Shown here: positions 1-64,000 of the stretch, in pieces
Layout: each line of letters starts with the position of its first letter
Position numbering within the stretch: the first letter of the stretch is position 1
Source of the DNA: Naegleria gruberi
Taxonomy: Eukaryota
DNA length: 64,000 nucleotides
NCBI GenBank assembly: GCA_000004985.1
Contig: GG738897.1
Reading direction: 5' to 3' (one strand)
Translations under genes and position numbers: made by a program
Notes under the pieces: model-generated
Databases searched by the model: none
What the model was told of the DNA's origin: nothing
The model's input: only the letters and a program-made list of their open reading frames with translations

Positions 1-233
1 ACCAAACCCAAACCCAAACCCAAACCCAAACCCAAACCCAAACCCAAACCCAAACCCAAACCCAAACCCAAACCCAAACCCAAACCCAAACCCAAACCCA
101 AACCCAAACCCAAACCCAAACCCAAACCCAAACCCAAACCCAAACCCAAACCCAAACCCAAACCCAAACCCAAACCCAAACCCAAACCCAAACCCAAACC
201 CAAACCCAAACCCAAACCCAAACCCAAACCCAA
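1..233. repeat. Telomeric hexamer array (CCCAAA)n, about 39 perfect tandem copies; G-strand repeat is TTTGGG
   Basis: Perfect 6-bp periodicity from base 1 to 233, C-rich strand 5'->3' at the left end of the window as expected for a left telomere; the repeat stops abruptly at 'cccaattctaaaaatag'. Confidence 0.9.
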
Positions 234-300
234 TTCTAAAAATAGAATTCTTCTAAACCCAACGTTCAAACCCTAGCCCAAAATTATAAACTTATTCAAA
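234..300. repeat. Degenerate telomere-associated transition zone (variant units CTAAACCC, CAAACCCTAGCCC)
   Basis: Directly read: 'ttctaaacccaacgttcaaaccctagcccaaaa' carries C3A3-like and CCCTA(A/G)-like variants immediately internal to the perfect array. Confidence 0.4.
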
Positions 301-935
301 TATCATTAAATTTTATATCATTCGATAGCCAATGATGAGTAGAACAACGTGTTATATTTAGTTTTTCAATTTATAAAATATTAACTTTGTAAATAGTGTC
401 AGATTAAAATTTGTAAAATGAAACTATAGGAAGAATGATAATTTCAAAATCCTTTAATGAGATTATATAGTATATATCATCATTAACAACATCTATAATC
501 ACTCTCATATCAAATTTCAAAAGTTCAAGTCTGTAGATATAAAAGTATAGAGGGAAAAGGGAAGTTGTGAGGTACAATAGGTCAACAATAACTTTTGAGT
601 TTCTCATCAAAACATATTGAATCCTGACATGAAAATGTTCCATTTGATGAGTATACATCGAATATCAAATTTATTTTGACTTTCATATTTAAAGATTTCT
701 TCCCTCAACCATCATATGGTCAACTAGGTATGAAAAGGATAAAATCTTGAAAAAGAACCACTATTGAAACTTTACCAACATGATGTAGATGATCTATAAT
801 GATGTAGAGTTCAATATCATATCATAAAAATCAGAAATGGTACCGTAGGAAGATAATGGTTGACTTTATAAGGTTGACTTTAAGGAAATACAAGTCAGAC
901 CAAGTCTATCAAATACATCACTTCAATCAGCAAAA

Positions 936-3900
936 NNNNNNNNNNNNNNNNNNNNNNNNNNNNNNNNNNNNNNNNNNNNNNNNNNNNNNNNNNNNNNNNN
1001 NNNNNNNNNNNNNNNNNNNNNNNNNNNNNNNNNNNNNNNNNNNNNNNNNNNNNNNNNNNNNNNNNNNNNNNNNNNNNNNNNNNNNNNNNNNNNNNNNNNN
1101 NNNNNNNNNNNNNNNNNNNNNNNNNNNNNNNNNNNNNNNNNNNNNNNNNNNNNNNNNNNNNNNNNNNNNNNNNNNNNNNNNNNNNNNNNNNNNNNNNNNN
1201 NNNNNNNNNNNNNNNNNNNNNNNNNNNNNNNNNNNNNNNNNNNNNNNNNNNNNNNNNNNNNNNNNNNNNNNNNNNNNNNNNNNNNNNNNNNNNNNNNNNN
1301 NNNNNNNNNNNNNNNNNNNNNNNNNNNNNNNNNNNNNNNNNNNNNNNNNNNNNNNNNNNNNNNNNNNNNNNNNNNNNNNNNNNNNNNNNNNNNNNNNNNN
1401 NNNNNNNNNNNNNNNNNNNNNNNNNNNNNNNNNNNNNNNNNNNNNNNNNNNNNNNNNNNNNNNNNNNNNNNNNNNNNNNNNNNNNNNNNNNNNNNNNNNN
1501 NNNNNNNNNNNNNNNNNNNNNNNNNNNNNNNNNNNNNNNNNNNNNNNNNNNNNNNNNNNNNNNNNNNNNNNNNNNNNNNNNNNNNNNNNNNNNNNNNNNN
1601 NNNNNNNNNNNNNNNNNNNNNNNNNNNNNNNNNNNNNNNNNNNNNNNNNNNNNNNNNNNNNNNNNNNNNNNNNNNNNNNNNNNNNNNNNNNNNNNNNNNN
1701 NNNNNNNNNNNNNNNNNNNNNNNNNNNNNNNNNNNNNNNNNNNNNNNNNNNNNNNNNNNNNNNNNNNNNNNNNNNNNNNNNNNNNNNNNNNNNNNNNNNN
1801 NNNNNNNNNNNNNNNNNNNNNNNNNNNNNNNNNNNNNNNNNNNNNNNNNNNNNNNNNNNNNNNNNNNNNNNNNNNNNNNNNNNNNNNNNNNNNNNNNNNN
1901 NNNNNNNNNNNNNNNNNNNNNNNNNNNNNNNNNNNNNNNNNNNNNNNNNNNNNNNNNNNNNNNNNNNNNNNNNNNNNNNNNNNNNNNNNNNNNNNNNNNN
2001 NNNNNNNNNNNNNNNNNNNNNNNNNNNNNNNNNNNNNNNNNNNNNNNNNNNNNNNNNNNNNNNNNNNNNNNNNNNNNNNNNNNNNNNNNNNNNNNNNNNN
2101 NNNNNNNNNNNNNNNNNNNNNNNNNNNNNNNNNNNNNNNNNNNNNNNNNNNNNNNNNNNNNNNNNNNNNNNNNNNNNNNNNNNNNNNNNNNNNNNNNNNN
2201 NNNNNNNNNNNNNNNNNNNNNNNNNNNNNNNNNNNNNNNNNNNNNNNNNNNNNNNNNNNNNNNNNNNNNNNNNNNNNNNNNNNNNNNNNNNNNNNNNNNN
2301 NNNNNNNNNNNNNNNNNNNNNNNNNNNNNNNNNNNNNNNNNNNNNNNNNNNNNNNNNNNNNNNNNNNNNNNNNNNNNNNNNNNNNNNNNNNNNNNNNNNN
2401 NNNNNNNNNNNNNNNNNNNNNNNNNNNNNNNNNNNNNNNNNNNNNNNNNNNNNNNNNNNNNNNNNNNNNNNNNNNNNNNNNNNNNNNNNNNNNNNNNNNN
2501 NNNNNNNNNNNNNNNNNNNNNNNNNNNNNNNNNNNNNNNNNNNNNNNNNNNNNNNNNNNNNNNNNNNNNNNNNNNNNNNNNNNNNNNNNNNNNNNNNNNN
2601 NNNNNNNNNNNNNNNNNNNNNNNNNNNNNNNNNNNNNNNNNNNNNNNNNNNNNNNNNNNNNNNNNNNNNNNNNNNNNNNNNNNNNNNNNNNNNNNNNNNN
2701 NNNNNNNNNNNNNNNNNNNNNNNNNNNNNNNNNNNNNNNNNNNNNNNNNNNNNNNNNNNNNNNNNNNNNNNNNNNNNNNNNNNNNNNNNNNNNNNNNNNN
2801 NNNNNNNNNNNNNNNNNNNNNNNNNNNNNNNNNNNNNNNNNNNNNNNNNNNNNNNNNNNNNNNNNNNNNNNNNNNNNNNNNNNNNNNNNNNNNNNNNNNN
2901 NNNNNNNNNNNNNNNNNNNNNNNNNNNNNNNNNNNNNNNNNNNNNNNNNNNNNNNNNNNNNNNNNNNNNNNNNNNNNNNNNNNNNNNNNNNNNNNNNNNN
3001 NNNNNNNNNNNNNNNNNNNNNNNNNNNNNNNNNNNNNNNNNNNNNNNNNNNNNNNNNNNNNNNNNNNNNNNNNNNNNNNNNNNNNNNNNNNNNNNNNNNN
3101 NNNNNNNNNNNNNNNNNNNNNNNNNNNNNNNNNNNNNNNNNNNNNNNNNNNNNNNNNNNNNNNNNNNNNNNNNNNNNNNNNNNNNNNNNNNNNNNNNNNN
3201 NNNNNNNNNNNNNNNNNNNNNNNNNNNNNNNNNNNNNNNNNNNNNNNNNNNNNNNNNNNNNNNNNNNNNNNNNNNNNNNNNNNNNNNNNNNNNNNNNNNN
3301 NNNNNNNNNNNNNNNNNNNNNNNNNNNNNNNNNNNNNNNNNNNNNNNNNNNNNNNNNNNNNNNNNNNNNNNNNNNNNNNNNNNNNNNNNNNNNNNNNNNN
3401 NNNNNNNNNNNNNNNNNNNNNNNNNNNNNNNNNNNNNNNNNNNNNNNNNNNNNNNNNNNNNNNNNNNNNNNNNNNNNNNNNNNNNNNNNNNNNNNNNNNN
3501 NNNNNNNNNNNNNNNNNNNNNNNNNNNNNNNNNNNNNNNNNNNNNNNNNNNNNNNNNNNNNNNNNNNNNNNNNNNNNNNNNNNNNNNNNNNNNNNNNNNN
3601 NNNNNNNNNNNNNNNNNNNNNNNNNNNNNNNNNNNNNNNNNNNNNNNNNNNNNNNNNNNNNNNNNNNNNNNNNNNNNNNNNNNNNNNNNNNNNNNNNNNN
3701 NNNNNNNNNNNNNNNNNNNNNNNNNNNNNNNNNNNNNNNNNNNNNNNNNNNNNNNNNNNNNNNNNNNNNNNNNNNNNNNNNNNNNNNNNNNNNNNNNNNN
3801 NNNNNNNNNNNNNNNNNNNNNNNNNNNNNNNNNNNNNNNNNNNNNNNNNNNNNNNNNNNNNNNNNNNNNNNNNNNNNNNNNNNNNNNNNNNNNNNNNNNN

Positions 3901-3965
3901 NNNNNNNNNNNNNNNNNNNNNNNNNNNNNNNNNNNNNNNNNNNNNNNNNNNNNNNNNNNNNNNNN
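936..3965. other. Assembly gap (3,030 N)
   Basis: Uninterrupted run of n; the 1145-aa, 1036-aa and 1015-aa ORFs crossing it in the ORF track are translation artefacts (poly-X). Confidence 1.
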
Positions 3966-4293
3966 ATTATCCAATAATAATAATTTAAATAATTATGCAA
4001 ATAATAATTATAATAATTGTAACAACAATACAAACAATGGTCCTATTAACCTCCATAACAACACGATGATGAGTGTGTTGCATCATGTCAATAATATGAT
4101 CGACAATGAAATGGATTTCGAATTAAAAATGATGATTAACAAATTAATGGATAAATTAAACCAAACAGAGGAAAAAAACACTTTATTGAAATTAATTGGT
4201 TCAACCAGGAATTTACATTATAGAACCCCAGGTAATTCCGAGAAAAACTCAAAATTGAAAGAATTACTATTCAAACTTCTTAATGATGAATAA
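3966..4293 (+). CDS. 3' end of a gene truncated by the gap; Asn-rich low-complexity protein, C-terminal about 108 aa
   Basis: Open frame entering from the N-run and ending at TAA 4291-4293 (…NNTMMSVLHHVNNMIDNEMDFELKMMINKLMDKLNQTEEK…); AT-rich 3' flank. No recognisable domain. Confidence 0.4.
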
Positions 4294-5742
4294 TTAATTT
4301 TTTAATAAAAAATTTCGTAAAAATGTGATTTTTTGCCTGACGATTTTTACCAAATTTTTGTTTAAATGTAAGGTAATGGATTTGTAAAATCTATATTGCC
4401 TAAAATATGATCAGAAGCCATGGTTTGAACCATGTAATGTACAGGAGAAAGTTCAGAAGCAATGAATGAAAATACATTATCACTGACTTTGGAAACTAAA
4501 CTGGCAGAATTCATTAATTGCTTGATTGGATCCAATGTAAGAAGCTAACCAAACTGAAACAGAACAACAAACTATCAAACAAATCATGATGAATATGATT
4601 AAAATTCTCAATGAGCAACATCCTGAACAGCATGTCTTTCTTCTTGTTTTACCCTCAAGCAAAACCTTTCAAAATTCAGCTTAGTTTTACTATTATTCTA
4701 AACTAAACTTACCTGCTTGTCATTATCTGTTGGTTGGATTTTGTTCATATTTTTTTTGTCTTTAGATAATAAATTTCATACTAAAACATAGAGAATTGAC
4801 TTGCTTGATATCTTGTGAAGTCTGTAATCTACAAAGAGATATTTGAAAACCAACTCAATAGTCTGCCTCATTACAATAAGTTAGCATCGGCAGTTGAAAT
4901 GACACTTAACAACTTATTGAAATATACAATGCCATGAACAATCATTAAATTATTAAATAAGGAAGATGACAGACCATATTTAGATTGAATGAAACATCAG
5001 CTGAAATCAAATGTTTCCTCTTTTTCATCATTTTCATCTCCATAGTAAAATATTTTCTAAATACTTATCCAATGTCAAAACTCCTCCACCTCCAAGCATT
5101 ATTCTCAAGAATAGCTCAAATTGAATATTCCCCTTAATGAGAAATAATAAATCATCTATAAATTCTAATCAATTGAAGGATTTTTTGTTGTCCACCAGTG
5201 GAATGAAGAATCCGTCAATAGTAGAATAGTAATTTTATTAATCATCAAGTAAATTTCAAATCAACAAACACATCTCGGGTGTTGTTAGAACAGGTTAGTT
5301 TGATGTTCTAATAGTATTTAAATAGTATTCCTCAAGTTTACTCTTTGAAATTATTTTTAATTTGGCTCAAAGTTGATTTTTCATCAAAACCATCAAAATC
5401 GGCACATCTACTTGGTCATCACAAAAACCATCAATTTGAGATTGTTCAGAATGGTCAATAGTATGTGTGTGGTGAATCTTGGAGATTGGATTTTTGTCTT
5501 CATCGGAATTCAGTGCCGATTCCAAGATTATTTTCGACCATACCTCATCAGTACTTTACCAAATCAAAAAGTTTTATATACCATCTTTCAATAGTATGTC
5601 ATTGTCATGGTGGAGTTTCGTCGTCAATAACCACACATGACATGGAAATGCTCCAATAGGTTCGGAGAATCATCCCAGGTTTTATACCTTAATAAAAGTA
5701 TTCTTTTCACCTCTAACACTTTTTTAAAAAAAATTCTCCAAA

Positions 5743-6809
5743 TGTCTTTACTTGAAGAAGGGGCATCATGTGGTGCCGTTAGGAATAGTATTAGTTGTTT
5801 ACCCTTCGAAATGGTTCTTAACATCTTGAAATATTGGCACATAGTTGAGGCGCTTCCTAAGAAACAAGTTTGCAAATCATGGAATAGTATAATTGATGAA
5901 ATATTCACTTTTTATCCAACATCAAGACACCCTTATGGTCTTTCCATTAAAAATCATTTTCTAATGTTGGATCTCGAGGAAGAAGATAGAAAGGATTTTT
6001 CTTGGGATCGAATGATCCTTAATTTTCTAGAACATGTCGTTCCAAAAGATTGTGGTGTTCTAACAATTGTATTAAGGGTAGAAGAGGGTGAGGTTCTTTG
6101 TGAAGGTTTCCAAACTCAAATGTCAAGAGCAGCTAAGGAGTATGATGTGAGAGGGTACATCCAAACATCCTATCACGATATTACAAATAATGATTGTAAG
6201 AAAGTGTTTGATGTTTGTTGCCAAGGAATACCAACAGTGCTTGTTTATCTCTTGGAATGCATTCATGGAATTCAAGGGGTGCTATTAATTGATTGTAATT
6301 TTGTTTACAGATCAACAATCAGTTCTAAATTTATTATCAAACCAACACTAATGACCGATATTACAACATGCAAGAGAGAAGTCATATCAGTGAATGATGA
6401 TGGGCCAGTATGCAACGAAACCGTTATTACTTCAATTGAATCAGTATTCTCTTTAAATACTTTTACTATTTCTAAGGCTAATCTTGCTCACATTAAGGTG
6501 GAAGGTATGCTCCCAGTATTTCTTCTCACAGTTATAAATACACGCAATTGTCCACCACTTATCATTCAAGTACTTTCTTTATATATGTATCAGGAATTCA
6601 GAGCATCAGTATGTGAAATCATTTGTGATATAGCTTTTACAAGTTTTCCTAAATTATTACTCCCAGTTCTTAACAACCCAAAAAGAGGTGCTGAACCTAG
6701 TAAGTCATCTGAAGAAACTTTTTGGAGCGAGTTTATAGAGGTTTGTTCCAGGTTTTTGCAAAATAATCAAAGAGCTAGACATATAGTTCTTTGCTCCTCT
6801 ATTAAATAA
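5743..6809 (+). CDS. F-box domain protein
   Basis: Motif LPFEMVLNILKYWHIVEALPKKQVCKSWNSII near the N-terminus fits the F-box consensus (LPxEil..Il.yL…VCk.W). The ORF track starts at 5637, but the stretch before 5743 reads through a T8/A8 tract typical of 5' UTR, so ATG 5743 (MSLLEEG…) is preferred. Stop at 6807-6809. Confidence 0.5.
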
Positions 6810-7052
6810 TGTGATGAAAGACATTTTACAAGAACCATGCCTCTTGTGTTATCATATAGTGGAAGCATCATCCTCAAGTTGATCCAATAAATATTATTTC
6901 CGTTCAGAATTAATTTACATGAAGTGTTATCAGCTTTTTCAAATGACCTATAAGTTTCACTCCTTTAGATGTAATAGTGCCATGGTAGATATTGAGGTGT
7001 TGCAATTCTGTTAATTGAATGATGCTTTCTAATTGCTCATCGTCAATGGAAT

Positions 7053-7814
7053 TTAAATTATTAATTTACAAATTGCTTGAACTCCTTCTAAATCAATGGT
7101 ATTATTATGAATATCTAAAGTTCTCAAATTTCTCAACCCATTTCCAATAAATTTGGCTCCTAATGAACTAATATTATTTTGTCCAATAGAAAGAAAAGTC
7201 AGCGAATCCATACTACTTATTAATTGAGCTCCTTCCGCTGTTATATCATTCAGAGTTGCTAATCCAATTGGCTCCTTCACCACCAATGGTATTTGGTTAA
7301 TAAATAATTCAGGTAAATTGTGTAATTCACTGATATATTGAGCACCCTCCATGGTAATATAATTACATCTTAAATCAAGAGCCGTTAATTGTTTCATTTC
7401 GCTGAGAGCCTTCGTCTCGGCTGTGCCAATTTTGTTTGGACCAATACCCAAATTGGTTATATTTTTCATTGATACTAGAGATTTGATTCCTTCAAGATTG
7501 AAATCATTAGCAAAGCATCTCAATTTTGTTAAATTTTTCATCCCACTAATTATTTTAATTCGATTATTATCAATCGAGTTGAAACTTATATCAAGTGCTA
7601 TTAATTGATCCATTTCATCATTTCCATGATTTCTATTAAAGCAAATGTCCAAACCAGTCAAATTTCTCATCATTTTCAAACATTTCCAATAATTTTCAAC
7701 CGAAACTTGTTCCGTACGAATTAATAACCTCACAATTCGTCCCAGAAATCTACTATTCATCAATAAACAAATCTTTTCATCATTGTTTTTTAAACTTGAT
7801 AGACAATTCTGCAC
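7053..7814 (-). CDS. Leucine-rich-repeat protein, probably the LRR part of an F-box/LRR protein (upstream F-box-like mini-ORF 7957..7841 is out of frame by 1 nt)
   Basis: At least 8 tandem about 24-residue LRR units (LTxLdIxxNxIgxeGaxxIsxlxxL). Upstream minus-strand ATG at 7957 encodes MSNKKEGWNSIQIFSDDICYEICSFLNSWFILNNLSLI* with an F-box-like pattern; it overlaps the start of the LRR frame across a homopolymer-rich stretch (aataatttatctttaatttaaaac). This implies a 1-nt frameshift (sequence error or pseudogene) or a non-canonical intron. Confidence 0.5.
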   Translation of the reverse strand: MQNCLSSLKNNDEKICLLMNSRFLGRIVRLLIRTEQVSVENYWKCLKMMRNLTGLDICFNRNHGNDEMDQLIALDISFNSIDNNRIKIISGMKNLTKLRCFANDFNLEGIKSLVSMKNITNLGIGPNKIGTAETKALSEMKQLTALDLRCNYITMEGAQYISELHNLPELFINQIPLVVKEPIGLATLNDITAEGAQLISSMDSLTFLSIGQNNISSLGAKFIGNGLRNLRTLDIHNNTIDLEGVQAICKLII

Positions 7815-8541
7815 GTTCCGAAATAATTTGCAAAATTGTTTTAAATTAAAGATAAATTATTCAAAATAAACCAAGAATTTAGAAATGAACAAATTTCGTA
7901 ACAAATATCATCAGAAAATATTTGAATAGAATTCCATCCCTCCTTCTTGTTGCTCATTTTTTTTTAATAAATTAATAAATTACAAAATATCACAAAATAT
8001 GAAAGATTATTTAATACCTTCTCATACCCAAATTTAACAACTATTCGATCATTCCGATAATAATTAATCTAACTATTCAAACTCTAATAACAATTTCCAG
8101 AAAAAATCACAACCTTCTCAACCAAGTAACTTCTTCTTCCGACATAAAAAACCAACATCAATTCATTAATCCTCCAAAAAAGCTGACCTACCACCACATA
8201 ATAGTCCACGGTCGTGCAATCATTCAATTTTTTGATTATTATAAATGTAATTCATTTCTCATCATTTGATCTGAATGTTCCATTTCAATCATGTTTTGGC
8301 GCCAAAACGGAAATGACTTTCTGAAAAAAAATAGGACCATGAAACAGAGCTTAGATGATGCGCCACTAGAACCACACCAAGAGTCCATCATTGAATTTGT
8401 GATTGTCAAAGGAGCCTTTTTTGAAAAAATTAAGACAACATCAAATAGACTGTGTAACCATTCATCTTTTTGCATCACTTGGTGATTCTACACAAGCAAT
8501 ATTTAACAATAAGCAAGGAATAATAATAATTAACAATAATA

Positions 8542-10080
8542 ATGGATGTGTCTTCACCGCCAATGAGTGGCAACAATCTAATAGATCATAATCATACTAA
8601 CACTAACACCAATCAAACAGCTAGTTTTCAAACAACTTCTACCTCTCCAATTACACAACCAGTAGCATCACCCGAAAATCAAACAATTACTTCATCAACA
8701 GGAACCAAGAAAGTCACCATAACATCACCAGCACTAACTACAACAAAACAATCTCAGCAGCAGCATGGTTTTGCCCCAAGTGAAAGTGGAAAATCAGGAA
8801 GTTCGTTTAGTCATAGTAAACTAATGTTACGAACATGTTGTGGTGTGGTAGAGTTGACTTCAATGAAATTAGCATGTTTAGCCGGAATGGTGGTAACAGT
8901 GTTTGGTTTGTTGGTTTTAGCAGCTATTTCTATTGCTTCTTTCGTTATGGCCACAAATAAGTCAACAGATATTTTAATTAATATTGGACGTGCAAGCTAT
9001 CTCTTTGAAAGTTCAAATGCTTTTGTTGTAAAGTATGTCTTTACTAGTACTCCAAATAATGGGGCTAAGTTTGTTGAAGCTCAGCTTTTGTACTATAATT
9101 TCACTAATGAAATGGGGGATATTGTGGCGGATATTGTAGGACAGTTGAATGAACCATCTCTGAAATCTTTAATTAATGCCACATCCGTTGAAGCAATTAA
9201 ACTTTTACAAAAGGAGAATTCTCAAATATTAGTCCAGTTCAATTTAGGACAAGCACAAGATGTATATGCTAGATTGAACTCTGACACTTACAATGACATT
9301 CTCTCCAAGTTCAAGAGTGGATTGGATGGTTTAGTTTCTTTTATTCAGGATAAGGAAAAGGAAAAGGATACTCAAGTGTTGGCAATTACATCTGTTCAAT
9401 TGATTGTTATTGTAATATCACTATTTGTAGTATTACCCATCATTGTATTTGTATTTACCTTTGCTATTAATCGTGACTCATTATATTTGGAAAAGATCCG
9501 TCGTGCCAATGCTATCATGTTAATAGACACAATGGAAGATGATGGACTGAGAGCTGTATTCAAGATACATTGTGAAAAGGAAAAGTCTAGTGAAAATTAT
9601 TTGCTTCTGGAAAAGATTCAATATTATAGATCATTGTGTGAACGTTCCTTAGAACTGCAAGCAAAACTATTCCGAGACGATCCAAACAGCGATAGTTCAA
9701 GTGATATTTCAGAATCAGCTCATCCTGCAAAGAAAAAGAAGGAATCTTCTCTCGAAAGAGAATATAATGAATTGGAAGTTAAAAAGTATGAAGTTGCTTT
9801 TGAAATATTTACTGAATTCTTGGAAGTTACTGGCGTTATGTCAGTAAATATTTCACACTTGCTGGTTAATGCTGTTAAGGATAAATTGGACAAGTATAAT
9901 GATAAGCAAATTGATAGTCTTCCAGAGGATATGTTCAATGTTTTGGAAAAGGAAACATGTCTTGTAATGATGGATACTCACCACAGATTCAAGCAATCTC
10001 TTGCTTTCCAACGTGAAATGAAGATTGACAAGATTAAAATTGACCAGCTCAAGAAGAAGAAGGAAACAGACGATTTTTAA
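8542..10080 (+). CDS. Two-pass membrane protein with a C-terminal RGS (regulator of G-protein signalling) domain
   Basis: Two hydrophobic helices (LACLAGMVVTVFGLLVLAAISIASFVMA; LAITSVQLIVIVISLFVVLPIIVFVFTFAI), then LRAVFKIHCEKEKSSENYLLLEKIQYYRS … YEVAFEIFTEFLEVTGVMSVNISHLLVNAVKDKL … MFNVLEKETCLVMMDTHHRFKQSLAF. This matches the RGS consensus (F..FL..E.s.EN..F……Y… I…fl……vNi……f…a…vy.lm…..rF..S). Confidence 0.55.
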   Translation: MDVSSPPMSGNNLIDHNHTNTNTNQTASFQTTSTSPITQPVASPENQTITSSTGTKKVTITSPALTTTKQSQQQHGFAPSESGKSGSSFSHSKLMLRTCCGVVELTSMKLACLAGMVVTVFGLLVLAAISIASFVMATNKSTDILINIGRASYLFESSNAFVVKYVFTSTPNNGAKFVEAQLLYYNFTNEMGDIVADIVGQLNEPSLKSLINATSVEAIKLLQKENSQILVQFNLGQAQDVYARLNSDTYNDILSKFKSGLDGLVSFIQDKEKEKDTQVLAITSVQLIVIVISLFVVLPIIVFVFTFAINRDSLYLEKIRRANAIMLIDTMEDDGLRAVFKIHCEKEKSSENYLLLEKIQYYRSLCERSLELQAKLFRDDPNSDSSSDISESAHPAKKKKESSLEREYNELEVKKYEVAFEIFTEFLEVTGVMSVNISHLLVNAVKDKLDKYNDKQIDSLPEDMFNVLEKETCLVMMDTHHRFKQSLAFQREMKIDKIKIDQLKKKKETDDF

Positions 10081-10198
10081 ATCTGTGTAGATAGATTTGT
10101 TGCATTACATTACCAATTATTCAAATCGGATTTGAATAAACTCTGAACAAGTCAAGTATTGACTTTCCAATAATTTTAACATTTTACAATTTAAAAAA

Positions 10199-11848
10199 AT
10201 GTTAACACAACGAGCACGAAATATTCTCATCACAATATTACTTTTAAATTTCATCTTTCTTCTCACATACTCTATATACCTTTCTAAAAAGCAGTCCAAG
10301 TTTAAACTTTCGAATAATAATACGAAATTAATGACATACTCGGAGGCAGGAATATCAGAAGTATTGTGTTTTACCACACATACTCATAGACGAATAGAAT
10401 ACTTTGCACCCGATGAATTGGATATAATTACACCAAACTCTCCACAATCTCTCATAGCTGACCCTTACAAAATTTGTATTGTTTCTAATATGTGTATTGA
10501 CAGTAGTGGAAAGGTCCATGTTTTTCTTCCTGACACAAGTGATGTTCCCAATTTACATGCAAGCAATCCATTCTTCACTTCTGATAGAGATTTTATTCGA
10601 AAGCTACTAATGGACCATCCAATTAATGGAGTTCCACGTTTTCCAATACCAAGTCGTGTAGAAGTTAGAGATATTACATTGAACGAATTTCAAAACTTGG
10701 AAACCAAGAAATCAAATCATCAGTTTCGAATGACTTCCAAGTGGATTTCTCTTCATGCTCCACTTTTTTGGTCGAATTATTATCACACAATTATTGATGG
10801 ATTTTACAAAGTTTTTGTGTTATTGAGACAGGTTTCACATGTGATGGAATATGTCTCGAGTTTTGGAGCCAAATCAACTAGAGTTTCTCCAACGTTTTCC
10901 TATGATTCAATGGCTGATATTCTCACAAAGAAAGATTATGAATTATTCATCTTGACAAAGAGTCCTAAATTTCCAAATTGGGTCAACCGAGTTGTAAATA
11001 CTACTGAGAAGGCATTTGTTCAACCAGTGATTGCGGATATTGGAAATGGAGAGGATTCATATACATGCTCATCGAAAGGAGTTATTGGAATTTCATTTTC
11101 ACATTATAGAAATTTATTTTACACATTTGAATCACGTGTTGTTCCAAGACCTCCAAAGGAAGCCATCTTAATGACCAATCAATACTTTTCATTTATCAAA
11201 CAATCATATGGATATTCGAATGAAAAGAGAAAGAATCCGAAACTTAATATTTTACTGATTCGTAGAGTGAAAAACAGAGTCATTACAAATTTGGATGAAA
11301 TTTACAAAACATTGAAAATTAATTATGGAGATGTTTGTGAAATACAAATTAGGGAAAATTTCAAACATTCATTTGATGAACAAATTGCTTACCATCAATG
11401 GGCAGATGTCATTATTGTTTCACATGGAGCTGATGAGACGAATACTTTCTTGACAAGAGAAGGAACAGTAATAATTGAAGTAGAAAGTCCTCAGCATTAT
11501 GAGCCATACTTTCCAGTTTATGCTCATTTATTGAAATTGAGACATTACATGTTCAGAGGAAGTGGAGGAGATAAGAATTCGAATAGAATAGTAGATATTG
11601 ATGCATTTGTTAAATTTTTTGAAGCTGCATTATGTTATGGAGATTCATTTATTGGAAATGAGAGGATAAAACAAAATTCTGTTGATTCTGGATTTTGTAA
11701 ACGAATCAAATTGGAAAACAAATACAGTGAAACAGATGTGAAAGAATTATTATCAAATAGAATGAACATTTTTGAGAGATTTGACACAGATCAAAGTTTA
11801 ACTGAAATTAAGGGAGAATATTTGATTGGATGTTGTCTAAATGAATAA
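10199..11848 (+). CDS. Type II membrane glycosyltransferase, GT61/DUF563-like
   Basis: N-terminal signal anchor (ILITILLLNFIFLLTYSIYL). C-terminal motif ADVIIVSHGADETNTFLTREGTVIIEV resembles the GT61 (EOGT/xylosyltransferase) block x-HGAGLTN-x-F-x-x-G-x-vvEl. Luminal domain of about 500 aa. Confidence 0.45.
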   Translation: MLTQRARNILITILLLNFIFLLTYSIYLSKKQSKFKLSNNNTKLMTYSEAGISEVLCFTTHTHRRIEYFAPDELDIITPNSPQSLIADPYKICIVSNMCIDSSGKVHVFLPDTSDVPNLHASNPFFTSDRDFIRKLLMDHPINGVPRFPIPSRVEVRDITLNEFQNLETKKSNHQFRMTSKWISLHAPLFWSNYYHTIIDGFYKVFVLLRQVSHVMEYVSSFGAKSTRVSPTFSYDSMADILTKKDYELFILTKSPKFPNWVNRVVNTTEKAFVQPVIADIGNGEDSYTCSSKGVIGISFSHYRNLFYTFESRVVPRPPKEAILMTNQYFSFIKQSYGYSNEKRKNPKLNILLIRRVKNRVITNLDEIYKTLKINYGDVCEIQIRENFKHSFDEQIAYHQWADVIIVSHGADETNTFLTREGTVIIEVESPQHYEPYFPVYAHLLKLRHYMFRGSGGDKNSNRIVDIDAFVKFFEAALCYGDSFIGNERIKQNSVDSGFCKRIKLENKYSETDVKELLSNRMNIFERFDTDQSLTEIKGEYLIGCCLNE

Positions 11849-11905
11849 TCTACTATTGGAGACATCATAAGATTAAAGTTGCCATTTTGGAAGAAATCAA
11901 ACTAT

Positions 11906-12583
11906 TTAATTATCATAATTATCAATAAACTTTGCTCTCATATCAGCACGTGCCAACCATCCCTTCAAAAACTTATTATTATCAGTTCCTGGTCTACCCC
12001 AATACAAATAATCCTTTCTATGTCTTTCATTCAATTGTCTAGCAAACTTCTTAGCATCTTGTCCATTATATCCACCCAATTCATTCAAATATTGACGAGA
12101 TCTACCAACTCCAGAATTCACAGCAATATCAGCACAGATATAATAGGCAGGCATTGGAATTCCAGAACATTTTCCTTGATCGAAATATTTAGTCTTGTAC
12201 AATTGAGCAGCAGCTGCCTTGTATGCTTCAGTGTCCTTATTATAGGCATAGTAACAGAAATCTGCTGGATGACCTTTGAATCCACTCAATAATTCACCAC
12301 CAAATAAGGAATTCCTTTGTTCCCAACATTCTTGTGGAATAACTCCCATACATGTGTAACCAATTTTTCCTTGATATTTGTTTCCTGCATCTGAGGCCCA
12401 GTTTTGACATTTGCCTTCACTTTTAAAGATTTGGACGAGGGATTCTTCGGCAGATTCGTCATCGTCTGTGTCCATGGCTGAGGAATCGGCAAATTCTTGA
12501 GCTATACGATTTCTAAAGTGGGAGAGGAGAGCTTGACTGGAGGAGAATGATGCTTGGGCAGAGATGGCCAAACAGCATAACAA
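11906..12583 (-). CDS. Secreted lysozyme-like protein, bacterial/phage GH108 family with C-terminal PG_binding_3 module; ATG start out of frame by 1 nt
   Basis: Hydrophobic leader …FSCFIIVVALVLLCCLAISAQA|SFSS (AxA cleavage site). IFKSEGKCQNWASDAGNKYQGKIGYTCMGV resembles the GH108 N-terminal EGG…D.GG.T.yGI block. LYKTKYFDQGKCSGIPMPAYYICADIAVNSGVGRSRQYLNELGG resembles the GH108 core (Y..YW……lp…a….fD.aVNsG.gra.k.LQ..lG). YLYWGRPGTDNNKFLKGWLARADMR resembles PG_binding_3 (…f.kGWlnR). The ORF frame has no ATG ahead of the leader; the nearest ATG (12624..12622) is +1 out of frame across a T4 run. Confidence 0.5.
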   Translation of the reverse strand: MLCCLAISAQASFSSSQALLSHFRNRIAQEFADSSAMDTDDDESAEESLVQIFKSEGKCQNWASDAGNKYQGKIGYTCMGVIPQECWEQRNSLFGGELLSGFKGHPADFCYYAYNKDTEAYKAAAAQLYKTKYFDQGKCSGIPMPAYYICADIAVNSGVGRSRQYLNELGGYNGQDAKKFARQLNERHRKDYLYWGRPGTDNNKFLKGWLARADMRAKFIDNYDN

Positions 12584-13277
12584 GACAAGTGCAACAACAA
12601 TTATAAAACATGAAAATAAGTCATTTTTTTAAAGATGAATAGTTCACTTTCTGAAAGTTTCGTAATTGCTTACTGTTTCGAATAGTTACAATAACCGCGT
12701 GATTATAAAGAATGTAATCTCAGTGTACTTGTCCAATTTCAGTTCCATCAAAGGCAGGTGAGTGAATAGATCGATTTTTTACAAAACAAATCAACGTTAC
12801 AATTGTTATTACAATAAAAATAACAATTTTAAATCTTCTATCAGAAACCCTAATGAAAAAGAAATGATTTCACAAGTTTGATTTCTTCAAATAATTTCAA
12901 ACCTGCAAAATACTATTCATTTACTGTAGACGAAAGTGAGTTAAGTGTTCAGTTCCTTGAGGTAATTCTTTCCAATGTTGACTAAACTCCATAACTCTGC
13001 GTTGTAGACTAAACTAGAATGCAACTATTCGAAAGATAGAAATACATTCCAGAACCAAACATACAATGCGAATGAATGGTCCAGATGCATCAGCAGCGGT
13101 TATTCTCTAACAAACTATCAAAACGAATCTGCTGAAATATCGCCGCCATCTTTGGCAATCATTGCAAACAAGTTCATCAAAAAATTGATAATATTTCTAT
13201 TATCTAACACCTTGCAAACATTTCTGGGCCACAAATCTATATTGTATTCTCATCCATCAAAATAATGCCTTCCTTAT

Positions 13278-15364
13278 TTGGATTTGAGGAAATTTTGGTT
13301 GAATGAAAGAATGACGAATGCTCGTGTGTGCTTTGGACTCCTGAACATATCAAAAAAAAGAATGAAAAGTGTTGAGGGGAGTGTCGTTTTGTGTTTTCTG
13401 TTTGTTTGCATGATAATCTCTTCCGTGTGTGGAGAGTTTGTTTCGTTTAGTTCAGTTTCGTTTCCTTCGCTTAATGCAAACATTTTCAAACCAACCCAGG
13501 TCAAGAATTATGTGTTTATTCCGCCATTTGATCCACCATTGGTTGATTTCTGTGGAGACTTTTCGACTGACCCCAAACTAAACACCACTGTCAAATATTT
13601 AGTTTCAAAAACTTCCAGAACTTCATTTCCAACTGTAAACATTTTGCAAATCGATTGTATGAGATACTTTTGTACTAATAGTAATGAAACCGAGTATTTA
13701 CATTACAATGCAACTGCGAGATTTGTCAAAGATGAAAAGTACAGAGCCGAGGTAAGTTTAGTTTCGAATAAGTTTGTAAAATTGTAATTGAATCAATGAA
13801 ATAGCTTTCCTTTGTAGCAAATCATTGTTTCTTGTGCAATTCTGCATCAGGTAAACAGTTCAGGAATGCAATTTCATCAGACGAAAGGCCAACCTGTCCA
13901 GAGTTTCCATCCACTTTCGGACAAATCGTCTCACTCATGAACGACCATTGCATAACTGGTGCCGGATTGAACACAGCAACCAATCTAACCTCTTCATCAT
14001 CAGATTATTCCTCCGATTTCAAAAACGTTCATTTTGGCATTCTGGATGGCAAATTCTTTGATAGTGGAACTATTTATGCTGCTATCCTAACAAAATCAGT
14101 TCCAAAGATTCCATCTACTGACAATCTATCTTACTTGTTGACTACTATCTTTCCTTTGAAAGCTTCAGGTGGTTCTGTATTCAAATCGGGTGAAATTCCA
14201 ATGTACTGTCATTGTGGAAATACGTATGATTATTCCTTCAGATGTTATGACATCAATCACATGTTCTTGACTCCATTGAGATATTATGCAGCTCCTATTG
14301 TGTTTCTTACAATTGCACTCATCAGTGGTGCTGTTTTCTTCATTGGAGTTGTCATTCCAAAGGTGAAAGTCATGTGGTCAATTCTGACAAAGCAACCAGA
14401 ATATAAGAAGGACGAAAACTTTTACTTTGGACCAGAATCCACTCATGTAGTAGTGAGCTATATGCGTGCTATCTATCTTCTAACCCTTGGTGATATCAAG
14501 ATCCACTCAATATTTTGGAACATTTTACTGATCTGCTTCATTAGTTTGGTGGAAATTACCTATTTTGCAAGAAACTTTACAATGCCAATTTTAAACTTTG
14601 CTATTGATGATGTTGGAGGTACAATCAGATCTGCTGCGTTTGTCTGTATGGCCCTTTGTTTCTGTTCAATGATTGTCCACTGGAGCCATACTTTGGATTT
14701 AGTCAAGAGAGGAAAATCAAAAGGTTGTCTTTCCATATTGAATACCTCAATTACCATTAGTTTCTACTTGTTCATGATTGCATTTCTAGTTATTGGATTG
14801 ATTGTTGCATTGGTGACTAACAACTTGGTGATTTTCTTCTTTTTCTTTGCATTGCTTTACACTTCCTTGTCACTAATCTTTTGTATTGGATTCACAATTG
14901 TTGGTGTGACCATTCTATTGAGATTGAGAAAGGGTAAAACCAATGTCATTAGTGTAAAATTGACCAAATCAACCATGGCTATCAATGCTGTTAATTTTGC
15001 CTTGGTAATTGTTGCTGGAATTTCAATGCCAACCTTCTTTGTTGGTTGGGACATGTACACAGTTGAGCTAGGTCTGTTAAGAGGTCCTGCTTATGATGTG
15101 TGTATCCTTTTGGGACTCAATTGTGTCACTTACATTTTGTTCACACCATTGGAAAGTAAAACTGTGTATGGTGAAAGTTGTTCTGAAGCAGTGCATAGAA
15201 TTTTGAATTGTGAAATAGGATGTCTTGCACGAAAGGAAGAAGAATCTACAAACACTGAAACTAATCATCCATCTAGCTCACATAATTCTAGGAAAACTAA
15301 AGCTTTCCAACACATTGAAAGTACAAATGAATTGAGTGAAAGTGCTCCTAGAGAAACAATCTAA
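13278..15364 (+). CDS. Seven-transmembrane receptor-like protein with cleavable signal peptide and a Cys-containing ectodomain of about 300 aa; 2 exons (13278..13751, 13805..15364)
   Basis: Exon 1 ends GAG|GTAAGT at 13751/13752. The acceptor aaatag| at 13803-13804 joins the 13832 ORF frame in phase 0, giving a 53-nt intron. Signal peptide VVLCFLFVCMIISSVCGEF. Seven or eight hydrophobic helices between residues about 310 and 620 (AAPIVFLTIALISGAVFFIGVVI … YDVCILLGLNCVTYILFTPL), then a cytoplasmic tail. Confidence 0.5.
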
Positions 15365-15452
15365 TATACTTGTAATTTTAAATTGTAAATAAATTTTAAA
15401 TATTAAATTCATAATAAACGTCTCATTCGAATAACATTTAAATTCAAAAAAA

Positions 15453-16704
15453 ATGACTTCTATCAATCATAAATCGGATCGTGAGGAGGAAACCGTCTCA
15501 TTGTTATCCACATCATCATCCACAACAACACGATTCTCATGGGTTGCCAACAACAAGAAACAACTCTTGTTCATCATTTCTCTCATTCTCGTTCTTTCCA
15601 TTCACTTCATCTACATGATTTTGGCAACCAACAATAAGAAAACCTACGACAATAATTTTCACATTGGCATGTTTCGTCCAACCTTTTCCAAAATTACTTC
15701 ATTCTTTAGAAAATATGTCTTTTCCGAACATCCTTTAAATTTTCTGAGTTTTAGAAAAACTGTTCCACATACACATCCATTTGCTTCTGATTATTATTTG
15801 GATAATCAAAACTCAATGAGAAGATTGACTCTTGAAGTGATGGATAAGAATATTCAAAATCCTGGAGTGGTAATTGTGAGTCAGTTATTTGGCAGGAATA
15901 GACAGGGAGAACATTATCATGATATGTTGACGTGTATTCAAATTAACTTGTTGAATCCATTCATTTCAGAATACCATTTGTTACAGGAAGATGATTTCAA
16001 TAATGATGATTTGATGAATTTGATAAATGCCAAGGAGAAGATCAAGATTTCAATTCTTGGTCGTCGTTTAATGTCTGCTGATTTTATGGAATATTCTAAT
16101 GTGCATTTGAAGAATAGAGTTGTCATATTGACAAATACTGACATTTACTTTGACCACACCTTGGTTCATGCAAGTAAATTGAAATATGACACTTCATTAA
16201 TTTTGTCTAGAAAGCAAACTTTCATTACAGATTATTTGGAAGGTGAAAATAGAGATCACTGTATTGGTGGTTATGTGGTAAGTATTATTTAATATTATGA
16301 TTATTAGAAATGTTAATTTACATTTAAATAATTCATTCCTATAATAATGATATTTGATAAATAATTGGAAATTAATCATCATTGCAATTTTCGGAATAAT
16401 TATCTGAATAATAATTAATAATTATTAGGGATCACATGATGTTTTCATGTTTAGAACAGAAAGACCATTCCCTCAAGATGCCATCAACAAATTGAGAAAA
16501 GTTCCACTCGGATACTATGGTTCTGAAAATGTCATTATTCACCATGTGGCTAATAATAATGATTTCAAATACAAGGTCAGGAATGCATGTGAAACCATTT
16601 TCGTATGGCATTTACACGAAAAGAGAGGTGGAAATGGAGGACCACCACCAAGAATCAATGATGACACCAATACTGGTATGATGAGTCCAGGAGATGTCAT
16701 TTAA
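15453..16704 (+). CDS. Type II membrane protein of unknown function, possibly Golgi transferase-like; 2 exons (15453..16277, 16429..16704)
   Basis: N-terminal anchor LLFIISLILVLSIHFIYMILA. Donor GTG|GTAAGT at 16277/16278. Acceptor ttattag| at 16427-16428 continues the 16447 ORF frame (…DHCIGGYV|GSHDVFMFRTERPF…), giving a 151-nt AT-rich intron. Confidence 0.45.
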
Positions 16705-16934
16705 ATAATTCATTATTAAATGTCTCTAATTAAAATTCAATTAAATTCTATTCGAAAGTTCTTGATATTTTCTCAAATATGTGCTGTCAATCATAATAGA
16801 ATATCGAATCTTAGTTCCCATGTTCAAATCTTGACAACCTACTTGCGCATGCCAAATTAATGAAAATGTCAAACAGCATAAAAATCCAACAGTCAAAAAT
16901 TAGACCAACAACATCCATTCGAAACTCATAAGAC

Positions 16935-19900
16935 ATGAAGATTTTGCTTTACGGAATGGCCGAGTCAGGTCTTTCCACATTATTCAACCAATTTAAATTA
17001 TTACCCAACTCTGTACCATTACTCTCTCAAAACACCACTCAAACAAATTCCAATACTTCTTCTAACAATACAAGTAATAATAATAATTCTAATTCCAATA
17101 ATAATGAATCAAATAATAATATTGATGGTAATAATCATCATCAAGAACAAATAACATCCCTAACTGAAGATACAACAATTAAACAACATGATGAAAATAA
17201 TAATAATACATTCTCATCACCCGAAGAAGATGAAACTCCATCATCATCATCAGCAATAACATTATCACCATCAACAGATACTACCAAACCAGCAGTACCA
17301 AGTCAAGCCCTCAAACCATCACTCAAAAGACCAACCATCAGTCCTCTCCAATTTACTCCTCCACCTTCAAACTCTAGAAAAACAATAACAACATTAGCAA
17401 ATCCATCATCCTCTTCAACCACCTCCCCTCAAGAAGTCTTCCAATCCAACCATCCAACCCACATTAAATTCCTCAAGAGACGTAAACAAGCCTTTAACGA
17501 ACATTTTTTGAAAAATCTCCCTAATGCCTTCCTTACACAACTCTTAATATCTTTCAAGTTGTTGATTCATCATGCGGAGAGGAGGGACTTGTTGTTTAGT
17601 ATGGATGAGAGGCTACAGGAGTTTTTGATGGAGAGAATTGTGAGGGATGCGAGGTTGGAGAGTAATTATGTGAAGAATTCTTCATCTACCTTGTTGATTG
17701 TTGCTCCTTCTTCATCATCAAGTAATAATATTAATATTAATAATAATAATAATAATTTAAATTTATTGAATGTGGTTACTTCATCATCATCTTCACAACA
17801 ACTCTCTTCATCCTATTCGGATGTTGAAACTCTGATTGTACCTCCATCATCAAGTATTAATAATAACAAATCTACTACAAATACAACAACTAACAAGAAT
17901 TCTAATACAAAGGCTATGATAGCCAAGTTTAATGGAAAGGAAATTGTTCCAGATTCATCATCATCATCATCATTAGCATCCTCTTCTTCTGCTTCTACTA
18001 CTAACAATCAAGCAAATCAACAAAATCATCACCATAATATTAAATTTGAATCCAAATACAAGGGAGTAAGAAATGATTTGGAGAAGATTCTGAAGGAACA
18101 ACAAAAGGAATTCATTGAACCTTTAAAGAAGGAGAAGCTAACCCATCCAATTCGTCAGAGAAGTTTGAGCGAGTCCTTGTTAGTGAGTCAAATTAAAAAG
18201 TTAAAGCAAAAGAGAGGAAAGGACACACATGAGGAGGAAGATTATTCACAATTGTTACCTCCTTCTACTAGTAAGAATAACAACAATACTAGTCTTACTT
18301 CACTCTTTCAACAACAAGCAACAAGTTCAACATTAACAAATATCATAGAAGAGGAAGATATTGACACTTCGTCATCAACAGATGAGAGCAGCAAACAACA
18401 CTTGCCAGCTCAATATTGTGAGCATTGCCAAAAGATGGCTCATGCAAAATTGAAGGTAAAACCTTCTTCCGAACAACAACAACTCGATGCTAAACCAAAC
18501 AAGTATCAATACATGGATTGGAAAATTGAAAACACCAAAGCTATTGTTGAGAGAATTAAAAAGATTACAGACATTAATCAGTTATTTGGTGTCAGATTGA
18601 GAAGTGAATTCTTGAAGGATTGTTGTGAATTGTGGGAGAATCATATTGGTTTGCAACATTGTTTCCACTCGTATTCAATCTTTAAATGTCCAGATGGTGG
18701 TAATATATTCTCATCCCTTCCAGCAATCATGAAATGGATTGTGAAAAAGTATCTTCTCAACATGCCAACAAAATGCTTCAATTTTGATAAGCAAGCTATC
18801 TCTAGTATGGAAATTCATGCTTCAGAGCTTGGTGAAGATATTGCCACCTCGTGTGAAAGTATTCCTCCTGAGATGGCCATCCTTCTCAATACCAATTTCA
18901 ATGTCGAGTCCAGTAATACTACAGCATCTGCAAGGGATTACAAATTCAAATTCGAGGTTCCTACATCCAATAACTTTCAAGAGTTGAAAGTTAGTGTAAC
19001 AAGCTTGATTCCATCATCACCAAACACTTCATCTTCGAATACTTCATCTCCTGTTGGCACTCCTGATTGGAATATTCTTGGTACATCCTTTACAGTTCCA
19101 AACGATGATAATTATTCCAAATCTGATTCAGAGTTGGTCTATCCAGTCAATAGTGGATTGTATGCTCTCTCCAAGTATAGAGCCTCAACTGCTATGAATA
19201 AGGATGTCATTTCAGCAATGAGACCACTCGTATTGGAAGAGAGAAAAAAGGAAGAGAGGGAAGAAAAGAAGAGTTCAATGAGTCCACGTAGATTATTAAG
19301 CTTTTTCAAATCAACAGAAAGTGCCAACAGTGAACAAGGAGCACCACCAGTTAAACCTGAAAAAAAGACCAAGAGGATTAAAAGGCAAGATACCTTTTCA
19401 GTATTCAGCGTCATTACAATGGTAAGTAGTTAATTATAGGGTTTTAATTTATATACATTTTTATTTAGGGAGGAATCTCACCAAAGGTATCATTCTTAAA
19501 GAATGAATGGATAATGTGTTGCTATGCTTCAAATATGGTTGTCTTTGCCGTGAATTTGTGTGACTATCTCAAAAGTATTTTGGTTAAGGTTGAATACAGT
19601 GACAAATTGATGGAAAAGAAAAAGATTAGCTACAGCTTGGAAAAATTTGAACAGTGCGCGAATGGAAAGTACTTTTCTGAACTTCCAATAGTTTTGTGCT
19701 TTACCTTTGTTGATGTTTTTGAACAAGGTCAACACTATAATCCACTAACAGAACAACAAAAATCAGATATTGAACAAATTGTACAACAGCTCAATCCAGC
19801 ATCTTATGGACAAAAGAAGACAGAAAATGCTCCTCTTAATGTTCATACCAAACTTGATCAAAAGAGAAAACCTTGGCATGATTCTTGTGAATTTATCATT

Positions 19901-20440
19901 CAACAATACATTCACTTGGCAACAGCAGAACAAAGAAGAAAGCAAGTAAGAGAGTCATTCGTCGTATTGAATTGTATTGACAGTAGAAGAACAGCCCAAG
20001 TATTGGTGAATGATATTTTATTCAATGAAGATCTTCTTGCTAATGAATTGGAAACTGAAACATCTCAAACTGCTACCAAGGGTAATGATGGTTCAAAGAG
20101 TGACAGATCTCACTATAAAAAACCTGTGGATAATGGAAAGGCAACTCAACCTGACTATACCCAATACTATTTGAGAAGATGCAAGACAAGCACTACAGCC
20201 AAAGATCAACCAACCAAAATATCCAAGCAACGAAAGAGTATCAATAGAAAGGGAGGAGAAAAACTCAAACAAGAATTGAACAGAAACAAGAGATTGAGTT
20301 GGTCAAACAATGGCAGTATCAAATTGAAAAAACCACAGGAAAATATTGTCGTTCTCGATGAATACGCCAATGAAGATGAAGAAATTGAGGAAACTCCAAG
20401 AAGAAGACGTAAGAACAGCTATCAATGTTCTCTTCAATAA
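16935..20440 (+). CDS. Large Asn/Ser-rich low-complexity protein of about 1150 aa; 2 exons (16935..19421, 19469..20440)
   Basis: ATG|GTAAGT donor at 19421/19422 and tttatttag| acceptor at 19467-19468 (47-nt intron) join in phase 0 to the 19514 ORF frame (…ITM|GGISPKVSFLKNEWIMCCYAS…). Long poly-N/S tracts; no recognisable catalytic domain; the Cys/His cluster HCFHSYSIFKCPDGG is unassigned. Confidence 0.45.
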
Positions 20441-20582
20441 TACCCACCTACACTTCAGATCCTTAATTATGACCCATTAAATCCATCATAGCTATCATCA
20501 CTATACTTAAAAAGAGATTATCTCTCTCAAATGTAAAACAGTAAATTTTTCATGAACTTGAAAAACAAAGAAAAAAAAATTC

Positions 20583-22109
20583 ATGACCTTCATTTCCCTC
20601 AGCAATCATCAAGACAATAGTACGTATGGTTATAGTTTGCTTCGTCTCTGTGGAGCCATTAAGGGACACTCCAAGACCAACACATCAAACGGTGCACAAA
20701 ATCAATGGCTTTTAATTACTCAACAGCCAGCCAATAAAACTACACGATGGGAAGTAAGGGAGAGCTCGTTCAAGGCACTAATTTTACTCTCCGAAGGAGT
20801 TAATACATTGCAATTAAAATTGGAATCAAATCCGAATGAAATTTTAGGGAATTTTACATTTACCTACGATGCATCATTGATTAATAATTGGAATAGGGAA
20901 AATAAGATGATTAAGAGAGTGATTCCAGTGCATTTCGTTTGTAGTGATCATGATGGATCGTTTCAGTCAATTGAAGGATGTCAAACTGCAGAGATTGCTA
21001 GACAAAAGCTTGGAGTTGCTGCATTAATGTATCAAACTTTCTGTGCTGAAGCTTTGAAGCATAACAAGACGTTTGGATTGGAGATGGAAAGTGACAGAAC
21101 TAATATGCCACATGTCATGACATTTAAATCAAAAAAGTGGACCAGAAGTGCTTTGGAAGCTCTTGGAGATCACTGGAACGATGGAGGATGTGCTGGTTGG
21201 TCAGCAATCTATGAAGAATTAGAGGAACATGACATGCACAACCCAAATTTCATTTACTTTTGTGTTTTGGCGGGAAGCAAATATAACACAACAACTCACA
21301 AGACACAAATGGGAACTGCACTTGGTGGAGGTAAGCTTGCCTTATGGACAGACTGTACCTTGTATTCCTATGCCAAAAATGTTGATGAAATTGTCAAATG
21401 TTTGCTAGATAACAGAAAAGTCGATGTCAACAAATTACCAGATGACAGCTGTTACAGAGGAAGTTACTGGGCTAATTATTCTACTGGACTAGGAGCTGCA
21501 ATGCACGAATTGGGGCATTGCTTTGGTTGTCCACATACCCCTGGAGGAATCATGGCCAGAGGATTCGATGATTTCAATCGTTTCTTTATGATTTCAGAAC
21601 CTGGAGACAACCAAGCAATTATTACAAAAACTCACGAGTTGGGAGCTTTTTGGGAGGATTCTTCGATTGCTATTATTTTGAAACATCCAGTGGTTGGGTC
21701 AAAGAGTGAGTGTGTGATTATACCAGGGAAATCAGTGGTGCAAGTGCCAGTTGTCAAAAGCAATGTTAGTTCTGTAAATACAAATTCAATGATGGATTGT
21801 CACTATTACGTTTGTGGAAAGAGTTTTGAGAATGATTCTAGTTTTGAGCATGAATCTAAAACTACTTGGCTTGAAAGACATGGCGAAGTTCCTTTTGCTT
21901 CCTTTATTGAAACTGCCAGAAATCAAGAAGAAATAATATTATTCGACAATGGACGAAACATGGAACTGAAGCTGACCAAAGCACAAGCTTTTTGGAAAAT
22001 GGCGGATGCTACCAATTGGTATTTATTAGCAAATGGAAAACCTTTATTTTCGCACATTCAGGAAGATAGGAAACTATTAGAAAAGCATGGATGTGAAATA
22101 AAGTATTAG
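20583..22109 (+). CDS. Metzincin-type zinc metalloprotease (HExxHxxGxxH plus Met-turn)
   Basis: AAMHELGHCFGCPHTPGGIMARG is an exact HExxHxxGxxH zinc-binding motif followed by a Met-containing turn. 508 aa, single exon. Confidence 0.5.
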   Translation: MTFISLSNHQDNSTYGYSLLRLCGAIKGHSKTNTSNGAQNQWLLITQQPANKTTRWEVRESSFKALILLSEGVNTLQLKLESNPNEILGNFTFTYDASLINNWNRENKMIKRVIPVHFVCSDHDGSFQSIEGCQTAEIARQKLGVAALMYQTFCAEALKHNKTFGLEMESDRTNMPHVMTFKSKKWTRSALEALGDHWNDGGCAGWSAIYEELEEHDMHNPNFIYFCVLAGSKYNTTTHKTQMGTALGGGKLALWTDCTLYSYAKNVDEIVKCLLDNRKVDVNKLPDDSCYRGSYWANYSTGLGAAMHELGHCFGCPHTPGGIMARGFDDFNRFFMISEPGDNQAIITKTHELGAFWEDSSIAIILKHPVVGSKSECVIIPGKSVVQVPVVKSNVSSVNTNSMMDCHYYVCGKSFENDSSFEHESKTTWLERHGEVPFASFIETARNQEEIILFDNGRNMELKLTKAQAFWKMADATNWYLLANGKPLFSHIQEDRKLLEKHGCEIKY

Positions 22110-22135
22110 TTTAAATCTTGAAGAAGGTGATATAT

Positions 22136-23443
22136 TTAACGAATTTTGACAAAATCAAAAGCTTTGAAAAGAGTATTTCTACATCTGTCATCGTGTCCTG
22201 TTCGATTCATGAATTTCCAACTAAATTGTGCCAAGACAAGATAGATCATTAATTTACTTTCCACAAAAAGTTGAATCACTACATATCCTAAGAGAATTAC
22301 AAAATACCAGACAAATTCTATTAGCCCTAAACCTTTCGCCCTTCTCCAATAAACCATTCCAATTGACATTCCAATAAATGTCGTTAAATCTATCGGAAAG
22401 TTAACCAATGTCATTAATAATCCAAACCAAAAACATGAATTTTCATGAAATTCCTCTCCAAACTCATACAGCAAATAAGGAAACACTCCACTACTAAATA
22501 TCCTAATCAACATCCAAAAATGTGTAAACATTGGTCCAAACATTATCATTAGCTCAATTAATAATAAGCAAATCATGAAAATATAATTTGTCATTTCCTT
22601 ATAGGCAGAAAATAAGCAAATAACACCAAATATTACAAGTGGAAGACCTAGGCAACATAGATAAATGGTTAATGGTAGTTTGGTTTCTTGTAAATTAGTT
22701 TTGGAATTCCAATAAAAGTAAATCGAATCTTGTTCAGAATTATTTGCCAAAAAATTGAGGAATAATTTCACAAACGGAAATACCAATTCATGATACATCC
22801 AATAGGAAAATATTAATAATAGAAATGGAATAAATTCATTTTTAAACTTTCCATTTTTGAATTGAATTCTAAATTCATTTAAATTTTCCTTTTTTGTTAA
22901 TAATAAAAAATCCAGAAAAATTCCAATCAAAATTATTGAAATTCCAAGTGAAAAGGAAGACTCCACTAAATACAATAGAATGATTACAATAAATTCAGGT
23001 AGAAAGTAACGAATCCAAATTCTTTCCGAAATTAAATTTTGAATTTCCGAAAGTTTTTCTTGATTTTCAAGTTTTGCTTGAAATGAAAGTATTTTGTTAA
23101 TGTTTCTAAAGTGTTTACCATCCTTAGTATCATCAAATAATAAATTGGTAGCTCTATTGCTCAAATCACCAAGTTTCGTTTGAACTTTAGTTTCGAATAA
23201 TTCTTCAGGTTCGAATGGAATGATATTGGAAATATTTCGGATGGAAATTTGTTCCCGAATCTCCTTTAAACCTTTAGAAACTCCTCTTTTCTCAACCTTC
23301 CTTCCGAGAACTTGTTTAAAACATAAATTGATTTTTGCATTGTTTACAATTGATTCGAAAGTATGTGGAAGAAACGAAACTATTTTATCAGCAACCACAT
23401 CCGACATGAATGGATTAATTCTTTCCCTGTGATGATCAGCCAT
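22136..23443 (-). CDS. Multi-pass membrane protein (about 8 TM) of unknown function
   Basis: Soluble N-terminal region of about 150 aa, then repeated 20-25-residue hydrophobic segments (FIVIILLYLV…, ISIILIGIFLDFLLL, FIPFLLLIFSYWMY…, LPLTIYLCCLGLPLVIFGVICLF…). Convergent with the metzincin gene, 26 bp apart. Confidence 0.45.
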   Translation of the reverse strand: MADHHRERINPFMSDVVADKIVSFLPHTFESIVNNAKINLCFKQVLGRKVEKRGVSKGLKEIREQISIRNISNIIPFEPEELFETKVQTKLGDLSNRATNLLFDDTKDGKHFRNINKILSFQAKLENQEKLSEIQNLISERIWIRYFLPEFIVIILLYLVESSFSLGISIILIGIFLDFLLLTKKENLNEFRIQFKNGKFKNEFIPFLLLIFSYWMYHELVFPFVKLFLNFLANNSEQDSIYFYWNSKTNLQETKLPLTIYLCCLGLPLVIFGVICLFSAYKEMTNYIFMICLLLIELMIMFGPMFTHFWMLIRIFSSGVFPYLLYEFGEEFHENSCFWFGLLMTLVNFPIDLTTFIGMSIGMVYWRRAKGLGLIEFVWYFVILLGYVVIQLFVESKLMIYLVLAQFSWKFMNRTGHDDRCRNTLFKAFDFVKIR

Positions 23444-23544
23444 TTTTTTTTATCTTGTCAATTTTTACTTTACAAAAATGTCAAAATGTCAAGTTCTCTA
23501 ATCCTGAATTGACACATTCAAAAAAAACAACATTTGATAAATAT

Positions 23545-24789
23545 TTACATGTGTAGTTTATAAAATAATTCAGTATTTTTCACAGGAGGTGAATTTGCAG
23601 CAGCCAAAGCTCCTGTTGGAGACAAGGCAACTGGCATGGTAGGTGAAGGAGGAATGATAATTTGGAGATGAGTAGCAGATCCAGTCTTTTTCAATTGTCT
23701 AGATTCTGCCAGTTGAGATTTCAGTTCAGCAAGTTGATCATTTAAGGAAATAACGACTGACTTGAGTTTTGAAATTTCACCATTTCTATCTGACAGCGTC
23801 CTTAATAAAGTCTCATTCGATTCATTGGATAGTTTTCTTTGAGTTTCGTATCTGTCTTGCAATTGTTTCAATTCCTTTTTTAGTGAAATTATTTGAGTTT
23901 CGTAAAAAACTTTTTGTTTCGTCAAGTCGTCGTCGGTGTCCACATAATGTTGTGGAAGGAAACTCTGTTGCATTTCTGAAACTTTACCTAGTTGATTCTT
24001 ATATTCTTCCCTTAATTTTTGAATTGAACTTTCGTATTCTTTCTTACTCTTTACACTTTCCATTTGCAGTTGACTTACCAAATTAGTCAATTTTGCAAGT
24101 TCTTTCAAATTTTGCTTAACCTTATTTTGCAATTGTTGTGATTTCACATCTAACTGTTGATTTTCTAATAATTGTTTCTTATATAATTCCATAATTGACC
24201 CTTCACGTTCTGTTAATTCTTTACAAAGAATTGAGAATTGATCGGTGAGCGAGTGGATGACTGAATCTTTCATTTTAATCATTTCTGTCATGGAATGATC
24301 TAGTTCTTCTATTTTACATTCGAGTTTTACATTTTTTTTCACGGTGGAATCATTTTCGTATTTTACAGACGAAAGGTTTCGTTCATTTTCGGTTAACCTT
24401 ATTTGCATTTCTTCAATTCTGGTTCTCAGCACGAGATTCTCCATTTTAATCTTTTCAATTTCTTCATCTTTTTGTTTCATTTCCTTCTTGACATGTTCAA
24501 CGTCACTTTTCATTAAATATTTCACCTTTTCATTGTCAGATAAATATTTCGTTATTCTTCCTTGAAAATTATCTAAACAAGCAAATGCATTTCTTTCAAA
24601 AGTATCTGCCAAACTCACTGCTCGTTTTCTAATGTCACTTGTCGGCGAGCCATTTGCAACCATTGTGGCGACAGCAAAAGGACTTTTAACTGTAGTTGGA
24701 TTATTATTTGGTGATGAGGATGATGATTGACCAGCATCAGAAGCACAAGAATGGTATTGTTGATGAATGCCCGTACTTTCCATTTTCAC
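23545..24789 (-). CDS. Coiled-coil protein
   Basis: About 300 residues of heptad-like E/K/Q/L-rich sequence (…LVLRTRIEEMQIRLTENERNLSSVKYE… LQMESVKSKKEYESSIQKLREEYKNQLGKV…). N-terminal region is Ser/Pro-rich. Confidence 0.45.
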   Translation of the reverse strand: MKMESTGIHQQYHSCASDAGQSSSSSPNNNPTTVKSPFAVATMVANGSPTSDIRKRAVSLADTFERNAFACLDNFQGRITKYLSDNEKVKYLMKSDVEHVKKEMKQKDEEIEKIKMENLVLRTRIEEMQIRLTENERNLSSVKYENDSTVKKNVKLECKIEELDHSMTEMIKMKDSVIHSLTDQFSILCKELTEREGSIMELYKKQLLENQQLDVKSQQLQNKVKQNLKELAKLTNLVSQLQMESVKSKKEYESSIQKLREEYKNQLGKVSEMQQSFLPQHYVDTDDDLTKQKVFYETQIISLKKELKQLQDRYETQRKLSNESNETLLRTLSDRNGEISKLKSVVISLNDQLAELKSQLAESRQLKKTGSATHLQIIIPPSPTMPVALSPTGALAAANSPPVKNTELFYKLHM

Positions 24790-25458
24790 TTTAGTTTACT
24801 TTCTTTTACTTTCTAATATTTTTCTCTCTTAACTGACAATAAATGCACCTATCAATGTGCTAATAGAATGTGTTTGCTTATTTTTTTAGAATATGAAATT
24901 GTGGTTGAATATATTGCTTGATAGCTTTTGAGGTTTTTTCAAAATTTCCCTTAATGGAATTTCGGCTTACTATTTTGGTGTTATCTCTCGGTAGTGGATT
25001 CAAAAAAACCTTATTAGAAATTATGCAAGTCGTTATAATGAATCTGGTGGTTGGTAACCCTTATAAGGTTGTATAGTTGAAAGTTTATTTGATGTTTCGA
25101 ATAATATCTCTTGGAAGAATATACGAAATAAAAGGAAGGTGAAAACTTGGTTTGAGTGCCATGTCGAAAATCGAGATTATGACTAAGATTGAGTTTGTCA
25201 GGTCCAATTATTTGCCATCTTTCAATTTTCTCGATAGAAAGCTGTTGTGAAAAATTTGGATTGTTATTCGAAATTTGGAATAATAATAACGAGATGTTTC
25301 GAATAATAACACATCAACATATGTAAAAGTAAGTTAATATCAATCTAACCTTACGAGAACTTAAAGATGTGTTTCTAATCTTCATTTTAGAACAAAAACA
25401 ACACATCCGTTCTAAAAAAACAATTCGAAACTTTGTAAATAAACGAATTTTATACAAT

Positions 25459-27853
25459 TTAAGCAATAATACAATGCTTATTCTTCTTTTCCTTAGGTGT
25501 AACAACTTTCTCCTTCTTTCTTCCAAGTAAAAAGTCAACAATACTAACTTCCTTCTTCTTGAAAGTTTTCTTATTCCAAATAGCAGAAGCTCTTCCTCTA
25601 CCAAAGAGTTTCTTTTTGGTTGGAGAGGAATCTTCTGAGGATTTTGGAGAAACTTCCTTAGTAATGACCTTATTGGCATTCTCACACAAATGAGCAGTTC
25701 TAGAGAATTTGGAGAATAGAGCAGCAATTGGACAATTGTTTTCTTTTGCTTTCTTTGGAAGTAAAAGTTCACCAGCAGCTGGAATTTGAACTTGGAATTC
25801 GTTAATGATTGATTGTTGGAATTCTTCATTGAAAACAGTGAACCAGTTAGGTGGATTAACGTCGTATTTCTTGTAGGTGTATTTGGTCTTGTTAACAATT
25901 TCGTGTTTACCTCCAGCAAGTTCAGGATGATAAGTTTCCATCAAATAGTCCAAAACATTCTTACGAATGTCAGCTTCTGCTGAAGTGATGGATCGTGAGG
26001 TGGAAACATCTGACAAGGATGAAGAATCGATTGATTGTCTGGATTCCAATGAGGTCAATGATTGTGCGCTAGAGTTGAATGAAGCAGTTGACAAGTTATT
26101 GACAGTCTTGATAACAGTTGTAACATCACTCTTCCAAAAGTTCTTCAATTCACACTTGTGTTCTTTCAATTGACTTGGAAGGGCAATTTCCAAAAGTTCA
26201 GTTGGATGTTGATCAGATGGCAATACTTGAACATAACGATCAAAGTAATCCTTAGTATTCTCCTTCAACTTATCCAACAAACTGGTTGGCTCATAAATTC
26301 TGAGTTTTGGTGAATACTTGGTCATGTTAATCAAACCAAAGTAAACTTCAGGGAAGGTCTTATTTGGAATATTGGCCTTTCTAGCATCATTCTTCTTGAA
26401 TGCCTTACCATAGATTAAACACTTCATTTGATTACATTGTAAAATACCATTGAAAATGTCTTGAAGGGAATATTCTTGACCTCCCAAATTGTATCTGACC
26501 TTTCTGTAAAAGATAATATTAGTAACTTCAACTTGTGGCATTGAACCAGAAACGAGCAAGGCGTGTAAAAGCAACAAATTGTAAGCATTGATAAAGAAGG
26601 TCAACTTTTCTTCGTCTGACTTTAACAATGACAAGTCACAATGAGCCAAATCAAAGGTTTCATGTTGGAATTTTTCATACTTGTTACAACAAGTTTCAGA
26701 TTTACCCAAATCATCAAAATTCAATTCAACAACTGCTTCAGATTCATTGGATTCACAACTTGTCTTTCTGAAATATTTAATATCTGCTTGAATGACATTC
26801 AATAAACTTTCCAACAATTGTGTAATCTTTGTAATTGGGTGAACAACTTGCAAATCTCCCATTGTCTTTCCAATAATTGACAAGTATCCTTCAGGTTGAT
26901 TCAAAACAACACCTTCTCCCTTATTGGCATTCAAAACTCTTTCACGATGATAAGTATCATCTCCTTGGGAGGATAAAAACAAGGCCATACATTCGTACAT
27001 TTCATCAGAGGACATGAATCTTTGGAATGGATCACTCAAATTATGTAACAAGTCAGTTTTCAATTCTTCCAAAACAGTTTGAATCTTTTCAAGATTCGAA
27101 TGCATCTTGTTGAGTGTTTCTTCAATCATTTGTGAACAAGAATTTGTACTAATTGAATCGTCGTCGGTTTTTTGAGTGTGAGAAATAAAATCTTGAACTT
27201 CCTTGGTGAAAGAAATAGATTCTAATACTTTCTTTTTCATTGTGGAGGAAATGTTAATTTCGAATAATGAACTGGCATCGAAATAGGTCTTTTTGAATTG
27301 TTGAATACGTTTGAAACATTCTCTAATTTCATCAACACTTGTTGTGTTTACGTATTTAATGGATTGTTCTGAATTTGTATTGGAAATGAAGGAACTATTA
27401 GCTGAGGAAATAGACGAAACATCAGAAATATCATCACGATAGACATCAGAAGTATCAATGACCCAGTCCATCTTCTTTTTGGAATATAAGAGGTAATCTA
27501 TCAAGGATTTTAATTCATAATATGCAAGAATATTCTAATTTGTTGTTAGAAAAATATTAGAAACAAGACGAAACTTACTTCCTTGTTAAATTCTTCTGAG
27601 AGAAATTTGTAAAAATACGAAACTCCAAGTGGACAAGAAAGAATATTCTCCACACTAAAGTTTCCTGTTTGTGCATAGGCATCAATTTTATCCTTGTATG
27701 CTATTTAGTATTTTTGTAAATTTTTGTTATTATTCGAAACTTACTAACAATTAATTTATCCAACTCTAAACGTTCACTTTCAAAACCTTGCAAATTGAAG
27801 GAATTATCTGAGAGACCACCAAGAGATGAAGATCTTGAGAGAGTTTTTGACAT
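25459..27853 (-). CDS. RGS-domain protein of about 768 aa; 3 exons (27853..27745, 27700..27579, 27534..25459)
   Basis: ATG at 27853. Donors A|GTAAGT (27744) and GAA|GTAAGT (27578). Acceptors aaatag| and caaattag| give two 44-nt introns and restore a continuous frame. Exons 2-3 encode …NFSVENILSCPLGVSYFYKFLSEEFNKE|NILAYYELKSLIDYLLYSK…, which matches the RGS N-terminal block. The ORF track shows only exon 3 (with a TTG start). Confidence 0.5.
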
Positions 27854-28370
27854 TTTTTTTATTACCTAGTGATTAGTGACAGGGTCGTTATCAACTTTTT
27901 TTTTGAGTTGGATGATGTGCTTGACAGGTCTAGAGCAAGAGATACAAGTAATAAAACAAAGATTAGTTTCTTTGAAAATACGTCCGCACATTCCGATAAG
28001 CAGCTGGAAATCGTTTAGAATACATTCTGAAAATTAGATGAAACTTTAGAGAGCACGCAAAGCGCACGTTAAAACAAAATTACTCCTTCCTTATTATTAT
28101 TAATATCACAAACATTCAATGAGAAACTGATATCCTCGCATAAATTGAAATATTGGAAAATGGATGAATTAAAAATAGTTTTTTATTTGAAATTGAACAC
28201 GTTTCAAAAACTGTAGTTCTCTAATTTCACCTTCTACAGTTTTTCACACTCGAAACTCAATTGACCTCTTCCAGTATACTAAACTTTAAACTCCCAATTC
28301 AACCATTGACAAAAAATTTCCTTATTGGTCCTCATCGTAAAGCTCCTCAAAATAACAAACAAGAAAAAAA

Positions 28371-29853
28371 ATGCACAAAAATTCCGCTTCCTCCTCCAAG
28401 AAGAACACACCGCTCATGATGAAGTTGTTGTTCTCTAAAAGTTGTTTTCTTTTTGTTGTTGTATTTTTGTTATTCGCATTAGAATGTGTTGTTCACGGAT
28501 TTAATATTGTGAATCCAATGAAGCAGCCGCAACAACAAAAACAACAAACACTTGTTGGAGCTGATCAAATTCCGTATTTTGAAACATCGTGTGGGTAGGT
28601 TCTTGTTGTTTGTTGGTTATTGATTGATTGAATAATTTTCGGAATTGATGATGATCGAAATTTGGATGAAAATATTTTGTGGATTATTTGATCATGATGA
28701 TGAAATAATTAAATTGGATAAAATTGTGTAAATCAGAACACATTATCAAATCGGGTACGAAATTGGAAATCACTTTAAGGATCGAATTCAAAGAATGCTT
28801 TATAATCAATCTTTGCCTTTCCAACAAGTAATTCTTCCATTTTCAAAGAAGGCTCCGGAAATTGTGGAAAATCTTCGTAAATTAAATTCACTATACTTCC
28901 CAGAGTATTTTGAGGAAATTAGAGGAATTGCTGATGGAGCTAATCTTCCAACAGAGTGGATCTTTTTATTAAATGTTGGAGTGGAATTGGAAAATTATGC
29001 AACTGGACCAAGTGGAAAGGGTGATAAGCAATGTTCTGATGTGTTTGTTTCATTGAAGAATTTTAGAACTAGAACTGCAATTTTGGGACACAATGAAGAT
29101 GCAGATCCTTACACACAAGATTATGATTACCTTGTTAAGAGTTGTATTAAGACTAATGATCAAGCTGAACCATTTGTTTTTGTTGCCTATCACTATGCTG
29201 GACAATTGCCTGGAAATGCATTTGCTTGGACTAAATATTTGGCCCTCTCCACCAATGCTCAATTCCCACTCGTTTTACCAAAGGCAGGTTATGGACTTGG
29301 TAGAAACTTTGTCAATAGAAAAGTTTACGAATCAAAGACTATTGCACAAGTTACTGAAACATTGAGCAAGTTTTCAGGAATGTTAGCCAGTGGATTTGCC
29401 TCCAATGTCGCTCCACTCTATGACACTCAATCCTCAGCCCTCTATGAAATGAGATCTTTCGAGAATGCACCAAGAGTCAATAATAGTATTGCCATGTCCA
29501 TGCACTCCATTCTTCCTTTCAATGTTCTCTCCTCAAGTGGACAAAGTTTTTATTTCCATGTGAACATGTATAGAAATTTGAGTGTTCCTGAATTTTTGGA
29601 TCCAAGTAGTGTTCACAGAACAGCCAGATTCAATCAATTCACCAAAATTGAAACTGAAGAGCAAGTTCTTGCACTCCTTGGTGATACCTACGATAAGGAA
29701 TTCCCAATCTACAGACAACCAACCAAAACAGATGATGCCTCAACAGTAGCCACAGTTTTGTTCAATCTCATCACTAGAAAAGTTACTGTCTATAACAAGA
29801 ATCCAAAGACCAGCCAACCAATCCATCATTTCAATTGGTTAACTCGTCAATAA
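28371..29853 (+). CDS. Secreted peptidase C45 / isopenicillin-N-acyltransferase-like Ntn hydrolase; 2 exons (28371..28594, 28737..29853)
   Basis: Signal peptide LLFSKSCFLFVVVFLLFALECVVHG. Donor GG|GTAGGT at 28594/28595 and acceptor aatcag| at 28735-28736 (142-nt intron) join …IPYFETSCG|THYQIGYEIGNHFKDRIQRMLYNQ…. Blocks YQIGYEIG, YFEEIRGIADGANLPTEWIFLLNVGVEL and GDKQCSDVFV…ILGHNEDAD are co-linear with fungal IAT ([43 protein letters not shown]…LQGQNWD), including the nucleophile Cys. Confidence 0.55.
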
Positions 29854-29996
29854 ACCAATTTTCAACAAACCTTAATTTGAATAGGAAGTGGACTGAGAAA
29901 ACTGCTTTTGGTGATGTACATTTTGAATTGCATAATTCAATATTGAAATTAATTTGTTAGAATTCCAAAATAATTAAATTTTAAAATCAAAAAAAA

Positions 29997-31193
29997 ATGC
30001 TCCACTCCAACGAAGGAAATCACGTTCAATTTTTTCTTTGTGATTTTAAACATTCCGAAAATTTGGTTAATTGTCAATTATTTAATTTATTAAAATTAAA
30101 ATTAGGTTTTTGTAAAGTAGGATCACCAATTACTTCCAATGTATTAAATGGAATTAAATTATTAGGAATTGATGAACCATCACACATGTTACCAAAAATG
30201 TTATCAAAACATTTAGAAAATTACCTGTTTGAATGTTGTGTTGGAACTGATCGATTGGTTTCTTATTCGATTGCCATTGTGGAAAGAATGAAGAAAGAGG
30301 AAACTAGAAAGAAAAAGACCATTGTGATTGGGAATGGTAAAATGTGGTTCTATACAGTTGGATACTTGTTAAAAACCTTTGGAGGAGATGAAATTAAGGT
30401 TTGCAATTTGGTGGAAGATCAAACGTACAACCAGGAAAATATAATTCTTGGAACTCCTGATAAAATTAATGAACTATTGGAAAGTGGAAATGTTAATTGT
30501 ACAGATATTAATCTATTGGTGGTTGATCAACCAGATGAACTGTCTAGATTCGATTTATCAATGCATGCCATTTTGAGGAATGTTAATTGTCAAATATTTT
30601 GGTTCAGCTCTAAGAGAAATGATTTCACCAATGAAATTTATCTGAAATCTCCCATTGTTATCGAACCACTCCAAGATGAAAAGTCTACCAATCAGAATTT
30701 GGGATATATTTACTCCAAACATTTTTACATTGACGTAGAAAAGGAAAGCTACAAACCTGAAACTCTGCCTGATTTACTGGACTACATCTCAGCACAATGT
30801 GCAATTTATTGTAATACTTATGAACGTGCGATTGAAATTTCAAGAGCTCTGGAGCGTGAGCATCACACAGCCCATTGTCTACACAATGAAATGTCAGACT
30901 CAGAAATTGAACAAAAAATCAATGATTTCAGAAATGCAATTGTCCAAAACTTGATAATTTCCAATTACAAATTCCCCAAATTGAATTTCAATCCTAAAAT
31001 TACCGTCAATTACGATCTACCTTGGCAAAATGACAAGTATGTCAAATGTTGTTGTTTGAGATCAAAATATGAGCCCAGAAGTATTCATATTAGTTTCGTT
31101 AGAAATGAGGATAAGCTCAAGTTGAAAGAACTTGAAAGATACTATTCTCTTTCTATTGATGAATGCCCCATGGACATTATCGAGATGATTTGA
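29997..31193 (+). CDS. eIF4A-derived DEAD-box-like protein with all catalytic motifs degenerate (pseudo-helicase), copy 1
   Basis: Co-linear with eIF4A: Q-motif-like GIDEPSHMLPKML; motif I region VGTDRLVS (not GTGKT); Ib ILGTPDKINELL (TPGR-like); motif II LVVDQPDE (not DEAD); motif III FSSK (not SAT); helicase-C block CAIYCNTYERAIEISRALE…; C-terminus YYSLSIDECPMDIIEMI versus eIF4A FYNTSIEEMPLNVADLI. No HRIGRxGR. Confidence 0.55.
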   Translation: MLHSNEGNHVQFFLCDFKHSENLVNCQLFNLLKLKLGFCKVGSPITSNVLNGIKLLGIDEPSHMLPKMLSKHLENYLFECCVGTDRLVSYSIAIVERMKKEETRKKKTIVIGNGKMWFYTVGYLLKTFGGDEIKVCNLVEDQTYNQENIILGTPDKINELLESGNVNCTDINLLVVDQPDELSRFDLSMHAILRNVNCQIFWFSSKRNDFTNEIYLKSPIVIEPLQDEKSTNQNLGYIYSKHFYIDVEKESYKPETLPDLLDYISAQCAIYCNTYERAIEISRALEREHHTAHCLHNEMSDSEIEQKINDFRNAIVQNLIISNYKFPKLNFNPKITVNYDLPWQNDKYVKCCCLRSKYEPRSIHISFVRNEDKLKLKELERYYSLSIDECPMDIIEMI

Positions 31194-31213
31194 AAGTAAT
31201 TTTACAAAAAAAA

Positions 31214-32437
31214 ATGGTCAACTCGAAAGGAGCTTTCGTTCAAATTATTCTCCACGATTTTACTTGCTCTTCAGAAAGTAATAACGAAGATAGATTATTT
31301 AATTTGTTAAAATTAAAATTGGGTCATCAGCAGTTTCAATGTTGGTCAGTTTATGCTTCATTTGAAGAGTACAAACTTTCCGATATTACATTAGAAAGAA
31401 TTTATTTGATGGGATTTGATGAACCATCTACGGGTCATAGACAATGCATTTTTCCAATGATAAATTCACAAAATACATTGGTAAATTTCCTATTCGAACG
31501 TGTGGAAGGAACTGATCGAATGGTTTCTTATTCAATTGCAATTGTGGAACGATTTAGGAATGAGGAAATTAAAAAGAATATCACAATTGTTATTGGAAAG
31601 GGCTATATGTGGTTCCATACAGTTCGACACTTGCTAAAAACCTTTGGAGGTGATGAAATCAAGGTTTTTTGTTTGGAAGAAACTAAAGTAAAATATCAAG
31701 GAAATTATGACGTCTTGATTGGAACTCCTGAGAAAATTAAAGACCTATTGGAAAGTGGAATTGTTAATTGTAAAGATATAAGCTTATTGGTAGTTGATCA
31801 ATTAGATGAATGGAATGAATTCAATTTAAATATGCATGAAATTTTGAGGAATGTTAATTGTCAAATATTTTGGTGTAGTAATGGAAAGAGAAATGATTTC
31901 ACCAATGAAATTTATTTGAAATCTCCCATTGTTATTGAATCCAAAGATGTAGAGAAGAATAATATGGTATTGAACTGCAGTTCTCGACATTTTAATATTG
32001 GCGTGGAAAAGGAGATTTACAAACTTGAGGTTCTTGAAGCATTATTAGAAACTATTCCCATCAATACTGTAATTTATTGTAATTCTGATAATGTTGCCAA
32101 TGGTATTTCAAATTACCTTCAAGCACATAATTTAGCAGTTTCATGTCTAAGCAAAGACATGTCAGAATTAGAAATTGAACAAAAAACCAATGAATTCAGA
32201 GAAGGAAATGTCCAACTCCACTTGATTCTTGCAAATCTAAAAGTTTCCCGATTGAAATTCAATCCTCGAGTAGTTATCAATTTCAATCTCCCTTGGCAGA
32301 ATGATAAGTATACATATTGGACTCCTTGCTTTAGTCTAATAACGAATGAAGATAGAATCAAGTTGAAAGAAATTGAAAAGATTTATTCAATAGAAATACA
32401 AGACAAAGAGCTACGAAAATACAGTATTTGGAATTGA
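31214..32437 (+). CDS. eIF4A-derived pseudo-helicase, copy 2 (tandem paralog of the 29997..31193 gene)
   Basis: Same architecture and degenerate motifs (LIGTPEKIKDLL, LVVDQLDE, FWCSNGK), about 45% identical to copy 1 by eye. ATG 31214 (MVNSKGAFVQIILHDF) parallels MLHSNEGNHVQFFLCDF of copy 1; the ORF-track start at 31163 overlaps copy 1 and is probably spurious. Confidence 0.55.
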   Translation: MVNSKGAFVQIILHDFTCSSESNNEDRLFNLLKLKLGHQQFQCWSVYASFEEYKLSDITLERIYLMGFDEPSTGHRQCIFPMINSQNTLVNFLFERVEGTDRMVSYSIAIVERFRNEEIKKNITIVIGKGYMWFHTVRHLLKTFGGDEIKVFCLEETKVKYQGNYDVLIGTPEKIKDLLESGIVNCKDISLLVVDQLDEWNEFNLNMHEILRNVNCQIFWCSNGKRNDFTNEIYLKSPIVIESKDVEKNNMVLNCSSRHFNIGVEKEIYKLEVLEALLETIPINTVIYCNSDNVANGISNYLQAHNLAVSCLSKDMSELEIEQKTNEFREGNVQLHLILANLKVSRLKFNPRVVINFNLPWQNDKYTYWTPCFSLITNEDRIKLKEIEKIYSIEIQDKELRKYSIWN

Positions 32438-32663
32438 TTGATTTTATCAAAATTTTCACACGTTTACTGGAAAGCTACTGTAAAATATACGGAAATTGAA
32501 TGGTGCATGACGGTCTAGACTAAGCTTACCAAAAATATGTCCATCTTTGGAAATGCTTTACAGAGTTTACAGTATGATGTACTGTTTCTTTCACAGCCAA
32601 TTCAAAGCGTGTTGTGTGTGTTGATGACTCAAACAACAAAAAAACAAATCCATTCAACTCAGA

Positions 32664-33146
32664 ATGAAGTCCCTCATGTTTATTTTAGCTCTGGTCTTGT
32701 TCTTGGCCTTGAGTGTGCATGGATCTATCTATCAATACAGATATTTCAGTGATGCCAAGTGTACAACTACCCCTTACTTGACTAGATATTGGAATTATGA
32801 TTCATGTGAACCAGTAGCAAATAATTGTACTTTTGGAGGTGAATCACGAACTTGTCTTTCCAAATTGCCAGAAATTACCCCTAGTTCCAATACCATTTCG
32901 ATTTATAGTTTTAATTTTGGTTCTTGCTATGGTTGGAATGATGTTTATACATTTGCTACAGATAAATGTATTCCTTACTCAATGGAATCAGGTAGTATAA
33001 TCAAATACCAATCCATGAAGACAGACGGATGCGATAAGATCACCTACTATTATGGAACTGATTGTACTAGGGAAGGAAAAACAACAACAATTTCTGGCAC
33101 GAACTTGTCTTTCCAAATTGCCAGAAATTACCACTTCATGTGTTGA
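32664..33146 (+). CDS. Small secreted Cys-containing protein; C-terminal part continues in another frame (33052..33318) after a 35-bp direct repeat; possibly frameshifted or rearranged
   Basis: Signal peptide MKSLMFILALVLFLALSVHG. Identical 35-mer cacgaacttgtctttccaaattgccagaaattacc at 32847-32881 and 33103-33137, 256 bp (3n+1) apart. The second ORF ends in a hydrophobic GPI-like tail APTITLVLISMLAKII. Confidence 0.35.
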   Translation: MKSLMFILALVLFLALSVHGSIYQYRYFSDAKCTTTPYLTRYWNYDSCEPVANNCTFGGESRTCLSKLPEITPSSNTISIYSFNFGSCYGWNDVYTFATDKCIPYSMESGSIIKYQSMKTDGCDKITYYYGTDCTREGKTTTISGTNLSFQIARNYHFMC

Positions 33147-33325
33147 CCAAACATTCAAGTTTGTCTGTCAAGCAGATCCAAAACCAGCCAAGTCAGTACT
33201 TCCATCGAGTGCTTTTGCCTTACAAGCTCCAACAATTACTTTGGTTTTAATTTCAATGTTGGCAAAAATAATCAAGAACATTGTCAAGAATCTTAATAAA
33301 ACAAATAAAGTCTTTTAAAAATAGA

Positions 33326-33398
33326 TGCTGACGGACGGGATCGAACCGGCGACCAATGGCTTATTAGACCAACGCTCTACCTACTTAACTACGCCAGC
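33326..33398 (-). tRNA. tRNA-Ile (anticodon AAU)
   Basis: Reverse complement GCTGGCG-TA-GTTA-AGTAGGTA-GAGC-G-TTGGT-CTAATAA-GCCAT-TGGTC-GCCGG-TTCGATC-CCGTC-CGTCAGC-A. Acceptor stem 7/7 paired (one G·U), T-arm GGTTCGATCC, anticodon loop CT-AAT-AA; near-identical core to metazoan tRNA-Ile(AAT). Confidence 0.8.
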
Positions 33399-33563
33399 AT
33401 TACATCTATTAATTTTACAAATACCATCTAAAATCTTTATCATCCTTAATTCCTTATTTCCCCATCTACATTTTTGAAAAAACCACATGAAAAGATGTCA
33501 CCTATTTTATTTCCACTTTAAAATCTAAGGAAGCCTAAAATTATTTGTTTCTCAAAACAAAAA

Positions 33564-35219
33564 ATGCCCACAAACAACCATCACAATTCCTATCACCCAT
33601 ATCAACAACAGAGAAACTCCGACTCTGATCATCAACATCATCGACAACACTCTCGGAATCATCACCATCATCATCATCATCACCATCATCAGCGAAATAA
33701 TAACTACAATCATAGAGGAAATTATGATGAATATCAAAATAATAATCCAACAATGAGAGAAAATTCAAATCATCATCATCAATATAATATTCCGTATTCA
33801 CATTCTTCTGCTACATCTCAGCAGGGTGGAAGATATTTCGAGCAATTAAATAATAATAATAATCGTCATCAACAACAATACAGAGGAGGAAATCAATCAT
33901 CATCAAATCAAGTTAGATTTTCAATACCATCCTCATCGTCATCAAGTAATTCCTCAAGAATTGAAAAGAATCGAGAACCTGAAAGTCATTCGGCTAAATG
34001 TGACATCTGTAGAGAATATAAACAAAGTGGAATGATGAAATGTATATCTTGTGATGATTGCTACAGACATGTTGATTGTGATGTCGCAAGAAATCCAAAA
34101 TCAAAGCCTAATTCAGAATCTAAATATATCAATTTCATGTGTGAAAATTGTTTTGAAGTTAAGGTCAAGATTGAGGGAGATGACTTTCGAATTTTTGCCC
34201 TCAACAAGGTTACTACAACACCAATTGAAAATGATTTGGATAAAATGGATGATAGTGAAACTTCTTCAGTAATGTGCCCACTTTGTAATCAATTAATTGC
34301 TGGACATTCTAGGGAAATATTTAATAATCATTTAAGGTTTAAATTCAAAGATGCTCTAATTGAAAAGTTTCTACTCACTGGTACTATTCCAATTCCAATT
34401 ACTTCGAGAAAAAGTGGAGTATCCATTGAACACTCATTTAAACCCAATGATTTTAACTCCCTATCAACCTGTTTCTTTGTGCTGGGATTCAAAAAGGATC
34501 AGTTAGAAGAGTACATGGTCAAGAATTGCCCTATTGAATATAATGACATTAGAAATTTCTTAGAAATTGACAGGAATTCATCTATTTGTATCATTTCATG
34601 TTGGACTGTACGAGGTGCCTTCATTTTAGCATGCAAGTTGAGATGTGCAGTGATTGAAACTGCTCATCCAATGATTTACTTTATCAAATCAACAAGATCA
34701 CTCAAAGTATTCCAAAAAATTTGCTCCATTCAAGAATTTACTGGACTTAACAAAGACATTCAATCCATTAAGAATATGGAAATTACAAGTCTTGTTTCAA
34801 GTGAGGGAAAGAATGAGACAATTGTCCACTTTAAAGATGATTTTGATTGTATTAAATGGATGTGGACTTGCCACAAATCTGCCACCACAAGACTTCCCAA
34901 GATTGAATTTCATGATGACCATTTAATTGACACAACGACTATATGTCATATTAAAAATTTACCAACCAAAGACATTACTTTGAGTGAGCTGTGGAAAGAT
35001 ATCAAGAGGAGCTTCAAGCAGAGACTGACTTTCCTCTCCAATCGAGAACAATCAAAGATCAAGTATTATGTCTCTGATTGGTTCTATGATGTTGGTAATC
35101 ATATTATTAGAGTTGAATTTCATCATTCCAAGTTTTGTGAATTATTTAAATTATTGCTTGATGGTTTGGAATTACTTGATGTAAAATTATCAATCACAAT
35201 TCCAAGTTCTACTAGTTAA
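33564..35219 (+). CDS. PHD-finger protein with His/Asn/Gln-rich N-terminus
   Basis: CDICREYKQSGMMKCISCDDCYRHVDCDV…(25)…FMCENC fits C-x2-C-x10-C-x2-C-x5-H-x2-C-x25-C-x2-C (C4HC3). N-terminal run HHHHHHHHHHQ. Confidence 0.5.
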   Translation: MPTNNHHNSYHPYQQQRNSDSDHQHHRQHSRNHHHHHHHHHHQRNNNYNHRGNYDEYQNNNPTMRENSNHHHQYNIPYSHSSATSQQGGRYFEQLNNNNNRHQQQYRGGNQSSSNQVRFSIPSSSSSSNSSRIEKNREPESHSAKCDICREYKQSGMMKCISCDDCYRHVDCDVARNPKSKPNSESKYINFMCENCFEVKVKIEGDDFRIFALNKVTTTPIENDLDKMDDSETSSVMCPLCNQLIAGHSREIFNNHLRFKFKDALIEKFLLTGTIPIPITSRKSGVSIEHSFKPNDFNSLSTCFFVLGFKKDQLEEYMVKNCPIEYNDIRNFLEIDRNSSICIISCWTVRGAFILACKLRCAVIETAHPMIYFIKSTRSLKVFQKICSIQEFTGLNKDIQSIKNMEITSLVSSEGKNETIVHFKDDFDCIKWMWTCHKSATTRLPKIEFHDDHLIDTTTICHIKNLPTKDITLSELWKDIKRSFKQRLTFLSNREQSKIKYYVSDWFYDVGNHIIRVEFHHSKFCELFKLLLDGLELLDVKLSITIPSSTS

Positions 35220-35351
35220 TAAATTATTTTCACCTCCTTATTGATAAGAAATTGAGAAATAACATTGTTTTAATTGTTTTTTTAAATTAATTTTATTTAC
35301 AAAATTTCAAGTAAAGTGGACTTAATCACTTCACTGTCTCTCGATCTAAAT

Positions 35352-36749
<1,398 letters not shown>

Positions 36750-37053
36750 TTATTCGGGTTTTGGTGATTTTATTTATTTAATTTTGTAGTTTTGTATTTT
36801 GGCGGCAAAACGAATATACAACTCGATTACAACTACTGTTAAATTTTAAAAAGGAGGGAATATTTTGGCGCCAGTGTATTTTGAATCGAAAATTGTTGAA
36901 GGATGATGAGACTGAAATAAATACAAGAATTGGTGCGAATAATTACAAAGAAAGATTATAAATCATTGAAAGAAGAATGCCTTAATATAACGAGCAACCT
37001 AGTCCATTTTGAAGATCATTTCTCAGATTGGATATTTTAAAGAGAAAATCATT

Positions 37054-39111
37054 TTATTCAAAAGCTTCTCCTATTGAAGAAACTCTTCTTGCTCTCTCTG
37101 TGAAATCGTTCAATGTATCAATTTGACGATTGGTTTGTTCGGAAGTTAATTGTATATTGGTGAGTCTTCTTCTTGATGTAATTGTCTTTGTTAGACCATT
37201 GTAGAATGCCTGACCACGAGAGGACAGAACCTTGTTACGTAAAGCTCGTGGCACCTTTCCTCCAAAATCATTGTAAAATATGGAGGTGTATTTAACAAAG
37301 TTGGCATCAATTTCTTCTAACAAAATTCCTCCTAAAATTTGCCCCTTTACATTGCCCTTCTCAAGTGGAGCATCCTTATTGTCAATGCTCTTCTTGATAA
37401 TGACATAATCTCTACTCTCTGTGCCATCCTCATTAATTTCTCTTCTCACAGTTGTTCCTATACAGTATTCTCTCTTTGAGAGAGGCCACATTAGTTTGTG
37501 TACCTCTTTCTGATAGCTCACTGAGTATTCGTCATTCTTGATATATTCAATAAATTTACAATCTTTCAAATTTGGATCAATGATTTGTGAGTATCTGGTG
37601 TCTAAAAGTGCATCCAACAATTCATCAGTTGTTCCATTCACAATACCAACCTCCTTAATGAGCTTCTTACCATTTGGTTTGTTCTTTTTCTTTTTAGATG
37701 ATGACGTTTGAACTTTTTGAGCGTTGATTTGAGTAGCATTGAACTTGTACTGAGATGAGCTCAAATTTGATACCTTCTTGGATCCCAATTCAGAGTTGAA
37801 AAAGTTAGGATGACTCTCTGCCATTCTCAAATTCTCAAATGATTCATCTGGTTGCTCTATTTGAGAGCCTGTACTAAATCTCTGCTCACTTTCAAATGAT
37901 GAATACTCTTCATTTTGAGAGAGCACTTTCCAAGCATCACTTTTTAACCATAACAATTCATGGAATACATCGAAAAATCTCTCATCAATATTCTTATTAT
38001 CCCTCTCTCTGAGTAATTCTTCGAATCTGTCCTTGATTAGAACTGGTTCATTATCGGTAGAGTGAGAGATGATATCAGAAATGACCTCAGCATGGTTGGT
38101 AGGACACGAATGGCTATGAGTGAATTGAGGAGCAGAGAGTGAGAAGGAAGAGGTCATGCTTAGTGATTGAATTCTAGAACGTCTATTATTTCTAGTACCG
38201 ACGGAGGAAAATAGTGAGACGAGGCACTTTTTCACCGATTCTACATTGGTGGAGCCGACAATATTTGGCAACTCCTTCTTGACATGATTCACTGAATAGG
38301 AAATAAATTGATTACTGGTAATAAATCTTGAAAAGCTATCAGTCTTGAGTGAAATGGTCACCTCAGTCATAGCCTGATCAAACAAGTTAGTTGGGGTATT
38401 GGAAGGAGTGCATTCATCCTCAAATTGATTCACAATTTGGTCTTTGAGAGCGTTAGGTAAATTGAGTTGTTTATCACTAGTGAGTGAGTCATCGACAAAG
38501 GTTTCTACAATATATTTGGCTTGTTGATATCTTTCATTTGAATTGGAAATTTCTCTATAGGTTGGAATGAGTTGAAGAAATTCCAGTGGTGCGCTATTCC
38601 TCTCATACTGAAGAAATTCCCTAAATGCTTCCAAAAAGTCTCCTCCAACATTCATAAATGCATCAAAAACTATTGTAAAATGTTTCATATTTTCCAAAAC
38701 GAGAGATTTAAGAGCAGTCTCATCGATTGAGGCTTGTTTTGTTCCAATAAGTCTGGCTCCTAAATTAATAGGACTATTTGGACCACTTCCATTAGGAAAG
38801 AAGGATCCAGGAGAGTTTGGCATTGATCGTGAGGATGGTATATTACTATTTCCAACAGACAATAAGTTATTACTATTGTTAGAAGAATGATCTGGCACAA
38901 TTCCTAAAGCACTCCACGGAGACATTGGTGATGTTGAAAGCAAACTAGAAGTTGGTGAGCAGGGAGAAACCATACTATTTCCTGAAGGATTATGAGTTGA
39001 CCTCTTGAGAGAAGATGAGGTTGACGAAGTTGGAGAAGTTGCTCTATTATTCATGTTATTATTGCTGTTAGACGAAGATGACGATTTCTGATTTACAAGT
39101 AACATTTTCAA
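37054..39111 (-). CDS. RGS domain plus C-terminal START (StAR-related lipid-transfer) domain protein, paralog A
   Basis: RGS block: FDAFMNVGGDFLEAFREFLQYERNSAPLEFLQLIPTYREI…AKYIVETFV…NLFDQAMTEVTISLKTDSFSRFITSNQF. START block: LIKEVGIVNGTTDELLDALLDTRYSQIIDPNLKDCKFIEYI…LMWPLSKREYCIGTTVRR…VIIKKSIDNKDAPLEKGNVKGQILGGILLEE…FGGKVPRALRNKVLS. Ser/Asn-rich linker. Confidence 0.6.
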   Translation of the reverse strand: MKMLLVNQKSSSSSNSNNNMNNRATSPTSSTSSSLKRSTHNPSGNSMVSPCSPTSSLLSTSPMSPWSALGIVPDHSSNNSNNLLSVGNSNIPSSRSMPNSPGSFFPNGSGPNSPINLGARLIGTKQASIDETALKSLVLENMKHFTIVFDAFMNVGGDFLEAFREFLQYERNSAPLEFLQLIPTYREISNSNERYQQAKYIVETFVDDSLTSDKQLNLPNALKDQIVNQFEDECTPSNTPTNLFDQAMTEVTISLKTDSFSRFITSNQFISYSVNHVKKELPNIVGSTNVESVKKCLVSLFSSVGTRNNRRSRIQSLSMTSSFSLSAPQFTHSHSCPTNHAEVISDIISHSTDNEPVLIKDRFEELLRERDNKNIDERFFDVFHELLWLKSDAWKVLSQNEEYSSFESEQRFSTGSQIEQPDESFENLRMAESHPNFFNSELGSKKVSNLSSSQYKFNATQINAQKVQTSSSKKKKNKPNGKKLIKEVGIVNGTTDELLDALLDTRYSQIIDPNLKDCKFIEYIKNDEYSVSYQKEVHKLMWPLSKREYCIGTTVRREINEDGTESRDYVIIKKSIDNKDAPLEKGNVKGQILGGILLEEIDANFVKYTSIFYNDFGGKVPRALRNKVLSSRGQAFYNGLTKTITSRRRLTNIQLTSEQTNRQIDTLNDFTERARRVSSIGEAFE

Positions 39112-39942
39112 AGTTGTAGTCTATATTGATTAATAGCAAGTGTTCTATGAAATGTTCTGATTCGTGGGTCTGTTCAGGGACACTCTCTCGATATCTATTG
39201 AAAGGTTTTTTTTACAGTAAACAATTCCTTTGGCGCCTTTCAATTGTAGCTAATCACCTCACGTTGTTGTTTGGAAGTGATTGTGTGATGCCGAGAAAGA
39301 AAAAACAAGCCTTGACAAAAAGAGCTTTGTAAATATTTACGGGAAAATTGTTGTATGTTGATGTCAATTAATAAATCAACTAATACGTGTGGTGTGTTGT
39401 TGAAAAAATATTGCTTCTTATTGTATGTGGTGCTGATGAAATATTTGGAACAACTAGCAACACGGGCAATTTCGAATAATAGATCTGAAAGAAAGAAGAA
39501 GGTGTTGTTGAAATGATGAGGTTTTTTTGCAAAGTGCATGCAAAGATTTGTTGCTGCTTGTTGAAAAAAGGATCGTATTAAACCTTTTCAGTTTTCATCA
39601 ATGTTCAAAATAAGATTGGAAAGCAAAAACCGAAATAGTGGGAAACTTTCTCTTTTCGGCTAGTAAAGAACAAATTGAAATGCAAGTCATGGTTAATTGA
39701 GTAGCCAATAATTTACTTGTAATCAAGAAATACAACAACTTTGAAAGAGATTCGAAACAGATGTGATCGTATTGCCTCTTGGAAAGGACTGTTCGTTGAG
39801 GTTACAAGAATGGTTTTACTGGGTCTGTAAGTAGAATAAGTTTATTGTCGTATTTGAGAGAGACAGAAAAAATGATGTTGGTTGACTAATGATATTCCTT
39901 ATTAGCTCAATAAGAGATTCTCATTTCCAGATTGAATCATTT

Positions 39943-41493
39943 TCAATTGGTCATTTCATTAATTTTACCAGTGAATAAAATAGTATTGGTTGGCAAGTGT
40001 TGCAAAATAAATACAAATGGTCGATCAGCAATGAATTGATAGGAAGGAGTAAATTTTTTCATGGCTCTTCCACCACCTCTACCGCCCATTGCAGTAGCTG
40101 CAGCTGCAACTGTTCCAGATTCATCAACTTGAATGAAGGCCTTATGAATAACATTGCTAATGTGTACTTGATCGTTAGAATTGGCCAACATGCTTGAAAA
40201 ATCAGCTTGTGAAGAGAAAATATTCTTGATATTGAATGGATCTTCTCTAAATGATTGCACTAAATTTGGGAGTGTGGCTTGAAATTTGAATTTTGGAATT
40301 TCAATTCTGTCAACCTTTACAAAGGTATTTGGTTGGAGTTGAGTAACATCTTGGAGTTTTTCAATGATCCATTGATTGAAATCATTCTCAGTTTCTTCGT
40401 TGAGTGTGACATTTTCATTTGGTTTAATAAATGTCATGCAGTAATCTTCATCAGAGTAAGGCAATTGCAACAATTGATATTCATCCAAATTGGCATAACA
40501 AAATTTCTTATCAGAAGACATGTGCATCATATCACACTTGTCTCCACCACTTGGATTGGAAATAGTTCTGAAACTCTTCTTGAAGGTGGACCTATTTTTG
40601 AATTGATATTTCCACTTGCCATTGAAATAAATGGCATTCACAAGAACCATAATGGTTTGCCTATTTATATCTGTATCTGAAAGTAAATCTCTAATGTACT
40701 TTCTAGTTTTGTCTTCAACCCACTTGTTGATTAATCTGACTTGAGCAGAGGGCTTATTCATAAAGTCAACTCTCTCTGCTTGGGAATCGAACTTGCTTTC
40801 CAATTCTTGTAAGAATGGCTCTTTAATTTGAACAGTCTCTTGAAGATAAATTCTATTGGCAATGGAGAGTGTATCATTGGTTTGAATCAAGATCTTTATC
40901 ATGTTGGTATACTTTTCAAGTTCAGTTTTCTTCCAATTTTCAAACTTTTCCTTCAAAGTATTGAAATTTCCAACGCTATCATAACTCTTGCTCAAGAATA
41001 ATCCATCAATAATCTCAGTAAGAGATTCATTATTTGTACCCACCATACAATTCAAAAAGCAAATAAAAATTGAGAAGGGAGACATGACAACATTCTCCTT
41101 CAACCCAACTTTTATGCTAAACAAGGCAGATGAAAATTCATTCTCTGCCAATGACATGTTTGTTTGAGAAGTTGACACTCTTCTCTTTCCCCATGACGGT
41201 CTTGTTTGTTTTTGATCATCATTCTCATCAATCATGGCATTATCATCAATTTTACGATTTTTGCCATCATTGAATGAGAGACGATCAGTGTATTGATGAG
41301 TGGCCACTCTTCCACCTCTTGGAGATCCTCCTCTTCTATTGTGATTTCCACCACGATGGCTGGTTGTTGTGGATCGTTCAGAAGGAGGAGTAGATTGACC
41401 AATACCAATAGAAATGGAAGTTGTTGCTTCGGTGGTTGTCTTTTCTAATTGGCCGGTGAGTGGATTATTAGTAAATTTGGTGTGCTTTGGCAT
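39943..41493 (-). CDS. Serpin (serine protease inhibitor), inhibitory-type hinge
   Basis: NAIYFNGKWKYQF, hinge ESGTVAAAATAMGG, signature FIADRPFVFILQH; glycine/arginine-rich reactive loop MGGRGGGRAMKKF. The ORF track starts at 41553, but the A-rich leader suggests the ATG at 41493 (MPKHTKF…). Confidence 0.8.
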   Translation of the reverse strand: MPKHTKFTNNPLTGQLEKTTTEATTSISIGIGQSTPPSERSTTTSHRGGNHNRRGGSPRGGRVATHQYTDRLSFNDGKNRKIDDNAMIDENDDQKQTRPSWGKRRVSTSQTNMSLAENEFSSALFSIKVGLKENVVMSPFSIFICFLNCMVGTNNESLTEIIDGLFLSKSYDSVGNFNTLKEKFENWKKTELEKYTNMIKILIQTNDTLSIANRIYLQETVQIKEPFLQELESKFDSQAERVDFMNKPSAQVRLINKWVEDKTRKYIRDLLSDTDINRQTIMVLVNAIYFNGKWKYQFKNRSTFKKSFRTISNPSGGDKCDMMHMSSDKKFCYANLDEYQLLQLPYSDEDYCMTFIKPNENVTLNEETENDFNQWIIEKLQDVTQLQPNTFVKVDRIEIPKFKFQATLPNLVQSFREDPFNIKNIFSSQADFSSMLANSNDQVHISNVIHKAFIQVDESGTVAAAATAMGGRGGGRAMKKFTPSYQFIADRPFVFILQHLPTNTILFTGKINEMTN

Positions 41494-41649
41494 TGTGTGT
41501 TGTGTTTGAATAAATAATATTTTTTTTTGATTGTTTTTACAATCATTGATCAAGCTATTAATAATTGTTGTTGGAACATGTAGTGAAAATTATTGAACAT
41601 CCTTAAACGGTGTTACACAATAGGTGATTTGATTGTTAAAATAGCATGC

Positions 41650-41943
41650 TTAACAAGCTCCATGATATGAAGTTCCCTCTACTGATTTTGTTGTTGGTTT
41701 AAAAATCGTCTCACCCAAACCAATCTTGTTCGATTTCTTTTCAACCTTCTCGGCATTTGGTTTTCTTTCCTCTCCAACAACAATAGCAGGAAGCTTTTCT
41801 TTGGCTACTGTCTTGGTTCTCTTCTCCACTGTTTTGCTATCTACTTCCACAACCTCGGATGTTGTTTTTTTGGTTGTTTTCGAGACTCTTTGCGATTGGT
41901 TTTTTACCATTTTTTTTTGATCTTGAATGAAAGAGTTATCCAA
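41650..41943 (-). CDS. Small Lys-rich protein (97 aa), hypothetical
   Basis: ORF only; very basic (K/T/V-rich) with no recognisable domain; may be non-coding. Confidence 0.2.
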   Translation of the reverse strand: MDNSFIQDQKKMVKNQSQRVSKTTKKTTSEVVEVDSKTVEKRTKTVAKEKLPAIVVGEERKPNAEKVEKKSNKIGLGETIFKPTTKSVEGTSYHGAC

Positions 41944-42718
41944 TTTAAAGAAGAAATTGTAAACAAGTTAAGAATTGTTCCGTTACCTCCAACAAACTGA
42001 TGATGAAATTGCTTGATGATGTAATGGAACTTACATTTCACTAATCATTCAATGATTTTCAATATAATATTGTTGTTAGAAAACACCATTTCTCAAAGAA
42101 CCAATCGTATGCTAACTCTCACAACAGAATCCATCCAATACTAGTGACAGCAACAAATCGGTACTTCGAGCGTGATGAATCATCAACACCACATATTGAA
42201 ATGGTAGTTGTCAACCTCGTTTAGTTTTTGACAATGTGGATTAATTGGAAAAACAATAACAAAAATCGTAACTGTTCTTTTACTGTTTGGTTATTTTTGC
42301 ATCTGTGAGTCTTTTTCGACAAGTAAAAAAACGCAACACAACTCTTCTCTTGTGAACAAAGTTTTCGTTTCTTCTTCTTTCTAACACTTTCTGTTAGAAA
42401 CAAAACGATTCCTTTGCTTCTTCATCATTGAACAACTTTACACAAAGGGAAGATAATAATAGGGAAACCTTTTGCCATATTTCATCAACCTCTCAAAAAT
42501 TCTGAGCCTTTCACAAGTTGTTTCTCATACTGTTAGAAACCCCAAAAAAAAACACAACCAAACACTTCAACAACAAGTGCAGTAACAAGACACAGCACTA
42601 TATCGACAGTCATTAAGTTTCACATAGGTATTAAATAACAACAACAACAAGAAGGTCAACAACAGTTGTGAAAAACAATTTACGAAACATTATACGAAAC
42701 TAGACTGAAGAAACGGAA

Positions 42719-44563
42719 ATGCGACTTCCTTCTTCACACAACAATAATTATCAAGAAAATCTTTCACATGCCATCCAAGAAACTTTTAAAAAGTATAATG
42801 TACATTTAGAAATGTGTCTTGGCGATGGTTTCATCATGAATGGTTTTTTGGATTTTCTCAAGAATGAACTAAATGCCAGTTCTTTGGAATTTCTTGTTAA
42901 AATTGATGAATATTCGAATAGTCATAATTCGTCTACTTTCTATTCGAATGGCAGTAGTGTCAATAATGTAAATTCACCAGCAGGATTGCTTCCTTCAATT
43001 CAGACATCTACAACAACAATATCAACAATTAGTATTGGTTCTCCGTTGTCTCCATCAGTTTCGTCCACTAGTTTCACCTCACCAGGAAGAAAGGTTCAAA
43101 GAAAGGATTCTCTGAAGGATTTAACAGAACATAATTCAATTTTTTCACAACCCTTCAACAATAACAAGATAAGTAGAAAGGCCAAAGCTAAGGAAATTAT
43201 CGACAAATTTCTCAACGATCATTCAGCACATCAAGTCAACTTGTCCAGTCAAATAAGAGATGCTGTATTGAGAAATTATGAAAAGGAATGTTCTAGAGGA
43301 GGTGGTGAAAATGATATTAATCCACATTTATTTGATGAAGCCAGAACAGAAGTTAGTTTACAATTGAAATGCGACAGTTTCGTCAGATTTTTGAAGAGTC
43401 ATTCTTTTTTCAATTTGATTGTGAGTAAGGTAGAGAAGGAAGTTACCTCAAAGAATTTGGATGCCATTTACAAGTTTTTGAATATCTACTTTTCCAAGAT
43501 TGGAGAGACAAAGAAAAATCAAGTTTCTCAATTTATTACAAATAAGTCGAATAGAGCTCTTTCTCCTGCTTCACCTGCTTCTGGTTCTGGTTCAGGTTCT
43601 GGATCTCCATTGGGATTGGTTTCACCATTGGCTGATCTTTCAAGTGATGATGGTTCCATTGACTCGGTTGAATCAATTACTCATGTCAATCATGTTCAAA
43701 CAATGCTTTCCCTTCATACCCTTTCTCCAAATGGAATAGAAACAAAAATATTGGATAATGTTATGGATATTAGAGAAAAATTCACCAAATCTATTGCTGA
43801 ATTGGTAGATGATATTGTTACTGAGCAACAATTTGATTTACTTATCGAATTGGTCAATAACGAAAGTTTGTGGTTGAAAGTTCACGAAGATTCTGAATCC
43901 TCATGCTTTGTTTCAGAAAACAAATTCTATCACAACAGTAGAGGATTGAAAATTTATAAGGAAGTGGGAATTATTGAATCATCTCCTGAGGAAGTACTCT
44001 TTGCATTGACAGATATGAGAATCTTGAATATCATTGACGATACCATGTCCAATGTGAAATTTGAAAGATTTGTCAAAGGACCTACCTATGCAGTCAGCTA
44101 TTTGAGCAGTAAAATGAAAATGGCTTGGCCAATGAGTGATAGACAATTCCTGATTGGAACTTCCATTAGAGACGAAACATTTGATTCCTACAATGGATAT
44201 ACCATCTTGAGAAGAAGTCACGATTGCAAAGAGGTTCCACTCAGTAAGGGATGCATCAAGGGTATCTTTCTAGGAGGCGTTGTTATTGAGAAATTGAGTG
44301 AAAAACACACAAGATTCACAGCTTCAGGATTTGTTGACATGGGTGGCAAATTCCCACTTTCTCTCTTTAACAAGATTCTTTCACTAAGACAATCAAAAGG
44401 TGTTGAAAATGTCAAGAAGGGAATTTCAAAGAGAAGAAACATGCCACTTACAGAACAACAAGTCAACTCTGAAAATTCATTCTACTTGTTGGATACTCTC
44501 TTCTACTCGAGAGAACACAAAACTCAACCAAACAGTAGCAGCTCTCACACTCCTTCATTTTAA
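42719..44563 (+). CDS. RGS domain plus C-terminal START domain protein, paralog B (head-to-head with paralog A across the serpin)
   Basis: RGS block: GFIMNGFLDFLKNELNASSLEFLVKIDEYS…KAKEIIDKFL…HLFDEARTEVSLQLKCDSFVRFLKSHSF. START block: LKIYKEVGIIESSPEEVLFALTDMRILNIIDDTMSNVKFERFV…MAWPMSDRQFLIGTSIRD…GIFLGGVVIEKL…FVDMGGKFPLSLFNKILS. Confidence 0.6.
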   Translation: MRLPSSHNNNYQENLSHAIQETFKKYNVHLEMCLGDGFIMNGFLDFLKNELNASSLEFLVKIDEYSNSHNSSTFYSNGSSVNNVNSPAGLLPSIQTSTTTISTISIGSPLSPSVSSTSFTSPGRKVQRKDSLKDLTEHNSIFSQPFNNNKISRKAKAKEIIDKFLNDHSAHQVNLSSQIRDAVLRNYEKECSRGGGENDINPHLFDEARTEVSLQLKCDSFVRFLKSHSFFNLIVSKVEKEVTSKNLDAIYKFLNIYFSKIGETKKNQVSQFITNKSNRALSPASPASGSGSGSGSPLGLVSPLADLSSDDGSIDSVESITHVNHVQTMLSLHTLSPNGIETKILDNVMDIREKFTKSIAELVDDIVTEQQFDLLIELVNNESLWLKVHEDSESSCFVSENKFYHNSRGLKIYKEVGIIESSPEEVLFALTDMRILNIIDDTMSNVKFERFVKGPTYAVSYLSSKMKMAWPMSDRQFLIGTSIRDETFDSYNGYTILRRSHDCKEVPLSKGCIKGIFLGGVVIEKLSEKHTRFTASGFVDMGGKFPLSLFNKILSLRQSKGVENVKKGISKRRNMPLTEQQVNSENSFYLLDTLFYSREHKTQPNSSSSHTPSF

Positions 44564-45853
44564 TTCACTAATGAATTTTACAAATAGAGAAGATGATTAT
44601 ACGAATCATCTTCATTAATATGATTTGAAAACAAATCTGAATGCTTAGTCAAGCATCTATTGAGTTTACAATTTATTTGACATTATTTACATATCGAGAA
44701 CTTTTTATTTAGAAAGTCAAGTATTATTCTAGCCAAATAAGATGACCACTATCAACTGTAGTCAAGTAAAGTGTCAATCAACACTGTGAAAACTCAACAA
44801 GGCTACTTGACACCTTTGGCCAAAAGACGAAAACAAATCCAACACGTTTCAACTGGTCACTTTTCCAATATCTTAATGCCTAATTGATGTGTTGGTTTTA
44901 AAGATGTTTGATAGAAAGCATTATTTGAGGTTGAATTTAACATTTATAATTCGTCGGATTTATTAATTCCGAGTCACCTAGTTTCGTTAATACAACCAAA
45001 TATGAACTATGGTTGCAAAGTATATTGTAAAAGTGGTTGGTAAAATATCTTGGTGGTCTGTTGGTCAGTTATTCAAATACATTGATGGTCATACGTTTTC
45101 AATGGTACCATGAAGTTTCGAATAACATTTTCAGCCTCTTCTGACCAAAAACACAACATTATCCGAAATATGTTGAAGAAAGAGAAACCACTTTACGAAT
45201 TCGAGAATTGAATAATAGTATTGGTAACAATTAAAATAGCCTGATCTTCACGAATAAACTCATTAGAAAATCACCTTCATGTCAATTTTACTTTCGTCTA
45301 CTTTCTTCTATTCAATAATTCTCAATTTACCTCTCAAAAACACCAAATATCATCAGAGATTCCTTCTCCATTCAAGTCAAAACTCAAATATTTCACAACC
45401 CAAACCTTGCCATCACATCTCTCACATTTCCCTCACCAACCTCAATACCAGTGTACACAAAACCAACGTCACTTGCCATCAACAAAAAAGCGGATCTTCA
45501 TTTGACTGTTTGAAAATGGCTTCGTTCCCGCTCAAAATAGATTGCTATCATCGCGTCGAGTCTTTTTTCGTATTTCACGTAAAATGAAAGCGTTCATCAC
45601 ATCAGATCTTTTCTTCGATGAGAAACAGTTAGCACAGCGACCTGCCCGTTCTTCAGGCGTGAATTAAAACAAAAAATCATTTTCCATACAATTTCACGTT
45701 TGTTTATCGATAATCGCATCTATTAGCTCGACGCTTATACGATATACACCCAGCGACCCACTAAACAAAAGTAATTGCACAACAACGAGCAAAACAAAAA
45801 GGAAGACTGGAAAAGAAAATCTCGAGTCTATCCATTAATAGAAGAACAACATT

Positions 45854-47692
45854 ATGAGTGTTATTGAGAATTATTCTAATATTCAATCTACTACTACCTC
45901 TGCTAACAATAAGAGCAATTTTACAAGTTTAACCACATCAACAATGATATCGAATCAAACACCACCTCAACAAGGTGTTGTCAATACTCAAACACCAACT
46001 CTACGTACCCAACAAGAAATTAAAGCAGATTTGTATCAAGCAGTCATAAAAGGTATGATCAGCAGGGTACAAGAATGTTTGGAAGAGTTGTTGTCACTCG
46101 CTCATATTACTCAAAATACTGCCAATTCAACTGGTCAACTGTCATCTCCAGTTATTGGAAATGTATTGTATTCAACCTCACCTACTTCCCCTACTCACGT
46201 TAGTACCAACGGATTGGTTACAACACCAACATCAGATTTAGTCAACTCTGTAGAAGAATCAATTACCAATAATCATCCAGTTTCCTCCCCAAATAATTCA
46301 GTATCCTCTTCATCTTCATCTTTAATGATTGGTAGCCCAAATAATCATCTTTCAACTCACCTCTCAACAAGTGGATCACAAAAATTAATAACTATGGATC
46401 AAATAATACTGAAAACAACATTCCCTGAAGAATTTGATATGAATGTTGTTCATCTGTCGGCAAAACATGCACAAGCAGATATTCTCCAACACGTTATTTC
46501 ATCTGCTTGTTGTGATGAAAAGTGTTCGAATACAAATGGTGGTCCAAACGCCAATCACTCAAATGAATGTCAAAGAAAAACAAATGCTCTCCTATCAAGT
46601 GTGGATAAGCAAAATGCCACTCCAATTTTCTATGCTGTACAATCAGGATCAAATGGAATTTGTGCATTTTTATGTAGTTTTAAAATTGTACAGGATCAGT
46701 TAAATTTGCATGCTGATCGATATGGTTTCTTACCTGTTCACTGGGCTTTGAAGAGAAAACAATTCGAAATTAGTGATACATTACAATTATTTGGTGCAAA
46801 ACTCGATACCACTGTTGGTATCGGTGTTGGTCTTGGAGAATCTGTACTTCATATTGCTGTCAGAGAAAAATCTATGGAAAGCATTGAATATTTGGCAAAG
46901 ACAAAACCTGGTATCCTTTTAAAGAAAAATTCACAAGAAGAAAATGCTCTCTTTGTATGTTTGACTGATTTCAGAGGAACCAGAATTAAGAGGATTGAAG
47001 AATCTTTCCTCACCAAGCTTCTCCCAACTGGAGGTGATTTGTTTGGAAATGATGCATTCGAAAGAGCAATTCTTCAAAAGAATGGTCATGGTAGAAATAT
47101 CTTGATGGAATCTATTGCAAAGAATGACATGTCTTCCTTCTATGCTATCTTACAATATCTCTATCATGAAAAGAATTCAACAAAACAAAGATTAATTCCA
47201 ATTCTTTTCAACGAAGTTGATTCTCAACAAAAGAATTTGATGCACTTGTGTGTTCAATCAGTATTTTTGACAGGTATGGCCTTTGATCCTGATACAGATG
47301 AAGCTTCTCTTGATTGGATGAATGCTCTCGAATGGACTCATGATTTTATTGAAACTGTCAGTCCAGTATTGAAACTCAGCAAGATGGCTCACTTATTCCT
47401 TGCCAAGGATAAATATGGTGACACTCCAAAAGAAAGTTGTAATCAATTCTATGATGCCACCAGTGATGCACAAGAACCTTTAATTATTGCAGAATCCATT
47501 TCCGAGTCTCTTTTGGAAGCAGCCACCAGTTGGGCTTCTGGAAAAAAGCGAAAATCAAAGAAGGGTGGAAGAAAAACACTTAACTTTTCTGATACTGACG
47601 AAAATCAAAATGCCAAAGCTCCAAGAGCCTCGTCGCTCCATCAAGTTATGGATTTCATTGGTATTACTGTCAAGAGAGGTTTCAAGAAATAA
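45854..47692 (+). CDS. Ankyrin-repeat-containing protein
   Basis: Several 33-residue ANK-like units (TPIFYAVQSGSNGICAFL…; GFLPVHWALKRKQFEISDTL…; ESVLHIAVREKSMESIEYL…; RNILMESIAKNDMSSFYAIL). N-terminal Ser/Thr/Asn-rich region. Confidence 0.45.
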   Translation: MSVIENYSNIQSTTTSANNKSNFTSLTTSTMISNQTPPQQGVVNTQTPTLRTQQEIKADLYQAVIKGMISRVQECLEELLSLAHITQNTANSTGQLSSPVIGNVLYSTSPTSPTHVSTNGLVTTPTSDLVNSVEESITNNHPVSSPNNSVSSSSSSLMIGSPNNHLSTHLSTSGSQKLITMDQIILKTTFPEEFDMNVVHLSAKHAQADILQHVISSACCDEKCSNTNGGPNANHSNECQRKTNALLSSVDKQNATPIFYAVQSGSNGICAFLCSFKIVQDQLNLHADRYGFLPVHWALKRKQFEISDTLQLFGAKLDTTVGIGVGLGESVLHIAVREKSMESIEYLAKTKPGILLKKNSQEENALFVCLTDFRGTRIKRIEESFLTKLLPTGGDLFGNDAFERAILQKNGHGRNILMESIAKNDMSSFYAILQYLYHEKNSTKQRLIPILFNEVDSQQKNLMHLCVQSVFLTGMAFDPDTDEASLDWMNALEWTHDFIETVSPVLKLSKMAHLFLAKDKYGDTPKESCNQFYDATSDAQEPLIIAESISESLLEAATSWASGKKRKSKKGGRKTLNFSDTDENQNAKAPRASSLHQVMDFIGITVKRGFKK

Positions 47693-47877
47693 AAACATAA
47701 TAAAATTCCAAAAACATTTAAAAATTTTGTATTTTAAATAGATCAAGTCAATTATTGTAAAGTTAGTTTGGAGACTTGACACCCAAAAGTAAGTTCAAAT
47801 AAACTTCAAGTTCAAATATTTTCACAAAATGTAACACGTGAACTTGCTGATTTGTTCGAAATTGTTTATTGAAGATC

Positions 47878-48945
47878 TCATAAAAATTCCTCAACAAAAG
47901 ATTGATCAAGTTTGGGAGACACTTTTGGAGATGTAATCATAGGCTCATCACTCAGTACTGTAAATGAATTGGTTGGGGAAATACCATCGCTCAATATCAT
48001 TGATTCATTGTTCTCATCACCAACTCTTCTTCTCTTGTCTCCATTACTTATTGATGAATGTTTGGATTTGAGAGGTTGTACGAAAAAGAGGCCCTCATTG
48101 GAGGTCAGTTTGAGTGGCTTTCCTCTGTGGAGCTGATTCTTTTCCTGATTATTCTTGGGTGAAATATTCTTGGAGAGTGCTGGACTAGTGAGTTTAGTGG
48201 ACTCGTTCAATAGTAAAATTCTATCAAGGGGAGTCTCGTAGGTAGTAGTGGCATTATTATGTACATTGGTTGAAAAAGTTGTTGAATTATTGGAATAGTC
48301 TACAGATGAGGTAGTCAAACAGTTAGTCATATAGCAGGTATTGGAAGTAATTGGTTTATCCACAATATTGAAATCAAAATCCAATTCTATCGAATTGTTT
48401 CTATCGAGTTTGGAAATATTTTGTTCAATCAATTGATTACTCGTAGTAGTAATATTTAAACCAACAAATTGTGAATGGTTGTGATCAATTGTTGAAGTGT
48501 TGTTATTACTTCCTTTAAAGAAGTGAAAGATATCAAGTTTGTTTTGCTTTTTCAACTTTCTCTTCTTTTCCTTCTTCTTTTCGTTAGCATTCTTATCGTT
48601 AGTGGAGGAAACAATTTGGGAAGGAATTATAATTGGATGATTAGTCATGGAAAATCTTCTCTTATTATTGGAATTTAACATGGTAAAGGAGGAAATTACA
48701 CTCGATGAGGATGGTAAATTATCTTCAATGGTTTCTTCTTCCTTCTTTTGTTCTATCATTTCATAAAGTTGATGACAGTTACAGGTTTCGTATTTCTCTT
48801 CAGTAGAATGATGATGATGGTGATGATGATGATCTTTCGAGAGTCGAAATAATCTTTTGAAAGGATTAGACGAAACTACTCCAATGTTATTAGTGTTGTT
48901 TGTTGTTGTGTTATTATTATTTGAATGATGAATATTGGTGACCAT
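47878..48945 (-). CDS. Low-complexity Asn/Ser/Thr-rich protein with His8 run and basic KKKEKKRKLKK patch; unknown function
   Basis: 355-aa ORF, compositionally typical of this genome's coding DNA; no domain recognised. Confidence 0.35.
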   Translation of the reverse strand: MVTNIHHSNNNNTTTNNTNNIGVVSSNPFKRLFRLSKDHHHHHHHHSTEEKYETCNCHQLYEMIEQKKEEETIEDNLPSSSSVISSFTMLNSNNKRRFSMTNHPIIIPSQIVSSTNDKNANEKKKEKKRKLKKQNKLDIFHFFKGSNNNTSTIDHNHSQFVGLNITTTSNQLIEQNISKLDRNNSIELDFDFNIVDKPITSNTCYMTNCLTTSSVDYSNNSTTFSTNVHNNATTTYETPLDRILLLNESTKLTSPALSKNISPKNNQEKNQLHRGKPLKLTSNEGLFFVQPLKSKHSSISNGDKRRRVGDENNESMILSDGISPTNSFTVLSDEPMITSPKVSPKLDQSFVEEFL

Positions 48946-50132
48946 TTTGCTATTTGTGAATGAGTCAGACGAAACTACTGATGATGGAGATTGGAAACTC
49001 TTGGGTGATTAGGTTTCTTTCACTGCTTGTCTTATTGGATACTATTCAAGTCTTTGAAGGCTAAAATAGATTAGGCAGTGTCAGTCTGGAGAGATAGGTC
49101 GGTTGAGTACGTTTTTTTTAAATATTAATTTAACTCTTACATTTAGTTTCGAATACATCGACCACGAAATAGAACGAAGAATTGTATGAAGTCAAACAAA
49201 TGAGACTATGAAACTACAACAGGAAGTTTAAGGAAGTAGTAGCAGCAATTTGGACAATTATTTAATTGCTAATATTGTCATTCTCATCAACATGTCATTG
49301 AATAACACAGATTCCTTCCAAAAGGACATGTTGTGTATCAATTTAAAACAATAAAGGTGGGAATTGGCAAAGCTATATTCGCTTGACTCATTCATTGTCA
49401 GTGGTAAAATTGCTGAGTAAAGATCGGAATGAATAGTCTAGCTTTGGTGATAAATAGATGACTAGATCATTGCATGATGGTGAATTAATAATTGCTATTC
49501 GCCACATTAATAATTTTGTTAATTGATGAAATTACAATCGTCATCATGTTCTTATTCTTCCGTAAGAAGCAGCACCGTTGATAAAAGGCAGTGGATGGAT
49601 TTAGAACTCTGCAATAGGCAACTTGGATTACTAAATTTCTTTTTGAAAGACTACAATTAATTGTTCTTCCATCCTCTTTCTTCTTTGTTCCTCTTCATTG
49701 TTGTGCTTCCTCACATGCTTATTTTGTATTAAGGAATTTTTTTTGAGGCTTTTTGTGTTTGACGCTGTGAAGATGAAGGCTTTGATTTTTCTTAATAAAA
49801 AAAATTACGGAAAATAGGCTTTTGAAAATTTATTTTAATGATGATTTTAGAAATATTATTATTGTATTCGTAACTATAATTATACTTGTAACTGTATTAG
49901 TTGAATGAAAAGGTGATATGGAGAAGATTGGAAAGAGAGTTTGAATTATATCGGAAGGAATGAATAACCAATTTTTATTTAAATAATGATAATTATTAAT
50001 ATTAAAAAAATCAATCATCTTTATTGAATAATTAATAATGAATGAATAATAATAATACACAATAATAGCTTGAACACTAATGAACTAATACAACTAATAG
50101 AATCAATTTAGAAAGCAAAAATCATCAAAAAA

Positions 50133-51449
50133 ATGTCTTCAAATTATCCACCTCCTTTCAATCCTTCTCTGAATACACCAACCTCATCAGGGGCACAACA
50201 ACAAAATAATCAACAAGTGCCCCAAGAACAAGAAGGAGATCAAGGATTTGCTCTTCATCCATATATTAGACAATTTGCTAACGTTAATAATACCAACACA
50301 TTATCATCAGCTGATGCACCAACAGTTTTATCATCCGGATCATTGTCTACTAAACAGAGTCTTGATAGTGAAAGTTATAATCCAAATGTTGTTGGTAGTA
50401 GTGGTTCTTCTCCTCTGATCCAATCATCCTCCTCACCAATAACATCTCCACAACAAGTAATTCCACAGGGATATTCTGTAAATAACAATACATTCCTTCC
50501 ACCACAACAAGCCTATTACACAAACTCTGGCATCTTTAGAAATGTTCCTAGTCATAATGGGTTATTATCTGATGGAAATATCGAACCAGTTCTAAACAAA
50601 GGAGAAGGCCCACAATTTCAATATTTTGGAATTGGTCCTTGTTGTTGTTGGGAAGTATTAGTTTGGATCTTGTCAAAGATGACATTTGGTATTGTGGAGG
50701 CCTTCTTTGCTATTCCAATGGCCAATAGTCAAATTAGTGAAATGATTGTTGGAGGAAGAAGACTCAAATTTGATACTCATGATCCATGGCTAAAGGTTCC
50801 AATACTTTGCATTATTAATAACTTTATCAATTCATCAACATTTGGATTGTGGTACTTGTCTGGAATGATGCACATCTTTTACTATTCTGAGCTTGATAGA
50901 CGTATTTCTTGGGGAGAAGTCGTAGATCCTGATGCTGAAAATAATATAGTGTGGCATCCAATTGATGATGGAAGAGAAAAGTTCAAAATCTTGTCTGCCT
51001 TCCCAGGAGTAACCACTGAAATTGTTACTTGGGGAGCAAGATTGTTTTCTGTTACATTCTTATTGGGATTTGCTGAACCTTGGATTAAATCATATTACTA
51101 TTCAAGATTGATGCCAAAGATGGAATTTGGAGGTGTTGGACAATTTTACTATGCCAACAAAAACCCAACAACCTATGGAAGAGACAAACTCAAGGTAGTG
51201 TTTAATGCAAGAGGTCATCAAATTTTCTTCCGTTGGTTGCAAGGTCACATTATTGTATTGGCCTCGTGTGGAATGTTTTTGTGCTGCTTTGGAAATTGGA
51301 TTGATGCCTTCATGAACAGATACCTTCATGTTGACGAAACAGTTACCACCACATTGAGTCCATTCATAATTTCTGAAGAGTCACTCTCTGTTGCTCAATC
51401 TCCAAGCGAGCCAAGCACATACAATTACCGAATTCCAACCAATGTTTAA
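50133..51449 (+). CDS. Membrane protein of unknown function with Pro/Gln/Ser-rich N-terminus (parent of the fragment at 53442..53871)
   Basis: 438-aa ORF; hydrophobic segments CCCWEVLVWILSKMTFGIVEAFFAIPMA and FGLWYLSGMMHIFYY; conserved block …WGEVVDPDAENNIVWHPIDDGREKFKILSAFPG…GFAEPWIKSYYYSRLMPKMEFGGVGQFYY… is shared with the downstream fragment. Confidence 0.5.
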   Translation: MSSNYPPPFNPSLNTPTSSGAQQQNNQQVPQEQEGDQGFALHPYIRQFANVNNTNTLSSADAPTVLSSGSLSTKQSLDSESYNPNVVGSSGSSPLIQSSSSPITSPQQVIPQGYSVNNNTFLPPQQAYYTNSGIFRNVPSHNGLLSDGNIEPVLNKGEGPQFQYFGIGPCCCWEVLVWILSKMTFGIVEAFFAIPMANSQISEMIVGGRRLKFDTHDPWLKVPILCIINNFINSSTFGLWYLSGMMHIFYYSELDRRISWGEVVDPDAENNIVWHPIDDGREKFKILSAFPGVTTEIVTWGARLFSVTFLLGFAEPWIKSYYYSRLMPKMEFGGVGQFYYANKNPTTYGRDKLKVVFNARGHQIFFRWLQGHIIVLASCGMFLCCFGNWIDAFMNRYLHVDETVTTTLSPFIISEESLSVAQSPSEPSTYNYRIPTNV

Positions 51450-51929
51450 TGTTGTTATCATAAACAAGCATTTATGTTAACAAGTTCCAATAACATAACA
51501 ACATTTGATTTATCGATTCAATTAGAAAGTAAAACCAAATAATGTCAACAATGTGTCATGATAATGAAAATTCATCTGTATTATTAAGATGGTCACAATG
51601 CCTAGGTGCAGCCAAATTACTAATCCAACAGTCACTTCATGGACGCATCATGGACAATAATGCTCCCTAATAGTATCTTGCTTTCAGAGAATCATCATAA
51701 CCTTTCGGCCCGCATAGCGTTGATATTCGGTAGTTGTCTTGGAATGTCAAAATGAAGCACCACTCCTCCAACATTGTTAACGAAACATAACTTGTCATGT
51801 GCCTAGATGGGCCAACGTACCTTTTAAAAAGTGACAAAGAAATTCATGCAACCCAATCGTATTTAATAAGGATATTATTTACCACTTCTTAAATTGTGAA
51901 GGAGTCAAGATTTTCTCTTTACACAAGAG

Positions 51930-52991
51930 ATGAAAAACGCATTTTCACACACGAACAAAAAACCTCAACTCCTTCCATTGCAGAAACTTGACCCACTACT
52001 ACTAACAACATCAATGATGAAGAAATATTTGTCACTGACACTGCTCATCTCCATAGCATTGTTACTTTTAACCATTTATCCAAGCTATCAATTATCTCTT
52101 CGCTACGGATTGCAAAGTGTCAGCAATTCTACAATTGCAACAAAAGGTTGGCAATTCCCTCAAGCCATTGATGCAGCCACAGGTGTTTATATCAGGACAC
52201 AAGAATGGAGAACTTATTTGAATACTTTCACTAATTCATTCCCAGTGCCAGATTGTGAACCTCCTTCATTTCCTTCAGTTTTCAATTTTTCATCAACTGT
52301 TTTGAATTTATGTTATGAAAGCAATGCATTGTATCCTTGGAATTTAATACACATCAAGGCAGGTAATATGCTTGTTGATACATTGAAAAAACATTATGGT
52401 ATTGAATTGACAGCCAATTTTGTGTTAATTAATACGCAAACTGGCTATTTCACTTCATTAAAGAAGGCAGTTGATGATGGAAGCTGTGACGTTGCCATTG
52501 CTTCAACAAATATTGACAGTACCAGAACAACTCAAGCTCACTTCCAATGTGCCTACGGTTCTTCATATAATGCCTATATCAGATCCGAGCTTGATCCTAA
52601 TATTCGTGTTGAAAATGAAACTGGTCTTAATCAACCTGGAATTAAAGTTGCAGTTTACAAGACAACAACATACGATGCTTGGGCAACTGCGAATTTACCA
52701 CTTGCAACCATTATTAGATTTTCAGGTGGTTATTACGAAGCATGGCCAATGATTCTCGATAAACAGGTCCATGCAGTCATTACAGATGCTGTGGATTTGC
52801 TTTCTTGGCTTTCTACAAATAAGGGAAATTGCTCAACATGCAAAGTTGGACTCTTTGGAGATGTCTTTACTTATGGAAGCTTTGTGTCGAATCAATATGA
52901 TGTTAGAATTTCTGGAACTATTTCATTGTTGGAAATGCAAAATGCATTGCTCTTTATTCTCTCATGTTTAGCAACAATATTCCTGTTGTAA
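51930..52991 (+). CDS. Periplasmic-binding-protein type 2-like (SBP_bac_3 / glutamate-receptor ligand-binding-like) extracellular protein with N-terminal signal anchor and hydrophobic C-terminal tail
   Basis: …LKKAVDDGSCDVAIASTNIDSTRTTQAHFQCAYGSSYNAYIR… and …HAVITDAVDLLSWLSTNKGNCSTCKVGLFGDVF… resemble the two lobes of PBP2 domains (D.aia..tit..R…F..py; …a.v.d…..y). N-terminal hydrophobic LSLTLLISIALLLLTIY, C-terminal LLFILSCLATIFLL (GPI-like). Moderate-to-low certainty. Confidence 0.4.
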   Translation: MKNAFSHTNKKPQLLPLQKLDPLLLTTSMMKKYLSLTLLISIALLLLTIYPSYQLSLRYGLQSVSNSTIATKGWQFPQAIDAATGVYIRTQEWRTYLNTFTNSFPVPDCEPPSFPSVFNFSSTVLNLCYESNALYPWNLIHIKAGNMLVDTLKKHYGIELTANFVLINTQTGYFTSLKKAVDDGSCDVAIASTNIDSTRTTQAHFQCAYGSSYNAYIRSELDPNIRVENETGLNQPGIKVAVYKTTTYDAWATANLPLATIIRFSGGYYEAWPMILDKQVHAVITDAVDLLSWLSTNKGNCSTCKVGLFGDVFTYGSFVSNQYDVRISGTISLLEMQNALLFILSCLATIFLL

Positions 52992-53441
52992 ATACATTAA
53001 TTAACTAATACATTGATTCTTTTAAATTCCTCAACCAATTTACAATAAACCTTCCAATTCACATTGTAGTGGTTGTATTCTCCTATCTTCCACAGTAAAC
53101 TGATCGACCAAACATAGTAATGCTGTAAATGCCAACAACTTTAAAGCTCCACCCTTTTCAAGCACCAACACAAAGCTCTGCATACAAGTGGCCCACATTT
53201 ACAATTTTTCATTTTGTGAAAAAAACAACAACAACAAACCTTAATAGAAGTGAACAAGAGCAGTCATGCCATCATTATCATCTGTGGATTCATCAACACT
53301 ATTGGACAAGAAGAAGAAGAACAACAAACACGAGCTATCAACAACATTGACCTTCGATGAACAAGTTAAAAACATTCAGGTTCGCTACTTTGGAGTCTCA
53401 CTATCTCAATATTTGGTGGCGAGCTCTCTACATGTTGTTGA

Positions 53442-53871
53442 ACATTTGGATTAATTGATTCGTTCACACTATGGTCGAGAGCAGATTGGGGAGATGTTGA
53501 AAATCCAGAACAATCCAGATTAGTTTGGTTTCCAAACGATGATGGAAAGGGAGAATTCAAGATTTTCACAGCTTATGCAGGTTTATTTTATGAAATTTTC
53601 ATTTACTTGGCAAGATTGGTTTCTGGATTTTGTTTAGGATTTGGAGAACCATGGATTCTTTCATATGAATATTCCCTCATCTTTCCAAATATGAAATTTG
53701 GAGGATTAGGTCAATTCCAATATATCAAACACCAATTCGAAAGGAAACGATACTTTACAATACAAATTTGAAGTTACTGGTTTACATATTATGGTTAATT
53801 GGTTGTTTGGTAATAAGATTAGAATGGGAGGTGTTGATAGTAGTGAATATTACGAAAAATCAATGGTTTAA
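53442..53871 (+). pseudogene. Truncated, frameshifted paralog fragment of the 50133..51449 gene (C-terminal about 40% only)
   Basis: Open frame from 53442 reads …LWSRADWGDVENPEQSRLVWFPNDDGKGEFKIFTAYAGLFYEIFIYLARLVSGFCLGFGEPWILSYEYSLIFPNMKFGGLGQFQYIKHQFERKRYFTIQI*. It aligns with parent …LDRRISWGEVVDPDAENNIVWHPIDDGREKFKILSAFPGV…GFAEPWIKSYYYSRLMPKMEFGGVGQFYY…. Similarity resumes in another frame (KFEVTGLHIMVNWLFGNKI vs KVVFNARGHQIFFRWLQGHI). No start codon, no N-terminal half. Confidence 0.5.
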
Positions 53872-53990
53872 AAGAATTTAATTTTATTACAATATATTGT
53901 TTAATATTTTCAAATTCTCCTTATTTGTAAATTTTTGAAATTTTAAAAAATATTTAATTTTATTTTTAATTGTAAGATTTTAGGTCTTTT

Positions 53991-56900
53991 CTATTTGAAA
54001 TATTTAAGAGAAAGTAATTGAGATGCTGAAGGTCTTTGATTTGCATCTTTTTCTAACATTTTCAAAACTATTTCAATCAATTCGTCCGAATATTCGCAAT
54101 GAGCAGATTCTTTCATTTGATTCTTCAATATTTTGATTGCATTCTCCGCTTGATTTCCCATTAGCAAGTTACTAATCGAAGTTGCCAAGTCATTGGTCAT
54201 GATTTGATAAATTGAAATACCCAATGAGAAAATATCCGTATTATATGAATATGAACTTCCAAGTGCAACTTCAGGACTCATATCTGAATAGTTTAGTTTA
54301 GTTTGGGTAATGAAAAATTATAATACTTACAAAGTGGAGTTCCAGCATAGGATTGACCTGTCATTTCTTGATACTTTTTGGCTAATCCAAAATCTGCCAA
54401 TACAATGTCAATATTGTCGCTTGTCATTTTCTTAATAAAAATATTTGTTTGCTTAATATCTCTGTGAATAATGTGCATTTCTTCATGTACATATTTCAAT
54501 GCATTCAACATTTGTTTCAATATTTGCTTGACAATCTTTTCACTGCAATTTTCTTGTTTCAATTTTGTTAAATCTCCCAATTCAAAATAATCCATGTCAA
54601 TAATCAATAAATTGTCATTTGTAATGAAATAATCATTAATTTTGATAATATTGGAATGGTTGATATGATTCAATTGAGATGCTTCTTTCATAATTGTATT
54701 CAAATCTGTCAATGTTTCAAATTTAACAAGTTTGATTGCTTTCAATTTGTTTTTCTTTAAATCTGTCACTTTGTAAACACTTCCAAATGCTCCTTGTCCA
54801 ATTCTTGTAATGTTTGAATATCTGGAGAATGGATTTATCATATCTGAGCCAACAGAAGATCCAGCAGATGAGGAAATAATCATTGAACTAGACGAAAGGA
54901 AAGTTGTTTCGGATAATTCAACATTTCCTGTGTCCAATTTAGCAATTTCAAAGTCCTTCTTTTTCTTTTTTGAGAAACACACGACTATTACAATAATTAA
55001 TATCACAACTATTAGTAAAATCAATAAAACCCCAACAATCGGTATCACAATAGCTACTATCAAAACTGTAGAATCAATTATTGACTGACTTTTGAGTTCA
55101 CAAAATTGACCTTCAAATCCAATCTTACATTGACAAACATCAATATCAGAACATTGTCCATTTCCATTACAAACATTTTCACTTGATGCCAATGTTCCAT
55201 TACAACTCAATTTGGAATCACATGTACTATTCCAAGAATTGTAAGTGTAGTTTCTTCCACAATATGGAATAATCTTTCGAATATAAGCTCTAGCATCAAT
55301 GAAAAAGATTTCACCCGTACTTTCATCGTAATCCACTTGTCTTGCAAACGTTGAAAAGATTGAATAAGTTCCAAATCCATCTCCATTGAATTTTGGGGAT
55401 GCAACTCTTGATCCAGCAATATCCAGCAATAAACCGCTCCGTTTCTGATACATTCGAACAAGAGAAGTTCCACTACCATCCAAAATAATTATATCTCCAT
55501 TCTTTTTCACATAGAAAGCAGAGGGATTATCGATCGATGATTGGAGGGCTGGTAGTTTATCACCTGAATAGCCCTGAATTGAATTTCCAACCAAAGTTCT
55601 TAAATAATAGGTGCCTTCAGATAGTTTTTCAATTCTTCTAATGGTAGCTTGTGTACTTAAATATATGTAACCACTATCATAGAAAATATTTGATATTACA
55701 CCTGGAAATGTCACATTACTCATGATTCCATCATCAGAAATGAGACCATTGTTTGAAAATGTAATATCTATTGACATTGTTTTAGTTGTTTGGCTGTATC
55801 TGTAAATTGCTGAATCCAAGGCGATTAGCAAATCACCAGTCGTATCCTCAACTGTCAATCCATTAATTAAATTAAATTGTGGACATGGAGAATCAACTGC
55901 ATTAATTCCAGTCACGAATGATCCACACACTGTTGATCCAATAACAGTTTCATAATTCATAGTGTCTGGATCGATTCGAATAAATCTACATGTATCCTTA
56001 ATATAGATTTTTCTATCAAATTTTGAGAACACTCCTTGAGCCTTTGCGGTGCCGAGTTGTGCATTGAAAGTAAAATAGGGTGATTTAACTGAAGCAAGTG
56101 GAGTTGTTAACAGTGAGCTACTTAAGGTGGTAGACTTGCCAGTAGTTTCATCAAATTTCTTCAAAGTTCTCATATCCATATAGTAGCTCACTTTCTTTGA
56201 TGCATCTCTCATTAACATTAACGGAGTTAAAGTTCTTGAAGCTGGACTTAGTCCTGCAATTGTGGAAACTCTTCCATTCGAAATTTCACTCAAATGATAT
56301 TGGTTTGTCACAAGAATTCTGGAATCTTGTTTGACAGCTCTTGGTAAATATCTACAGTTCCATCATTAAGGCAGGAATTATTCGAATTTTCCCGAATATT
56401 AAAAGAATTATACTTACAGAGCTGAGCTTTCGACTGGAATATTCTCACCATTGAATCCATAAACATAGACGATTGTGTTTGAAACATTAAGATGATCCAA
56501 TCCTCCAATTTTCTTCAATGTAAAACTTTCTAATTGAAAATCATAAAGTTGACCCATATTAAAAAAAAACAAATTTCTATCATTTTTTTGAAATCCATTA
56601 AATGTCAAAGATGTTGGCATTGGCGTGCTGAAAACTAACATTGATCCATTCTTAAAGTCAACATACTCATACAGAGTATTCAATGAACCTGAATATAAAA
56701 ATAAGGAATTAGAATCAGGATATCTGATATTTGGAATAGCAACAATTTGATCAAGATATCCATTTGGAATTGGAATTATTAATTGGTATAAAACTGTAGA
56801 TTTTTGTAAAATACTGATTAGATACTCAGAAGTTCTTAAATAAATTGTAGAATTGTCGAAAGAATCACCAAGTACATCAATCGCACTTGAATAAATTGGA

Positions 56901-58376
56901 GATTTGATTATTAAAGTCAAGTTTTGAGTTTCCACATTGAAATTGTAAAGTGATGTATCTAAATTAGTGAAAATCAAAACATCACCATTTCCAATATGGA
57001 TTGAATTGGCGACTAGCATGTAAAAACGCTGTGGAATGTTGGCCGTGTATTTGATTAATCTTTCACAACCCAATAAAGTGGTCATTTTTCCATTTGAAAC
57101 CTTTCGTAAATAATATGCTCTGTCAATAAAGTACAAGTCATTCTTATAGTAGAATGGGAATAAAACACTTCCTGTTGAATACATTTGGAGAGGTGAAATG
57201 TTTTCACCATTTGGATGATTAATTATTCCACCAGATAATGTGGAAACCATCTTGGTTTGTAAATCAATCTTTCGAATACAACTATTCGATTTATCTGCCA
57301 CTATTATCGCATTCTGAGTGATAATTAAAGAAGATGGTTCATAAAACTTGGTATTTAAAGAATCGAATAATTGATTATCACCATCGTATCCTTCTGAACC
57401 TCCAATAAGGATTTTAGTTTCATCTGAATTCAACAATTTCATTTGTATGAAATTATTACTTTGAGATGAAGTGTAAATTTCACCTCCATTCGAAACATAG
57501 ATACCATATCTTTCGTATAATTATTAAACAAATCATTCAATTATTCACTTACAAATTAGATTGAGCCACTCCTCCATCCACAATTCTATACATTCCATTT
57601 CCATCAATTGACTTGACTCTTTCTGCATCTGTAAAATAGACAATATCCTTATTTCCATTAGAAACAACGAATATATTCTTTGGAGATTGTAATTTCAAAA
57701 GCTTGGCATCTACACCATCATAATCACCATTTAAATAACCACCTCCTCCAATAATGGAAGTTTGTTTTGTGGAAATTTCGTATTTCTTGATTAGATTATT
57801 ATCTGTATCTGAAATGTAGGCAAATCCATTGGAAGAAACATAAACACCTCTTGGATTATTAAACGCATGTGCTATAGATGATGTTGTTCTTGTTCTATTC
57901 GAAACTATTCTAATCTTATTATTGAGTGAATCAGCAATAAACAAATCACCATTCAATGGATTCACAGATATAGCTGTCGGTGTATTCAATAATGTACCCA
58001 CAGCCTTCAATCCATCTCCATTGAATCCAGAAGTCACATATCCTGCATAAACTTCTGCATATTTATACATGTCAAAAATCCTAAAAACTACATGTCTATC
58101 AGCATCTGCAACAAAGACATCTCCATTCAAACCAGCACTCAAACCAGTAGGAGACAACATGTAGGCATATTTAGCCTCCACAATATCAAAATTATTGTTG
58201 AAACCTTCAAGTGTCTGTGTATAATAATTGACAGGTGTTGAAGATAGCGATTCCACAACCACCACCACCCCTGTAGACAACAACGCCATGAATACAAGCG
58301 CAAGGTATAAACATTGAATCCTCCTTGTTGTGCATAACATATTCTGACATCCATTGCTCAACCCACTTGTTACCAT
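53991..58376 (-). CDS. Receptor-like protein kinase of about 1409 aa: signal peptide, NHL-type beta-propeller repeats, EGF-like module, single TM, Ser/Thr-type kinase domain. 4 exons (58376..57553, 57509..56418, 56351..54331, 54283..53991)
   Basis: Four ORF-track segments join through GTAAGT donors at 57552, 56417 and 54330. Acceptors (tacgaaag|, aactgtag|, ctattcag|) give introns of 43, 66 and 41 nt, and the phases 2/2/1 reconcile exactly. Signal peptide CLYLALVFMALLSTGVVVVV. Repeated NHL-like units (…GDVFVADADRHVVFRI…; …GDLFIADSLNNKIRIV…; …AYISDTDNNLIKKY…). EGF-like CNGNGQCSDIDVCQCKIGFEGQFCE. TM LIVAIVIPIVGVLLILLIVVILIIVIVVCF. Kinase motifs GQGAFGSVYKV, AIK, HRDIKQTNIF, DFGLAK, GTPLYMSPEV (last split by intron 3). 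Confidence 0.6.
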
Positions 58377-58673
58377 TTTTTTTCAGTGTTTGTTGAAATC
58401 CGCCAGAAATATTCGTTCACTGTCCAGTGAGAAATTTGTGGATTGGTGTAACACAACAAGAACACATTTCCAGCCAAGAAACGTAGAAAAATTTATTGCC
58501 TTGTTTAGAAAAAAAGTTCCACCTATGGCGCAAATTGATTCGTTCCTATGAAATTGGTTTAGCTATGGGGGAAAATGGTTTGCCTGTTGTTTGCCTTCTT
58601 GGTGTGTCTTCAAGCTATTCCTTTTTGCTTAAATTTTTATCAAAACCGGGCACGATAATGCAAAAAGGTGAAT

Positions 58674-58759
58674 ACCCAATGCCAGGAATTGAACCTGGAT
58701 CACGTGAATACTGGATTTTACTCCAAGGAGACACTTGTCTTTCATTAGACGACACTGGG
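58674..58759 (-). pseudogene. tRNA-like remnant (intact acceptor stem and T-arm, degenerate D and anticodon arms), about 150 bp 3' of tRNA-Gly
   Basis: Reverse complement CCCAGTG-TC-GTCT-AATGAA-AGAC-…-CCAGG-TTCAATT-CCTGG-CATTGGG-T. Acceptor stem pairs 7/7 (one G·U), D-stem GTCT/AGAC, perfect T-arm with B-box-like GGTTCAATTCC. No D-loop GG and no 5-bp anticodon stem can be formed; 86 nt. Confidence 0.4.
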
Positions 58760-58904
58760 TTGATATTTAGAAAAAATTGGAATGACCTATTTCTAATAAC
58801 AATCGGATATTGTTCATATTTTTGGTTTGCAATAATCAATCAATAGGCAAAAATGCAGTTTTGAAACTTCATTAAAATCTAACCTTAACAAACTAAAAGC
58901 GATA

Positions 58905-58975
58905 TGCATTAGCCGGGAGTCGAACCCGGGTCACCAGCTTGGAAGGCTGGTATGATACCGTTACACTACTAATGC
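58905..58975 (-). tRNA. tRNA-Gly (anticodon UCC)
   Basis: Reverse complement GCATTAG-…-CCAGC-CTTCCAA-GCTGG-TGAC-CCGGG-TTCGACT-CCCGG-CTAATGC-A. Acceptor 7/7, anticodon stem 5/5 with loop CT-TCC-AA, T-arm GGGTTCGACTCCCGG. 3' half near-identical to metazoan tRNA-Gly(TCC). The D-arm is atypical (short, poor stem), as in many Gly tRNAs. Confidence 0.75.
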
Positions 58976-59089
58976 TTCCTTTCTATATCTTATATTATGA
59001 GTATTGTATATTATATTTGACATGCTGTCTTATGTGATGAGAATGTAAAATTAATTTCAATAATTGAGTGTATTTCTTGCCAACAAGCC

Positions 59090-60439
59090 CTAACAATAAT
59101 CTTGTAAAGTAAATGAGTATTGGTTCTGGAAATTGGATCTAGCTAGTTTAGGAGCCATTAGCCTCAAGCTTTCCAATAATGATTGTCTCTTCTCTGTCGA
59201 AAAGGAGAAATTTCCAATTTCCAAATAATAAAGGTTTGGTAACATTCCACCACCAAACTTGACATTATCAACTTCGTCCACCAAAACTTGTCCGTATCCA
59301 CCATTCCTTCTCTCCACTCTAAAATACTCAATCTGAGTAAATTCACCTATTCTCGAATAGAAATCTCCAGATATTTGATGACAAACACCAAGGTTCAAAT
59401 GTTTCAACTTAGGAAGAGCCTTCAAGAATCCATACAATCCTTCATCATTAATAGAAACTCCTATATATCCATAGCCATGATCAACGTCAATAGAAATTTT
59501 TTCAAGATTAGGGCACATTCTAGTTATGTACATTAGTATATTTACATCACAATAGTTATGAAAAAATATTTCAAGATCCAACAAATTAGGTGTCAACTTG
59601 AGAATGTCAATAACAAATTTTTGAGATTGTACATCATCCAAAATACATCCAGACACAATTCTCAAGTTTTTCAATGAGGTCAGTAGGGGACACTCGTAGA
59701 AATCTTCATATTTTTCATCTGAAACAGAATCTCCAAAGCTGATCTCCAAATTCTCCACCAAATGACAAAATCTCAACACATAATACATATCACTCAATAA
59801 ATGCTCGAAATACAATTTTAAATTCTTCATAAAGAAACCAAGTGGGATTGTTATAATTTCCTTTTCCTTAACTATTCGTTTCTCCTCAATTGTTGACTCT
59901 CCCTCATTGCTAAAATTAAAGCCAACAGTTGGTTGCAACACAACAAATGGAATTTTTCTTTTTTCATAAATGGAATCAAAATTTTTAACCTCCATTTCGA
60001 AATAAACCTTAGCATTAACAAAATTAAAGAAATTAAATTCCAATTCTTCTGAAAGAAGCTTTAAATTTCCTCTATATTGTTCGGCTATTTTCGTGAACAA
60101 TGCAAAATTAAATGTACTAGCATCAATAACCACATTTTTGCAAATTCTCAATATTGTTGCAATTGACCAATATTCATGTTGATTTTGTACATATTCAACA
60201 GCCATTGGATACATGATCGAAATCCAATCACGAATGATTGAATAATTTCTCTGACAAGTCATTGAATAATTTATCAATCCACCAAACGTCAGAAATTTAA
60301 ACATGTAATTTAATTCATCACTCGCCAATCGATCGAGAATGATCTCGGAATGATCATTTGCAATTTTTGTTTTTTTAGCCATTTCCATATTTTTCAATGA
60401 AAAATCGGAAAGAGTTCCACTATGGGTGCGTTTCAACAT
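59090..60439 (-). CDS. F-box-like / LRR (FBXL-type) protein
   Basis: N-terminal SEIILDRLASDELNYMFKFLTFGGLINYSMTCQRNYSIIRDW fits an F-box loosely. C-terminal irregular Leu-rich repeats (…LKNLRIVSGCILDDVQ…LKLTPNLLDLEIFF…LKALPKLKHLNLGVCHQISGDFYSRIGEFTQIEYF…LPNLYYLEIGNFSF…). 449 aa, single exon. Confidence 0.4.
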   Translation of the reverse strand: MLKRTHSGTLSDFSLKNMEMAKKTKIANDHSEIILDRLASDELNYMFKFLTFGGLINYSMTCQRNYSIIRDWISIMYPMAVEYVQNQHEYWSIATILRICKNVVIDASTFNFALFTKIAEQYRGNLKLLSEELEFNFFNFVNAKVYFEMEVKNFDSIYEKRKIPFVVLQPTVGFNFSNEGESTIEEKRIVKEKEIITIPLGFFMKNLKLYFEHLLSDMYYVLRFCHLVENLEISFGDSVSDEKYEDFYECPLLTSLKNLRIVSGCILDDVQSQKFVIDILKLTPNLLDLEIFFHNYCDVNILMYITRMCPNLEKISIDVDHGYGYIGVSINDEGLYGFLKALPKLKHLNLGVCHQISGDFYSRIGEFTQIEYFRVERRNGGYGQVLVDEVDNVKFGGGMLPNLYYLEIGNFSFSTEKRQSLLESLRLMAPKLARSNFQNQYSFTLQDYC

Positions 60440-60691
60440 TTTTTTTAATATTGATTTGCTTTCCGAATTTTTACAACAAGAAAATTTCCACTAATTTCTA
60501 TGAAATACGAATTTATTGTGTTAAAAATAAAATCAAAAAATTACATCTAGAGCAAACATCACAACAACATCCGAGAGCAGGAACACAAACTTAATGTTTC
60601 CCATCATGAGATGATCATTGTCATTTTGCAAATAATTAGAAAGGAGTATTCTTCAGGCTCCTCTTTCTATAGGATAGAATTCTAGTACAAA

Positions 60692-61801
60692 TTAATCTTC
60701 CATGATATCAACCTTTTCATTCAAGGCAGCATCAGAGGCAAGGGATTGCTCAACAAGTTCTTGACTTTCTGAAGGAGCAACTGTGGTTGTTTCTTCTTCT
60801 TCTTCTTGAGATGGAGCAGAACTTTCCTTTTGAGCAGTTTCTTCTTCTTCAGTTTCTTTAACAAGTCTGTGTCTCTTCAAATTGGACAAGTATTTGGATA
60901 AACTCATTGTGAAAACCATTTCTTCTTCATCTTCAGTAGCATCAAAGATAATGTAAACCTTAAAATCATTCTTAGCTTCACTCTTCTTACAAGCAATAAT
61001 ACCACTTTCACCTTCACCAATAATTACATAATCTTCATTCTTCTTCATCCACTCTGGACAATCATCATCGTTCAAGATAAAGATTTCATGCTTGATGAGA
61101 CCAAAGGAATGACCGCCAACATGCTTCTTAGTAATGGTGAACTTGATATCCTCTGGGAATTTAGCAGAGACGAAAGCATTAATTTCCTCTGGAATTGGTT
61201 CTTCATCTCTGTAGGCACGCTTTGGGAGATTGAGCTTAATAGTGGCACCCAACTTTTTCATCAATTCGAAATTCTTCTTAGATAATGGATAGGTCCATTC
61301 TTCCTTTTGCTTATTGGTAGTCTTCTTTTCAGCGGCAACATCTTCATCAGCCATTTGATTTTCAACATTTTCCTTATCTTCAGTTTCCTTCTTAGCAGCA
61401 GCCTTCTTCTTGTTCATCTTTTCAGTGAGTTTACTTCTCTTATCGAAGGAATTCTTACTTGCAGGCTTGGATGCCTTTTCTTCCAAGCTCTTATAATTGA
61501 CGTTCTTTCTTCTTCTGGTACCAGCAACAATGTTGGAAGAATCGAATTCACCACCAACTTTGACCATTCTCTTGGAACGATCCTTTTCCTTGGTTTTGAA
61601 ACCAGTCAAGAGCAAGACTCTCTTACCATTCTCATCTTCCACGAGTTTGGCTCCTGTAATCTTTTCCTTAAAATCACGAGTGCAGACTTGGAATTCTTTG
61701 GCAAGTTCTTTGACTGGAGCAAGTTCTTCATCAATTTCAGTTTCGTCGATTGGATTGTATCTCTTTTTACCGACGCTGATTACTTTAGTGGCCTTTGGCA
61801 T
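60692..61801 (-). CDS. Basic N-terminus / acidic C-terminal-tail protein, probably nuclear (possible PH-like histone-chaperone fold), function uncertain
   Basis: 369-aa ORF; K/R-rich N-terminal third, central …KKHVGGHSFGLIKHEIFILNDDDCPEWMKKNEDYVIIGEGESGIIACKK…VYIIFDATEDEEEMVFTMS block, then Glu/Thr-rich acidic tail (…ETEEEETAQKESSAPSQEEEEETTTV…). Antisense ORFs 61307..61859 on the plus strand are spurious. Confidence 0.4.
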   Translation of the reverse strand: MPKATKVISVGKKRYNPIDETEIDEELAPVKELAKEFQVCTRDFKEKITGAKLVEDENGKRVLLLTGFKTKEKDRSKRMVKVGGEFDSSNIVAGTRRRKNVNYKSLEEKASKPASKNSFDKRSKLTEKMNKKKAAAKKETEDKENVENQMADEDVAAEKKTTNKQKEEWTYPLSKKNFELMKKLGATIKLNLPKRAYRDEEPIPEEINAFVSAKFPEDIKFTITKKHVGGHSFGLIKHEIFILNDDDCPEWMKKNEDYVIIGEGESGIIACKKSEAKNDFKVYIIFDATEDEEEMVFTMSLSKYLSNLKRHRLVKETEEEETAQKESSAPSQEEEEETTTVAPSESQELVEQSLASDAALNEKVDIMED

Positions 61802-62426
61802 TTTTGTGTTAGCTAGATTTGTTGGATTTTTTTTGTTGTTTTGTGTGAAGAGAAGGTGAACAAGAGGTGAGGGCTTTTATTTTGAATTTGATCGTGTAAC
61901 GGTTTTTGAATGGCGGGAAATCAACAAATCCAACGATTTGAATTTCCACTTTTCTATGGAAAGACGCAACCAGAAACACAGCAATAAAACATTCGGATAC
62001 AATAGACGTTACATTTAAATTGTGTGAGTTTGTTGCCAGCTGTAATTCACTATTGGCGCCAATTCTTGGTACTAATGGCTTGATGTTGCCAAAGAAGGCA
62101 AGCAAGAGAAAACAACAAAAGATTTCGAAGAAACAACAATTATCATCAATACGTAATGTAACATGATGAAAGTAATGCAAACAATTAAATAATAATCAGA
62201 ATTTACATGTTAAAGATCATGATATTGTTATCCTTACAATAAAGGTGAATGCTGTTTTAATCAATAAATTGCTGCTGTCATCCGTCCTTGATTAAAAATA
62301 AATCTCTTAACCTTCCCATAGTAAGAGAAAGACATTCATAAAAAAACAAGATTATTCACATATATCTCTTCATGTTAATAATTCAATTCGACTTATTATT
62401 CGATTCCAAATTTTAAACGAAACACA

Positions 62427-64000
62427 ATGAATGATCCCTCTAATACTTTCCCAGCAGCGAGCCAGCCTTCCACTACTGATGACAATAATCATGGTGATGA
62501 TGAAGTTGTGGTGAATAACAGTTCATCAACTACTCTCTTTCCAACTTTCCCTCCTTCTCTATCATCAACAATCAATAACACTTCATCATTACTTATTAAC
62601 AACAATAATTCTCTATTTTCATTCCAGCCTCTGCAATCAAACCCACCAATACCATCATCATCATTCTTTAACACTTCCAGCAACAATAATTCTTCTTCTT
62701 CCTTCTTTCATCACAATGATAATAATTCAAACAAAACAAATTTCTTTTCCTCCTCAACTTTTGAAATTAAAAACAATAACAACACGCAACTACGAGCCGC
62801 AACGAAAGAAGAGCAACATCAACAACATGTAATTACATCACCATTATCACCGATAAGCCTACGGCTTACATCTGCTAGTAATAATAATAATAATAACTGT
62901 ACTGGAATTAATAATAACATGAATATTAACAATAATGAATCAACGGAGAGGAGTCTAACAATTTTCAAAGCATTGAATAATAATAATAATAATACTAATA
63001 ACAATTTTAATCACATTAATAATAATAATATTAACAATAAGGAGGCTAGATCATCATCGGAACGAATTGGAAGACAAAATGTAAATAACATCTTCTCTAG
63101 CCCTTCTCATGCTAATAGCAACAATATTCATAACAATAATACCTCTCCATTATTTTCTCTACAAAGTAATAGTAATAATAGAGAAATGGAAATAGATACC
63201 TCAGGATTACTTGATTCTGAGAGGGTTTCATTTAGTATTAGTACATCAACAACAAGTAATCCCATCAATTCACTTCCAATTCCATACCAAACAGGAGTAG
63301 CTGATTCAACTCTTCATATTGCTACTGAAAGCTCATATTCAGAAAATTCACACAATTTACTGAATAATAGTTATGATAATATAAATCCCTCCGAGGAAGT
63401 TATTAGAAAAACAAGACACCAAATTGAAACAGTTGAAAATTGGGTACGACGTGCAAGTTTTTATTATCTAGTGAAGGGATTATCAATAGGATTATTGATT
63501 TTCCTCTTTTTATCCTTATTTGTGGCAGTTCTTGTTGGCCTTGCTACATTTGCCTTGGAAGAAATGAGAACCAAGAGCATTAGAGAAACGGCCAAGTACA
63601 ATTGCTTTATGGCAGATAGTGCAATCAAGAAAAGAATCGAGGTGACTATCACTGCTCTAGATAATATTCGAGAGACAGTCATCTCTTGGGATTACAATGT
63701 AGATCCTGACAAGTTTGACGAGTTTGCTATGAAAACAAGTCAATACCAATACTTTAACATCATTCACACATTTGGAATGACAAGGAATTATACACTAACA
63801 GAGGTGTATCCAATGAATGTTTTGAAGAGTCTTGTAGGACAAGAGATTGGAATTGAACCCAATCATAGGGAACAATTACAGATTGCAATAGAAACAAATA
63901 GTACTACTATTTATGGACCATTCCTTACTATCAATAATCAATACAGCTTGATGGCTCAACAGCCAATCCTTGATTTCAATTTAAATTTCTGGGGATTTTC
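62427..64000 (+). CDS. 5' part of a membrane sensor protein with extracellular CHASE-like domain (probable hybrid histidine kinase or similar receptor); runs off the window end
   Basis: ATG at 62427; open to 64000 with no stop (absent from the ORF track for that reason). N-terminal about 350 aa Asn/Ser-rich, TM helix GLSIGLLIFLFLSLFVAVLVGLATFAL. Then …ITALDNIRETVISWDYNVDPDKFDEFAMKTSQYQYFNIIHTFGMTRNYTLTEVYPMNVLKSLVGQEIGIEPNHREQLQIAIETNSTTIYGPFLTINNQYSLMAQQPI, which follows the CHASE pattern (…F..y….f…..t..vaya..V……..G.di……R..il.A..tG…lt.PF.L…….g..a..Piy). Confidence 0.45.
   Translation, partial: MNDPSNTFPAASQPSTTDDNNHGDDEVVVNNSSSTTLFPTFPPSLSSTINNTSSLLINNNNSLFSFQPLQSNPPIPSSSFFNTSSNNNSSSSFFHHNDNNSNKTNFFSSSTFEIKNNNNTQLRAATKEEQHQQHVITSPLSPISLRLTSASNNNNNNCTGINNNMNINNNESTERSLTIFKALNNNNNNTNNNFNHINNNNINNKEARSSSERIGRQNVNNIFSSPSHANSNNIHNNNTSPLFSLQSNSNNREMEIDTSGLLDSERVSFSISTSTTSNPINSLPIPYQTGVADSTLHIATESSYSENSHNLLNNSYDNINPSEEVIRKTRHQIETVENWVRRASFYYLVKGLSIGLLIFLFLSLFVAVLVGLATFALEEMRTKSIRETAKYNCFMADSAIKKRIEVTITALDNIRETVISWDYNVDPDKFDEFAMKTSQYQYFNIIHTFGMTRNYTLTEVYPMNVLKSLVGQEIGIEPNHREQLQIAIETNSTTIYGPFLTINNQYSLMAQQPILDFNLNFWGF

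What the first reader, a model, noticed from the sequence alone, without database searches (positions are those of the whole stretch)
62427..64000. CHASE-domain sensor gene truncated at the window edge
A long ORF starts at 62427 and is still open at 64000. After an Asn/Ser-rich region and a TM helix it encodes a domain with the CHASE pattern. In social amoebae and plants, CHASE is the ligand-binding ectodomain of hybrid histidine kinases (cytokinin-type receptors). It is missing from the ORF track, so easy to overlook; the downstream kinase/receiver part would lie beyond this window.
Basis: partly seen in the sequence, partly recalled or inferred. Interest (0 to 1): 0.5.

Follow-up and report, generated by a model that had tools for sequence, protein, structure and literature searches.

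The report
Naegleria CHASE-sensor RGS receptor gene
The open reading frame cut by the window edge is real and does start a CHASE-type extracellular sensor, but it belongs to the amoeboflagellate Naegleria gruberi, and the full protein ends in PAS and RGS (G-protein regulator) domains rather than a histidine kinase.

Summary
Observation confirmed. An ATG-started ORF runs 62427-64000 (+) without a stop (524 codons). It has an Asn/Ser-rich N-terminus, one strong TM helix (aa ~344-380) and then the first ~145 residues of a CHASE domain.

The 524 residues are identical to the start of Naegleria gruberi XP_002672439.1 (NAEGRDRAFT_81188, 960 aa, "predicted protein"). The window also begins with the TTTGGG-type repeat proposed as the N. 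gruberi telomere. So this is a heterolobosean, not a social amoeba.

The full protein is N/S-rich tail, TM1, CHASE ectodomain, TM2, long helix, PAS, RGS. It has no HisKA, HATPase_c or receiver domain. Relatives from Willaertia magna and from metagenomes align end to end with the same architecture.

Most likely it is a two-TM, receptor-type RGS protein. A bacterial-style sensor module would control a G-alpha regulator, parallel to the 7TM-RGS proteins known in Naegleria and plants. The RGS domain of this paralogue is divergent at several G-alpha-contact positions, so GAP activity is uncertain. The ligand is unknown.

The parts
61802..62426 (.). 5' intergenic region shared with the divergently oriented neighbour 60692-61801(-); presumed promoter and 5' UTR. 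It contains the in-frame stop at 62379-62381 that bounds the ORF.
   Evidence: No promoter analysis was attempted (eukaryote).
62427..64000 (+). Partial CDS: codons 1-524 of the 960-codon N. gruberi gene NAEGRDRAFT_81188 (XP_002672439.1). There is no intron in this part.
   Evidence: Translation identical (0 mismatches in 524 aa) to P0026. P(open by chance) ~7e-18.
62427..63446 (+). Cytoplasmic Asn/Ser-rich low-complexity N-terminal region (aa 1-340). It evolves fast: it is absent or short in relatives and carries indels in a near-identical strain variant.
   Evidence: Composition. Alignment A1 shows that relatives lack most of it. P0001 differs from the window here only.
63456..63566 (+). Transmembrane helix 1 (aa ~344-380), preceded by a K/R-rich juxtamembrane stretch (N-terminus inside). 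In the model it continues into the long CHASE stalk helix.
   Evidence: Hydropathy. AF2 model has one helix spanning model residues 2-91, i.e. aa 331-420.
63567..63998 (+). N-terminal ~65% of the extracellular CHASE domain (aa 381-524 of ~381-604): stalk helix plus most of the membrane-distal PAS-like subdomain, ending in the conserved 'FWGF' motif. The Pfam CHASE match covers 63681-63965.

Best explanation
The ORF is the 5' part of a Naegleria gruberi gene for a two-pass membrane receptor. The layout is: cytoplasmic Asn/Ser-rich tail, TM1, extracellular CHASE domain (~225 aa, stalk helix plus two PAS-like lobes), TM2, a long cytoplasmic signalling helix, a PAS domain, and a C-terminal RGS domain.

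Proposed mechanism (inferred). A small extracellular ligand binds the CHASE domain of a probably dimeric receptor. The conformational change passes through the stalk, TM2 and the signalling helix into the PAS domain, as in bacterial CHASE-PAS histidine kinases. This alters how the RGS domain engages GTP-bound G-alpha at the membrane. The protein would then act as a 'receptor GAP' that tunes the lifetime of active G-alpha. That is the logic proposed for 7TM-RGS proteins acting on self-activating G-alpha subunits in plants, Trichomonas and Naegleria.

Shown here: gene identity, architecture, CHASE homology and fold, RGS homology and fold, absence of kinase and receiver domains, and conservation of the architecture in other heteroloboseans.

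Inferred: topology, dimeric signalling, ligand regulation, and GAP activity. GAP activity is least certain for this paralogue, whose RGS domain has lost several canonical G-alpha-contact residues.
For: Identity and architecture:
- The window ORF equals aa 1-524 of XP_002672439.1.
- Pfam on the 960-aa protein gives CHASE at aa 419-556 (24.1 bits), PAS_8 (weak) and RGS at aa 820-915 (18.2 bits), with no HK or receiver domains.
- TM segments lie at 344-380 and 605-638.

Conserved family:
- P0002 (41% identity; CHASE 38.7, RGS 25.8), Willaertia magna KAL9649680.1 (RGS 49.1, PAS_9 26.7), KAL9646184.1 (CHASE 28.0, RGS 42.6), KAL9656577.1 (CHASE 34.9, RGS 44.0) and P0003 (CHASE 27.6).
- All have two TM helices and are collinear to the C-terminus.
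- The P0002 gene is a single exon on its contig.

Structure:
- AF2 model (pLDDT 75-90 in the ectodomain) shows a stalk helix, two alpha/beta lobes, a TM2 helix of ~80 residues, a PAS domain and a helical bundle.
- A sequence profile of heterolobosean plus bacterial CHASE domains has AHK4 as its best PDB hit (E 7e-4).

RGS:
- The family profile hits RGS10 (E 3e-9), the GRK2 RH domain (4e-9) and RGS4 (5e-6), and its PAS region hits FixL (0.0056).
- A separate AF2 model of aa 800-960 (pLDDT 78, pTM 0.72) has only RGS/RH domains among its top 50 Foldseek hits.

Context:
- N. gruberi has 229 RGS proteins (PMC3971589).
- N. fowleri has self-activating G-alpha subunits, and the RGS domains of its 7TM-RGS proteins act on them as GAPs (PMC9283941).
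Against: - For this particular protein both the CHASE score (24.1 vs 25) and the RGS score (18.2 vs 23.9) fall just below the Pfam cutoffs.
- I aligned the RGS region to RGS10 (fragment printed; alignment). The mapping to RGS4 numbering is from memory of the RGS4-Gi-alpha1 structure.
  - Glu87 equivalent is Arg.
  - Asn128 equivalent is Asp.
  - Asp163 and Arg167 equivalents are Asn/Leu and Ser.
  - Only the Asn88 equivalent is kept.
  - P0002 shares this pattern, whereas the three Willaertia relatives keep E-N, N, D and R.
  So this paralogue may bind G-alpha without GAP activity, or not bind it at all.
- Residues 525-960 come from a database gene model, not from the window, and I could not fetch the DNA beyond 64000.
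- No ligand, no expression data and no biochemical data exist for any family member.
- Both structural models are predictions from a 6-sequence alignment.
Confidence: 0.6

Rival explanations
1. One reading: a CHASE-domain hybrid histidine kinase (cytokinin-receptor or DhkA type) whose HisKA, HATPase_c and receiver domains lie just beyond the window.
For: CHASE domains are most often attached to histidine kinases. The bacterial proteins hit by the fragment are CHASE-HK or CHASE-GGDEF. In Dictyostelia, CHASE occurs in DhkA (PMC6324907).
Against: The identical N. gruberi protein ends at residue 960 with PAS plus RGS and no kinase or receiver hit at E<=1. All six collinear relatives lack them too. 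The published description of the 24 N. gruberi HKs names only PAS and GAF sensor domains. The organism is not a dictyostelid.
Confidence: 0.02
2. Same architecture, but the C-terminal domain of this paralogue is an RGS-homology (RH) module without GAP activity. The protein would be a ligand-regulated membrane anchor, effector or scaffold for G-alpha or another partner, as with the GRK2, Axin or RhoGEF RH domains.
For: Pfam RGS is below the cutoff (18.2 bits). Substitutions occur at the equivalents of RGS4 Glu87, Asn128, Asp163 and Arg167 in P0026 and P0002. The family profile scores the GRK2 RH domain as high as the true GAP RGS10. PMC3971589 notes that some RGS domains have lost GAP activity and act as scaffolds.
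Against: The RGS fold is intact. The Asn88 equivalent is retained. The Willaertia relatives keep the canonical contact residues, so the ancestral family function was probably GAP. Residue mapping rests on an alignment at ~15-18% identity.
Confidence: 0.25
3. Gene-model artefact: the 960-aa protein fuses two adjacent genes (a CHASE membrane protein and a separate PAS-RGS protein) or lacks further exons.
For: The part beyond codon 524 could not be checked against DNA here. N. gruberi models are automated predictions. RGS genes are dense in this region, with three others in the same 64 kb.
Against: Seven proteins from at least three sources (N. gruberi, W. magna x3, metagenome/SRA assemblies) share the same collinear order and align to the C-terminus. 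P0002 is one uninterrupted 2436-nt ORF on its contig.
Confidence: 0.04
4. The ectodomain is a generic double-PDC/dCache sensor rather than a CHASE domain proper.
Confidence: 0.05

Closest known systems
7TM-RGS receptor-GAPs (Arabidopsis AtRGS1; 28 Naegleria fowleri 7TM-RGS proteins; Trichomonas 7TM-RGS)
   Same: A membrane receptor-like protein with a C-terminal cytoplasmic RGS domain, in a lineage with self-activating G-alpha subunits. Presumed logic: an extracellular cue controls GAP activity (PMC9283941; PMC3971589).
   Different: Two TM helices instead of seven. The sensor is a bacterial-type CHASE ectodomain followed by a signalling helix and a PAS domain, not a GPCR-like bundle. No sequence relationship outside the RGS domain.
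CHASE-domain sensor histidine kinases (Arabidopsis AHK4/CRE1, Xanthomonas PcrK, Dictyostelium DhkA; bacterial CHASE-PAS-HK)
   Same: TM1-CHASE-TM2 input module, in bacteria often followed by PAS. The fold matches PcrK and AHK4 best. Motifs are shared.
   Different: The output is RGS, not HisKA/HATPase_c/receiver. The position aligned to the Asp of the AHK4 'LDMM' motif varies in the family (Glu, Glu, Asp, Ser, Asn, Asn). From memory of the AHK4 structure paper (unverified), that Asp is the adenine-binding residue. Cytokinin specificity is therefore not implied. Identity to AHK4 is ~13%.
Dictyostelium ACG (AcgA): CHASE plus adenylate cyclase osmosensor
   Same: A eukaryotic protist protein in which a CHASE ectodomain flanked by TM helices drives a non-kinase cytoplasmic output (PMC4399386).
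   Different: The output is a class III cyclase, not PAS-RGS. No cyclase domain is present here. Dictyostelid CHASE proteins were not among the 25 hits of the fragment search.
Canonical R4-type RGS domains (RGS4, RGS10, RGS16)
   Same: Helical-bundle RGS fold and sequence-profile similarity. The Willaertia family members keep the G-alpha-contact residues.
   Different: The N. gruberi paralogue replaces most contact residues and scores below the Pfam RGS cutoff.

Membership tests
CHASE domain (Pfam PF03924) | Profile match at or above the Pfam gathering score (25 bits) | tested here: inconclusive
   Window fragment scores 13.5 bits and the full protein 24.1 bits, both just below the cutoff. Closest relatives pass: 38.7, 34.9, 28.0, 27.6 bits. 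A bacterial-only CHASE profile scores the fragment 79.9 bits against a shuffle maximum of 8.1.
CHASE domain (Pfam PF03924) | Extracytoplasmic domain of ~200-250 aa lying between two TM helices at the N-terminal side of a signalling protein | tested here: met
   TM1 at aa 344-380 (in the window), TM2 at 605-638 (database protein), loop ~225 aa. The same holds in all relatives. Topology is inferred, not measured.
CHASE domain (Pfam PF03924) | Fold: long N-terminal stalk helix followed by two PAS-like alpha/beta subdomains, as in AHK4 and PcrK | tested here: met
Hybrid sensor histidine kinase / cytokinin receptor (CKR, DhkA type) | HisKA and HATPase_c transmitter domains | tested here: not met
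   No hit at E<=1 in the 960-aa protein or at E<=0.01 in relatives P0002-P0006 and P0016.
Hybrid sensor histidine kinase / cytokinin receptor (CKR, DhkA type) | C-terminal receiver (Response_reg) domain | tested here: not met
   No hit. The protein ends with the RGS domain.
Hybrid sensor histidine kinase / cytokinin receptor (CKR, DhkA type) | Cytokinin-binding pocket residues of AHK4 | tested here: inconclusive
   Only one stretch could be aligned to AHK4. The position of the AHK4 'LD' Asp is Glu here and varies in the family (D/E/S/N). The role of that Asp is recalled from the AHK4 structure paper and was not verified here.
RGS domain (Pfam PF00615) | Profile match at or above the gathering score (23.9 bits) | tested here: inconclusive
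   This protein scores 18.2 bits, E 0.0033. Relatives score 49.1, 44.0, 42.6, 25.8 bits. The family profile against PDB gives RGS10 at E 3e-9.
RGS domain (Pfam PF00615) | Nine-helix RGS fold | tested here: met
   AF2 model of aa 800-960 has pLDDT 78.4 and seven long helices. All top 50 Foldseek PDB hits are RGS or RH domains, with TM-score up to 0.72 normalised to the target.
RGS domain (Pfam PF00615) | Conserved G-alpha switch-contact residues (RGS4 Glu87/Asn88, Asn128, Asp163, Arg167) and GAP activity | tested here: inconclusive
   N. gruberi P0026 keeps only the Asn88 equivalent, whereas the W. magna relatives keep all of them. GAP activity itself is not testable with these tools.
7TM-RGS (AtRGS1 type) | Seven transmembrane helices N-terminal to the RGS domain | tested here: not met
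   Only two membrane-spanning segments lie before the RGS domain. A third hydrophobic stretch (aa 909-928) lies inside the RGS helical bundle.
ACG-type CHASE adenylate cyclase | Class III cyclase catalytic domain after the CHASE-TM module | tested here: not met
   No Guanylate_cyc hit.

The most novel reading that the evidence does not exclude
Heteroloboseans (Naegleria, Willaertia and uncultured relatives) may possess a family of non-7TM 'receptor GAPs'. In these, a bacterial-type CHASE-TM-PAS input module has been rewired from two-component output to direct control of heterotrimeric G-proteins through an RGS domain. A diffusible small molecule, possibly a purine/cytokinin-like or prey-derived compound, would then switch G-alpha signalling off or on without any GPCR. 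Relatives with the same sensor but no RGS-like C-terminus (P0005, P0008) suggest the output is modular. I found no description of a CHASE-RGS architecture in the searchable literature.
Probability: 0.3. Interest if true: 0.7.

Novelty: new variant of a known kind. Interest (0 to 1): 0.45.

Why it matters
Receptor-type RGS proteins are thought to be the main way that organisms with self-activating G-alpha subunits (plants, Trichomonas, Naegleria) couple outside signals to G-proteins. Their ligands and gating mechanism are poorly defined, because the sensor is a 7TM bundle.

A CHASE-PAS-RGS protein offers the same logic with a soluble, crystallisable ectodomain. Its fold is already understood in AHK4 and PcrK, which makes ligand discovery and chimeric-receptor tests practical.

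It also documents a direct evolutionary graft of a prokaryote-style sensor module onto eukaryotic G-protein signalling. Naegleria fowleri is a lethal pathogen, so lineage-specific surface receptors of this genus are of some applied interest.

For the scan itself the lesson is simpler: 'CHASE' does not imply 'histidine kinase', and Asn-rich AT-rich sequence does not imply Dictyostelium.

Tried and rejected
1. The search for homologous proteins gave little.
   - aa 323-524: no hits.
   - Family alignment A2: only P0001 and bacterial CHASE kinases.
   - Cytoplasmic alignment A3: nothing.
   - The word-indexed search did not recover even proteins known to be in the collection. I therefore could not count paralogues in N. 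gruberi or check N. fowleri.
2. The look-up of encoding contigs could not extend the DNA past 64000. The two neighbouring genes and P0026 are not on record.
3. The search for related loci in metagenome contigs failed.
4. NCBIfam returned nothing. PDB phmmer with the fragment alone gave only a spurious flagellin-hook repeat match.
5. The afdb50 fold library was unavailable.
6. Reading Anantharaman et al. 2011 (Gene) failed by DOI and by PMC id: not held. The supplements of PMC3971589 are not held either.
7. No synteny was found between the window neighbours and the P0002 contig L001.
8. The initial assumption of a dictyostelid origin (DhkA or ACG orthologue) was rejected once the exact N. gruberi match appeared.
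9. An intron or stop just before the window end was rejected. This was suggested by P0001 being 520 aa, but P0001 comes from a 1858-bp contig and is simply cut by the contig end.
Full report
**1. The observation.**
The sequence at 62427-64000 (+) begins with ATG. It is preceded by an in-frame TAA at 62379 and stays open to the last base of the window, giving 524 codons. With the window's composition (~33% G+C, stop probability 0.073 per codon) the chance of such a run is ~7e-18. Only 10 of 7329 stop-free runs in all six frames are as long.

Residues 1-340 are 22% Asn and 18% Ser. One strongly hydrophobic segment follows at aa ~344-380. The ORF is missing from the mechanical ORF list only because that tool skips ORFs that run off the end of the window.

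**2. Is the CHASE call real?**
On the fragment alone Pfam gives only a sub-threshold CHASE hit. It scores E 0.063 and 13.5 bits against a cutoff of 25, and covers profile positions 27-127 of 189 because the window cuts the domain.

An exhaustive phmmer search of aa 325-524 against 1.84 billion representatives found 25 proteins at E<=1e-3. These fall into three groups.
- A 100%-identical fragment.
- A set of eukaryote-like two-TM proteins (E 7e-30 down to ~1e-5).
- Bacterial proteins that carry strong Pfam CHASE domains fused to HisKA/HATPase_c, GGDEF or EAL (for example P0007 at CHASE 116.7 bits and P0010 at 58.5 bits).

The multiple alignment shows the shared motifs (...YP...G...G; GP; P[IV]F; FWGF). 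A profile built only from the bacterial domains scores the window fragment 79.9 bits, against a maximum of 8.1 for 2000 shuffles. The caveat is that these bacterial sequences were selected by similarity to the query. A combined profile has the Arabidopsis AHK4 sensor domain as its best hit in the PDB (E 7e-4).

**3. What gene is it?**
The cluster look-up placed the fragment with Naegleria gruberi XP_002672439.1 / EFC39695.1 (NAEGRDRAFT_81188, 'predicted protein', 960 aa). Its first 524 residues are identical to the window translation, with 0 mismatches.

The window starts with ~38 copies of CCCAAA. This is the complement of TTTGGG, the candidate telomere repeat reported for N. gruberi (PMC3622300). 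So the window is a chromosome end of N. gruberi, a heterolobosean amoeboflagellate and not a social amoeba.

P0001 (520 aa) is a strain variant from an 1858-bp SRA-assembly contig. It differs only by substitutions and indels in the Asn/Ser-rich region, and it is truncated by its contig end.

**4. The rest of the protein.**
Pfam on the 960-aa protein gives the following:
- CHASE at aa 419-556: 24.1 bits, E 3.5e-5.
- A weak PAS_8 hit at aa 698-737.
- RGS at aa 820-915: 18.2 bits, E 0.0033, cutoff 23.9.
- No HisKA, HATPase_c, receiver or cyclase domain, even at E<=1.

A second TM segment lies at aa 605-638.

The closest relatives are P0002 (metagenome, 41% identity in the CHASE region), P0003, and three Willaertia magna proteins (KAL9649680.1, KAL9646184.1, KAL9656577.1). 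All have two TM helices separated by ~230-260 residues. All are collinear with the N. gruberi protein up to the C-terminus. Several pass the Pfam cutoffs for both CHASE and RGS (CHASE 38.7/34.9/28.0/27.6 bits; RGS 49.1/44.0/42.6/25.8 bits), and one has PAS_9 at 26.7 bits. P0002 is a single uninterrupted ORF on its 9.8-kb contig. This argues against a gene-fusion artefact.

A profile of the family hits solved RGS domains (RGS10 E 3e-9, GRK2 RH domain 4e-9, RGS4 5e-6). Its PAS region hits FixL (E 0.0056).

**5. Predicted structure.**
An AlphaFold2 model of aa 330-960 has mean pLDDT 68.9, with 75-90 across the ectodomain. It shows these elements in order:
- One continuous helix from TM1 into a stalk (aa 331-420).
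- Two alpha/beta lobes (aa ~448-543 and ~547-601).
- A second long helix comprising TM2 and a cytoplasmic signalling helix (aa 607-689).
- A PAS fold (aa 694-797).
- A helical bundle (aa 808-955).

A separate model of aa 800-960 (pLDDT 78.4, pTM 0.72) has RGS16, RGS2, RGS1, RGS4, RGS8 and similar among its top hits. Every one of the top 50 is an RGS or RH domain.

**6. How it most likely works.**
The input half (TM1-CHASE-TM2-helix-PAS) has the organisation of bacterial CHASE sensor kinases. The transmitter has been replaced by an RGS domain.

Naegleria has an exceptionally large RGS repertoire: 229 proteins in N. gruberi (PMC3971589). Three more RGS genes lie in this same 64-kb window. N. fowleri has self-activating G-alpha subunits that are deactivated by the RGS domains of a 28-member 7TM-RGS family. 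Its authors propose that family acts as receptor-GAPs like plant AtRGS1 (PMC9283941).

The best-supported reading is therefore a two-TM receptor-type RGS protein. Ligand binding to the CHASE ectodomain would be transmitted through the stalk, TM2, the signalling helix and PAS, and would change how the RGS domain acts on membrane-bound G-alpha-GTP. The architecture is shown. The signalling steps are inferred.

**7. Caveats on function.**
I aligned the RGS region to the RGS10 fragment printed by HMMER. The RGS4 residue numbers used below are recalled from the RGS4-Gi-alpha1 structure, not checked here.
- The three Willaertia relatives keep the canonical G-alpha-contact residues: the Glu-Asn pair, the Asn128 equivalent, and the Asp163 and Arg167 equivalents.
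- The N. gruberi protein and P0002 have Arg-Asn, Asp in place of Asn128, and Asn/Ser or Asn/Lys at the last two positions.

This paralogue may thus be a weak GAP, may have altered specificity, or may be a non-catalytic RH module.

On the sensor side, the position aligned with the Asp of the AHK4 'LDMM' motif is Glu here. Across the family it is Glu, Asp, Ser, Asn and Asn. From memory, that Asp is the adenine-binding residue. The family therefore need not share one ligand, and 'cytokinin-type' is unsupported.

Two further relatives (P0005, P0008) have the CHASE-TM-PAS part but no recognisable RGS domain. This hints at output swapping.

**8. Comparison with known systems and novelty.**
The sequence itself is already public as an unannotated 'predicted protein'. 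Each domain is a known kind, and receptor-like membrane RGS proteins are known (7TM-RGS; 'RGS fused to at least one TM domain' in most lineages).

The specific CHASE-PAS-RGS combination did not turn up in any paper I could search, using the term pairs 'CHASE domain' + 'RGS domain', and 'Naegleria' + 'CHASE'. CHASE reviews list only cyclases, diguanylate cyclases and histidine kinases as partners (PMC1863423). I could not read the main RGS-architecture survey (Anantharaman et al. 2011), so prior description cannot be excluded. I rate it a new variant of a known kind.

**9. Limits.**
- Residues 525-960 rest on a database gene model supported by homologue collinearity, not on DNA I could read.
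- The family census is limited to one representative-level search, because the word-indexed searches failed.
- The structures are predictions from shallow alignments.
- No experimental data exist for any member.

**Verdict.**
The CHASE assignment is supported. The histidine-kinase and social-amoeba interpretation is not supported. The gene encodes a heterolobosean CHASE-PAS-RGS membrane receptor of moderate interest.

Noticed in passing
window 1-230: About 38 tandem copies of CCCAAA (the complement of TTTGGG) at the very start of the window, followed by unique sequence. This matches the candidate telomere repeat proposed for N. gruberi from genome data (PMC3622300), so the window is a chromosome or scaffold end.
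   Followed up: partly
window 937-3965: Assembly gap of ~3 kb of N. The three >1000-aa 'ORFs' listed across it (856-4293 +, 923-4033 -, 927-3974 -) are artefacts of translating N. The real coding sequence 3966-4293 (+) is the 3' end of a gene interrupted by the gap.
   Followed up: partly
window 8542-10080 (+), 37054-39111 (-), 42719-44563 (+): Three more RGS-domain genes in the same 64 kb (Pfam RGS 27.5, 60.3 and 61.3 bits; the last also carries a START domain). This fits the reported 229 RGS proteins of N. gruberi. Both RGS regions I put in the alignment, 37054-39111 (-) and 42719-44563 (+), keep the canonical Asn128, Asp163 and Arg167 equivalents; 8542-10080 (+) was not aligned.
   Followed up: partly
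window 62427-63446 versus P0001: A near-identical strain variant (SRA-assembly contig) differs from the window by indels and substitutions only in the Asn/Ser-rich N-terminal region (for example AASQPSTTDDNNHGDD versus AASRPDDNNRGDD). It is 100% identical from the juxtamembrane region through the CHASE part. The low-complexity tail evolves fast while the sensor is constrained.
   Followed up: partly
proteins P0005, P0008 (and possibly P0013, P0015): Relatives with the same TM-CHASE-TM(-PAS) input. P0005 and P0008 have a C-terminus that is not recognisably RGS; P0013 and P0015 are only ~450 aa. These may be output-swapped or output-less members of the sensor family. Their source organisms are unknown (SRA or metagenome assemblies).
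   Followed up: partly
window 35352-36707 (-), 39943-41553 (-), 20583-22109 (+), 54293-56311 (-): Other recognisable genes in this subtelomeric window: a tubulin (Tubulin 218 bits plus Tubulin_C), a serpin (267 bits), a PF12044 putative metallopeptidase (202 bits) and a protein kinase whose catalytic domain is cut short in the ORF, suggesting an intron or a split model.
   Followed up: no
window 60692-61801 (-) and 59090-60439 (-): Neither complete neighbouring ORF is on record as an exact gene product in the assembly index, although the genome is public. Either their public gene models differ (introns or alternative starts) or this genome is not indexed there. The first has a borderline CHZ histone-chaperone motif (23.0 bits against a cutoff of 23.3).
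   Followed up: no
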